Of a stretch of 64,000 nucleotides of DNA, positions 1 to 64,000 are shown piece after piece (position 1 is the first letter of the stretch; each line of letters starts with the position of its first letter). Both the position numbers and the translations under genes were made by a program. The DNA is taken from the NCBI GenBank assembly GCA_030141605.1, contig JAQGDQ010000037.1, positions 496,001 through 560,000 on the forward strand, given 5' to 3'. Under the pieces are notes generated by a model that saw only the letters and a program-made list of their open reading frames with translations, was not told where the DNA came from and did no database searches. Source of the DNA: Tubiluchus corallicola. Lineage: Eukaryota; Animalia; Priapulida.

Positions 1-645
1 AATACCCGTAGAACACGAGTATGTAAAAATTGTTGTTTAAATAAAGTAGAAAGTAGAGGTTGAATTGCATGTAATTACTGAATGCCCACTGTACGCTCAC
101 ATATGTTTGATACTCTAGCTGACTTTCGTACTAACTTTTAATACGTTTCCTAATGAGAAATTTGTGTTTTTAAATTCGTAACAAGATGTAGAGAAGTTGT
201 AAAACATTAATGCTAGATTCGTCCAGAAGATCTTTGAAATCTGACAGACTTAACTCACAGCAAATATGACTGATTAAGAGCAATAATTGTAAAATAATAA
301 GTCTATGATATCAAGACTGTTTATATGTATATATGTTGTTTTGTTGTGTGTGTTTGTGTGCTTGAACCATTATACCACACAACAAAACAACATATATACA
401 TATAAACAGTCTTGATATCATAGACTTATTATTTTACAATTATTGCTCTTAATCAGTCATATTTGCTGTGAGTTAAGTCTGTCAGATTTCAAAGATCTTC
501 TGGACGAATCTAGCATTAATGTTTTACAACTACAATTAATGTTTTACAATTAATGTTTCTGTACGTTATTGTAGTCTGTTCTTTTTTATGTCTAGTGTAT
601 GCGGTTTTTTCTCTTTTGTGTTCTGTTATTCAATAAACAACAATT
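1..645 (+). mobile_element. Decayed 3' end of a non-LTR retrotransposon (L2/Crack-like ORF2 C-terminal CCHC region plus 3' UTR)
   Basis: A frameshifted translation of 1-95 reads VCKNCCLNKVE...ELHVITECPLY, matching the CxxC...E.H..C..Y finger at the end of LINE ORF2. An AT-rich tail with AATAAA follows near 632. Confidence 0.6.
195..531. repeat. Perfect 156-bp inverted repeat (arms 195-350 and 376-531, 25-nt spacer)
   Basis: Checked base by base: 376-531 is the exact reverse complement of 195-350. Confidence 0.97.
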
Positions 646-2084
646 AACAGAATAACTGCTATATCTTTAAGGAATGTTACATGAAGTCACAAAATCACTG
701 CTTTCATCGCGTAATTATAATATTAATATTAATGGTGTATTTGTATTACATTGGACTTAGTAAAATGTCCACAGTACAATAGGCCTAGCCACGGCCAATT
801 AGCGTCGTTGCGTTTGCAGTCTGTTTTCGTTGTCTTTGTTCTTGAAATGGAGTACATTGCAAACAGTATGCAATGCGCACTTTAGTTAATTAACAAAGAG
901 TAACAAAGCCATACGATACGCACCCTTGTTCATTTTGACTGAGAATAAATATTTACGTAATACATTGGCAAAACTCATGTTTGTCCTACGGCTTCTATTA
1001 ACTGTAAATTTGTCAATTGAACAATGAAATTTACATTTGCGTTAAGATTCTCCGCGTCAAACACAAACGATTAGCGGGTCAAAGTCAATTTAAATCTAAA
1101 TTAAATATTAATGTTGCTTGATCGTTTATTTGGTGAATAATAATAGATACACGATGCGACCCCGTGGTATCAATTACTTCAAAAGGTAGCTAGCAATTTC
1201 TTCTTTTATTTGTAACATAACAGATATTTTACATATCTACAAAATATAACAAGGAGTAGTTAGTATACATATATAAAAAAGAAAGAAATTGGTATGCATA
1301 AAGTAAACAATTTATAAAAATGACGAAATGCATAAAAATGTCGTTCATTTTCACTTATCCTTCACAGATAAACTTGTAAACACATACTGAAAGCATTAAT
1401 CACTAGCTTTTTAACATTCACGGTACCAAACCAAGATAAATCATACTTTCTTTATAAGTGACAATGACTATCGTTAGTTAAATACAGCATTAATAGGACA
1501 TTATCGATGCTCATGTTTTGAATTTTGTTTTAAAAAATTAATATTTTACAATCAGTTAGAAAGTATGCAAGCATAGTAGGCCTACCACAGTAATTCATTA
1601 AAATTTTGACACTGTCAATAAGTCTATAATTAAAAATCTTTTAAAATATTTTCTTGCTCGAGCGATAATGAATTAACTTCTACTGCATACAACAGAATTG
1701 GAAATAAGCTATGATTACGTATAATATTATATTGATTAATTATTAAATTCCCACAAGAAGGTTTGCACACCCTTGTATTTAAACATTATGCAGATGCAAC
1801 TACAAGTTACATACACTGTATTAACTTCTATTAACGTCAAGAAATAGCGGTACTCCAAATAGCTTTCGTTTTGGTGATAAATAAATCGCAAGTTACAATA
1901 AAAATGTTTTAGCTGATTAAACGCAACTAGCTTGAAGCATGTTAAAGATTCAGAGCAACACTTTGTTCACTAAGTATCCATCAATCGTCTCAAACAAATG
2001 CCTTTGTGTTGCGCTTTAATTATGAAATGTGTTTCATCCGTAGCTTTGTTAGACGAGAGAATGAAAAATTAACGAATTAGGAAA

Positions 2085-2115
2085 GGGAGAGAGGAGAGAG
2101 AAGAGAGAAAGAGAG

Positions 2116-2163
<48 letters not shown>

Positions 2164-2222
2164 GAAGGGGAGAGAGCGGGAGAAAGAAAGACAGGGAGAG
2201 AGAAAGAGAGCAGAGGGAGCAA
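2085..2222 (+). repeat. (GA)n microsatellite / polypurine tract
   Basis: A pure (GA)n core at 2118-2157 sits within a longer purine-rich stretch. Confidence 0.95.
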
Positions 2223-2229
2223 GATGAGG

Positions 2230-2350
2230 AGGAACCGGAAGATGGTGACGTGTACATAATGGAAGCTAATCAGGGTGAATAGCCGAGTGGTTTCGCGCGT
2301 GGCGACTGAAGTTAAAAAAGACAAACCGAGGTTGGTCAGTAAAAGTATGC
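2230..2350 (+). promoter_or_regulatory. Candidate CpG-rich promoter / first exon
   Basis: CCGGAAG (ETS-type) at 2235-2241, TGACGT (CRE-like) at 2246-2251 and TTTCGCGC (E2F-type) at 2291-2298 cluster directly after the GA tract. Confidence 0.35.
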
Positions 2351-3899
2351 GTGACCATGTTCAAGCTTGCTTTGGAAATTTCATTCGCCGTGCTGATTCT
2401 TGCTGTTTACCTAGCATTATTACTAACCACTTACAAACAAAAAAATCTAATTAGTACTATTTTGACCACACTATAAAACGCTCAGATTTTTTGAAATTTC
2501 TTGATCATTTCAATTCAATTTGCCGTCTTTGAAACATGCAGCATCATCTTCAAATATCTGGTTATTTTCCCATTTTTAAAGTCTGTTATGCTAGTAGTTC
2601 ATTAGAGTAGAGCATGTTGTATTTTGTTTTTGCATAAGCTATGCATACTTTTGTAAACACTATTCGACATAGACCAATTTATGGTTGGAGATTGGGCTGT
2701 AAACGTATTGTGACTGACACACAGTGCAATATTACAGATAAACTATTTCTTATGATCCATAATACTTATACAAGCATCATTGTTATCATTGTGCGTTGAC
2801 AGAGAAATCAGTTGTGGCTGGACAATTTACTGGAAGAGCGGAAAGCAAACAGAATTTAGAGAAGCTTTGAGTTCAATCTAAACATAGTCACCAGTCCAAA
2901 CACTGGCGGCGGTGATTTTGCCCTATCCGCCCGAGAATAGGCCATTTGTAAGCACAAATATTGTTGTAATTACGGCAACAATTAGGATACAGTTTTGTTA
3001 GTTGAAAGCTATTTCTCTTTAGGAAACCACTGAAGGCTATGTTTATACAAGCTGGGAAGCCATAGCGAAAGAGAAATTTTCTAAACTGCGTCATTATGCG
3101 AAGCCATGCAAAGCTTTTGTTAAATTCCTTGGTGACTTTCATTAAAAAAACTGTCAGTTCTTAAAACAAAATTTTGCATTCATGCCAAACATAACGCCAT
3201 ATCAGATGTCGGACAAGCGTAAGGCTGAGATCTGCAGTGCTTCATATCAGACGACTTATATTAATTTTTTTGTCAGTTCCCTACAAATTACAGAATCTCG
3301 ACTTTTATGATGTGAAACAGCAGAGTGTGTGTGAATAATATTTCTCCAACGTTGTGACTATAACGAATGTTTTTTTACAGTATGTGCTGCGTACAGTTGT
3401 ATTTAGAACAGCTTTTTATTGTCTGGTATAAATGTATCAATATATAAATTTTTATTTTTTATGTAACTTTTATACTGAAATAAAAGAACTCGAATCAAAA
3501 TATTTTTCGACTTTTTTATTTGTTCCTTGTGTCAAAGTATCAAACTTAAAATGTGAATAATCGTCATTAACTGCGCTCATAGCAGGTGTTAAAGATACAT
3601 TACTTGGGTCTGCTTATTACTTTGGGAAGAGCTGTAATAGTTGCAATTGCAGTTGTAATAGTTGAAATCACAGCAATCCTAAAATACAGTAATAATTGCA
3701 ATTTTCTCCATTTCTAACTTTATATATTTTTTCACTAAAAATATTAATTAATTTCAGTTTAAGGGTTTTATCACAATCAGCATATAGTCACTTGCCAATT
3801 ACTTTTTTTTCGGTCTTTCACTTCTCATATATATATATATATATATACATATAGAGGGCTTCATTCATTGTATCATTCACGTCTTTTATAATTGTATGC

Positions 3900-4200
3900 A
3901 TTCACTACATAACACTATTTCTCTTTATTTATACTTATACTGCTTGTATTTCATTTACTCGTCCTACAACACATCTCCATTTATTTTAAAGATTGTTTTC
4001 CAAAGTACAATATTGTAAAATTGCGCATTCTTTGGTAAAGTAGGCTGAATAAAATTCTGAGCCTATTAATGGAACGTGTTGTATACGTGTAATAAGATTT
4101 ATAATGTGTTGTGAAAAAACAATCTTGAATATTGAAAACAGTGAGAACCTCAGTGCAGAGCAGTGTGAGATTCAACCCTGTATGCGCACTCAAACTCGTT
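3900..4200 (-). mobile_element. Decayed L2/CR1-type LINE 3' ORF2 fragment
   Basis: ORF 3981-4193 contains YYTYTTRSINRLRI...FTILYFGKQ, resembling the 'H.Y.TR......I.Y.G..LWN' LINE C-terminus. Confidence 0.4.
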
Positions 4201-7200
4201 ATAATAGAAATTATGGCCCCTGCTGCTTATCATAATAACTACATGAAGTATTGAGCATTGTCAATATTGTACACGGTGCCATTACCATGTGCTTGTTATG
4301 AACAGACCACCTGCCCTGCTATTAACAAGTAGCACTAGTGCAGCTATCACTCAGCCAATTGAGGCTCTTAATTTGAGGTGACATGAATCAAACAGTTCTA
4401 ACGCTTTAAATAATTGCTGGTGGTTTTGCGGCAGAAAAATTATTTTGAGCAAATATGTAACCAGCGGCCAGCAATTATACTTTTTCATTTGCGAAGTTCA
4501 TCAGCATTTACTTATAGCTATAAACAGACTCAGAAATTTCATCTTTTGTGTAATTAAAATTGAACATATTATGATATGAAAGACAGATTTTACATGAGTT
4601 AATTATGTACACTCTATAGAGATCAGTGAACTGAAACAGAAACGGAATTGTACATCACGTTTTCATAGTTTTTGTGAACAAATAGTAGGTAAAGTCCACC
4701 TAATACTGTGATCATAACGGCTTTAGCGAGTATGTTCTGTCTTTGATTTAAATATCGTATTCAATTTGCATTATTGTGTTGTTACTAAGATTTTATTGTG
4801 TTAGATATTTATGTATTTGTATTTTTCGTAGTCAGTGCTTTTACAGTGTTTACCCAGTAAATATTAAATATTAAATGCACGACGATTTGTTTAAATAAGA
4901 AGGACCGTGCATAAAATTTTCAGGAATTGCTTAACTTTTTAATTATTTTATTTAAATATTGTAGATGCGTCAACAAAATTCACACTTGCTTAGTAAAACT
5001 GACTAGCAGAATAAAGAATTATTGATATCTGAATGACAATGTGGCCTATGTTATATGAATTTGAAACATTTTTTTAATATTTGATACTTCGGTATTATGA
5101 CGCTAAGATCCTAAGGGTAGTGCAAAGTACGAAAATTACAGGGCCTATGTGGCCTATATCAGTGACGCACTTTGCATAACACGCGTGCATTGTATGGAAT
5201 ACGGAAGGCTATATTTTGATAAAAGGATGTTTGTTGTGATTCAATGATTCACTTTGATGTTGCTACGAGCCATTATTTGCAGTTGCATAACCTGCGCTAC
5301 CTGCAAACATGTGGCTTTGATGTCGGCGCGGCCGGGAAAATTTTCTTAGTTCTTTTGAGACAATCTTTGGTATTCGTGAAAGGCGCTCGACAATGGCGGG
5401 TGCATTTCAGATAAAGATGACACAACATTAATTCACGCGTTTCTTTGAGTTTCTTTGAAGCCGCTGAAGTATCAATCTTTTCTTGAGTGCCAAACATTAA
5501 TGCTTATGACACGTAGCGCCTTCGGAAATCAATTATGAGCTGCTGCTATGAGTTGGAAGCCACAAAAGCCTCAAACAAGCGCCTGTGTTCTGGAAACAAT
5601 GATCCCCGCATGTGCATATTCACCGCTGCGTCATCGTAATTTTCAGTATGTTAATGCAAGCATAATAATAATTATAATAATCAGCCTCGGAATATGCTAT
5701 GATCAGTTGATCACATTCATACTTGAATCAAACAACTGTCTTTAATCTACACAAGTACACGGCTTTCTTTTGAGCAAAAAAGATCTATAGAAAGACAGCG
5801 CATTGTCTGTGATTGTATGGTCTAATCTCTGTGACATTGTGCGTTGTTAGATTAATACTGCTCGGCAGAAAGATGGTGCAATATTACTAATAGAGTAGTT
5901 AACAATGCACTGAATAGAAACCATGTTTGTGTCATAGCTTGAGAGACCTTTTAACTTTTCAAGCAGTCACAAAAGCTTTTGTTAATGAAAAGAAAGCCAG
6001 ATTCAGAGACGTGCTTCAGTGAGCTCACTCCCCTGCAGTGTTCTTGGTTGTAATCAACAATGCTGTTTTTGTCGTCCCTTTCCACACTGCAGCAGCAATT
6101 TCTTCGTCACCTTCTCAGCGTGGCTTCCCAAACCGCGTTTATTTTCTCTTCTCATTTAGTTTGAAGTGGAGCGAATACTTGCTATCACATTCTTCTCTAA
6201 TCTCTTTGATTTTCAATGACTGTGAAACGAAGCCAAGTTTTTCATACACCCAAGAATTTACAAACGTTTACACATATTTGAGAAACGGCATTTGTGATGG
6301 TGTGGGATAGGGAGGACGCGTAAACACTGCATTAGCAAGGAAGAAAACAAATGGAAGCGCCACACGTAAAAGCCCAAGAGTAACATGATTGACATTCAAT
6401 TTAAAAACATATAACGGATATTATTCTCGACGATAAGAATAAGTACAATTAATAAAAAAAATCCCACAAAAAGGAAAAAGAAAAACATGGTGTTTTAACC
6501 AATCACTGTGGATTACTTTAGGTGAAGAATAAGAATGACAAAATCCCTATTTTTCGACTATTAAACAACTAATTTTTGGGTTTTGACACGTGGACTAAAA
6601 GCCATAGAATATACAGAAAGTTAAAGAATTAAAATTAACACACCCACTTAGAATGCACACACTCCACAGATAAAAAACCCCCAAACGAAAAGACAAACAA
6701 TCACAATAACATATTAGCAAAACAAAAAAGTCACATTATCACTAAGGTCAGGACATGGGAATGCATACAGTGTCAGAAAATGCTAGTCCGCTATACTTAA
6801 AAGTTATGCAAAGTAAATAAAAACGTATTTTTTATATTTTGTTTACGATAATAATAATTCTTATTTAATTTGTTTTTTAAAATCCTTCCGTTTTTTACCA
6901 TCACAAATCCAAAATTAACGACATTTGCGAAAGAAAGGAGTTATCACACCATTGTCACTGAGCAGTGAGAAACCAACAGGAACCGCGTCCCTGCGGTTCA
7001 TAAGGAATTGTGGCTTGTGGCGTATGGCTGTGAGTGCTGCAAATGGTGGCAATACTAGATCTTAAGATGTCTTTTTAAAATGATTCTTTATTCAAAATGT
7101 CTCATGTTATATCGATTTCTATCCTTTCAGATGTTTCCGTTTAATGAGGACAGCGTTTCCTGAAATTCCTTATGTGATTAACATTTCTTTGTTACAGTCT

Positions 7201-10200
7201 TGAGAAAGAGGTTTTTCTAAGCCTAAAACAAAATTCTTCCTTTCCGCTGACCAGGATAGTGTGTAGGTACTATATTAAACGAAGTTACGTATCGAAATTT
7301 CCCTAAGCCATGCCTCCTGCCCCTGCCACTGAATGTCGCTGACTTTGACATATAGAATATAAGGTACCATAGACAGGACCACTCATTGTGATCGTTTGGA
7401 CTAATCAAATTATGCCCCCTCCTTAGACGAGGCCAACCGCTAATTCGCCCGCACCCGTCTTGAACATTTTATCTCAGATAAAAGGCTTCATACACAGGCC
7501 CCTTATCTCAACTAAGGGGCCTGAAACAAGGATCCTCTATCACAAATAAAAGGCCTTAAACTGGGGCCCTTTATCTCAAATACGGGGCCACTTTTTTAAA
7601 ACTGAAATTTCAGACTCTCGTGCCTCCTTTTTTTCTAGTTGAAATTTTATTTTAAGTTAAATGGATTTTAGCGGGACCACTCAAGTTTGAGGGGCCCTAG
7701 GCTACAGCCTGTACTAGCCCATAGGATAATTCAACACTGACCTTAGATTTCTGTGAATATATCCAACTGGACTGTGTTCGTCAGTCTTCTCACAAAAAAG
7801 AGGGTCTGGGTAAAGTTCCACTAAATCGGTAACTAAAATTTTCGATATTGAAATGCGGTAAACTCGAAATGTACTTAAAATTGAAATCTAGTTCACGACT
7901 AAGGACAATTGTCCAAGATGAATGAGACAGAAGTGTCTTAGCTGCGTCTTTTGGCCCATCCGTCAGTATCATCGATCAAACATTTATTAATTTTTGTAGC
8001 TGTTTGATCGTTGGGTGGCTCACACGACCGGTGATGCCTCATCTTGGTGGGTTTCCCACCCAGATTTTGGTTGATCTGTTTCAACTTGTAAAATGTTGCA
8101 ATCATGATTTTGAATAAAGATAAAGGTAAATGACAAAAGTTGCGTTTGAGTGTGTCAACATGTTCGCTTAACGAAAGGAATAACAACTAGGAGGCTGCTT
8201 TTCATCCAGTTACCAAAGCAACCTGACGTTACTTAACTTCACAGCCAAACACACACCGTGAGCTCACAGCCATTGCCTTACCTCGATAGTACGAAAATTG
8301 TTTGTAAGATTTATAAACCTATTTTAATTCAACTCCTTGCGAGAGCATAGTGAATCTTTCTTTCAACTATTATGGTTTTCATTATGTGCGGCTTTTCATC
8401 TATCAGCTTATAAATTGATTGTAGTTGCGTCCAGTACACCTGCTTCCAATACTTTCCAATCCTTCATCACAATATCAAAAGTTGATCCGGCGGGGGATAA
8501 TAGGTATAATACCCGTTGCTCTGAGATTTCTTCCATTTAATAATCGTACATTATCCAGGCTTATTATACTGAAAACCTTGTGATGTGCCTCGCATAGCGG
8601 GGCTTTAACGAACACTAATACGTGTTATGAAATTAATTATTGAACAACTGCAACTTGTAATTAGCCTATGCACCTGGTCCAAAAGACGGTATTTCGCAAT
8701 AATACAACTACAACACGCAAACAGAAATGTAAATTGTTATATGCCTTCTTATTAGGCGCCATTGCAATAAAAGCAGGTGACATACGAATACCAAGAAATT
8801 TTGCATCAGAAATTATAAAAAAGTTTTTGTGTTTTTATTTCCAAGGCGGATATAGATAGATTGAAAGATACATTGCAAAAAGTAAAACAGCATAACAATG
8901 CTTCACAGTCGTTGAAGGGGACTAAATAAACATTCCAGGATTTTGCTTTTTGTTGAGACTGCTTGCTAACGGTAAGCTCACAAGAAAAAGCTGATGAAGA
9001 AAAACAAAGAACAAGGAGTACATCTAGTCCCATTACACTCATTGAATGTAAAGTTGGAAAATGTAAATTAAAATTTAAAAATCCTAAAAACTGAAGAAGA
9101 AAAGCAACATAACAAGAAAATAGGTGATGGTGACGATGATGATGATGAAGTGAAAAAACAGATCGAGTCCCGAATACATTCACCGAATGGGAGGGGGAGT
9201 GAGAAAATCTGATTTTTAATTAATTGTTACGAAAATCGTAAAATGCAACTGACGTCTGCAATAAAATAAAATCAGCAGACGTTCAAAATCAGAACTTTTA
9301 CCAATTGTATATAGTCTTAGGGCCTATTTGCACGGTGTCCTTAGTCTGTTTAACGATTCTTATACATTGTACATTCACGCGTGATATAAGGCTCGCTTAC
9401 CCTAGGGTAAATTTTGAAACGTTGTTAGATTTTTCCAGCAATGAAAACTGCTTTGCTGTTTGTTTTAAAATTTTAGAGCATTTCAAATCGGTTATAGTCA
9501 TAGTTAGTGATGTAATGTTAATTTAACCGATTGTAATGAATTAGATACGGTTACTTATTTGTTTTATAATTTTCCATTTAGGGTAATTTTTTCTTGATTG
9601 AAGAATATATTTTTTGCTAATAGCGCAAGTTCAATTATAGCCAACAATGTGAAGACGGAGTACTACTGAAATGTGCCCTAATTATGTCTGTGATCACATT
9701 GGAAGGAATGTAAATACTATATGTTGGACTTTTTCAGTCAACAAACTGCTACCGATAGGTATAGACTATTTAGTCAGTATTACTTATATTAGCAACGGCA
9801 GCTATGCAGCATAAAAAGATCACTGACGTAACAACAGTGGCCTATCTGTCCTGGAGCTTTCCTAGATTACAACAGCCAAAGTGGGCTTTGGAATCACACC
9901 GTGGTCTTTGAAACACAGTACTGAAGGCTCTCTTACATAACATAACATAATGAGCTTCATACACATATTTTTTCGTACACGTTGGGGAAATTTTTTGCCA
10001 AATCGGTCGGATTAGTCCCGGAAAACGTTTCCCATGAAATTTCTATAACCAATTCAATCAGTTTATTGCACAAATATCTTCCACTACATTGGCAATATAC
10101 ATAGGAAATGCAAGAAATACATTTTATAATTATATAAAAATGTAAATATGACAAAGTGCAAAAAAACATTCTAGCACAATGACACAAGATTATACTATAT

Positions 10201-12905
10201 TACTATGATGCAAAAACTAGCATCACCAAAAAATTTCAAATGATAATAGTGCCTATAACTGCTAATTAAAAAAATAACTGCTAGTCAACCAGCCTTAACT
10301 AGACGATCCGATTGTTACCGACTCGATCCTAGTCAAGATCCCATTATCTCAAACCAAGGAGTGCAAACTCCTGAAAAACAAGTAAAATCTCACTGAAAAA
10401 ACAATAACCCAATTTCTATTTCAGATACCCTTTGTGGCTTCGTTCGAAAACTTATCCATCAATTAGATAACACTACAGATTGAGATACTTTATTGAAATT
10501 TTGATGTATCACGAAATGACTTTTTATGTCAAAAATGGTAAACTGATAGACATCTCTAACCATGGAAAATTGTACATCCCCTGATCCATCCAACCATACT
10601 GTTCGACTAAACCACTTTGTGCATTATCTTGCGTCACATACACTACATTATTATAATTACATTGATAATTGACGTCTAACATAATTGCAATCATTTTCGT
10701 TGACTGCCCAATCAGCATGCAAGTTATTTCACACACCCTTGCAACTGTTACGTTCGGGACATTTAGCTACAGCTCCGTCTAACACTGTTATCGAAAAATG
10801 CTCACCTTTTCATCAGTTAGCGGGAGAAATGTTGGCCTGGTTCTAGATTTTATTATTGTCAATTGAAATTGCAAGTGAATTGGTGGAAATATATAGTCTG
10901 GTTTCGTTTATAGCAAGAAATGCACAACGCTTACGTCTATGAGTTGCTGATTAAACCATTTTGCAATCAGGAAAATACGCAGTTTAGTTTAATTTATGAC
11001 TTTGCAAGTAAGACAAAAACAACTATTTGATTAACATTAAATAAGGACAAAACAAAATGTTTTCTTTTCTGGCCAGTTTTTATAAACCTCAATGAGATTT
11101 TCACAGTCAAAATTAATTCAAATGTGGCAAAGACTTATAATATACATCAATGCAATATTAGCTAATTTCACGCTATTATTCTGGTTATAATCAAGGTTAA
11201 AAGATGCCATTGGGACTTATGTGAGTCGGGCATTCAATACAAGGGTGGTCTATGGAATGGAACAGTCAAATTTATCCCATTTCGTAGCCTGACAAACGGA
11301 AATATACAAAAACCTTAATAAATCTTGCAGACAAGCACATGATTAATATAGAAAAACACATGACAAGCTTGATGTTCGTATGTTTAAAGGCAAGAGAGAC
11401 TTAATATTTTTGTTGGCCATTTATTGTAAAACAAGGCTAACTGGCTTAGTTTCTTTATTAGATTTATGTCTCTGCATTTTGTAGTGCTTTGAAACTTCGT
11501 CTTTACATTCTGTCTAAATTGAAGTCATTTTTTTGGCTACTTGAAGTGTTAATTTCGTGTTAAAATAGCTGCTGCTCTGCAAATCTGTTCATGAAAAAGA
11601 ACAAACGGTTTATCTGCTGAGTGTACATTAGTTGTGACTATCATGTTGTTTAGTTTAGTTTAAATTAGCTTAGATAGTTGTTGTCCTGCGTGAGCTGTTG
11701 TCCCGAATGCTGCCGAGCATGCTTACGTTGCAGCGTGCGCGGAGCGGTAAACTAATGTGTTTGACGTCAATTATGTTAGATGTGTTAAATGAGTCATGGG
11801 AATGTAAAAAACTTGCATTTGGTCACACTGGCCTGATCAGAAAAAAGAAACAAAGACAAGATTTATTTAACAATACTGATTTTTACAAGATGGTATAACT
11901 AATCAAAACTAATTATCGGTGTAAGTAAAAAAATGCGCAAACAATTTTTGTTTAATTTTACATGTTAGTCAGCATAAAATATATAACAATTTCAGACATA
12001 CAATAAATAGTAAAAGGCAACATAAAAACAAATACTGGAAAGCTAGATTTGAACAATCAAATTCAAGATTCATGTAATTATTCTTGAGTCAAGTGAATGC
12101 GTATGAACTGGTTATAATTAATAATAACAAAGATTCATTTTCAATATTCAACAGTATAGACCATCAATGGATAAAAAGGAAGCTAAAGCTAAGTAAACTG
12201 CATAATTAGAAAAAAATAAAAATCACTAGATCTTATCAATGCATAAAAACAACCAAAAAGTAAGTTCATTAATAAACGAGCACCACGCATGATGCAATGA
12301 CAAGTATCAGAGTGCATCTTGACTTGTGCAAATGATTCTTATTCTATCTGATTGAAACTGTAAGGAATTTCTGACAGTATTGAATTTCATAGTTAGCACC
12401 AAAAGAAAAACTTTGTGTTATTAAATTTGACCAAAAAATCAACGAACGGTAACAAAAAAATATTTCAATCGTTAATAATTAAAATATACACTAACAATTC
12501 TTTTTGTTTTATTAACAAAATTTTAATATGAATAAATACTAATTGCAAATGCAAAACACGATTAAACAAATTTCAGCAAATTATGTTGCAATTGAAAAAA
12601 CATTTGTGCCTATGTATATTTACATCTATGTTTCTGTCTATTTCTATTTATGTCTTATATATATTTATAATTCACATAATTCATACAGTACAATACAACA
12701 CACGTTTGAAATTGTAGTCCTCTGAAAAACATTGCAATGAAAGTGAAACTACAATCTTCTGTTTCTTTAGTTGTCAAATAACAATAATAATTTATCCACA
12801 GTTAACTAATATGATTGGTTTTCTTCGGCCAATTGATATAAAAACTTGTTTACAAATCATATGACATCCTATGATAAAATGACAATCTTGACACAGCTGA
12901 AATTA

Positions 12906-15900
12906 CTATGAAACCATATGAGTCTGTTTGTTAAAAAGTTCTAATGTTAGACTACTAAGAAAAGCTGGAATACTGTCCCGTTGTTTCAGGTATAGTTCCA
13001 GCATTTCTGTCAGCGTTCGAGAATAGTCGTTTTCCAGCAGCGATAAACCATCTTTGTTTTGCTGAAAAAAAAACAAGAACACGTGTAGAGTGTAAAAAAG
13101 CTGTGAAAGAAACATATTTCTGCAAGAATATATATTTACAGTAGAGAGAGAAGACAGGCAGTCAGGCAGTATTATCATTCAATTAGAGAATAATTTCTAT
13201 AGGTACTTAATGACCCAGATCTGGCAGCCAACAACACATCTCTGGAGTTTTTCAATTTTTTTCACTAGTATATTGTGTACCCAGCATTCTGACTTTGTAT
13301 CTCAAACTCTCAAAAAACTGTTTGGCAGTAAGATAATGTCCAAGAAAAGGATATTTTCTTTTCATCTCTGGTGATACCAAACTATTGTATGTCACGCTGG
13401 AACGTTGGCTTACTTTAGTGTAGGATTAGACATTGTCATAATTTTTCTTTGTATTAAAAATTCTTGACTATGACTGTACACATCTTAAGAAGTCCAAAAC
13501 CCACATGTCTAGAGATATTCATAAATTAAATTCAGCAATTTGATGTCAATTAATTTAATTAACTAACTTATTTTCTATTTGTTTGCTGTTTAATGTTTTT
13601 GTTTTTCTTTCACCTGAAGATGGCAGCATGTTACAGTAACAAAGCGGTTACATTAAGACGATTCGCCTGTTGCGAGAAAAACGGAAAATCTTGCAGCTTC
13701 TATTTTGCGCTGTAGGTGGCGCCAGTATAATCGGTTGGCTGAAATGACCGAAAAGTGTAAACAGTATTTTTGCTATTTCGTTGAAGATTTTTCTCGGAGC
13801 GATTTTGTAATTAATCTTTGTTCGCGATTTTGTTCGGCTCTTGCACTGCCTTAAATATATAGAAAAACCGATCACAATGAAACCAAATTGTTAAACATTT
13901 AATGTCAATGTATTTCTTAATTCATTTAGAATGCATGCAGATAATCAATTACTGGAAGGGATTCGATAAAGGAAAAATCCATGTTATTTATAATGCGAGT
14001 AGGCCTGTAGCAGCAACAGTGAAAATGGAAAATATTGGACTATATACAAACTATCAATAGCAAAATTTTAATAAAAACGAGAGGCACACCCACAGTTTTA
14101 ACATTCCTTACTTTATTTTTCATAGGTCTATAATTAGTGTGTATAATGCTAATCGTTGTTATTGGCATATCGCAATATAATTTCTAGAAAAAATATTATA
14201 AGTAATCAGTATAAACATACATCCTGTTAACTTTATGTGCATCAGTTGTTTATCTTAAAAGCTAAGTGGAGAATTTATGAAGCAAGGAAGGATGCTGAAA
14301 GTTATCAACTTTATGTGTAGCAGAGAAATCGAACAATGCAAGTCGTGCGCAATGCAAAGAAGAATTATGAGAGAACCTTGGTTGAGTCTGTATGAGAAAA
14401 ACCAAAGCAATTCTGGGCATATGTAAATCAGAATCTAAATAAATGGGACAAAATTCCAACACTGGTGTTGGAATCAGCAAGGATTTTGATAAGGCAGAAC
14501 TTTTAAATCAATATTTTGCAAGTGTGTTTACTGATGAGGAAGAAATTAATGAACGATTTGCCAGCCAAACTGACACAGTAATCAGCTCAAAAGAAGTCAC
14601 TGAGAATTTAATCAATGATGCCATTTCTCATCTCAAAGATGACTCGGCAATGGGATCCGATTAGTTTCATCCCTTCGCAATTAAGCAGCTTAAGACAGTG
14701 CTAGCAACTCCGCTTAAGATGATATTTCAAAAATCACTCGATGAAGGGAAAGCACCTTGCCCATGGAAACATGCAATGGTTTCTTCAATTTTGAAGGAAG
14801 GAGAAATAAACCTAAAAACAAATTATCGACCAATCAATTTAACATCAGTGATTTGCAAACTACTGGAAAGAATCATCAAGGAATGTATATGGTCATTTAG
14901 TTTCCCAGAACCTTCTCAGTGATTTACAGTATGGATTCATCAAAGGTAGCTCATGTATACTCAATTTGTTGGATGCTTTAACTGACTGGTAGGATTCAAT
15001 CGAACAAGGTTGGGATGTAGATGTGATATATTATGATTTTCAGAAAGCATTTGATAAGGTTCCCCAAAAGAAACTTCTTTTGATACTGCAGGCTTGCAGA
15101 ATATCTTGTAACATTTTAGCATGTATTCAAGATTTTTAACAAATTGTTCGCAGTGTGTAATAATCAACTCTAGTAAGTCGTCCAATGTTGCTGTAAAGAG
15201 TGGCATACCACGCTCAGACCCTTATTATTTCTTATCTACGCTATTGACCTACCAGACAAATTAACATCAACAGTCAAAATGTTTGCCAATGACATGAAGA
15301 TATACAAAAGTGTAAAGTCAACTTATGATCGTATGACACTGCATTGTGATATATCAGTCATGGATGCATGGTCCAGAGAATGCCAAATGTCATTTAACAC
15401 AGATAAATGCAAAACTTTACATCTAGGGAACAACCATGACAAATTTAACTATTTCATGAGTGATAGGTCAGGCGGGCAGAGAATCATAATGCAAATTGAG
15501 TGTCAAAAGGATCTTGGGGTATATGTGGATAGCAAGCTGACATTTAATCAATATATTGATGAAGTCACCAAGAAAGCAAGAAAGAGGCTTTGCTTAATTA
15601 GAAGAACTTTCAGTTTCCTAGATATCCCGATGTTTCTGATTTTATACAAAACATTTGTCCGTCCTATCCTTGACTTTGGAGATGTCATATGGAATCCATC
15701 TAGACTGAATGCAATAAGAAAAGTGGAATCTGTCCAACGTAGAGCTACAAAATTAGTTCCTGCCATGAGCCATCTGACGTATTCAGAACAGATACGAATT
15801 TGAAACTCCACTCATTGAGATTTCGAAGGAAGAGAGGTGATTTGATCCTGATGTTTCGTATCAAGAACAATCTGACTAAACTACAGCCTGGTCGTTATTT

Positions 15901-18900
15901 TGCTAATAGTCTACGAGGTACTGGATATAAAGTTATTAAGCCCAGATGCAGAAACCGGAATAGGTTTGTGTTCAGGACTGTCAATGATTGGAATTCATTA
16001 AATACTAAGGTATGGTGTACCACTAATGCTTCACACTTTAAGACATAACTGGATCAGTATTGGAAAAACCATCCTGAAATGTATCACAACCCATTTCAGC
16101 CTGAATGGACCCTATTGCCCGAGAATTAAAGACTCCCACTAGACTGACTATACACCACAATGGCATAGTATTAAACAACCATGGGCAAAAAGCTATTAGC
16201 TTCGCCCTGATCATCGAAGGTAATCGTTTATTAACCGAAGATTAATGCTTATCTAATAATAAAATAGAATACAATTTCTTTGAAACAAGTTGAAGTTTTG
16301 AAGCTGAAGTTTTTATTATTAACACACTATCATAGAAAGATTTTTATCTTACTGGTTTGACAAAATGATTGGGTGAGTAGAATATAACTTTGTACTTAAC
16401 CGAAACAACATCAAAACTTATCATTAGTGTTCAGGCGGCAGGATTACAGTTTGTACTTCCAACTGACCAAACACTTTTTTCAAAACTATTTGCATATCTG
16501 GTATCTCTAGTTCATACATTTCTAGTTTGTTCACTTTTTAATGCAGCTCGGCACACTGCCGGAGTCATCAGCACTTAAGGTGGATGACATTGTGGTTGTG
16601 GCAAAACCGTAATCTAGCATATCATGGCTGATTTCCTAAGATTAGACACTGTAGTGACTGAAGTGTCTATCATACCCAGTGGCCACCTCATTAGCATGCT
16701 TAACTTAGATCACTCGACCATGACTACTCCGCCATTCGGCTATTCTAATCACCTCAAAATGTACTTTACAAAATATAAGTAACACTTTCACGTAAATTTT
16801 ATCATTCATTGTCTTGACTTGTGTGGACAGCAGTATAAAATCTTGTTTTACATTATTACTACACTTGTTAATTATGCCTATATATCACACTGACCATTAT
16901 TTTAACACCTAATTATTTGGCATAATAAATCTGTTCTGTTTAGTCAAAACTCCTTGAATATTTTATGCTGACACACTTTTTGCTGTAACCCTTTGTCATT
17001 ATGTTTAGTATTAAAGAAAAATGTTCTGTAACCATTGAAGAACCATAAGTTTTAATTTGATATTGAGCTAAAGCAGGTATAATAATGCATAAAGCTGTGT
17101 TATCAATTTGTGCTGTCACAACTTATCTCTTAAATAATTTGTGGAAAGAATTTCTTGAGCAAAAACTAAAATGAAATTCTTCACCTTAGCAAGTAGTATA
17201 TTCATTAACATGTAGTAAAGTATTGTCTTTGAACATCTGCATTCTACATAAAAAAGCTTTAGATTCAGTGTGAGAAGTTTCATTTTTTCTAAAGCAAAGC
17301 ATGAGCCATAACTGATGAATGGCTGAATTATAATTTAGTAGCAGGGTTCTAGCAGTATATTCCATTGATCAGTCCCTAAAGTTAGTAGTTACCAATAGAA
17401 TCTCAAATTAGGACCCATTTTTTGTTTTGATAATGTGCTTTACATGTGAGTGTTTATGTGAATAGTTTTTGTTTTTGGTTGCAGGTTTACATTTTGATCT
17501 GTTACAATACTAGTATGTGATACAACTTTGACTGTCATTCCAAATCTCTCACGTGCTTTGCCAGTTCTACCTTTGCTTGAACATAGCCACCTACACATAA
17601 TGGCAAAGGTTTTTATAGTCTTCGTTTTGCTCAAGGTGCTTAGTGATGTCAGTTGTAGTGAACTTGTTTATCATCATTATTGCATAGTCGGTGCAGGACC
17701 TGCAGGTTTACAGCTTGGCTACTTTTTGGGCAAAGCTGATCGTGATTATCTTGTCCTTGAAAGAGCAAATACCTCCGGTTCTTTTTTCATGAAATATCCT
17801 CGTCATCGTAAACTTATTAGTATCAACAAGCGAAATACTGGTAGGAAGAACAAAGAATTTAACTTACGCCATGACTGGAACTCACTGCTCTCCGACAATG
17901 AGTTACTCCAATTCAAACACTATTCGCATGATTTTTTTCCGGATGCAGACACATATCGGAAATATCTTGAAGATTTTCGTGAACGTAATAATGTCAAGGT
18001 GCAGTTTAACACTGAAGTGAACAACATAAGAAAAGTTTCAGATAAAGATAACTTCAAAGGATTTTTTTTCTTAATGAATGATCAGCGAAATAACATTTAT
18101 AAGTGTCGCACTGTTGTAATGGCAAATGGCGTTTCCATTCCAAATGTGCCAATATTTAAAGGATCTGAATTTGTAGAGGAATACGCTGATATCTCAGTTG
18201 ATCCGGAAGATTATGAGGCAAAATCTCTTTTAATTTTAGGTCATGGAAATTCTGCTTTTGAGGTAGCAGATAGCGTAATAGGACGAACCAATTTTATTCA
18301 TATGCTTGCTAGATCACGAATTCGTCTATCATGGGAGACTCACTACGTCGGAGATTTGAGAGCTGTCAACAATGCTTTGTTGGACACATATCAGCTGAAG
18401 TCACTCGATGGTATAGGGGAAGCTGACATGAGCGAGGTAGAAATAGAGAAGATTGGTGATCAGTTTTATTTGTCAGAAGCGAGCAATGGCGGAATACACG
18501 TTGACGATAACTTTGCTTTTAGAGCACCTTATGATAAAGTTATCAGCTGCCTCGGTTTCAAATATGACTTCAGTATTTTCAATAGTTCACTTCCAGTCAA
18601 AGTTGCAGGAAGTGGAATTACCAAAAAATTTCCAGCTATATCCCATCACTATGAGTCTAAACAAGTACCAGGTTTATTTTTTGCTGGTGTAAATACTCAC
18701 TCCCTGGATGTTTATAAATCTGCAGGTGGATTCATACATGGTTACAGATATACAGTTAAAGCATTGTACAGGCTTCTGGAATATCGCTACCATGGTGTGG
18801 AATGGCCATCGATTAGCATAAAATCTTCGCAAATTGTAAACTTTATTTTACGGCGTGTAAATGAAGCTTCCGACATATATCAAATGTTTTCCATTTTGGG

Positions 18901-21900
18901 TGACATTATTTTAATAAAAGAGAATGGTGAAAGTGCAGAATATCTGCAAGGCTATCCCATTAAAACATTATCAGATTTTACCAAACTCACTGGAAAGGAT
19001 GGGGGACCAATGATTGTTGTAACACTGCAGTACGGAGCTAATTTTTCTGGTCCAGGCAGTGATCCATTCCGAAGAGATAGAGCAACAGCCCAACAGGAGC
19101 TGGCTCATGAATCTAATTTCCTACATCCAGTACTTTACTACTATGATCAAGTGCCATCAGCAAATGAAATGACATCTCTGTTAGAGGGTCAGATACTGCC
19201 TAAGCCACTATTTCTTCATCATATAGTTGAAGATTTTCTTACTGAGTTTACTGCTCCAGCATCTCATATTGAACCTCTGTACCGTTTCATTGATGCAGTA
19301 TTAGGACAAGATACTAGATGGAGATTTGCTGAAGACTGCTTTAAACAGGCATTGACACAGTCTTTCCTACCCATGACCTGCAGACAGTATTATGCACAAG
19401 GTGTAGGAATAGTTGCCTAGTACTTACTTTAAATTTGCACAATAAGTAAATTACAAAGGTCACGCAAAGGTCCAGTAGTGCAGAATAAAATGTCACGTAA
19501 ACAAAAAAGCTTGTTGCTTCATTTCACAGATCGCATTAATTACTTTTCAAACGTCATGACGTGAGGTCTCATAAACTCTGTTTAAAAATGTTGTAAGTTC
19601 AGTTCTACACATGACAAAACCTATAGTCTGTAAAAGGCATCAAGAAGCATGAATTGCAGTCATGTAATTGATATTTTCAATCTTATTTATAATAGAATAG
19701 CTTTGAGACACCTCATGGTTTTAGAAATAATAATGAGACAGCTGGACTGTCTCAGCTGGAACTGATGTTATGACTCATAATACGTATATACTCAACAAAA
19801 GGCCCCTAAAACCTTTATCTCTTTGCCAACTGTACTTTAAATACATGTCAATTCTCAACAATACAAATGAACTTTAAAACTACTTACTTGAAACAACAAG
19901 CAGTCTTCGGGTGATTCCGCATACATACTTCGCAGCCGGTACTGATTTCGAACGGGAATGTCAATTTGGTATCCGAGCAGCATGTAACACACTTCGCGAA
20001 ACTCGGTACTTGTTTTGCGGAATACTTCCATCAGACGTTGGTTTTTCAACTCGCTTGCTCGCATTTGTGCCTTCATATCTGAAAAACACATGGTTATTTC
20101 ACCACTTTCGGTGTCACTTATGTCTCTAGTAAATTAAAATTCGCAAAAAAAGTCCACCGTAAATTATTTGAAATACATCAAGAGGTAGTGAACACAGTTC
20201 TACGATAGCATTCACAGTATTCTCTCTTAATTTCGTTGTCTGCTCTATTTGTGTGTGACATTACCACAAACCAATAAAGATATGTCATCATACAAATGAG
20301 AAATCTTCATAACTTTGTTCTCATTTTGTTGGCAATATTTTTACAGCCCACTTTTTCCATTAACGATGAGAATAATCTTCCAATAAATTTGAAACTTTTT
20401 CATTACTCACTTTGACTATGCGTACTAAGAAACTTTTTCATTACTCACTTTGACTATGCATACTAACTCACTTAGACTCAAACAAAAATAAAATGCGTCA
20501 TGATGTTCCTGTTTGCGTATAACATCTAAACATCTCTGGATTTTTTTCTCAATTACAGTAAATGAATTACTTGAAAAAGTATAACTTCATGGTTTCTATG
20601 TTGTCTACAAACTGTATTTGTGCTATTTTCAACCTAGATACTGAATCTTGAATTTACTTTTAAAGACCACGTTAAGCAACAGACTAGAATGTGTTCTTTT
20701 TGATGTGGTACAAGAATCTGTTTGTGAATCTACTTGTTAATTACAAGGTCACCTTTCTTTTATAAATAAATGATTATTTTGTGTTATTCGCATTTTTGCA
20801 GAATCTTGTATTATTTATTCATTTGCTAAGACCACAGAGGGACTGCGATGCACGATAAAAATGGCACAGGAAAAAATGGCACAAATGGAGGTAAAAATGG
20901 CCATGTATTGCTTTGATACAGATAATTCCAATAAGTAATTAAAATAATTATGATGCAATGTATAATCTACAGTGTCAGACGACTTAATACGCTCACTTTC
21001 AGGCGAAGTATTGCAAAGCAGAACTTAAAAAAGATATGGCTATTCAAGAGATTAAATAGCTTCCATACAGTTTACACCCATTTCTCAGAAAATATTTTCT
21101 TTGAAATTCATTTTACAGAAAAAACATTTCCCAGTAAGATTCATTTTTAACAGAAAAATCATGGTAAGGTTTTTAATTGCTTTAAAAAGAGTAGGAATAA
21201 AGCCTTCAATTTCTCTTTTTCTGTTTGCTTCTCTTTGTTTCCCTCTCATCATCTCCCTCCTTCTCTCTCTCCCTATCAGTCTCCTCCATCTTTCTTTCTC
21301 TGGCCTTTCTTTTTTCCTCTGTCTCTCCCTTTCTATCCTTGTTCTCTCCTACACGCCTTCCTCTTCCTTCCCCTCCCTCGCTCTTCTCTCTCTACCTCTC
21401 CCTTACTTTATTCCCTGTCTCACCCCTGTTTCTTTCTGTCTCTTTCTCTCACCCTTCTCTCCTTTCTCTCTCTTTCTGCTTTTTAATTATCTACAATGCT
21501 TTTACTAATGACTATCAGAAATCAGTATCATTTCAAATGACACAAATATTTAAAGTGTCAACCTTGTTTTTTTATTTTGCTTTAGAAAAATATTTTGTTT
21601 GCAACTTTCACGAATGATTTTTGTATATTGTGTATGATCAAATTTTACGCAAAAACAGCAAAAAAATTTTTGCGATGTTATACCCCTTCACAAAGTTTCG
21701 TGGAAATCTGTTAGGTAGTTTCTGCATAATAGGCTTACTGATATAACAGACAAAAGACAACTAACCAAACAAACTGTGTTAAATCATAACTTCTTTGTCG
21801 GAGGTAAAAATAAGTAGAATAATTATCACGTATAACAACCCTAAACTTAAACTCATTTTTTACTAAGTGTGCTATTTTTTCCTGAGCCATTTTTACTTAC

Positions 21901-23903
21901 TTTTCCATTTGTGCCATTTTTTCCAGTGACATTTTTACGTGCATTTAGGGACTACATGTCACATAGCTAACCACAACAATCACTCCATTAAATAGCAAAA
22001 CTCCTGAATTGTTTTTTTCTAAAATAATCAACTAGCAACCCATTATTAACTCCAGTGACCTTTGACATCTAGGGCAAAAATAGCCTTTCATTTTTTTATG
22101 AAAAGTGATAATTTTTACTCTGAATTTGAAGCAAAAGGAGCATAAGTTGTAGTGCTAACAAGCTGGCACCTAATGAAGTTCTTATTTCTGGTTCTTGCTT
22201 ACAACGAAACACGCATGCTGAGCATGCTATCTTTAAAATTTGTCTATGTACAAGCTCTATTACAACCACTATTATTGACGAACAATTTCTTGTCATAACG
22301 TGTTTCAGCAGTATTTGCAGCATTTCAAATAAATGACCATTGTATTCTAAAGTCCACATCAAGCTTTCAGGTGGCTCATTATAATGTTGTTTTCAACTTG
22401 CAATGCATTTGCTTCAGCTTAGATGTTTCAAACATCCATTGAAAGTTTTGGTTTCATGAATTTTTTCTTTATAAATTACAAGATGATACGTTTTACCTAT
22501 TCGGTGTGTTGGCTTTGACATTTATTACTTATAATGACTTTTGGTTAATAAGAATAACTTTTTTAATATAAAAATATTAAATCACAGATTAAAAAAATCA
22601 CAGGAAAAAGTTAATACTTTTCCAAAGAAAAATTCTATCTTGATCAAATGTCAGAATTGCTTGTAGTTAAGCTCAGTAATATAACTGACAATGATTTGCT
22701 AATTTCACACAACTAATAAAGCATTAATACTTCATTTAGTTTGACACTGCCAGTTAAACAGCAGTGCATAAACCACAATGTAATTGAATTTTGTGTCTGT
22801 TTCTGAAAAGGACTACAAGGACGAATCATGACTACAGTGAAATCTTATTATTTCGAAATGGTTATATTAAACCTTCTAATTCTTTAGGCGTAGGTTGATT
22901 CTGGATCTGCTCTTCAACCTGCACGGTCAGGTCAACAACTTTACCGCCAGACTCCTCTAAAAGTTTTACTCTTGCTCTAAGTGCTTCACACTCAGTTTTT
23001 AATTGATTGAGTTCTTCACTTCGCTGCTTCAGTGCCATTGATGTAGGATTCATTTTGAAGTGGATAACTTTTGTTTCTCTAGGATTACAAATTGGCTGCA
23101 AAGTAAAAGTTTTCTTTAGGTATAATTTGAAACATAGTCGCATAACATAATGTCTACTCTTTTAGAAACGTGCAGGAAGAGAACGAAAATAAGCCGGAAG
23201 AAATTAAGAAGAGCTTCATTCACAAGGACCAATGTGCACATTTTACACATAAAAAGTTGTTCAATGCCACATCAATACAAATTCTAATTAAAGATTTTGT
23301 TTTTCTTTTGTATTATTTAAATCACTATCTGCTATCTTGATATTATAACAGACTTTCATATGTCACTAACTACTTCAGTATCACAGATTGAATGTAACTC
23401 AAACTGTGTGCTTGAGTTATACAAAATAATATATAGCTGCGCTATCCAAGGGCTATCCTGCATGAATGAAAAAGTGATGCTATATAATCATTTTGTGACA
23501 TTTCTCTTTTTGTAAAGCAGAGTAACATTTGCTTACTACTACCTAATAGTGACTACTCATACACCAATCTTAAGACTATTATTATTTAGTTGACTACCTG
23601 ATTCTCAACTTTCCACCGTTCCAGTTCTTCACATCTCTGCTGAGAACGCTCCAAAGCTGCTTCTAGTCCAAGAATTTTTTCGTCAAGTAGCATTGTGTGT
23701 TCTGCTGTTGATCTGTACATAAATAAATGCAATTTTTAAATTATCTTTACAGAAACATATTTTTCAAAAACAAAGGGATGATACATATGGGATTGTAATT
23801 TTATTTAAATTTTTCTTCAAAAAATTTACTGCATACAAGTGTGTGTGTGTGTATGCGTGCGTGTGTACATGTACATGCATGCACACATACATATATATTA
23901 CAA

Positions 23904-23950
<47 letters not shown>

Positions 23951-26900
23951 AATACATATAAATCTACACATTTATATATGTATATATATATATCTGAATA
24001 TTTTATTAGTAAATTTCTAATTAAAGCTCAAAGCTCTTAAGCCTTAAAACACGGCTAACAAAGTCTCTAAACAAACAGTGACCTCTCTTAATTTTCGAGA
24101 AAGCTCACGTGCTAACCAACAAACTGTATATATAAATTGTTATACTTGTTTAAAAATTCTGCACATTGCTCAAAATGTAAAAAAAAAGATCTAAATGGGT
24201 AGTTTAGTACTGTCATACCTTGGATAATGAGTTAAGTGAGAAAACTTGCACAAACCATGGAAAGCCAAGGAACTTAACCCTGTGCAACTCATATTATCGG
24301 TACCAACAACCCAGTGTTACGCAAAAACAGCAAAAAATATCAGAAAAATATTTAAACTAGCTCACTTGAGATAATCATTGTCTTCTCTCAGTTTCCTATT
24401 CGCTGCCTCAAGTTCGTTGATTTTTGTAACTTCGCTCGCTATCGTTGTGGAAAGTACTTCTGTTTCTTTCATTCGGGTTAATTTCTGCTCCAGATTCTGA
24501 AGTATATTTTTACAATTGCCTTATTTACTCATTAGACCCTATCTGAATGAAAATATATGATGATGATAGTAATAATTATGTGCATGTCAAACATAATCGT
24601 TTGCACAGAGGAGCAAAAACATACCATGTTATGACATCGGAGTTCCTCTGCTTCTAATTTCAATTTATTGATCAGTTGTGCTTGATTAGAAGAATCCTGG
24701 CTGCGTCTACAAAAAATATATCCAGTTCAGCTGGAATTTAGTGATTTACAAATAAAACATACTCCATGAAGTAGCACTGAACGTTATGGAAGTCCAGTTG
24801 CTTCTAATAATATAGTAAATACCTTAGTGGATTACATCCTAATAGAATAAAGCCTTCATTTAATGATGCACAGTCAGAATATTTTTCAACCATTCTCTGA
24901 CCTAACGACGAATTTTTATGTTTAGGCCAAATATTTTATCCAAATATTATTGTGCTTTCATCTTCTAAAAAGCTGTCATAATAATGTGTTTTTTTTTTAT
25001 TCATGTCAGACTGTAAGATACTGACATATTAGCTACTGTGCATGTACCTACTATTAGCTACTATTACAGATACTACTAGTATATGAGAAGTTTGCAATCC
25101 ACGCAGCAAGATTTACATCCACATGACATAAACATACTTTAACAACTGTCGCATCTTGGCTTTCAGTTCATGTGACTCAGTCTGTGCCATTTTAATTTCT
25201 CCCTGCAACCTGTAAAAAACAAAAAGTCAATAGTCCGCAATGTGTGCAAACAGACAATAATAACCTCTTTAATGCTTAAAGTCACACTAAAATCTCACTA
25301 TAATCTTTTACAACCTAAAATCCTAGTCTCATTACATATATTCAGTTTGTTTTATTACAAAGTTACTGTAAAACTTGTTTCTTTTGATTTTTTATCACTT
25401 CGTTGTTAGCAGTATTAAATTTGAAGAACCGCTATGTTTCATGCGTGTTATGAGTACAGCCACGAGGTCGCCAAAGATGGGCAACCAAAGACGCTTTCTG
25501 TACTTCGTACATCATTCTCGCTCACTAGCGTCAAAGATGCGAAACATGGCGATCTTTATAGGCAATACATGAATTCGAAATTCTCCAGAAAAAAGATGTT
25601 ACTTAATTTATAAGTCTCTTTTATTTAATAATAACTATGAATTATTTGTATAATCATAATAATGTGTTAAAAAAATTTGGGGCTGCTGGGGTTATATAGC
25701 CCTTTAAATACAGGTATCGGTCAGAACTATGTTAAGGTCTCAGTAGACCCTTGGCCCTACAACTTATGATAACTAGTCACATACACTATCCATATTAGAA
25801 CTTTCTAGTGATTGAGCTTGTAATTGAAGATTAAACTGTAACACTGCAAAAAAATCTAATGCATAAAAATATCTGTAATTTTTTGCAGCAAACTTAAAAA
25901 ATGATGATACACTAAACTGCACCTCTTTTGCATTTTTAAAATATATAGCTAGAATGCAAAATGTACATAAAACAGTCTAAAAAATTTTAAGGGCCCTAAA
26001 TTATTTGCAAGCCTAAGGACGACTTGGGTATCCAACTTTCAAGTGAAGTTATTAGGAAGTTAGCTATGAACTAGAATAATGCAAGAAAAAAAGAAACCTT
26101 AAGTGCTTTAATGCTTAACTACAAACATATATCAACATAGCTATTGTCCTAGGTCCCACATGCTACAAGTTATGTCCCAGTTACACACCCACTACCCCTA
26201 CTGGAACTTTCTAGCATTTCAGGTTATAGCTTCAATAATGTGCAATATGTACAATACACAATACCTATAAAATATCAGTGTGGGTAGTTCCTTTACTAAT
26301 GTAACTGTTACATTGACATTTTCAAAAATGTCACTTCTTACAGTCTCAAGTTACATTGTCAAAAAAGTAACTAGCTGCAGCTACAGCTCTTTCTCCACTC
26401 TTAGAAAAGTAACTACAGTTACAGTTCCTTTAAAAAGCATGAGGCTGTCAAAATTCATGCTAGAATGCAGTCACACTGATGACTTGCACAGCAGAAACTA
26501 CTGCATATCCTAAACGAAAAGCATAACAGTATCATGTGCAAAGTACAATATTTATATGGCATACAGTTTATAAATTTTTATAAGTTTAACTTTAAAAAAA
26601 CGTAAGCAATAAAAATAACTATTACTTTCATTAAAAGGAACAAGTTACAGTCACAAGTTAGGTTCTAATAAATTTAAAACTCATTACAGTTACAGTTCGA
26701 CAATGTTCAAAGTACTTTTTTGAACTAGCTATATTTTTAACTCATCATTCCTATTACTGAATGGTGTAACAACGAAATTAATGGAAACCAGGTGACCTTC
26801 AAAAAATCTGGTGACCTTCAATTTAATAAAAACTTTAGATGTGCATTAAAATGTTACCTCAATTGCTCCTGTCTGTACTGACTTTTAAAACTTGACATGG

Positions 26901-29900
26901 TCTGTTCAACCTAAAAATAAACAAAACAAAAACCAGTTGTATTATAGATATTTGTACTGTACTGCTTAAGAAAAGATAACAGAAGTTGTTAATGGGGTCT
27001 TTTGTAACGATTCTCTCCCACGATTGTTTTGATAGTACATTGCGTTGCTAAAAATACACTGAACTGCAGTATTAGTGTTCAAGTCTGTTTATTTTAAGAT
27101 AGATCGCTCTTGTGTTTTGACTGCTCCAACCATAACAAGTTAATAAGAGATATGAATGATAAGAGATAACTATTTCCAATTAGTGAAACTTTGAAACAGT
27201 TTAAAGCCTGCTTCACCTGAGTTTACAGAGTGACTGCCCAAAAGTTACTGCCTCTGTGTCAGCTTTTTCGTTACTTTTTTAACAGCAAAACTGAATCAGG
27301 AAGCTTTCCAGTTAAATGCCTATATAACCTCAACAAACATTGTTTTTTTAACATACTATTATAGTTACACAAAGAATTTATAGTTACTTTTTGATAAATG
27401 TAACTGATAAATTAAATAACTTACCTTTTTGTGGCGAATTTCGTGAAGTACATATTCCCGTGAAGATCGCCATGTTTCGCGTCTTTGGGCGAGAATGATG
27501 TAAAGAGTGCAGAAAGCATCTTTGATTAACGATATTTGTTTATCATATCAGAGAGGTGACCTTACGACTGCACTCATTACATCATTCATCTCGTGCAACG
27601 AAAAAAATGGCAGTTCTTCAAATTTAATACCGACAATCATGTACAGATAAAAAGGCAAAGAAACTAGTTTTTTTAGAAAGATCATAATAAAATAAATTGA
27701 ATATTCGTAATGAAAGTAGGATTTTAGGTTGTAAGAGCTTATATTATAGTGAAAGTTTAGTTTGACTTTAAGGAAATATACTTTAAGAAAAAAAAAGATA
27801 ACAAGAAATACAATATCAATGACTTCTCAGGAGAAAGAATTGGATAACCTTGCTTTAATTACATATACAGCCACCAACTCATATTTTTTTTCAGTTAAAT
27901 CTATACTCTTATATTAATATTCTTGGTATGGGCTTAATTTATATATATATAAGATTCGAGGCTACAGCTTCGACGACGGCACCATTTGCGGCGATCTATA
28001 TATCAAACGAAAGGTCTCGATCTAGTGTCTTCTCATTGATGGTTTATTTTTCGAATCGGGCCCACCGGGAGGAGGGGGAGGCGAAAAACCCCCAAAAATG
28101 GCCCTTTTTCGGCCGTTTTTTGCAAAAGTTATACGGCTGAGATGTAGAGAACGGGAAAGGGCCGAGGGGTGTGCTGGGTATGGATAGATAGCCCGTTCAG
28201 CGGTGGGTGTAGTAGGTATATTTAGAATTCCCGAGAGGGCCAGGGCGCCCCGCAACGGGCGTTTTCCCGGACCCAACTCGCGATTTTTTCGAAATTTTGA
28301 CCAAACGGCCTGCGGAAAAAACGTTCTAGCGGCGCTTGGTGGGACTCTCGGAAGGAGATATGGGGCTCTTTACAAAGAGGAAGGACAGGGCTACACGATG
28401 ATGTGGGCTATATGTTAGGACAGGTCCACCGAGAGGAGTATCGACGAGTTAATTAGGTGTTCAATTTTCCGCAAATTTCGCAAATTTTCGCTTAGAAAAC
28501 AGTTCTGACCGCATTCCATTGTGCTGACGTCATCCATTGTACTCTGTCTATAACTTTAATTCAGCAAAAAGCTGCTTTGCAACATACAGTAGGCAGGAGT
28601 AAACGCTGCTGGCTTTGCGTTAGGTAAGTAGGCAGGATGTTACGGGCTTTGTGTTATAAATGAGGACTTGGTAGGATGTTCGCGTGTTATTGCTTATACG
28701 TGGTTTTTTCCACAAAATCTTTTGCGGGGCCTTTGCTAGTTGATAAATTAATGTTCAAGAGATAACCAAAATAAACTAGGAGACACAAAGGCAGCATTAT
28801 ATGTTTAAATGAAGAAAATAGTTATATCTTCTGTGGTAACTTTATGTTTGAAAAAACATCCTTTTTCAACGATCCAGGTGCACAATACCTCTGACAAATC
28901 TGATATCAGTTTTCGCTTTTCTCGTTCTAATTGTAGTATTTTCTGATCTGTTTTATGAGTATTGATTCTGTACTTATACTGCTGTGCTTCCATTCTTGCA
29001 CTTTCTTCTTGTTCAGCTAAGAACGTCAGCTTCCTGTGTAGTTCTGCAATCGTTTCTTTATCTTTCTGCAAAATAAATTTTCTGTAATATAATAATGGAG
29101 CAAAAAGTATAAACTAAATTTAATACACTTGGTATTGGATGGGTACAAGTATTCACATTTTCACCTTTTTCTGTAGCCCTTCACCTTGAGTTTCTTCACG
29201 AAAAAATCTCAAATTTGCAAAACAGGCTGTACAACACAAATATTTTCAATTTGAATATATACATTCCACATAGCTGACACAGTGCAAAGTGTTTATAATG
29301 CATCTAAACACGTCAGTAAAAATCATATGTAGCGTGTTTTATTTATATTTCTGTGTGCAGTATAATATTTTTGTCAAGTGCAAATAAAGATAATATGCAA
29401 GAAGTACTTAATGCCATTTATTGTAACTTTTATATCCTAGTACAAATCCAAGAATGTGCACACATGAACTTGTTACATATAGTCCAGGAACACCTTTAAA
29501 TTCTCAAGAAAAATGAAAATGCAATGCATTACACATGATCAGTCGCATGATGAGCAGAATGCATGTTTTAACACTACACATGTTTATGCAGTAGACAGCA
29601 AAATTTTGATAAAAACACCTAACGGCAATGATAACTTTTAAAAATAAAATCAGTTTACCTTTTCTTTCTGGTGTAAAATTTCTACTTTCTTTTCCATTTC
29701 TGTTTTAAAGCACGAATAGTTGGTCTGAAGAACACCCATATCAGTTTCTAGTTTAGCAATGTGTGCTTTGGCTGAAACAAGTTCTGCTTCAAACAGTCTC
29801 TTCTCTGTTTCTGCAAAACACATGAATTTTGTTAGCTATTATATCTCCAAGTATACACTGTCCATAAAATCTAAATCTTACTTTTCAGTGTTCTACCAAA

Positions 29901-30167
29901 AAAGAAAAGCGAATTACACGTGTGTTACATAAAACAATAACAATTCTTACCATCAGCAGATTTGTGAAAAAAGTCAGTTGGTACAGTATCCTCAAGCAAA
30001 CTACTTGTATCAAAGTTGAGGTGACTCGTAACTTCAGGCTTTGCTTCTGGTCTTGCTATATCTGCCTGATGCACTACATTACTACGCGATTCTCTTAAAA
30101 AACTGTCCAGAGTTCCGAGCATCCGAATCACACCAGTGTTGTCCTCCATTGCCTTTCCAGACATCAT
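12906..30167 (-). CDS. MAD1L1: Mitotic spindle assembly checkpoint protein MAD1 (about 522 aa, 11 coding exons)
   Basis: Minus-strand coding exons: 30167-29951, 29810-29659, 29065-28889, 26910-26858, 25209-25138, 24706-24625, 24496-24366, 23712-23598, 23095-22873, 20078-19888, 13061-12906. All junctions are GT-AG with compatible phases; total 1569 nt including TAG. Mad1 hallmarks: N-terminal MEDNTGVIRMLGTLDSFL, Mad2-interaction motif RETKVIHFKMNP, SELKNQRLMEVF, GYQID, NQYRLRSMYAE and C-terminal DSIPAFLSSLTLELFNKQT. Confidence 0.93.
14260..16223 (+). mobile_element. 5'-truncated CR1-clade LINE (RT domain with stops and frameshifts)
   Basis: ORF fragments read KAELLNQYFASVFT, NYRPINLTSVICKLLERII, FQKAFDKV, MFANDMKIY (degenerate FADD), KDLGVYVDSKLTF, LYKTFVRPILDF, VQRRATKLVP, RRKRGDLI and RTVNDWNSL. 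A 3' stem-loop (gggc..agct att agct..gccc, about 16183-16207) and an AGGTAA end follow. Confidence 0.93.
16600..16733 (-). mobile_element. Degenerate tRNA-derived SINE head
   Basis: The minus strand begins GGCGGAGTAGTCATGGTCGAGTGATCTAAG, an A-box-like Pol III motif; the B-box is degraded. Confidence 0.35.
17600..19420 (+). CDS. FOXRED2: FAD-dependent oxidoreductase domain-containing protein 2 (ERFAD) family, single coding exon, 606 aa
   Basis: Uninterrupted ORF with ATG at 17600 and a signal-peptide-like start (MAKVFIVFVLLKVLSDVSC). It has the FAD-binding YCIVGAGPAGLQLGY, a second dinucleotide fold LILGHGNSAFE, and family motifs YPRHRKLISINK, FNLRHDWNSLL, SWETHYVGDLRAVNN, SAGGFIHGYRYT and SNFLHPVLYYY. 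An upstream splice acceptor ends at 17484 and AATAAA lies at 19484-19489. Confidence 0.93.
   Translation: MAKVFIVFVLLKVLSDVSCSELVYHHYCIVGAGPAGLQLGYFLGKADRDYLVLERANTSGSFFMKYPRHRKLISINKRNTGRKNKEFNLRHDWNSLLSDNELLQFKHYSHDFFPDADTYRKYLEDFRERNNVKVQFNTEVNNIRKVSDKDNFKGFFFLMNDQRNNIYKCRTVVMANGVSIPNVPIFKGSEFVEEYADISVDPEDYEAKSLLILGHGNSAFEVADSVIGRTNFIHMLARSRIRLSWETHYVGDLRAVNNALLDTYQLKSLDGIGEADMSEVEIEKIGDQFYLSEASNGGIHVDDNFAFRAPYDKVISCLGFKYDFSIFNSSLPVKVAGSGITKKFPAISHHYESKQVPGLFFAGVNTHSLDVYKSAGGFIHGYRYTVKALYRLLEYRYHGVEWPSISIKSSQIVNFILRRVNEASDIYQMFSILGDIILIKENGESAEYLQGYPIKTLSDFTKLTGKDGGPMIVVTLQYGANFSGPGSDPFRRDRATAQQELAHESNFLHPVLYYYDQVPSANEMTSLLEGQILPKPLFLHHIVEDFLTEFTAPASHIEPLYRFIDAVLGQDTRWRFAEDCFKQALTQSFLPMTCRQYYAQGVGIVA
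20391..20466. repeat. 38-bp tandem duplication (1 mismatch)
   Basis: GAAACTTTTTCATTACTCACTTTGACTATGCRTACTAA occurs at 20391-20428 and 20429-20466. Confidence 0.95.
21200..21485. repeat. CT-rich low-complexity polypyrimidine tract
   Basis: About 280 nt of almost pure C/T; it produces the spurious S/L/F-rich ORFs in the track. Confidence 0.9.
21680..21807 (-). mobile_element. Helentron-associated (HINE/DINE-like) element fragment
   Basis: The minus strand reads TTACCTCCGACAAAGAAGTTATG followed by a GTTT/GTCT-like microsatellite, close to the widespread TTACCTCCGCCAAGGAGGTTATG terminus (recalled). Confidence 0.55.
23839..23993. repeat. Compound (GT)n/(TA)n microsatellite
   Basis: Visible dinucleotide runs. 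Confidence 0.9.
25280..25703 (+). mobile_element. TTAA-flanked MITE (Kolobok-like), copy A
   Basis: Ends are TTAA|AG (25276-81) and CT|TTAA (25702-07). It is homologous along its length to the reverse complement of 27316-27767. Confidence 0.7.
27316..27767 (-). mobile_element. TTAA-flanked MITE (Kolobok-like), copy B, inverted relative to copy A
   Basis: TTAA at 27312-15 and 27768-71. It shares blocks with copy A in reverse complement, e.g. GCGAAACATGGCGATCTT, TACAACCTAAAATCCTA, TTAAATTTGAAGAAC. Confidence 0.7.
27938..28739 (+). mobile_element. Non-autonomous Helitron
   Basis: 5' end A|TTTATATATATATAAG (TC start mutated to TT). The 3' end has a hairpin CCACAAAA-TC-TTTTGCGG (28710-28727) followed by CTAG|T (28736-40). 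No TSD; GC/CpG-rich relative to the flanks. Confidence 0.7.
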
Positions 30168-30699
30168 TGTAACTATTATCTAAATTTGTAAGAAAAATCT
30201 GTTGTAACCTTCCAATAAAGGCATGCAGACACAGTTAGAAGACGAGAAAATTCACGAAAAATAAAAGATAACAGAATTTGTGCAAAAATATTCTAGTTGC
30301 TTAAATTTTATCATATTCGTCGTGAGCTTCTAACAGTACATTGACTTGACACAATGCTTCTGGACATTGTGAAGTAAATGTGAATTAATTTTATAAAAAA
30401 TTTCACTGATGAAGATGGAACTTTTCCATTTTCAATGACTGGGTCGAACAGCAGCTACACACACTACAGCTACAGAATTTAATTATTTAAAATTTTCATA
30501 TCACTCCACTTAATAAAACAAACATTTTGTAAGTGTGCACTATATGTGAAGTTCTATCATTTTCATCTTCATCTAGTATCATATCGTATTTGCAACATTG
30601 ACAACCAGATATACTGCTCACTGCTGTACTGTCACAAATAGGGGTTAAGTAAATACACTCATTGAAAACCCATATTTTCCTACAAAGTAATTGTTACAA

Positions 30700-32790
30700 A
30701 ATTATAAAGATTAAACTTTAGTGGGTTTGGTGTGACAATCATCATGGTAGGAAAGTTATTCCACTCATTCACCATTTTCACAATAAATAAATACAATAGG
30801 CGCTGCTTAATAGACTCGCTTTGGGATGGAAGTGCTTTGACCCAATTAACCAACTGAATCCATTAAGCGACAGATGTAGTATCACTAGTACAGAAGTACG
30901 AAACACCAGCTTATTATGCCTGCAAAGGCTTTTAAGAACTTTAGAAACGAAGTAAGGTAGTTATTTAAAAATATTAGTTCATAAAGTGGATTAATGAAAA
31001 AAAAATAAAAAGTTTACTTTTATAAATCACAAGTCTGTTTATTTACAAAATTTTTTTCAAGGTCAGCTGCTTCATTTTTTAGCGAAAAAGTTGAGTCACA
31101 AAGTTCTCACAATGATAAAAACGTCGAAAATCTCTTGCTGTATGATACACAAATGCTTGCAAAATATTTAGTGCTTGGCATGCTTGAACTGCAGATGGTA
31201 GCACCCGTTTCTCCGTAAGTGGCTTTGTCTGCAGTTTCGTATAAGTTCCCGCTAGCTATTGACAATTTCATCATCGGTTAATTGCAAGGCGACCTGTGTA
31301 GCCGAATAAATTTCAACCCAGGCTTAAAATGCATCATTGTTCATATCAGGTGGAGCAGCTAGACCTATCTCTTGCAATGCAAGAATTTCGTTGTCAGCTT
31401 CATTCACACAAATAAAACTAGCATGAGTGAAGCAGTTCTGAATAGTGTGTTCTCAGTAACATTACTCCAGGACATAGCCATAATTGCAGTGTATCGAGAA
31501 GGCTGTTTTTAGCCAGCTCATTTGCGTTTAATTGAGAAGGTGCTATCAGAATTATTCTCGTCTAAAACTACGTTTTTTCTTTTCTGGAGTCAGCGTTTAG
31601 TGTTCGAATAAAGCCTTGATCACACGGTAGAATGAGCGATGCAGTGTTTGCTGGTAAAACACAACTTTACCGTGTTTTAATAATGCATTAACTACATTGG
31701 TAGTGTAATTGTCTACCAGTAAAAAGATGTTTCGCTTTAAGCTTGCATTTCACCAACCATTCACTAAACAACACAACTGTCACCCAAGCATTCGAACTTG
31801 CACAGTAATCTACTGGTAACTTTGCAACACCTTCTTGTGCTGTACCTGCACCCCTGGCATAACAGCAATAGCTAACTGATAACATTCTGTGAGAGCTTCA
31901 AAAGCAAACCACTAGGCAAGTGATTAATGTGTTTAGCTTTCATGGTAACGAAGTTAATTGCAGTGGGCCGCACGCGGATCAAAGCAAAACCAATAGGCTA
32001 GCATATCAGTGTATGATAAACGTTCCTACTTACAAACAAAACAGTACAGAGCATGATTGTTTCTATGCATATTAAAGCACAAAAGCGAACTAAGATTACA
32101 TAAAAAAGTTATAAAAGCTTATTGGTCACACAAAAATTTCTTACTGAAGCATGTGAAGCAAAAATATTGAGTCAATTATGTGGAGTTATTTGAGTCTATT
32201 ATCGGTAGTTTTTATATATACTTAAAGAGAAGTGGCCCGTACCAGGTGTTTTCGAGTCAATTAAGCAACTGAATCTATTAACAGTGAGTCTAATAAATGG
32301 CATCTACTATATTAAAAAAAGTCAAGACATGGCCTTTCCTAGTTTCTGAATCAACAACATTTTCTTTTGCAGTCCGAATTTTATAAATTTTAATAAGATC
32401 TCTGTGGAGTCTTCTTAATTCAAATGTGGATAAATTGCAATACTCAATCTTTCTAAATGTGTGAGATTCTTGCAACCAAATACTATTTTTGTAACATGCA
32501 TTTACATTGCTTTCACAAACAACACGTCTTTCCGATAATGAGGCTTCTAAAGCTGTACAGTCTACTCTAGATGGTGTCTAATTAAGCCAAAATATAATTT
32601 CAATATAACCTCTTTATTTCAAGAAACGATGTGCCTCTTTACTACCTCCTAAACCTTATTAGCTTCTTTAACCAACAGCAACGCATTGCTGGGAAAATTT
32701 TAAGTCTCATGTTATTATCACACCAAAATATTTTTACTATCTGTATATTATTTTGTGCTGAGTATGAATACGACACTGGATCACGAGACT
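30700..32790 (-). mobile_element. Old CR1 LINE 3' fragment interrupted by a pogo/Tigger element
   Basis: The right part (32312-32790) translates to KEANKV..KEVILKLYFGLIRHHLE and LSTFELRRLHRDLIKIYKI..RKGH. The left part (30700-30791) continues with KMVNEWNNFP, the next CR1 ORF2 motif. Confidence 0.7.
30794..32309 (-). mobile_element. pogo/Tigger-family DNA transposon (Tc1/mariner superfamily), defective, retains DDE remnant
   Basis: TA flanks at 30792-93 and 32310-11, with degenerate 26-bp TIRs (CAATAGGCGCTGCTTAATAGACTCGC / GTGAGTCTAATAAATGGCATCTACTA). Transposase remnants: LPVDYCASSNAWVTVVLFSEWL and NTASLILPCDQGFIRTL. Confidence 0.85.
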
Positions 32791-32799
32791 TTACCTTGC

Positions 32800-33300
32800 C
32801 ATTAATGTGAAAAATGAAATCTGGTTACACCATTACAAAAGTTTCTTAGTGACATAATGAAGAAACGATGCCACTTTACTACAATCCCGGTCACGGGCGA
32901 TTTTTGGTGAGCAATCACCTTATGCTCCCTGGCACGATGTGTTAATGAATCGGAGAAAGCAATGTACCGGCAGATCTGTCCTTTACTTCCTGAAGGCCGC
33001 CTAATCCGCCGAAAACACACCATTCGTCTGACACGGCTGCGGTTATATTTTTGCTTGGAAATAATTGATTTGTCAAGCTGGACAATCATGCCTTGTCCCC
33101 AATCTGTTGCTGGTCCTTGAGAAGCAGGCGGAGCACACATCCCTCAAACACTGGTACCATTGCACCACTACTAAAGGCGTAACTCCTACCACGCAGCAGG
33201 CAGTATGTATGACCTGTAGTGTGGTAGGAGTCCAAAAATACTCTATATCGCTTTCTGTCCAAATCATCTATATCGTTTTTCTATAGACACCTTTCTGTCC
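32800..33300 (-). mobile_element. Merlin (IS1595/ISXO2-like) transposase remnant
   Basis: Overlapping frames give YFW...GVTPLVVVQWYQCLRDVCS and GQGMIVQLDKSIISKQKYNRSR, matching Merlin 'VVQWY..RDVCS...G.IVQIDES...KRKYNRGR'. Confidence 0.7.
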
Positions 33301-33703
33301 AAAAATACTCTATATCGCTTGCAGCAATTTAATTATTTACTCAGGTTAAAGTACACTTATGATCATATGGTATTTTAATCAACAATATTTGTATTATATT
33401 AACATTAACTCATCCGACCACTGGTGACGCTTGGCACGCAGTCAACTGATTTAGGATTTCGGACCAAATATATCGTAAGAGCAGCGCGGATCGTCATAAT
33501 ACCCCAAGCAGACAAATCGAATAGGTGATTATTCGGCGAAAATCGGTTCTAACAGAGTACGGAAACGACGTGAAATAGTAATTACAAGTTTTTTTTTCAA
33601 TTTTATTATAATATATTATATTACACCTAGTATTTCGTAATAGTAGTAATTATTTATATTATTAATTATTATTTTCAGCCGAGAAGCAGTTTTGACTGTT
33701 CAC

Positions 33704-33960
33704 CTTGATGCAAAAAGGTACAAGCACTAGACTGAACAAACAACAACGAGAAAGCGAGTTCACACAAATCTCGTTATCTAGATGAAGAGCAAATGGATTT
33801 TTTTTTGCAAATTAAAGTTAAACTCAGCTCAAAATTAAACCAGAAATCTCATGTTTTCGAGTCTCGCAACTCGCGCCCGAGAGAAACTTTGTAATGCTGT
33901 AAATACAAGTCAGGTTTCACGTCAGTTTCATTTGTTTGCACAAATACTGACGACAACGAC
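33704..33960 (-). promoter_or_regulatory. Candidate promoter / non-coding exon 1 of MAD1L1
   Basis: A CpG-enriched patch (CTCGGGCGCGAGTTGCGAGA on the minus strand, TGACGTG) with a possible donor AAG|GTGAAC at 33704/33703. The ATG exon has an acceptor at 30180-81, so an upstream exon is needed. Confidence 0.35.
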
Positions 33961-34861
33961 GACGGAACAAATATTGTATCCAGCAGTTAGAGGATGAAAA
34001 ATTATTCTTCATGAATACATCTTAAGAAATTCGTCCTGAAATACAAGCGAAGCTGCCGTGACATGATGCAGATGTATAAACCAGTGCAATGGGATAGACA
34101 GACTACATTGGTATGGGCATGCAAGCATACACCACATACAACTGTTTGGAAAAACCGGTAGACATGCAGTCAAACATACAAATTTAGCTCAATTAGAGGC
34201 TATAGTTGGTTAAACACAGGCAAAATCACCAAAAGACGCAATGCTCCTAACAAGCTTTTTTTGGAGCAGCATAGCTCAGCTATTATACGAACTCCTCTGC
34301 TGGTGGCATCTTTGTAAATCTTTTAGTAACAACGATGTACTAAGAGAAGTAGAGGAAATGTAAACTATGGATTGAGGTTTTGTATCACTTATGCACGTGT
34401 TGTCTCATTACACACAGAGCTTGCGTTAGCAGTAACGCTGTATAAAACTTGTAAATTTAAACTCCCATGATAGCCGTTAGGTGGACCCATTTTAACGGTA
34501 AGTCATTCGAAAGAAGTTTAGATAACATTGTGTAAAATTTGAGAAAATAACCAGAGCATTCATACAGTCATACCACACATTAGGTGAATAAAATTACTTT
34601 ATATTGTCAACAAGATCAATAAAGTATTTCTTGGGAGCCAGTGATGCAAACTGGCATGATGATACAGTGATGTTTAACCAGTTGACATGAATATTATAAA
34701 TTATTAAGTTTTTTTCTAATTACATAAGTAGGTTTTAAAACAGGTAAGTGTTATTTTAATAATGCAACATTGTATAGAATTTTTTTGGGATGTTCACTAA
34801 AATTCCTTTTTCTTCCTCTTTAAAGTATAACCATGACTATACAAAGTAATTTTACTTTTTT

Positions 34862-35185
34862 CAGATAGTTAAAAGTGTGGTAAGACGATACGAATGCTCA
34901 GATTATTTTTTAAAGTTTGCACGTTATCTAAACTTGCTTCAAATGATTTATCGTTCAAATGATTGTGACCAATGTCATCGTGAGAGTTTAATTTACAGTA
35001 CAAATTACCTAATTTACCTTGACAATACAAAGTAGTTTTATTTTTTTTTAGTTAGCTAAGAGTGTGAATTCGAATGCTCTGATTATTTTTTCAAAGCTTA
35101 CACAGTGTTATCTAAACTTGTTTCAAATGACTTATCCTTAAAATGGCTCTGCCTAAGGGTAATCGCGACAGTTTAAATTTACAAC
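34862..35185. repeat. Diverged tandem duplication, period about 185 bp
   Basis: Shared blocks CGAATGCTCWGATTATTTTTT and GTTATCTAAACTTG.TTCAAATGA occur at about 34890-34950 and 35070-35135. Confidence 0.8.
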
Positions 35186-36394
35186 ATGTCTACAGTTTTA
35201 GTGTTAACTCAAGCCCTCTTTGCAAAAAGACAATAATGATATAAATTTCAAAGACTAATCTTTTAAGTTTTGAATATTATGAAAAGCAATTTCGTGTATT
35301 TTAAAGCAAAGGACATATGCCATGTAGCCTGTTAGGTTCATTTTACAATTACACTACATTTGGTTGTAGAGCCTCAGATGAGTTGGAAGTTCACATGTAT
35401 GAGTGGGAGAAGTGTGAGAACAAAGAAAGATTTTAGCCTTCGGGTTATGTTAAGATGATTTAAATACTTTTGTGGTTCCATGAGCTACTAAGATGAGCTG
35501 GGCGACATAATTCAGTTGCATTTTTTAGTTTGGGAATGACATTTGCTACATTACAAAGCTAGCCTAGCTGGAATAGCTGGGAACATAAATAGCATTATCG
35601 TTTGATAGTAATTATTGTAACAATGTGTTTTGATATTACATGTTACCACGGTGGCCCGGAGCTTTTGGATTGTTTCATAATTTTTATAATGTTTATGACT
35701 TGTAATAATTATGTGAAATGTTACTAGCTCAAAGCTGAATGATTTGGTTGGTGTTTTGTCACGATCTGCCGTGAAAAAGAGCCTGTTATATTAGTCTCAT
35801 TTTGCACAAGGGCCCCTTTATATTCTCGCATCTGCAAAAATTCTGATTAGTATGTTTGTAATGCCCTTGTCAAGTTCATACCTGAAGTCCATTGCCAAAC
35901 ACAAAGAACATTGATCTATTTTGTATGTTTCCTTCAGATTTAAATGTTGTGCATGGAAGCGACATAAAAATTATTGTTTATTTCTCATCTTTCAATTGTC
36001 ATACATGTTTCAGTGACTTGTGCTATCAATCATCTTCCTCATCTCCCGATTTTCACTTGAAATTTTGTCATCTCCATAGTTAAATTACAATGGTTATTAC
36101 TTTCCTTAAGGAGTTACATGTGCAGATTAAGAAAGTTGCAGCCAATGTTGCATTTGCACATTACTTCAGTGGACAAGCCATTTGGGCATGACCATTTAGG
36201 GTGCGGCCATTTGAGCACCAAACACTTGGGCGCTATAATGCCCAGAGTCTCCACACACCATTAATATGAGGTTCTGTTAGTTTCGTTTCTATTTTGATGT
36301 TTTCTATTTCATCTTTGCTTCTTGTTATCCATGCAATGTTATCAGCATTTTCTGTGCCTATGGTGGCAAAATACTTCGTTTGATTTGTATAATT

Positions 36395-36800
36395 CTATTC
36401 TGACACGTACCACACCTGACAGCAGGTTCCAAAATTGTTTAATTCCATGTGATCACAAAGTTCTTTTCTTGATATAATGTTCGTGTCCATTAATGCTATA
36501 GCAAGATAATAAAGAGAGAAGGGCTTGTATGCAATCTCATTGAGGTATTTCTTCAATTGTTTACAAGTGGAAAATGAGCCACTCACTCTGATATCACATC
36601 TAGCACAAATTAGGATATTTTCCACTAACACAGATATCATAACAACTATGAATTTCAACAAGATTAAATATTTCTTGTAGTTATTATAGTTATGCAGTGT
36701 ATTTCTTTGTAGTGAGTTAAACGCTTTGGACATGTCCATGAGTAGTCTGAAATGGCCTTTTATGGTAGGATCTTGCAAGACTGAGCAAGTTCTGTCGTAT
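36395..36800 (-). mobile_element. Highly decayed non-LTR reverse transcriptase fragment
   Basis: LLMDMSKAFNSLQR resembles the RT motif 'DxSKAFD', with downstream residues spaced like the following RT motifs. Confidence 0.5.
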
Positions 36801-36894
36801 TTCTGGCAGGCTGATTGGCAATGGCAGCTGTTTGACTTTTTGAAATACATAGAGTACATCAAAGAGCATTTATATCTATGAGCATGCTGTACAA

Positions 36895-37134
36895 AATACA
36901 CGCGTGATCAAAGGTGGCACCAACGGGCTTCCGTAATTTAAGTTCAGCGCGATTATAGTCAATTTAGATGGAAAATTGAAATTAATTTATTTATCACCAT
37001 CGAAATACTAGAAATTAGTACAACAATAAAATAAAGAAAAGTCTAATTATCATAGGTTACACAATAACGGCGCGAAAACCCCAAATTTCGATATATCGCT
37101 GAACTAGTGAAGGTGCGGCGAGTGAACGTACCAG
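36895..37134 (+). promoter_or_regulatory. Candidate promoter / non-coding exon 1 of KPTN
   Basis: A CpG-rich patch with GGCGCGAAAA (E2F-type, 37069-37078) and a consensus donor CAG|GTAAGT at 37134/37135. The KPTN ATG directly follows an acceptor, so an upstream exon is required. Confidence 0.45.
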
Positions 37135-37451
37135 GTAAGTTATTTAATTAGCCACCTCTTATTGAAACTAAGTAAAATAACTAAAAACTTTCGTGCAGGT
37201 AGTTGTAAATTCATTTATTGCTCGAGTTCGTCCCACTTTACTACCACATTCGACAGCCCTTATTATAAATTAGATACTCTTTATAGTAACAGTATATATC
37301 AATTTCTGACTCTTCGTCTACTTTAATACAAACTGTCTTTAGAACCATTATGTAAATGTGTGATGTTATTGCCTATTTTCGACGAAAACCAGAGATCATC
37401 GCGATCTCTGAGACGCGACTTACCCCAAATACCACTTTTTCATGCAATATA

Positions 37452-38164
37452 CCGGTGTTCGGAGCGGAGTAGGACACTAGCCGAAGTAGGACAATGGGCG
37501 TACATGGGCTGCCCAACTAGGACACTAGAGACATAAATTGAGCCGTAAACCGTATTGGCAGTGTCCGTTGTCCTTGTTTATTTAATAATAATAATTGAAA
37601 ACGTTCAATACACTTTGAATAATTTTTTATACATCTGATAAAATGAAAGAATTTATTCTGAGCTAGTAGAACGGCTAATATTAATCTTTTTGAAGTGAAA
37701 TAAACCCGCTTTTTAGGCGATTCCAACATTTGCTTAAGATATATAAATTTTTATTTTGTCTCGCTTCACAGATAGGTGTTTCACTACCTCTTGGACAAAT
37801 AATTGTTCGCTACTATAAGTAAACGGGCTAGCGAGCTATGTGTCTTACATTGTTTCTCTCTTTAAAGCATTAGATACTTAGTTTAATGTTATGATGATAT
37901 TAATGGAGCTAATAAAAATGATGTTATTGTAAAAATACCTTTGCAAATTGTCGAGGACTGCCCATTATTATTATGAAGTTATTTTTTTCTAAAACAAATT
38001 AATTTTTATGTTTTATTATGTCTTAATTTTCGATTCTTGACAGAATTCGCCAATGCCCTACTTGGGCTGCCCATGTACGGCCTCCTTTTCCGCAAATTTA
38101 GCACATGCCCGTCAGCGGAAGTGTCGTACTTCGGCTAGTGGCGTATTCTGCGCCATACAACCGG
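37452..38164. mobile_element. TIR MITE (Tc1/mariner-pogo-like)
   Basis: Left end CCGG...CACTAGCCGAAGTAGGACA versus right end TGTCGTACTTCGGCTAGTG...CCGG. Subterminal CGTACATGGGCTGCCCAA is inverted as TTGGGCTGCCCATGTACG. TA on the left flank. Confidence 0.75.
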
Positions 38165-39099
38165 GATACACATTTTTGCACAAAGATTCAAATACTCATG
38201 CAGGGGGTTGGTCTATATATATAGAACTTTTCAGAAAATAAAAATTTAAAAATTAATTGTAATAATGAAAATACAAATATCCAAGTAGAAGACCTCTTGG
38301 TTAACATTGAAACTAAACATAAATCAAAATCTGTTATTTCTATTGTTATATGTAGACTCCCCAACACTGATATCTTTACCTTTTCACCTAGAAATGGAGC
38401 GTATATTGGCATACATAAATAGAATGAGAAAACAATGCTATATCTCGGCATATAAATATTAATTTATTACAGCATGATGAAAGGCAGTATATTGCCTCGC
38501 ATCTCCCTATGCTTTTCTCTAATTATTTTGTGCCATTATAATTACGCATCCAACTAGGCTTACACAATCTTTTAAAACTTTGTAAGGCCATATTCATGGT
38601 AATAATTAATAATATAAGTCGATATATTGTGCTTGGTATTGTTTTCTATGAAGTTGCCCATCACTTGCCTTTTTTTGCATTGTAGCATTTATTTGTGCAC
38701 ATTGGAGAAATTACTAATTGCTTTAATATCGTTTTTTCGTTATTGTTCTTTAGCTAAAGATCCGAACAGCTGTGTTAAGAAACATTAATGAAGATATCAT
38801 AAAATAGTTTTTTCATCGTTTACTTCGTCAGAAGCTCAGGTAATGTGTTTCAAAAATTAATTCATTATAAGCTATTTTTTGTACATTAAATACGTTATAT
38901 GCTCATTTTACTTACATTTTTATTTTTGTAATCTCATGCTAACAGCGATTTATGAAATTCATTATTGTATATGATTATTTATTTGGATTATTAAGTCTTC
39001 ATAGCATGAACTGCACGATAATTTAATATTTTCGTTGCTTTATTAGCTTCTACAAATATATTCTAAATATGTGAAAAATCTAAAATGCTTAGATAGCAT

Positions 39100-39595
39100 T
39101 AATTGCATGGCATTTTTTTAAAATGTCTTTGTTTGAGTATATTGAGTTTTAATTTACATTGTAAGATTGCATGATGACAGTTTTTGTGTACTGTTCACTT
39201 TTTTCATCAATGAAAGATTACTTGTGTATAGCTTAGCATACACTGTATTATAGCGTGATTTGCTTGAGAAAAATATTTTTCTATTTATTTACTGAAATGA
39301 TATTTTGTAATGTTTACTTTACAAATCCGTGTCTGTTTTTGCTTATTAATTTTTTTATTTATTTTTTGATTGTTAATTTTTGCTTGGTAATGATTTGTAA
39401 TATTTTCCTGGGAAAAAACATCCAATAGTGTATTGCACTATGTTAAATAAATTTGAATTTATTGTGGGCTGGCTGATTTGGTAATGTCATGTTTTTCACC
39501 ACCCTTCCCATTTAGATGAATTATACTTGTATACTAATATGTTTGTTTTTTATATCAGGGATAAATAAATTTGATTTGATTTCATTTAATTTGAA
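39100..39595 (+). mobile_element. LINE (L2-like) 3' UTR with (TTTGA)n tail
   Basis: AATAAA followed by TTTGATTTGATTT at about 39565-39582. The upstream motif (about 39465-39512) resembles the reverse complement of 47955-48000. Confidence 0.45.
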
Positions 39596-41949
39596 TTTTT
39601 GTGAGCTCGTATTAGATAATTGAAGCTATTTGTGTGTAGCTTGAGTGTGGTTAAAGTTACACCTATACTAGTCGCTTAGTGCAGTGGCATTTTTGGCTTC
39701 CTGCAAGGCCATCATTGCGACATCATGCAACAACCTGTGGGTGACCCAGAAAATGCTACAGAACAACCCGAAGTAGCACCAAAGCTCAGCGGATGGAAAT
39801 CTAAGGTAGGATAACAATTTTAGTTGATTCTGGTAGTTAGTATTTTCCATGATTATCCTACCTATGTCTTGACTATGAAAAATGTGCCATGATCGTTTGT
39901 CTAGATATGCTTACTAATTTTATGGGCGATATTCAGAGCAAAGGAGAAAGGGAAAGAAAGGTAGGAATAGGAAGAACAGAGAAATGAGATTGAAAGAGAA
40001 AGGGTATGGAGGCCGAGGAGGGAGAGAGAAGGGATATAGGCAGAGAGAAAAAGATTTATATTTTTATTTCAAAAGTTAAATAGAAAGGTAGGGAGAGAGA
40101 GAATGTCCAACAGCTTCATGAAAGTATGGTCTTTCAAGGTCTTGAAAGTCGTGTAAGTGATATTAATTTTTGGAAAGGGTTTTTGGTCAGGCCCAGTTAT
40201 GCGGTATGAAAACTGAAAAGAGCTCTGTTTGAATGGATCCGGCAATTTTAATCAGATGCCCTATTTGGTCATCTAACCAACAACACAGTTTGAGAAGCTA
40301 TTTGCCTGGATCCAGCAGTTTTAGTGGAATGTGTTATCTGACTGGATCCAGGCCACATAGAATGAAAAAAGTATTTGATGATATACAGCTACTATGTACT
40401 ATATACAGCATTACAACTTTTTTTAGAGATCCGATTGAAAAAATCATAATTCTTTAAAAACTAAAAAAAATTATAAAAATCAAATGAAGATAATTTTTTC
40501 TCTATTAAATATCCTAAATAAATGCTATGTGCTGTTACTATATCAAATTTAAATTTGCGTCTGTTATTCTCCATTTTGTCAGTGTCTATCCTGGAAAAAA
40601 CAGGATGATTTTTCATATGCTGCCTTATTTTTAAATCCGATAAAAAGTATACTTTTTAACGCGATTAGTACTGCAAAACCACTTCTCATAATTAAATTAC
40701 AGATTAAAAACTTAATTAATGGCTGACGAGCCCAACTATTCATGACATCACAAACTAACATAATTTTCAACAGCAAAAATATTCCATGAGCATATTGCGC
40801 TTGTTTGTGAAAATGAAAATTGGAGTACAATGCTGCTGTAAGATATTCTGTGTGTTGTACTGAAACTAAGTAAGGTTTCAGATAAAATTCAAGTTTCATA
40901 TTTACCACTGTGCTCGTGCATGAGTTATCCAACGTGTGTAGTTCGTCAGAAACTAACACATTTGAACTGAGAGGTACAGCACCTCTTTTTGTCACATTGC
41001 GTTTCTGAAATGCAGGCACTAGTACACGTCTAACTAGCAAATGGCAAAATGCATGTAACAGCGAAGAATCAGTGGCGCGAACGTGAAATTGTATTTGTGT
41101 GGTAATAATTCTTTCACGTAAGTCGTTTTTCAAAAAATAGTGTTTCCTTTCAATATTTTAAAGAGTAGATCGTTTTTCCTTTACGTCATCAATGGCCTCA
41201 GAGCAACCACATAATTTTAGGACTCTAAATAACTCACTTACCCTGTTCAAATATTTATGGGTCAGATATTCGAAAGAACCGGAAAATTCACTTATTGCAT
41301 CCAATGGTAAGGGCGTTTAAAAATGAGGATTCATCATTTTACTTAGCATTTGATCAATAAAACTGTGAACGTTTGTTGTTAGCTAACAAAACATAACTTG
41401 GCCACTCATAACTATTATTTTCAGGTTCATATGCAGTTTGATCTCACTTGAGTTTGTATTCCAAAAATAACTAATTTGATTCAGGATCTCACTGTCCACC
41501 TGTTCTTTTTTTGCAGCCATCGTGGATTAATATTTAGTATCGACTAGGTTTCTTAATTTTCCAACAACTTTTACGTGGCTGTTTCCTAAACCAAGTCTCT
41601 AGTTTCCATAATTTTGGTTATCTAGATACACAATAATGCAAGTTCTCTTTTAATCTGGGAAACAATTGTTAGTTGCAACCCATCTATTCTAGACATGTTA
41701 GAAGACACCCACAAATGCTTAGATGTTATTACAAATTAAGGTAATTAAACATCCAAAGTGTAGTTCTTGAACAAGTTTGAATTGCTTGATTTAGAATGAG
41801 AATGTTTCGAGCACCCCATAGTTATTTTTTCATCGATAACTAACTAAACTGTGCACATTTTTACTGACTGAAAACTGAAAAGCAAAAAACTGTCTACTGA
41901 AATGATAGGAATTATTGGATAAAGAGCAGAAATAACTTACCTTTATTGG

Positions 41950-42240
41950 TAATTAAACACGATTATTAATTTTCAAAAACATTGTTTGAATTTTGTTTTG
42001 AAGATAGAAATTGAGTTTGAAAGTCTAATATTGTCACTTATTGTGTTCCATAAACTTGGTCCAGTATTGGCTGTGAAATGCTTTGCCATGTCTGTTCTGC
42101 AAGAATTATTTATGAATTCATTTGATCTGGTAGCGTAGTGTTTTATGTTTGGAGATACCGGGTCTTTAAAGAAAGTAGGGAATACAAAGTAGTGAAGTAT
42201 TATTGGAGTGTTCTTTAGCCACAACAGTATCGACACTGTG
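41950..42240 (-). mobile_element. L2/Crack-like LINE ORF2 C-terminal fragment
   Basis: HYATRSNEFINNSCRTDMAKHFTANTGPSLWNTISDNIRLSNSISIFKTKFK matches the typical 'H.Y.TR...RT......GP.LWN.L...I....S...FK..LK' ending. Confidence 0.75.
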
Positions 42241-44200
42241 AGTTACGAAAAATATTCAGTTATAACACGGTACAATATTAAAGTGAGCAGAGAATAAAAT
42301 GTGAAAAAAATGAAAATTACTTATAGGGCACTCTATTATCATAACAGTAAAGCGATTCAGCTAAAAAATGTAATTGTAGACGTCTATAGCCAAGCTATGA
42401 AAGACGAGATAAAAAACAATAGGATCTTTGAATTAAGAAAAAATACAATTTTGACATGGTTGTTCAATTACAGCCAAGAAAGCACTAAACTAAAGAATAC
42501 TAGTAAGGCATTGTATAGCCACAACAGAAATGCTGTTGCATTTAAAAGGATCCAGTTGCCAACAGTGTTACTCTATAGCTGGCTGCAAGGGATAAGAAAT
42601 ACTAATAGGGCATATCATGGCCACAGCGGTAGCGCCAACAAGCTAACAAGAAAAAGGAAAATCCGGTAATAAACATAAATACGAACGGAGTTCATCTTTT
42701 ACAGCTACATAAGGAACAGTGTAATACAATATGAAGAAAAAAGCTGAAAATTTAAAACCAGTGGTATAGAGTGTGAAAAGGTAATTTTAATTATTGTAGA
42801 AAATTATTACTGGCAAACTTGCATATGTACATGTGAAATTACAGCAAGTTTAAACTAAACATGTTTTAGCTTAGGCAAAACATTATCGGTAAACAGCAAA
42901 TTGCTTGGCTTGTGTTTACAGTGGCTGAAAGCAATGAAATCTAGGCTGCAACTACTTGAAGTCAAATTAACTGAGGCTTCTTCTGAATGAGCAAACAGGT
43001 TTAACGTATCAACAGAAGCCAATTGAATAATAGAATGAAATCATCAAGGTGACTCAAAATAGGTTCCATCTAAATGGTTAAATTTAGAATACAAAATAGT
43101 CAATACTCCAAGTTATCCCACTGCACATTGTTGTTCAAATAAGGTCGGAAATAAAATTGCCACAGTTCATGCAATAAGCTGAGTTTCTTTAGTACTATAT
43201 CGCAAGAACAACCTATATATATTTTCATTGTAGGCCCATATGATACACTACACAATTTATATAGCTAGGAAGACACTGACACAACAGTACATATGTAGTA
43301 CATAAATATTATGTTCATTTGCCTGAATTCAACAGTTAGACATATGACATACTGTATGGGTGGCAAATGGCAAATAAACAAATGATCAACATAAATGTAC
43401 ATGTAAATGAGCTGAATTTAATTGTACCATGTAGCTTTATGTTAAAAACCACAATAATGCACATTATATTTGAATTATAACTTAATTGCAGCCATCCTAT
43501 CAATAATCCACATCCTTGAACAAGACAATAAAATCGCTTGCAAAATTACTCGTTACAAAATTTCAGTTATTTATTAAACCGAATCATTTTAGAATGATTT
43601 TCAACTGAAGAATTTTAAAATGAATCGTTTAACAAGCATCAGCACCATCTGATCCTAGGTTCCTAGCTCCTATTAGTTCAACATGGAAAGTTTGTAAACA
43701 ATATACCAATAAACCATGTAGGTAGTTTGGGGTTCCGTCTCTTAGCAGTTAAGAGGAAACCATAAGATAAAGCGTTAATTACACATTTGCACCTATCAGA
43801 AAACTGCCATTAAATCAATATATAGATCATGACTGTAGTAGATAGAAACTACTAAAAACCGATATAATTAATTAATGTGTAAAACACTTTAATGCGGGAA
43901 GCCATTACATTCAAAAACTTTGGTGTGTGGTAACGCACAAGTGACAACCCAGAATCTATGGAAGCCCATAGAGTCCAAACTACTACAATGATATGTCATC
44001 AAGGTGCAACAATACATGGAGTCTATGTCTTCTTTTCTTTAAAGAAGTACCATAAGCCATAACTTTCATAAATGATTCACATACTTCAAGCAGATATAAC
44101 GGATGCGAATAGTGTGAAAATTTGATCAGGTTGCAGTATTAATATCATTTCATTGGCAATTGTTGTAAATGCAAATTTAAGCGTTCTGCAATTTTTTTAG

Positions 44201-47200
44201 ATGCCGGCCTACAATTTCACTGAAGTAAATTTCTGCGCTTTGTCATCTCAAAGCAACGTTTATGGTTTGACTTGTATATCCATGCCTGGGGGTGTGAATA
44301 AGTTACTTGTTGCTTCACACAGAGGCAAAGTTGTATCTATGGAATATCATAAAGTATCTGGAAATATGCGACCAGTATCAAGGGAGATTCAATTCACTTA
44401 TATTCCAGGTATGTGTATTGCAGTAATTAATTGGTAAGTACACAGCAAGTAAAACAGGTGTTACATGTATAGTGTTTGTAATTAGATATGTAAGGAATTA
44501 TAAATTGGAAGTCTTAGATGTTTTCGAAATTAATTTGGGTGCTTGTCTGTGCACTTCCGGATGTTATTGCTTGCTAACTAGCCATCTGGGAAGTCAGGCG
44601 AATAGATTATTATTAATTATAAATTAATTTCAGTGGATTGTTTCAGGTGATGCAGAAATAGTTTCCATTGACTCGTTTAACAAATCGCATCATGGTAACG
44701 GAGTAGTGGTCGGTATAACTTTTATAAAGGTAATTTCTTTACTTTTTTCACTCTTTTCATATTTAGAGCATTCAATATAATGCAGCGGCTCTCAATCTTT
44801 CTATGCCTCGTGCCTATTTGTCATATGTCAATATGTTATCCCCCTATTTTCCAGGTTTTCTGACACAAATGCACTTCCGGTTGATATAATATAGAGAATC
44901 CAATAACCTGAATGAACTGCTCTTTCATTTAATATGTGATATTCAATAGTGTAATGTCCTGTATATTTTGTGTAATTTGTGGAGCTATATTTTATAAAAA
45001 AGATCACTATGCGAACACTGGGCCTGCCAGTCTTTGGTCCTAAAATAACCCGCCCCGTTTTGCAGAATTCCCCAGTGCTTGAAAACCTGTATCTAATGTG
45101 CTGCTATTTGACTTGTGATTGGCGATATAGTGTATATTGTTTTCATCTGCTAATTTACTGGCATTTTTTGAAAACTCATCCATACTGGAAATTGTTAAAT
45201 CTTGTGCAATTAGATTTGCTAAATTGTTTGTGTTATATTTTTGTAGTACATGGAAAATAAACGAAGCCACTTTTTAAATATTTACTCTGACTGGGAACCA
45301 GGATCAGAATTCAATATTGATAGTATAGCTCGTATGTATGTTTTAGTGTTCTTACAAAATTTTGTTTTAAAGATAAGGTTAAAAAGGCTCACCTTGCAAT
45401 TCCCTTGATATGGTTGCATGACTTTTCAAGTTAAATTATCATCTGTTCATTCTGATTAGGAACTTGTAATGCAACTTTTTTTTACACTGGAGGCTCCGTT
45501 GTATCAACCTCATGTCTTCTAAAATTGTAGAACCTTTACTTAGGAGAGGAGCGTAGGTTGCTTCCCGGCACACAGGCTATTTGTAATTTATGCACATCTT
45601 CCAGTGCACGTACTAAGGTCATTTTTCTAACTGTTTCACAGCAAGTTAATTGTCCCTCTGATTAGCAGCAACAAAAAAAGTGCTACAAATTTCTTCGCAT
45701 TTGTACTAAGTTTGGAAATCTTGTATCACAAAGACAAAATATACAAACTGCCATAGCCAGGCACTGTAACAATTTTGCATACAGTACAATACAAATCTTC
45801 AGCCACTTTACTCATCAACTATAAAAAAATGCTTAAGATTCAACACTGTATCTGAAACTTTGGAATCTCCTTGATTTTGAACATTACCAGCCATTGCTTA
45901 ATGCATATAATATTTTTAAGCACAAATTAATATACAAGACAATATATGCACACATTATTTTTAAGTGTGATTGTGTGTTGTAAGCGTGGTTTTATTTGAG
46001 ATTTGCCAGAACTCGCACATTTATTGCTAGTTGAGACATTTTTGGTCCTTAATGTAGGGATTACTGATGTTGTTGGTTGTGGAGTAACCGAAATCTAGCT
46101 CATCATTTGCAGTGCACAATTTTTTGGCAATGAGATACTAAACCTTAAATGGCTTCAAAGCCTTGATCACTTTTTACAAGTCATTTATCTTTGTTGCTGT
46201 TACATAACTTGTCAATATTAGACATGTATAAGTTGCACATATTACAAAGAATCATCTAACATTAATGAAGCTGAGAACACAATTTTTCATTACACAACTG
46301 TTCGGGTTAAAGGGAGAACAAAGGAAAAATCCGCATTTTGTGATTTTTTTCCACCCTTCTTATTTTTCCTTTCATCTGACTGCAGACAGTACATAATAAT
46401 CACCTCTATGTTTCTCCTTTTAATTTCCTTATTGTGAGGTATTTTGTATAAGTGCAGTTAATTCAAATTTTCATATTTTTCAGAGAGTTGTCAGAGTTTG
46501 GTACTGAATTTTGTGCCTTTCCAACTCTATCATACAATGTATGTTAAATCTGCATATTTTTAATATTTTAACTTACAATTTAACATCAATGTGTCAAATT
46601 AATGTAAAAAAGAAATTATGCATTCAATTTCGAAGATACTAGAGATTATAGTAAAAGTAATACATGCTTTTAGGTTTTCTGTAATTTGACTTGTCATGAG
46701 TTTTGTTTGTAACAATGTTTAAAAGTTTTGCTGCTCCAAAAAACTAATACAGTAGTCGCCACTTAATAGACTCACTTTGGGACCGTCATGTTTTGACCCA
46801 GTTAACCGATTGAAGCTATTAACTGATTGGTGTAGTATTACAAGTATAGAAGTATGAGTCATCAGCTTACTATGCACTGCAAGGGCTTTTAATCAATTTT
46901 ACAAAACGAAGTAATGCATAAATTCCTTTGTGTAGTTAAAAATTAGAAAAAATATTTTAAACCACAGTTTTAACACTGACTCCATATCATAGTCTTTTTC
47001 TGTGCGTAGCCTCTTAGATGCTAGATTCTCATTTTGGCTTGCTGACTGCTCAGTTTTAGATCATTTTTTCAATATTCTGCCGTGAGTACTTTGGGAAATT
47101 TTCAACTGCGCTGTTGCACACCTCTGGAAATTTTCAGTTTCTCCTTAACTGTTAGATTTTACGCTTATGCTCCATTTTTCAAACTTCCTAACTCTATGCC

Positions 47201-50200
47201 CTTATTTGCTGTATGATGTTTACTCTTGTAAGTCAAAAAGGAATACTGACTAATTACTGTACCTGCATCTTTGACTGTTAACTCATTAAGCCTGAAAGTG
47301 TGATTTGCAACTAGAGTATCAAAAGGAAACCGCTAAGCAAGTGATTAAAATGTTCAGCTTCCAGAATTTCTTCGGGTAACGAGGTTAATTGCAGTGGGTG
47401 AGCGGGTGACAGATTCAAAGCAAAACCGCAATGTTAACGTATTACAGCATGATAAACATACCTGTTTACTTAACAAAACGGTACTTAATATGATTGTTTC
47501 TACATATATAATGCCTAAAAGGGAAGTAAAGATGACATAAACGTAGGAAAGGCTGTTTGGGCACATACAGATGTCCTATTTTAAGTATGTGAAGGAAAAA
47601 TGTTGAGTCAATTAAGCGAAGTTATTTGAGTCAATTACTGATAGTTTTTATGTATATTTGAATAAATTCGACCCGTTCCAGGCGTTTTTGAGTCAATAAA
47701 GCGATGGAGTCTATTAACCGTGAGTCTTTTAAGCGGCGACTACTGTATTTAAGTTGTATATTGTTAGTTTTACTAGCTCATAGTTCCCTTATTGCTTATT
47801 CACATAGTATGGTTTTAAATTCTCAGCAACTTTTGATTGTAAGATTATCTTAGTGCCTAAGCTTGAAATTCAATTCAATTCAATTTCTTTTATTTGTCTC
47901 TTTCTTGCTAGTAATATTAACGAATTCGTAGTGTAATTTAACTATCGATTATAGAGATGGGGTGGCATAAAAACCATGCAGTCATCTAGTCCAGTCACCT
48001 TTATAATTTAACTAATCGTTTACCTATTTAACATGATAGTGCTGAAAGAGCAAGATTGGTACAATAATTAAAAAATAGAAACTTTGTAAACTGAAGAAAT
48101 TAAAAAGACAAAAATTCAAAGAATATAACAAAAGGCAATGGTGTATACCAGAGCGGTAAATAATGCTAAATGAATTATGCTCAGGCAGTGAAAGACAATT
48201 TGTGAATAACAAGGATAATGATAATAATGTAATGTAATTATAATGATATAACTGTGCACAAAGTCAAAGTCTTCTCATTTTCATTTGAAAAAATAATCAT
48301 GCAATTATAATTTAATCCATAATGATGATGATGGTAGCAGAATATTCAAAATACGCAAATGAAAATTCAGGCAAAAATTAAAAAAGTTTATGAATGATAT
48401 TTTGATAATACGTATGTGTAAATAATTTAAACCGTGCAAACTCAAGGTATACAAATTTTGATAACCAAAAATTTATGCAAATAATACGAATATAGCAACA
48501 TAAACATAATGATGCAGTAAACAATGCTAAATGAATTGAATTCAGAATTGAAACATATTTCTTACAGGGCTGATGAATTATACGTACTTCTATTTTTATA
48601 TTGATAGTTTAGTTTCTGGAGGGGAAAACAAAGACATGGTGTGGCTGCTGAGTGGCAGTGATTTGAAAATTCATTTATTTCGAGAGGTAAACCTAAATGA
48701 TATTATTATTATCATCAAAATAAAATGTGCATCAATGAAAAAAAGGTTGATCTTGACAGAGCAATAAGCCTTTTCACAGTTTTGTCATGCGCACATGCAG
48801 TTGCTGTAGATCAAAGGTTAAGTGAACAACAGCAACGTGTCTTAACTGCAACTGCCTTGTGACATGTGGGTAAAGCAAAGCCAGCTGCTGCATCAGTTCT
48901 GTAACTTTTCTTGTGGCACCATTTCCTTATTGATTTATGTGGCCTTTAATTTATTATGCATTAGAGTGTTTACTAGCATAGGTAAGTTTCTAGCTAGCTG
49001 TTAAAACTGTTACTATTACAGTATAATGTAATAACATGGATGGCGAGGCATTGTCAAGTGTACACAAATGCATTGTATGGTTCACTTAACCTTTGACTTT
49101 TTCATGATCATCAGTTATCACTGGAACTGTGAAAAGGCTTATTACTGTATAATTTTTAACATACTGTATAATACTGCATAATTTTTTTAAACCTTTCTGT
49201 AGCTAAACTGTTCATTTAATTGGGTGAACTGTCCATTTTTTGAAGTTGCCTGAGTGCTGAGCCAAACTCATTTGAATAGCTACAGCCTGTTATGTGTTTG
49301 ATAAGTTAACATGACAACTGATTTTGTATCATTAAATTTCATTTGAAAGTTTCTTGGAATGACAGGCCTGCTTGTATTAATACATAAAAGAAAACAAAAT
49401 TAAGAAATTTCTTTTGCAGTTATAAATGTCTTGACCGTTACAAAAGCCTATAAACATTTGTGTGTTTGTCTGTTATTGTAAATACCTTTAAATTTGTGCT
49501 ACAAATTGTATAATGACGTGTGCTATTTTTTCAGGACAAGAATCAGCATTTGTTTAGCGAACAATCTGTGTTAGAAAGTTTTCCAGAACTGGATAATTTT
49601 CCTAGTCCGTGAGTCAAACACTACGTTCTTATCTTCTTACATTCTTATATTATACAAGCTGTTTGGTAAGTTAGCGATAAGCAAGTTGTAATTGGACCCA
49701 TTCCAAAAACAGGAGTCCAAGTGGTCAGTTCTGTCTCACATTACCATTATGGTTGTTATGGACACAATCAAAAATGTTTTCAGGGTTCATTGGATGGACA
49801 TACAATATTTTGATGACCATCAAAGAAGGTTAACTGCAGTTGGATGTCAGAATGGTTATGTTAGACTTTCTTACATTGATGTAGAAAAAAACGGTATGTA
49901 GTCTTATTTTCTTAGCCCAAAGATTATCTACTTTGTAGCAAATAGGCAATGTGTTTGGGTAACTATTACAGTGAATGGTAATTAATATTGTGCAATCATG
50001 ATTTGTGTGAATGGTATTGTTGTCTTACATGTTACTGATTGATTGATTAAATATTACAATGACTAAAATTACACTAAAAATACTGAAATTACTATATGCA
50101 AAATATAACTAAAAGCAGTTATAATTTGCCATGTTATCAAGAAGTTAAGAGGGTGTTCCACAATTTAAAAAATTCGATTTAAGTAAAAAAATTGTTATCA

Positions 50201-53200
50201 GAATTAAAAATTCTCACCCTCGTACTCTAATTGCATTTTCTTCTCAAATGCAAAATATGTGGTTGACGTAGGCTAGCATACATAGTAGACACATTACAAT
50301 CAAACCTAAGCGAAAATAGTTTAGAAATGCTGTTATTATAACAACTCTTTAGTCTGTTTAACACAACATTACTGTAATTGTTCCGAAGTAACAATCCATA
50401 ATAATCTGTACGATAACTTTTAAATAAAGTGACTTTTGCGTTACAGGAGCAGCATTACGATTTTCTAATGAATGAGTTTACACAAATATTAAATAATGTT
50501 GTTTTGTTTTCAATGTCATTCATGTCAGTGCACAAAACATGTCACAGGTACTATAGTTATTATGTTAATAATTCATTTAGCTGTATTTAATTTTCCCTGC
50601 AGAAGTGATATCTAGTTGGGAAACTTTACATGATGGGCCTGTGACATCAGTAAAAATATTCAGTATAGCCACTGCTGTGGATTGTCCTGTACATCTGTTT
50701 CCCTTTGGTAAGCAAAGCATCATATATTTTTTAACAATTAAAAAAGAAGCCGGAAGATAATTAACTTCTTTAGTCACATTAATGTGCTTTTTACAAGGTG
50801 TTGAAACATTGCTCTTAATTTCATTAACATAAAAATTTAATTTCGTATTTATGTTTGTCATATTTCGTTAAGAAAGTCTGTCCTCTCTAAAAACACTCTT
50901 TAAGTGTTTTAATAAAGAATAATCATGATTCATTAATCATAGGAGGAAGTGATGATGCATCTTCTGATTATGGATCAGATGGTAATTTAGTAGAGTTGCC
51001 TCATTATCAACTACTGGTTGCCAATGCTATTGAGCCATCGGTTATTTACAGGTAATTTTCCATGAAGTAATTCCTAGGATACTATGAAAAACTTTTAGCA
51101 TTCATAATTGTTGATTTAACAGAAGGTAACTTTATGAGTGCTCACTGCACCTGCTAAAGATTTACTTTTGAAAAATTAACCCAGGAAAGGATTTTGTACT
51201 CTTGAGTATGAGATCTAAATTAGTTATGGGCAATTAAACAAATTAATCCTGATTGCATTGATATATAGATTGATATAATTTGCGATAAAGCAGTAATTTA
51301 ATTAGTCAAGAACAAAATATAAAGGCCAGTGCCTTAGCACAAATAAACGGAATCTTTGTGTTTTTTCTTCATTTTTCTAATCTTACACAATGTACACAAT
51401 TGCAAAACACAATGGTTACAAACTGGGGGCTTCAAATTCGTTGGCATGTGGCGTATGTAGTGACATAGTCATAGAGTAGTTAACAAAAAAGCAGTGTGTC
51501 TATAGAAATGGAATGCAAATACGAAAACAACAGACAGCAACGAAAGCCGTTAAGAAGTCTATAGACTATACTTCAGAGCAATCATTGAAAAATATGTGCA
51601 TAATGTATGTTATTTACATAATGCATTATATACATATATGAATTTATTTGCTGCAAAAGATTAATCGCAATATCGAGTTACAAGAACAAGATTATAATCT
51701 TATTACAAAATTTCAAAATTGTTATCACTAACTAAATTTTAATATATATTGTAATCTCCAGCTATACAGTGAGGTGGAATCCTAGAATATTTTTATGAAT
51801 TAAAATGAATTAAAAGGAGTAACTTGATTCTCAGAGTGAGTAAGAGAGGTTTAGAAAGTCCTACCTTGTTTTTGGTCTCAATCTTGGCTACTGTAGGTTA
51901 TTGCCAATCATTGTTTAAGATTCATTAGCATTTTATTTAGTTTGAATCGTTGTAGAGCAGTTCTTTACATTTACTTAAAGCACACTACCAGTGTGCAACA
52001 TAATATATGCTGGTCTAAGTTATAATGAATTATGAAAAATTTTGTCCATCAAGTACAACAGGCAATGAAGATTATTTAGTAGTAAAGTGACTGTGTGTGT
52101 GTGCGTGCGTATGTGTTTTTATATTGCTACAAATGTATTACGAACGAAATTCTGTGAAAACTCGTATCATTCACAAATGAAAAACTGTCAAGGCCTTTCA
52201 CAGCTTTTATGATAAATAACACCTGTTTTAACAATGTCGCTGTCTTCATCTTATTGTCTTTGCCATCATCATCTTGCCGTAGTTATCAAGAGCAGCAGAA
52301 GATATTGGAGTTATCAACATATAACGAACAACGAATAACATACTTTAATTATTATAACCACATTATAAATTTATTTAATTTAATAAAAATTGCAAATTCT
52401 GAACCTAGGTTAAATCTACTTATGGCTGCTTCTAGAGTCCACTATATTCCGATTTTTGTTTAAATCAATTGAAGACTTCAACTTTGGCTGGTTATAACAA
52501 GAAATAAATGATTTTGCAAGTATCTTGATCCTTCTTTACATGTATCTTGACAAAAAATAATAGTCTTCATTCTTTTGCCAAGTTGAACGTGATAACCTGT
52601 AAAATGCAGAACAAACCCTGCCTATGCACTTGGGTTTTAAAATTATGGTGTTAGTAGCATTGGAGACAGGCCCATTGCTTATTTTTACAAAAATATACAT
52701 TTATTCACAGCGAAATTCAACTTGATCATTATTATAGTGCAGGATTAAAAATCATTTGTAAGAACTATTCATTTACGATCGCCATTTAATCAGATTATTT
52801 AATGAAATTTGCTTAAATAAGAAATGAGGAATTGAGGAACTTATAAGAGATGTTTTATGGAAGATAACACTTTTCTGTGAAATATCTTTGCAATCTGCTA
52901 CTTACTTTCAGAGATGTACTTCGTCAAGGCTTGTGTGATGTGCAAGTACTCATCGACAGTGACACGCATGATTGTGTACTGTGTTCATGTATAGCTGATG
53001 TTGACTTTGACGGTCAAAATGAAATAGTACTCGGAACTTACGGACAGGTGAAGTCGCCGTTATAATCTGTAATGTCATATTTACTAAAAGTGGAAAAATT
53101 TTTTACTTAATGGAACAGAATTGTTTAATTCTCGTCTACTATGGCTGGTTTTTTTGTAGATTCTGAAAAGAGAATACCGAACTATAAGTTTGAAAAGGGA

Positions 53201-54551
53201 TTAGGAGGGCAGGCTCTACTGGGATCAGGAAAGGTTTTTCTTTAAAAGTTCCAATCGATTATTGCAGTTTGATTGTTTCGTGACAAAGAGTCAAGCCTGT
53301 CTATTAGATCATGGCTTGTGAGCCTTTTTTTACAATATGCAACAAAATGGTTTTATTAATAATTTATACTTAAATGGTAATTTTAATCAGGTATACAAAT
53401 GGGCACCCAATTTGCTTCAATTTACTTTGTTTGATACACTTTCATAATCAACTTCTATGTATACAATCGACTATATGTATGCAATGTATACAATTATTAC
53501 AATATTTGAAATAAAACATTTGTCTTTCTGATTTTAGGATCTATTGATTTACAAGTTTTTCCCGCATGATACCCATGTTGATGTGAACAACGAACAATTG
53601 CTTTTTGCAATTGAAACAAGTGACTCGCCTGAAGACAAGGATCAGACTAATGATGAAGGAACTGAAGTTGCTGAATATTTTCCTCAAGCCACAGTTGAAG
53701 ATGTTGCCCCTGAGCTATGCCGTGAAACTTCAAAAAAAGTGCATGGTAGCTACTACATGGTGCACCAAAAAACTTATGCATTTCCCTTGCTAGCTATCAT
53801 GTATGCTGATGTAACTAACGATTCGCTCTCAGAAATAATAATTGTTTCACAAAGTGGTCTGCACATCATGCAGGTTTGTAATTGTAATTTTGACTTTTTG
53901 CCGTTTGTCTACTTGAAAATAAAGTTCTTAATGAGCAAATTTTATTTAGATTAGGAGATTATTTACAGCAACTTGGCAACAACAGTGACAAAAACCAATA
54001 AACCACAATGTTAAATGTTAATTAGCTAATTACATATCTCCCTTCTTGTCCTGATAATAATGGCACTGTTGCTCATTGTTAGCTAAGAGTCTAAGACAAT
54101 GAGAATTTAGGTGTGCTCTGTCATTTTCTGGCTATAACTAATATAGCAGAGCATGCGAGTTCTAATTGTAAGGCCTCTGGTTCAAGTTCCAACTGACTCA
54201 CGATTTCTCAGCATCTTTCCCTTTCTTCAACTGCTAGATTATTGTTTTTTGAACATGAAAATTTCATTTATTCTGGTTGTCACAGTTACAGTCTGCCATT
54301 GATAGTATTGACTGTCTGGTGCAAGAATACAACCGCAGTATAAACTATTTAACTGCACCGTGTCAAAACACTGTAAATTAACTTCATATTTGCAGATGCC
54401 TTATGCTTTTCAGTACTCTTTTTTTTTGTATCTTTATTTGCAGTATGCTCTACGAGACGTGGCAAAAATTGTGAAGGGCAGATTAAAACACCTAGTAGAA
54501 AGGCTTCCCAGTGAAGATGCATTTCATGCACTATTACTCGAAAGCTTATAG
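44201..54551 (+). CDS. KPTN: Kaptin, KICSTOR complex subunit (about 495 aa, 12 coding exons)
   Basis: Exons: 44201-44408, 44647-44729, 45247-45331, 46484-46538, 48608-48686, 49535-49608, 49784-49893, 50603-50707, 50943-51051, 52912-53047, 53538-53873, 54444-54551. All GT-AG with consistent phases; 1488 nt including TAG. Motifs: [99 protein letters not shown]. Confidence 0.93.
46750..47745 (-). mobile_element. pogo/Tigger internal-deletion derivative, same family as 30794-32309
   Basis: TA|CAGTAGTCGCCACTTAATAGACTCAC ... GTGAGTCTTTTAAGCGGCGACTACTG|TA (TIRs 24/26 complementary). A minus-strand remnant MEHKRK-NLTVKEKLKI (HTH-like start) begins at 47175. Confidence 0.9.
47865..48250 (-). mobile_element. 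LINE 3' UTR with (TTGAA)n tail
   Basis: The minus strand reads AATAAAAGAAATTGAATTGAATTGAA at about 47867-47895. Confidence 0.45.
48763..49143. mobile_element. TIR MITE
   Basis: Perfect 19-bp TIR AATAAGCCTTTTCACAGTT / AACTGTGAAAAGGCTTATT, plus an internal inverted block TCAAAGGTTAAGTGAAC / GTTCACTTAACCTTTGA. Confidence 0.8.
54130..54200 (+). mobile_element. tRNA-derived SINE head / tRNA-like relic
   Basis: An A-box-like GGCTATAACTAATATAGCAGAGC and a B-box-like GGTTCAAGTTC at tRNA spacing; the cloverleaf is not intact. Confidence 0.4.
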
Positions 54552-54635
54552 CTTTTGTTATTTATGGTGTTCCACAGTTTCTCCACTGTTAATCTGTGAT
54601 ATCTGCTGAGCTACGTAAGTTTTTAAACTTTATGC

Positions 54636-55690
54636 CAGGGGTGTGGAAAGTGCGGCCCGCATGCCCACTTGCAGCCCGCTGAGAGATTTTGTGCTGCCTG
54701 CGAAGAGATTTGTCAACCTAATGAAAGTGTGGCCCGGGTGATGAATTGAGTGTATCCAGCTGAAGTCCGCACCACAATTACAAAGATAGTGCGGGTAGTT
54801 TTTTCCAGTAGATCGGATGGCATTAACCCTTACAAGATGGTTGTCACTTAATGTCACTGTCGGACATGACGAAATTACACGTTGCTCTCTTGGAACACAA
54901 AAAAGCGATGTAACCATAGAACACAGCAAACTATCACGGAAGCCGCCATTGAAACGCTCGAACGTGCAAGAAATGCGAAAAGCAATTTGATTGGCTGGTA
55001 GGAAGACAACCAGCCTATCTCTAGGCTTTTATTATCGAGGCATTTGATCTGCCCGGTCGTCTTCTTGGTCACAACAGGTAGATCATTTCGACTTTGTTAT
55101 TTTTTTACAAAATAAATTATAAAAAATATAAAATAACCAAATGAAAATGATCCACCTACTATGACCAAGAAGACGACTGGGCAAATCAGTTTGTAAGTAG
55201 CCAGCAAGCTGAAAAAGTGTGGTCACCCCTGATTTAGGGGGGGATTCCCAGATTTTAGTTTCAGCTTAGGCTCAGTAGTACACGCTTCACTAGTGGTTGT
55301 TTCGTCGTTTCACCAAGTGTAGTGTTCTTATAGATCAGAATCATGGATAAGAAAAAAGATGAAGATGGAAGAAGAACATCGAGTCAAAACAGATTAATAT
55401 GCACTGTACTACACAGACTGTGTGATACACATTACTAATATGCATTGTAATGAAATTACCACTATCTGTCGTGAAAGTAGAAATACATGGTTTTTAATAT
55501 AAATTTTAATAACTTCTAAAATAGTTTTTTGAGTGTGGTAGTGCAGTAGTAATGATGTGCACAGATCGCATGCAAAAAATTGTTATTAGGTCCTACTGTA
55601 CTTGGCTCCTTGATCTAACTGCTCGTGGCCCACGGGAATTGCGGGAAAGTTTAATGTGGCCCGGCTAGTCAGATAATTTGCACACCCCTG
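54636..55690. mobile_element. Non-autonomous hAT element
   Basis: TIR CAGGGGTGTG / CACACCCCTG, perfect 8-bp TSD CTTTATGC (54628-35 and 55691-98), and GGCCC subterminal motifs. Confidence 0.92.
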
Positions 55691-56479
55691 CTTTATGCAC
55701 TGATGTATTTTCAAATTATTTCAAACTTGAAACAGTTTTAGCAGCTGGTTTTTCTTGGGATAGTTAACTAAATTAACAGTAATACTACATAAATTGACTA
55801 ATATTTTGTAGAACCTGCCCAGTTATAGCAAATAAAAAATTGTCTCATTTTGTAGATTTATTACTGTGAAGAGGGGCAGTTGAGAATTCTGCGCAGGTCA
55901 ACGTAGGAATGTTGTGGTGAGACACCATTAAGAAATATTAGGAAGTAGCTAAGGGAATTTACTGTCTAGCACTTCCAGCAGGGGTCTGAGGCAACGAATT
56001 GAATTTGCTAAATTTTTTAAAATTAAAATTGTTATAAATTTAAACACTTTAGTAGAAGCTTCACATTTAATATTGTTTGTTAACTTTGCATTTGCTAAAA
56101 GCGTGAACTAACTGAATGAAAATAATCAAGGTGTTAGTAGATGAAGTTGCCTGTAAAATATCTATCAGTTTTTCTACTAGTTGATAAGTTCTGGGATACT
56201 TTTTGAGTGTAACTAAGGTACGTGTACGTGTTACGTACCTTCATGAGTGACAGTTTCTAAATTTTAAGTCACACTTGAAGTAATGTTTGGTTACTGATTT
56301 TGATTTCTTTACTACCTTGTTAAAATTGTAACCAAATGATAACCAGCCATCAAATTATTTAATTAAATAAGATGAGTTCAGTTTATTAAATCGAAAAAAA
56401 AACATTTGACTTCGCATGTTTTTCTTCAATCTTGAAATTTGGCTTTGATTTTTTGAGCTGAGGGGCAGGAAATGTTTGA

Positions 56480-56960
56480 CAGTCTAGGTGTTAATCATTT
56501 CATTATATAATTCATTCAAACTGTACCTGTGCTTGAGCAAATTTGTGATTATTGTAACCTTAATCAAATTGAAGATGAAATGCACTATGAAGTGTCCATG
56601 TTACCAGGATGATACATACTCGCTTCTTTATAATGTTGAATTTTTTGGTCTTTGAGTTTTCTGCCATACCAGATGACAATAATAAATTTGTCTTTGTCAT
56701 GCCAAGATATTGAATTATGCAAGATTATTGTAGCTTTTAATCAACCTTTCAAACTAGAAATCATATATTATCTATATAAAATCCAGATACAATTGCATAA
56801 AGAGTTATTAATACTACCTTATGTAACATTGTTGTGATAATTATTATTTTTAATACTTGTATGACTTAATTGTGATTTGTTTCGTATGCTCCAGCCACAA
56901 TATTGTTTTGAATATTTTTTACTCGTGATTTAAGTAGATTTATGTAGTTTCAAATAAACT
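56480..56960 (+). mobile_element. Decayed LINE 3' end (CCHC finger), similar type to 1-645
   Basis: VPVLEQICDYCNLNQIEDEMHY(frameshift)KCPCY from 56523; AATAAA at 56953. Confidence 0.65.
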
Positions 56961-57120
56961 TATTGAAAGTTCTTTAAATATACTAGATTAGTTATCTTTT
57001 GTTTGTCAAAAAATATTCCTTGAGAAATACCCCTATTTTACTATTTATTGCAAACCAACAAAAAATAGCTCATATTTCATTTTTAACACAACCGTAGTGA
57101 AAAACATTTTTTTACCAGAT
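56900..57120 (+). repeat. Interspersed repeat also present at about 62040-62245
   Basis: Shared TGTCAAAAAATATTC...GAAATACC..CTATTTT.CTATTTATTGCAAACCAA...AACACAAC.GTA.TGAAAAACA. Confidence 0.8.
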
Positions 57121-57539
57121 GCTTGCCAAAGCTTGAGGGTCATCCAATGTGGATACATACGTACGAGTCTTTGTTCCATTGTTATCCTTGTATTGTTAAA
57201 AGGATTTGTGATACATACGTGTTTTGGGGGTAGGCACAATCTATGTTTTACTCTCAATTACTGCAGCTAGATTACAACCCGACAAACGATTAATTACTAT
57301 ATATATATAATTAGTAGACTGACTTGCTGTGTATCGTGTGCAGTCACTTTTAGCACATTGATGGCGTTTCGAAAATATTTTAACCCGACATAAATTGACC
57401 GATTTTTTCCTCAGAAACCGTTTTATCTCATTACACTGAGTTACCGCACGTTTATTCTCGCTTTTGTTTAATTGTCTCATTTACATCTGTGCACTTGTAT
57501 TTTGTCAGTAGCAGACGGTTTCATTTATTCACGAAGGGC

Positions 57540-57983
57540 ATAATCAGTTCATTTTGGCGGCCGCCCCACACCCTCAGCGTGAAGCTGCCTCTGTTTACGT
57601 CTGCACTAGGTGCCACGCCCAGCAGTCGTTCTAGGAATCATTTAGTACAGTCTTCCTGTTACCGCCGCTTGTGTTTCTTCATGCAGTGATGAGCAATAGA
57701 AGGCTTTGTCAGAACTAGGCTGTCCGTGACGTCGGCGGATCTTTGTACGGAAAGTCACGAATTCTACCGACTCCCAGCTTCAGTATCAGCAGTTTTACGT
57801 GATGTGAATGCCTCGCCTGTTTCAGTTTTATTGGTTCCGTGACCCGTCGGTTGTTTGTACTTGGTGAAAAATTTTAATTGCAGAGTGCATGACTTTTCTG
57901 TGCCATTACAAACTGTTTATCGGTTTTCTGTTGGTGTAAATACGTTTAATTTCTTGCTGCAAAGTCACTGAACAAACCGCAAC
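57540..57983 (+). promoter_or_regulatory. CpG-rich promoter / 5' UTR of the CD225 gene
   Basis: GC-box/KLF-type CCGCCCCACACCC near 57561, TGACGTC near 57727, and elevated CpG just upstream of the ATG at 57984. Confidence 0.55.
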
Positions 57984-60900
57984 ATGGAAAAAGGGCAAGG
58001 TAGACGCATAATGTTTATAATGTAATGATTTGTTATCTATACTAATAGCAAAACAGTGGTGCCAAAACCAGTACTGTCATGTGTGATAACTGTGATTTAT
58101 ATTTGTATGCTAGCTTTGCATTGAATTTTGGCGTTCAGAAGTGTTATGTAGTTGTTTTATTAATTTAGTTGTTTAATTAGTTGTCATACTGGCAATTTAC
58201 AAAGTCTTACATGTGGTAAAATTAGACTTGTGTAAAGTACTTTAGTATTTTCCATTCCATAGTTTTGTATAGTTAGTCGCTGGTCATAGAAACAAAAGCA
58301 GTAATTTAAGGTTTGAAGACGCTTTAGTATTTTTGATTCTGTCAAAGTACCTCACCATATGTGGTTGTTTTGAGTGTACTTTTTTAATTTACAATTTATT
58401 ATTGACGTTCATAATAATTATTATTTGGATTTGTTATGATTTATACATTCATCACAATTTTCTGTTTTTTAGCAGCTAGAATGGTACTTTTTGAAGTAAA
58501 GCAAGTTTTATTTTTTTGAAGTTCATTAAATATTTCTGTCTACATATATATTAATAATAATGTTACATTGTACATGCCTGTGTCAGTTAAGAGTGATTCA
58601 CCTTTTTCTTTTCACTGGAAAGTAGGAAAATGAAATAAGTCACTGTTATACTGAGAGAATGCCGAAAGGATAAATGCATTCTTTTTAAATTATTACGTCA
58701 TTTTATTTAGCTGCGGAAAGACTTCTGTTTGTGGGCACCTTTAAGGCACTAGTCTTATTCAATTTCTGTCAAAAGTTTGCAAAACAGAGAATGCAATATT
58801 GTCAAAGCAACAAACATTTGATAACCTTTCATTTTATGGAACGTTGTGAAAGATAAATAATTTTTGTGGCCTTGATGTTTACTTCTTTTGCTGCATTTCA
58901 AGTTTACCTCTGACTTAGCTAGTAATATAAATAATTACAGTAAGTATGAACTGTGATTGTGCATTCAAACTAAAGAGTTTTCTCTCACAAGTTTTGCTGA
59001 GGGCAAACTCATTCTTACTGTCAGAGAGGTTGCAAAAACTTGCCGAGAAAATTCACCAAGCCGTTCACACTTGCTTGTTTACTTTCAGAGAAAAAACTTT
59101 GATCTGAACGTGCCATTACCGTGTGTAGAAAAATGTGTGAAAATTCTGTATGAATTGTCCAGTTAAGGTGATGGCTTTTTTTCAGGTTATGGAGATCCCA
59201 TGGCTCCTCCTCCAGTTTATCCAGGTAACCCAGCTCAGCCAGCATATCCTCCTCCCCAAGGAGGTTATCCTGTTCAACCAGGATACCCTTCACAGCCACC
59301 ACCTGGACAACCTGGTTATGGCCCAGCTTATGGTCAGCCACCTTATGGTCAACCTACAACAACTGCACAAGTAGTGGTAAGGATTGTAATTGCATTTTCT
59401 ATGTAACGTAGTACATAAGGTTGTGAATTTTGTAACAAAGAGCAAGTTAGAAAAGATCTAAACAAGTTCTTATGCTCTAGCAAGTGTTTGGAAAAACAAC
59501 CATGTATTACAGCTTGACCTATTATCATGTGCAGTTGTGCATGTGTATCAAAAATCCACTGAAATATGTGTAACCAGGCAGCTTGTAAACATGTCTGCTT
59601 TTTGACTCCATTATCTGGACCAAAAAATTTTGGTCGCTGTCTATTTTTCGACACGCAGGCTGCTGTGGATACAAGACAAACGGACAAAAGGTTGGACACT
59701 GAATTTTTCGTACACAGAACATGTGAGCATAAGCTACTAACTGCATTCTGTCCAAACTTTCTGATATCTAAACTAGTTTGTGTCCAAATTCTCCTGCAAT
59801 GTCCACTCTTTCCTATCAATGACATTACACCTGCTCCATATATAAAATGTGTGAGTATTCTTCCTTAATAAAACTCTACATTCCAGGTCCAAAAAACCAC
59901 AAATCTATTTGCAAAACACCAGTATCAAAACTTCCTTGTGTTGCAAATTTCTAGAACACTTAACACGTCAGCACACACTTTATGCAAATATTCTTTATGT
60001 ACTCACAGCATAATTACAGGTGAATAAAATATTTACTCCTATAAAAGCTTTCCAAAGTGCACGATTGTTGTCTGAGTAAATAAGGGAATGGCTAATACAG
60101 GTGTGAATCCTGTGATTCATCGTTAACATTGTCACATTAAAATGTTGGGTGAGGCATTGAAAATGAAAAAAATTGAACACACTACACAATCATCAAACTT
60201 GTATTGTTTTAAGATCATTAACTATTGGAATTACTAATACAAAGTAATTTTGATTCTCTTGTTAAAATGACTTGAAAAATATAGCCACGATAGAAAATCA
60301 AAAGTGGCTGTTTCCTTTGATGAAATACACCCCTTATATCAAGAGTTTTTTCGGTACTAGCCAACATTAACAATGTTGCCTATCAAAACGAAGTTTATGT
60401 TTTGTTAAAGCAATAAAAAGTGAAGTCATCATTTTATTTAAACAGATTTGTGTACATTTACACTGAGGCCCCTAAAAAATTATATTCACTTGGACAATAT
60501 GTTCTGACTCATCTTCAGACCAGTTGATGAGTGACATAATAATATAGTTTACAAAGATCATTTTCACATTTCATGTGTTGTATAATTAATATTATACAAA
60601 ATTTTCCTTTTGAATTTAAAAGCTGCTTACAATAAGATTTTTGTTTCCTTGTGTGTGTTTTTTGGCGTGCACGTGTGTCAAAAGAAAAATAATTGTCAGA
60701 TTTTGTATCGGTTACTAGCGTCAGGTAGAATAGCTGGGTACACTTCATAAATCATAACTTTCATCCACTTGGTTTTACGTGCTAAAATGGACTTCTTGGT
60801 TTTTGTATGCCATGCATACGAAGAATTTTATATTTGTATGATGCTTTTAATTGAAACTGAATAATTGTACTAATGTGTTTTCTTAAATACTTGCACATCA

Positions 60901-63603
60901 GTCCATAAATCCAATAAACCCATAAAGATAAAGATTGTTAAATTAAGTGCAAATTAAAATAATTGAACATTCATAAAACCTATGAAGCACAAGCTTGTTA
61001 TCCATGCCAACCTTAGTCAGTTTCACAAAAAGAACAGTCAAGCTGACAGTAGTTGATGTATGGGTAAGGTGTTTAGTCACATCAAAACAGATGAAACTAC
61101 TATATTGTATAGACCTTATCACTACACTGACAGAAGACCACGAGTGCACCAGGCCTGTAAGCCTATTGCTATTGATCTCAAACATCAGATGTCCAGATCA
61201 AAAACTCTCCAAATCAAAACGGTTGAAGCTGCAAAAGTCTAATCAAGAAACTTGGAATGTGGAAGATCTGGCGCCGGATTCACTAACATGTTTGTAAGAA
61301 TTTTCATAGGAGACTTCGTACGATTTTTTTTACAAGATTCGTAAGAAATTTCTCAAGAACGATTCACTTAGTCTTCTTACAATCAAACTTTCAAACAAAA
61401 CAGTTTACAAGAAGTTTTGTGAATCTGCCTCCTGGTCGTGATCCCAAAATCCATGGCCCCTTGGTTCAGAATATCAAAGATTAAGATCACAAAGTCAAAA
61501 ATGTCAAAAGAAATTTTCGCCTGCTGTGGCTTCATGTGTCGGCTGTTTTAAATGATCATTTTAGGATTCTGATTGCAATTTTATTAGATTGACAAATTCA
61601 ATAGATGCTGTGCAGTATATAAATTAAACATTAAAAAGTTTAACTTTATAATTTAGCATATACGTTTTTGCTAGATGTCAAATTTTAGTGCTACATATAC
61701 TTGAAATAGTTATTGCCTAAATATTATGACTATTTTTACAGCAACCAGGACAGACGGTCATTATTCAGCAAGGTCCTCCAGATCACATGGTGATCTCCAT
61801 ACTGTCTTGCTTATGTTGCTGCTGGTGCACTGGTATAGTGGCTATTTATTACTCCATGAAGGTATGTTAATTTTATTACCAGTTACCAAGCCCAAATGAA
61901 TGAGAAAAATTTTATCCCAGAAATAAGAAATTTGCATGTATAGCGGTTACCCAATTATTGATTATGACCTTTGGGGCCTCTAGCCTAATGAAATCATTGA
62001 GCATGTCTCAGATGGAGCAACCCTCTAACTTGCCCGCACCCATCCTGAATATTTTTATGCGTGATGTATTTTGGCGACATTTACGTGGCTTAAAATAAGC
62101 TCATTGCAAAGTCTTTAAATAAATTAGAATAACTTTTATATGTCAAAAAATATTCTTTAGGAAATACCAATACTATTTTGCTATTTATTGCAAACCAAAT
62201 TGGCACACAGTTCAACACAACTGTAATGAAAAACAGATTTTTTTATAACCACTGATCCTAAACTTATATTTGAAATTTTTTTAGTAGGGCCCTAGGCTGC
62301 AGCCTATAGGCAGTGCTTAAAATGTATTTATTTAGGTAAAGGGTCTCATGGTGGGATCCGGGACTCATATTTTTCTTGATTTTGGGCTTTTGAGTCTTTT
62401 AATGGTCAATAAAAGCTCAGTTTAGTAAGCAATTTGTCAACCGTTTTTTGCCATTAAGGATACAAAACTTATGTATTAATTCAAAAACAATTGCTTTTTA
62501 ATCAGTGAATTAAGTAGTTTTCATTCACTAGCTTTTATACTTTACCCGGTATAAGGCCTGGCTTATTCAAACCATTTAACTGCGAGGTATCACTGAGCAA
62601 ACAAAATACAGCAAGGTGCAGTAGCTCCAATTTACATAGAAATCGTGCTACTGACATGTGTCATGGATAGGCTTATTGTTTTTTCTTTAGGGTCTGTAAC
62701 TTTAGGTTCCGGGTCTGCGACCCTGACAGACCCAGCGCACTTTAAGCACTATCTATAGGATAACCCAGCCCTGCCTGTTATGTAATACCAAACATGCAAT
62801 ATGATGTGGTGAAATTAAATACCACACACCAAGCATTTGATTCTGCTTCATTTAGCATGTCTGGGTGAGAGATAACGTTAAAAACTGTAGCTAAAACACT
62901 TACATCCACACCAGTACAAACAAACTGAAAGACACGGATACTATTACGAAAAAAAATAGGAAAATGACAATTTATAATTACTTACCAGCTGGCTTATTAA
63001 AACATCCTTCACTAAGTATTAGCTGCTGAATTCAATTTTGCTATACTTATGTTTTGCTGATCCCAAAAATACGAAATCCAGTCAATACAACTATCCTGTA
63101 TATTGTGGCCCATTGCCTGCAAAGTAACTCTAAATTAGTAAATCTAATTCATTATGGTGTGCACTTTGGATTGTTGAAAATTCAATTCTATGAATGCACG
63201 ACAGTTATGCTAAATTAGAAAGTCGAAAAAATTTTGGACTCGGACTTCCACTGGGAAAATTTTTACACCATAATTCAAAATCCAAATTTTGAATAAATGT
63301 CTTCACTGCATCGAAAGCTTACACCACCTGGATATAATTAGCATCGTCTTGGCCTGCATAGTTCTTTTTTATATTGACTACTGAAATGTGTTCATTTGGA
63401 AATACAGTGAAATATGAATGGCTATCTTATACTAATTTCAGGTGCAAGAATTCACTTCCCAGGGAAACATCCCGGCTGCACAAGAGGCGTCCAGTAATGC
63501 AAAAAAGTGGGCCATCATCAGTTGTGTTGTGGGTGTTGTCATTGCTGTTATAGTGCTTATTATCTATTTTGCTGCATTTGCCACTGCCATGAGCAGTTAT
63601 TAG
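57984..63603 (+). CDS. CD225/dispanin-family membrane protein with Pro/Tyr/Gln/Gly-rich N-terminus (PRRT1/IFITM-like, about 162 aa)
   Basis: Exons 57984-57999, 59186-59376, 61742-61861, 63442-63603; GT-AG, phases consistent, 489 nt including TAG. The CD225 core PPDHMVISILSCLCCCWCTGIVAIYYSMKVQE...GNIPAAQEASSNAKKWAIIS is followed by a C-terminal TM helix. AATAAA at 63930. Confidence 0.9.
61271..61431. mobile_element. PIF/Harbinger-like MITE
   Basis: Ends GCGCCGGATTCACTAAC and (reverse complement) GAGGCAGATTCACAAAAC, 3-bp CTG direct repeats at 61268-70 and 61432-34, and internal GTAAG/CTTAC repeats. Confidence 0.55.
62311..62751. mobile_element. hAT-type MITE nested in the end of another repeat
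   Basis: TIR CAGTGCTTAAAATG / CACTTTAAGCACTA and 8-bp TSD CCTATAGG / TCTATAGG. It interrupts a GGGCCCTAGGCTGCAGCC...ATAGGATAA..CA.C.CTG terminus also seen intact at about 7692-7739. Confidence 0.75.
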
Positions 63604-64000
63604 ACAGCAAAATGTAGCTTAACAAATGATGGTCAGTTCTAATGACCATTGTCAACTGAATCATTTAAAGTAAAGCTAAACAAAGTATTTTACCTTTTTA
63701 GCACTTTATGTTTTGTGATGCCAAAGTAAAAGCAGAAACAAAAATACTCAAATGTCTACATTTAAAAGGCAGTGCTGAAATATAGCTTCCACATGCATAG
63801 TTTGCTAATCGGTGGTATGTCTTGTTTACAGGCACTGGGGGGGGGGGGGGTTACCGGTTCTCTGCTTTTGTGAGAGAGTCTCTAGGATAGGTAATATGCA
63901 CCAACAGTTAGGTTACCATGACGTTAGTAAATAAACTGCAATCATGCTTCATGAAGTAATGTAATTTATTTTTATAAAGTTAGGTCTTGATGTATTGCTG

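Follow-up and report, generated by a model that had tools for sequence, protein, structure and literature searches.

Mad1 is the protein that halts cell division until the chromosomes are attached. The MAD1 gene within a stretch of 64,000 nucleotides from the priapulid Tubiluchus corallicola (the window, analyzed here over its full length) raises the question of whether a Mad1 that lacks much of its central rod is real and, if so, whether it can still do its work. The gene is without at least five internal exons, and its open frame of 522 amino acids is likely spliced as modeled and probably encodes a working Mad1 that would be some 29-33 nm shorter than usual. This reading is drawn from the sequence and is weighed below against the alternatives.

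A MAD1 gene without its central exons

The window MAD1 lies on the minus strand, where 11 exons join in an open frame of 522 amino acids, the length proposed in the initial annotation, and all 10 introns are GT-AG (Table 1). The intron 8 donor departs from consensus at +4 to +6, as do several other donors of the gene. The Pfam MAD family (PF05557) recognizes exons 9, 10, and 11 with E-values of 3.9e-12, 2.3e-28, and 3.2e-16 (45.8, 99.5, and 59.3 bits, for a curated cut-off of 30).

Table 1. Parts of the MAD1 gene in window coordinates, with the basis for each placement or its content
Feature	Position	Strand	Basis or content
Exon 1	29951..30167	-	Start codon, aa 1-72; open frame, GT donor; weak match to start of full-length profile
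Exon 2	29659..29810	-	Splice/frame model, homologue alignment, profile
Exon 3	28889..29065	-	Splice/frame model, homologue alignment, profile
Exon 4	26858..26910	-	53 nt; placed by splice sites and frame; homologue alignment
Exon 5	25138..25209	-	Splice/frame model, homologue alignment
Exon 6	24625..24706	-	Placed by splice sites and frame
Exon 7	24366..24496	-	Splice/frame model, homologue alignment, profile
Exon 8	23598..23712	-	115 nt, phase 2 to 0; last exon upstream of lost block
Intron 8	23096..23597	-	502 nt; site of at least five missing ancestral exons (~200-220 aa)
Exon 9	22873..23095	-	223 nt, phase 0 to 1; PICN, Mad2-interaction motif KVIHFKMNP, helix alpha2, hinge
Exon 10	19888..20078	-	RLK-position motif (RLM), QYRL, RWD head
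Exon 11	12906..13061	-	C-terminal helices, QT (T716-equivalent), stop

The N-terminal coiled coil, Mad2-interaction motif (MIM), helix alpha2, hinge, and RWD head of metazoan MAD1/MAD1L1 (PF05557; 718 aa in human) are all found in the window protein, and near the MIM exon the two have introns at the same positions and in the same phases. The difference lies in a block equivalent to about human 309-532, to which the helix ahead of the MIM in the structure 1GO4 belongs; metazoan MAD1 has both the block and this helix, whereas the window MAD1 is without them. Aligned with three homologues of 718-730 aa, the model jumps from about 307 to about 531 (tblastn and alignment; P0007 numbering). The interval between exons 8 and 9 holds 0 residues in the window MAD1 versus 158-330 in every one of 148 homologues (median 224, and ~195-225 aa in most). 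These 148 are the proteins with both flanking anchors among 159 of at least 300 aa, a set rich in vertebrates and mollusks, and their median agrees with the earlier estimate of about 220 missing residues. The long N-terminal coiled coil (~485 residues) and the 485-530 helix are thus not found in full, with ~200-220 residues missing, and the 333 N-terminal residues that remain in the short MAD1 can be aligned with homologues.

The downstream edge of the loss is placed by the Mad1 chain of PDB 1GO4, with which exon 9 aligns (E 3.4e-7), its residue 6 standing opposite residue 54 of the 100-aa chain. That chain is human 485-584 according to the accessible text of PMC7614552, so exon 9 begins at about human 533, as the initial annotation had it. 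Its further claim, that the helix before the Mad2 motif in the Mad1-Mad2 structure has gone, is borne out by this match together with the alignment jump.

Traces of the missing exons were sought within the window. A profile of the block built from 28 full-length homologues gave nothing above 10.5 bits in six frames over the 64 kb, and its top five matches are MAD1's own other coiled-coil exons. Intron 8 contains 31 candidate open frames of phase 0-0 that could serve as mini-exons, the longest of 33 aa; plausible splice sites flank one of them (84 nt), which is without a Pfam match. A hidden mini-exon was rejected, as the candidates reach at most 33 aa and show no similarity. With profile, tblastn, and mini-exon scan all free of remnants, the statement that no coding exon lies between 23598 and 23095 holds, as does the description of a clean in-frame exon block: the exons at 23712-23598 and 23095-22873 are both phase 0 at the junction, 502 nt apart. 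The loss of whole exons encoding ~200-220 residues of the central rod, with the frame intact, is confirmed.

The lost block is not a poorly conserved filler. Its mean identity in the homologue alignment is 0.30, versus 0.27 for the retained N-terminus, and it contains a strongly conserved stretch of 0.52-0.54 at vertebrate 393-422. A block so well conserved should be costly to lose if this is the only MAD1. Five divergent but full-length homologues (P0130, P0140, P0147, P0151, and P0077) combine a middle block of 173-182 aa with the loss of GDYD, a milder form of the same trend.

What is retained is in good order. The exon 9 sequence KVIHFKMNP matches the Mad2-interaction motif pattern [RK][ILV]2 X3-7 P given in the available portion of PMC5579357. 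The R and L of the RLK position, QYRL, and the terminal QT (T716-equivalent) are all at consensus; the third RLK position is M, making RLM where metazoan MAD1 usually has RLK, and M is also found there in 15 of 49 homologues. The RLK-position motif, QYRL, and terminal Thr of the RWD head are present, on sequence alone, and roles for these elements in Bub1 and Cdc20 binding are described in the accessible parts of PMC7614552 and PMC5949338. Median identity to 49 dereplicated homologues is 0.505 for the C-terminus, where the homologues' own range is 0.33-0.54, and 0.227 for the N-terminus (range 0.17-0.30). The terminal branch of the window MAD1 is the eighth longest of 50, which is not unusual. 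By these measures the gene shows no decay, and its C-terminus appears conserved to the usual degree. Alignment, Pfam MAD matches, and motif counts also agree with the initial annotation that the N-terminus, Mad2-interaction motif, and RWD head were kept. The part of its overall interpretation that stands is a real in-frame loss of whole exons that spares these three; whether the product is a checkpoint variant or a second paralogue, which it left as alternatives, is taken up below as a matter of probability.

Continuity of the DNA and origin of the loss

Six public sequencing runs (X1-X6), none recorded as RNA, were examined as read-derived contigs. X1-X3 come from one sample, possibly the source of the window, and X4 from another; X1-X3 perhaps being the window's own sample, they test the assembly and not the species. 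A single X1 contig of 1907 nt covers 21904-23803 with no gap and two single-base differences, at 22244 and 23139, which suggest that the short intron is carried on more than one allele. No other piece, joint, or loose end was found in X1 across 22000-23800 at 80% likeness. The spanning contig has a depth of 180, and other tabulated X1 contigs lie at ~155-227; this ordinary depth fits a block that is absent from both chromosome copies, with the caveat that contig depth does not equal copy number.

The other runs give partial views. In X2 (depth 8-10), two contigs lie over intron 8 and meet at 23307/23308 with an overlap of only 2 bases. The break site is A-rich, with 20-24% G+C, and X4 is gapped there too, whereas X1 is continuous; the X2 break may reflect low coverage or a small variant. 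Three X4 pieces match end to end, without loose ends, and cover 297 of the 502 intron 8 bases, leaving 23207-23372 and 23524-23562 unbridged, either of which could hide a breakpoint. X3 covers 13 of 30 bins and stops short of the middle of intron 8. X5 is labeled as the same species; its one match is a weak, repeat-like contig, and none lies on the MAD1 exons. The matches of X6 (guessed to be RNA) are confined to a repeat and have no bearing on expression either way. Two smaller observations came from these runs. At 23014, one X4 contig of depth 5.5 has a C>T change that would replace Glu with Lys at exon 9 codon 28, an allele or an error. Within intron 9, 21686-21980 is a very high-copy short repeat, with a summed X1 depth above 100,000 and many variant copies.

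Assembly error was the weakness to which the initial annotation had pointed, and that doubt is not upheld, as the X1 contig passes through intron 8 unbranched. A dropout or collapsed haplotype, with the missing exons present at the true locus, could be read into the break of the X2 contigs inside the intron. The deep X1 run, however, yields one contig there with neither branches nor loose ends, and from the way graph contigs are built, an insertion of several kilobases in one of two haplotypes should have split it; the window itself contains no N. The unbranched contig and the lack of a second copy at 80% likeness make an assembly artifact hardly credible.

How the exons were lost is suggested by homologous loci. 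A metagenome scan gave 53 MAD1 loci from animals and other eukaryotes, none of them close (66% likeness at best), and an exon 8 homologue is present in four (L032, L041, L029, and L051). In L032 and L041 its size (115 nt) and phases (2 to 0) equal those of the window exon, and the intron ahead of the Mad2-motif exon is likewise phase 0; in L029 and L051 the exon extends beyond the position where exon 8 of the window ends. Between the two phase-0 introns, L032 and L041 have five or more exons, spread across ~2 kb and ~7 kb (some borders are approximate). Since both flanking introns are phase 0, a genomic deletion running from intron to intron would drop whole exons and keep the frame. An intron still stands at the junction, so nothing points to the gene having been replaced by a spliced cDNA. 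A hybrid exon, with breakpoints inside exon 8 and inside the helix exon, was considered and rejected, as exon 8 keeps its ancestral 115 nt. It is also contradicted by the halves of the exon: the 3' half fits the exon 8 profile better and the 5' half the helix profile, and a hybrid predicts the opposite pattern.

Among the matches examined there was no close relative, the nearest for exon 10 being 72% identical. Word-index protein searches gave 0 of 23 candidates for exon 9 and 3 of 26 for exon 11, with no close relative among them. The best 120 of 167 matches from an alignment-query search are all 646-891 aa, and there is no close relative among the matches listed. The window sequence takes a branch of its own in the MAD1 tree, with weak support. 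Nesting with FOXRED2, used as a marker of synteny, was seen in 0 of the 53 loci, most of which are too short to tell.

An apparently remodeled junction and the rival readings

The residues at the join have changed. Where exon 9 would usually start with GDYD, the window MAD1 has PICN, a replacement already noted in the initial annotation and confirmed here against 49 homologues. The usual residues are G in 43 of 49, Y or F in 39, and D in 44, while P, I, C, and N occur at their positions in 0, 0, 1, and 1. The motif that directly follows PICN is at consensus. Six of the 49 full-length homologues are also without the G of GDYD.

On the other side of the join, the final 30 residues of exon 8 resemble the lost helix that preceded the MIM. 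They match its profile in register (z 4.5), and none of 49 orthologous segments and none of 1000 shuffles scores higher in any of eight settings. When 53 segments of the N-terminus were scanned, only an overlapping one came near (z 3.9), and the best of the other 51 reached 2.7; three other N-terminal segments also score above all homologues (z 2.2-2.7). An unnormalized HMM comparison with the lost helix gives 10.5 bits to exon 7 and 10.1 bits to exon 8. The helix test was designed after the alignment had been seen and the homologues are not independent, and for these reasons, together with the exon 7 score, the likeness is taken as suggestive. The remodeled junction suggests that the exons were lost long ago and the flanking sequence adjusted afterward, instead of a private deletion having occurred recently. 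No close relative having been found, the age of the loss is inferred from the junction alone.

A recent deletion, private or segregating in a population and homozygous in the sequenced sample of a species that is normally full-length, is accordingly improbable on this evidence. Bridging of the intron comes from one sample, with two gaps in X4, and a deletion from phase 0 to phase 0 would keep the frame without any selection, yet PICN and the shifted exon 8 sequence, lying exactly at the junction, would need time to arise. The differences at 22244 and 23139 also place the short intron on more than one allele, and the X4 pieces have no loose ends. Very improbable is a restoration of the exons in RNA, by trans-splicing or from a relocated block, or a locus that is not expressed as modeled: nothing direct speaks for it, the cis junction uses ordinary splice sites and keeps the frame, and the divergence of the residues there looks like that of a stretch which the ancestral helix no longer precedes.

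The main rival to a functional compact variant is a second, diverged MAD1 paralogue with a narrower role, the canonical job being done by a full-length copy elsewhere. A conserved stretch and a functionally mapped segment (PMC9067404) would be easier to lose with such a backup, and the search for a second copy covered the 64-kb window and, for exons 8-9, the read contigs. No second X1 contig matches exons 8-9 at 85% or 80% likeness, however, which excludes a recent duplicate only, since an older full-length copy below 80% DNA identity would escape it, and the C-terminus does not diverge faster. Ancestral intron positions in the window gene show that it is no retrocopy. A paralogue with a narrower role is unlikely on balance, and a compact Mad1 that works is the reading developed here.

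A predicted shorter Mad1 rod and its neighborhood

In the proposed compact Mad1, exon 8 would be spliced straight to exon 9, and the exon 8 helix would replace the lost one (human ~485-530) as the dimerizing coiled coil just ahead of the Mad2-threading loop. The dimer would then run from a 333-residue N-terminal rod through the exon 8 helix, the changed turn, the Mad2-threading loop, and a helix to the hinge and RWD head. A coiled coil rises 0.1485 nm per residue, the value used to estimate the shortening of 29-33 nm. Closed Mad2, Bub1, and Cdc20 could still find their binding sites on the C-terminal platform, which could also go on catalyzing assembly of the checkpoint complex, and enough time would have passed since the change to remodel the junction.

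That a short Mad1 can work is supported by human constructs. The accessible text of PMC7614552 reports that the N-terminus is dispensable for catalysis in vitro, using Mad1 485-718 and 420-718. These engineered forms keep helix 485-530 and drop the N-terminus, whereas the window MAD1 does the opposite and is also without 420-485. A point of caution comes from Mad1 485-718, in which the head folds back and can be cross-linked to the N-terminal coiled coil, as described in the available part of PMC9605988; these cross-links imply that the helix before the MIM might need a particular surface.

Recruitment to the kinetochore would be expected to change. Deleting human Mad1 387-402 halves kinetochore Mad1 in nocodazole, through an RZZ pathway that is independent of Bub1, according to the accessible text of PMC9067404. 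The counterpart of this segment falls within the block that is absent from the window MAD1, where it overlaps the best-conserved stretch, vertebrate 393-422; the human mutant is engineered and lacks 16 residues, whereas the loss in the window is natural and more than 10 times larger. Without the segment, recruitment that depends on RZZ and the corona may be weaker or re-routed. The main kinetochore anchors left would be Bub1 and the N-terminus, including contacts such as that with Cyclin B1, mapped to human Mad1 residues 41-62 in the available part of PMC7298293. A fuller version, in which this is the sole MAD1 of the species, fixed long ago, with an upstream helix re-evolved as a stand-in and a checkpoint that runs without the RZZ/corona segment, would amount to a natural minimal Mad1 in a rewired spindle checkpoint; it is offered tentatively, as a possibility more doubtful than not.

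The literature searched, from which most subscription papers were missing, gave no animal Mad1 in which such a deletion occurs naturally, and the accessible text of PMC5268738 contains nothing on internal Mad1 deletions. As of 2022, the first 485 residues of Mad1 were without an experimental structure, as stated in the accessible text of PMC7614552. If true, a natural 522-aa Mad1 would put three matters to the test: the importance of rod length for the checkpoint, the need for a specific sequence in the helix ahead of the MIM as opposed to a substitute, and the dispensability of the RZZ-linked segment 387-402. It would also predict changes in the RZZ-Spindly corona of this animal that should be visible in its genome.

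Several other genes and fragments share the window. The last MAD1 intron contains, antisense to MAD1, an intronless gene of 606 codons at 17600-19420 on the plus strand, which encodes a FOXRED2-like flavoprotein with a hydrophobic N-terminus (Pfam Pyr_redox_3, E 4.9e-35; Atlas clusters named FAD-dependent oxidoreductase domain-containing protein 2, 0.99) and may be a retrocopy or a gene that lost its introns. The same intron has broken fragments of a LINE-type reverse transcriptase at 14400-16050 on the plus strand, with a weak RVT_1 match (E 0.014). Head-to-head with MAD1 is a multi-exon beta-propeller gene at 44200-54550 on the plus strand, which may be kaptin, to judge from its motifs; the Atlas neighbors of one exon are FG-GAP, BBS2/7, ITFG2, and kaptin clusters at 0.89-0.97, a weak recognition. 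Farther along the plus strand, at 59167-63600, is a PRRT-like gene whose N-terminal exon is rich in proline and in which another exon matches CD225/dispanin (Pfam CD225, E 5.6e-9).
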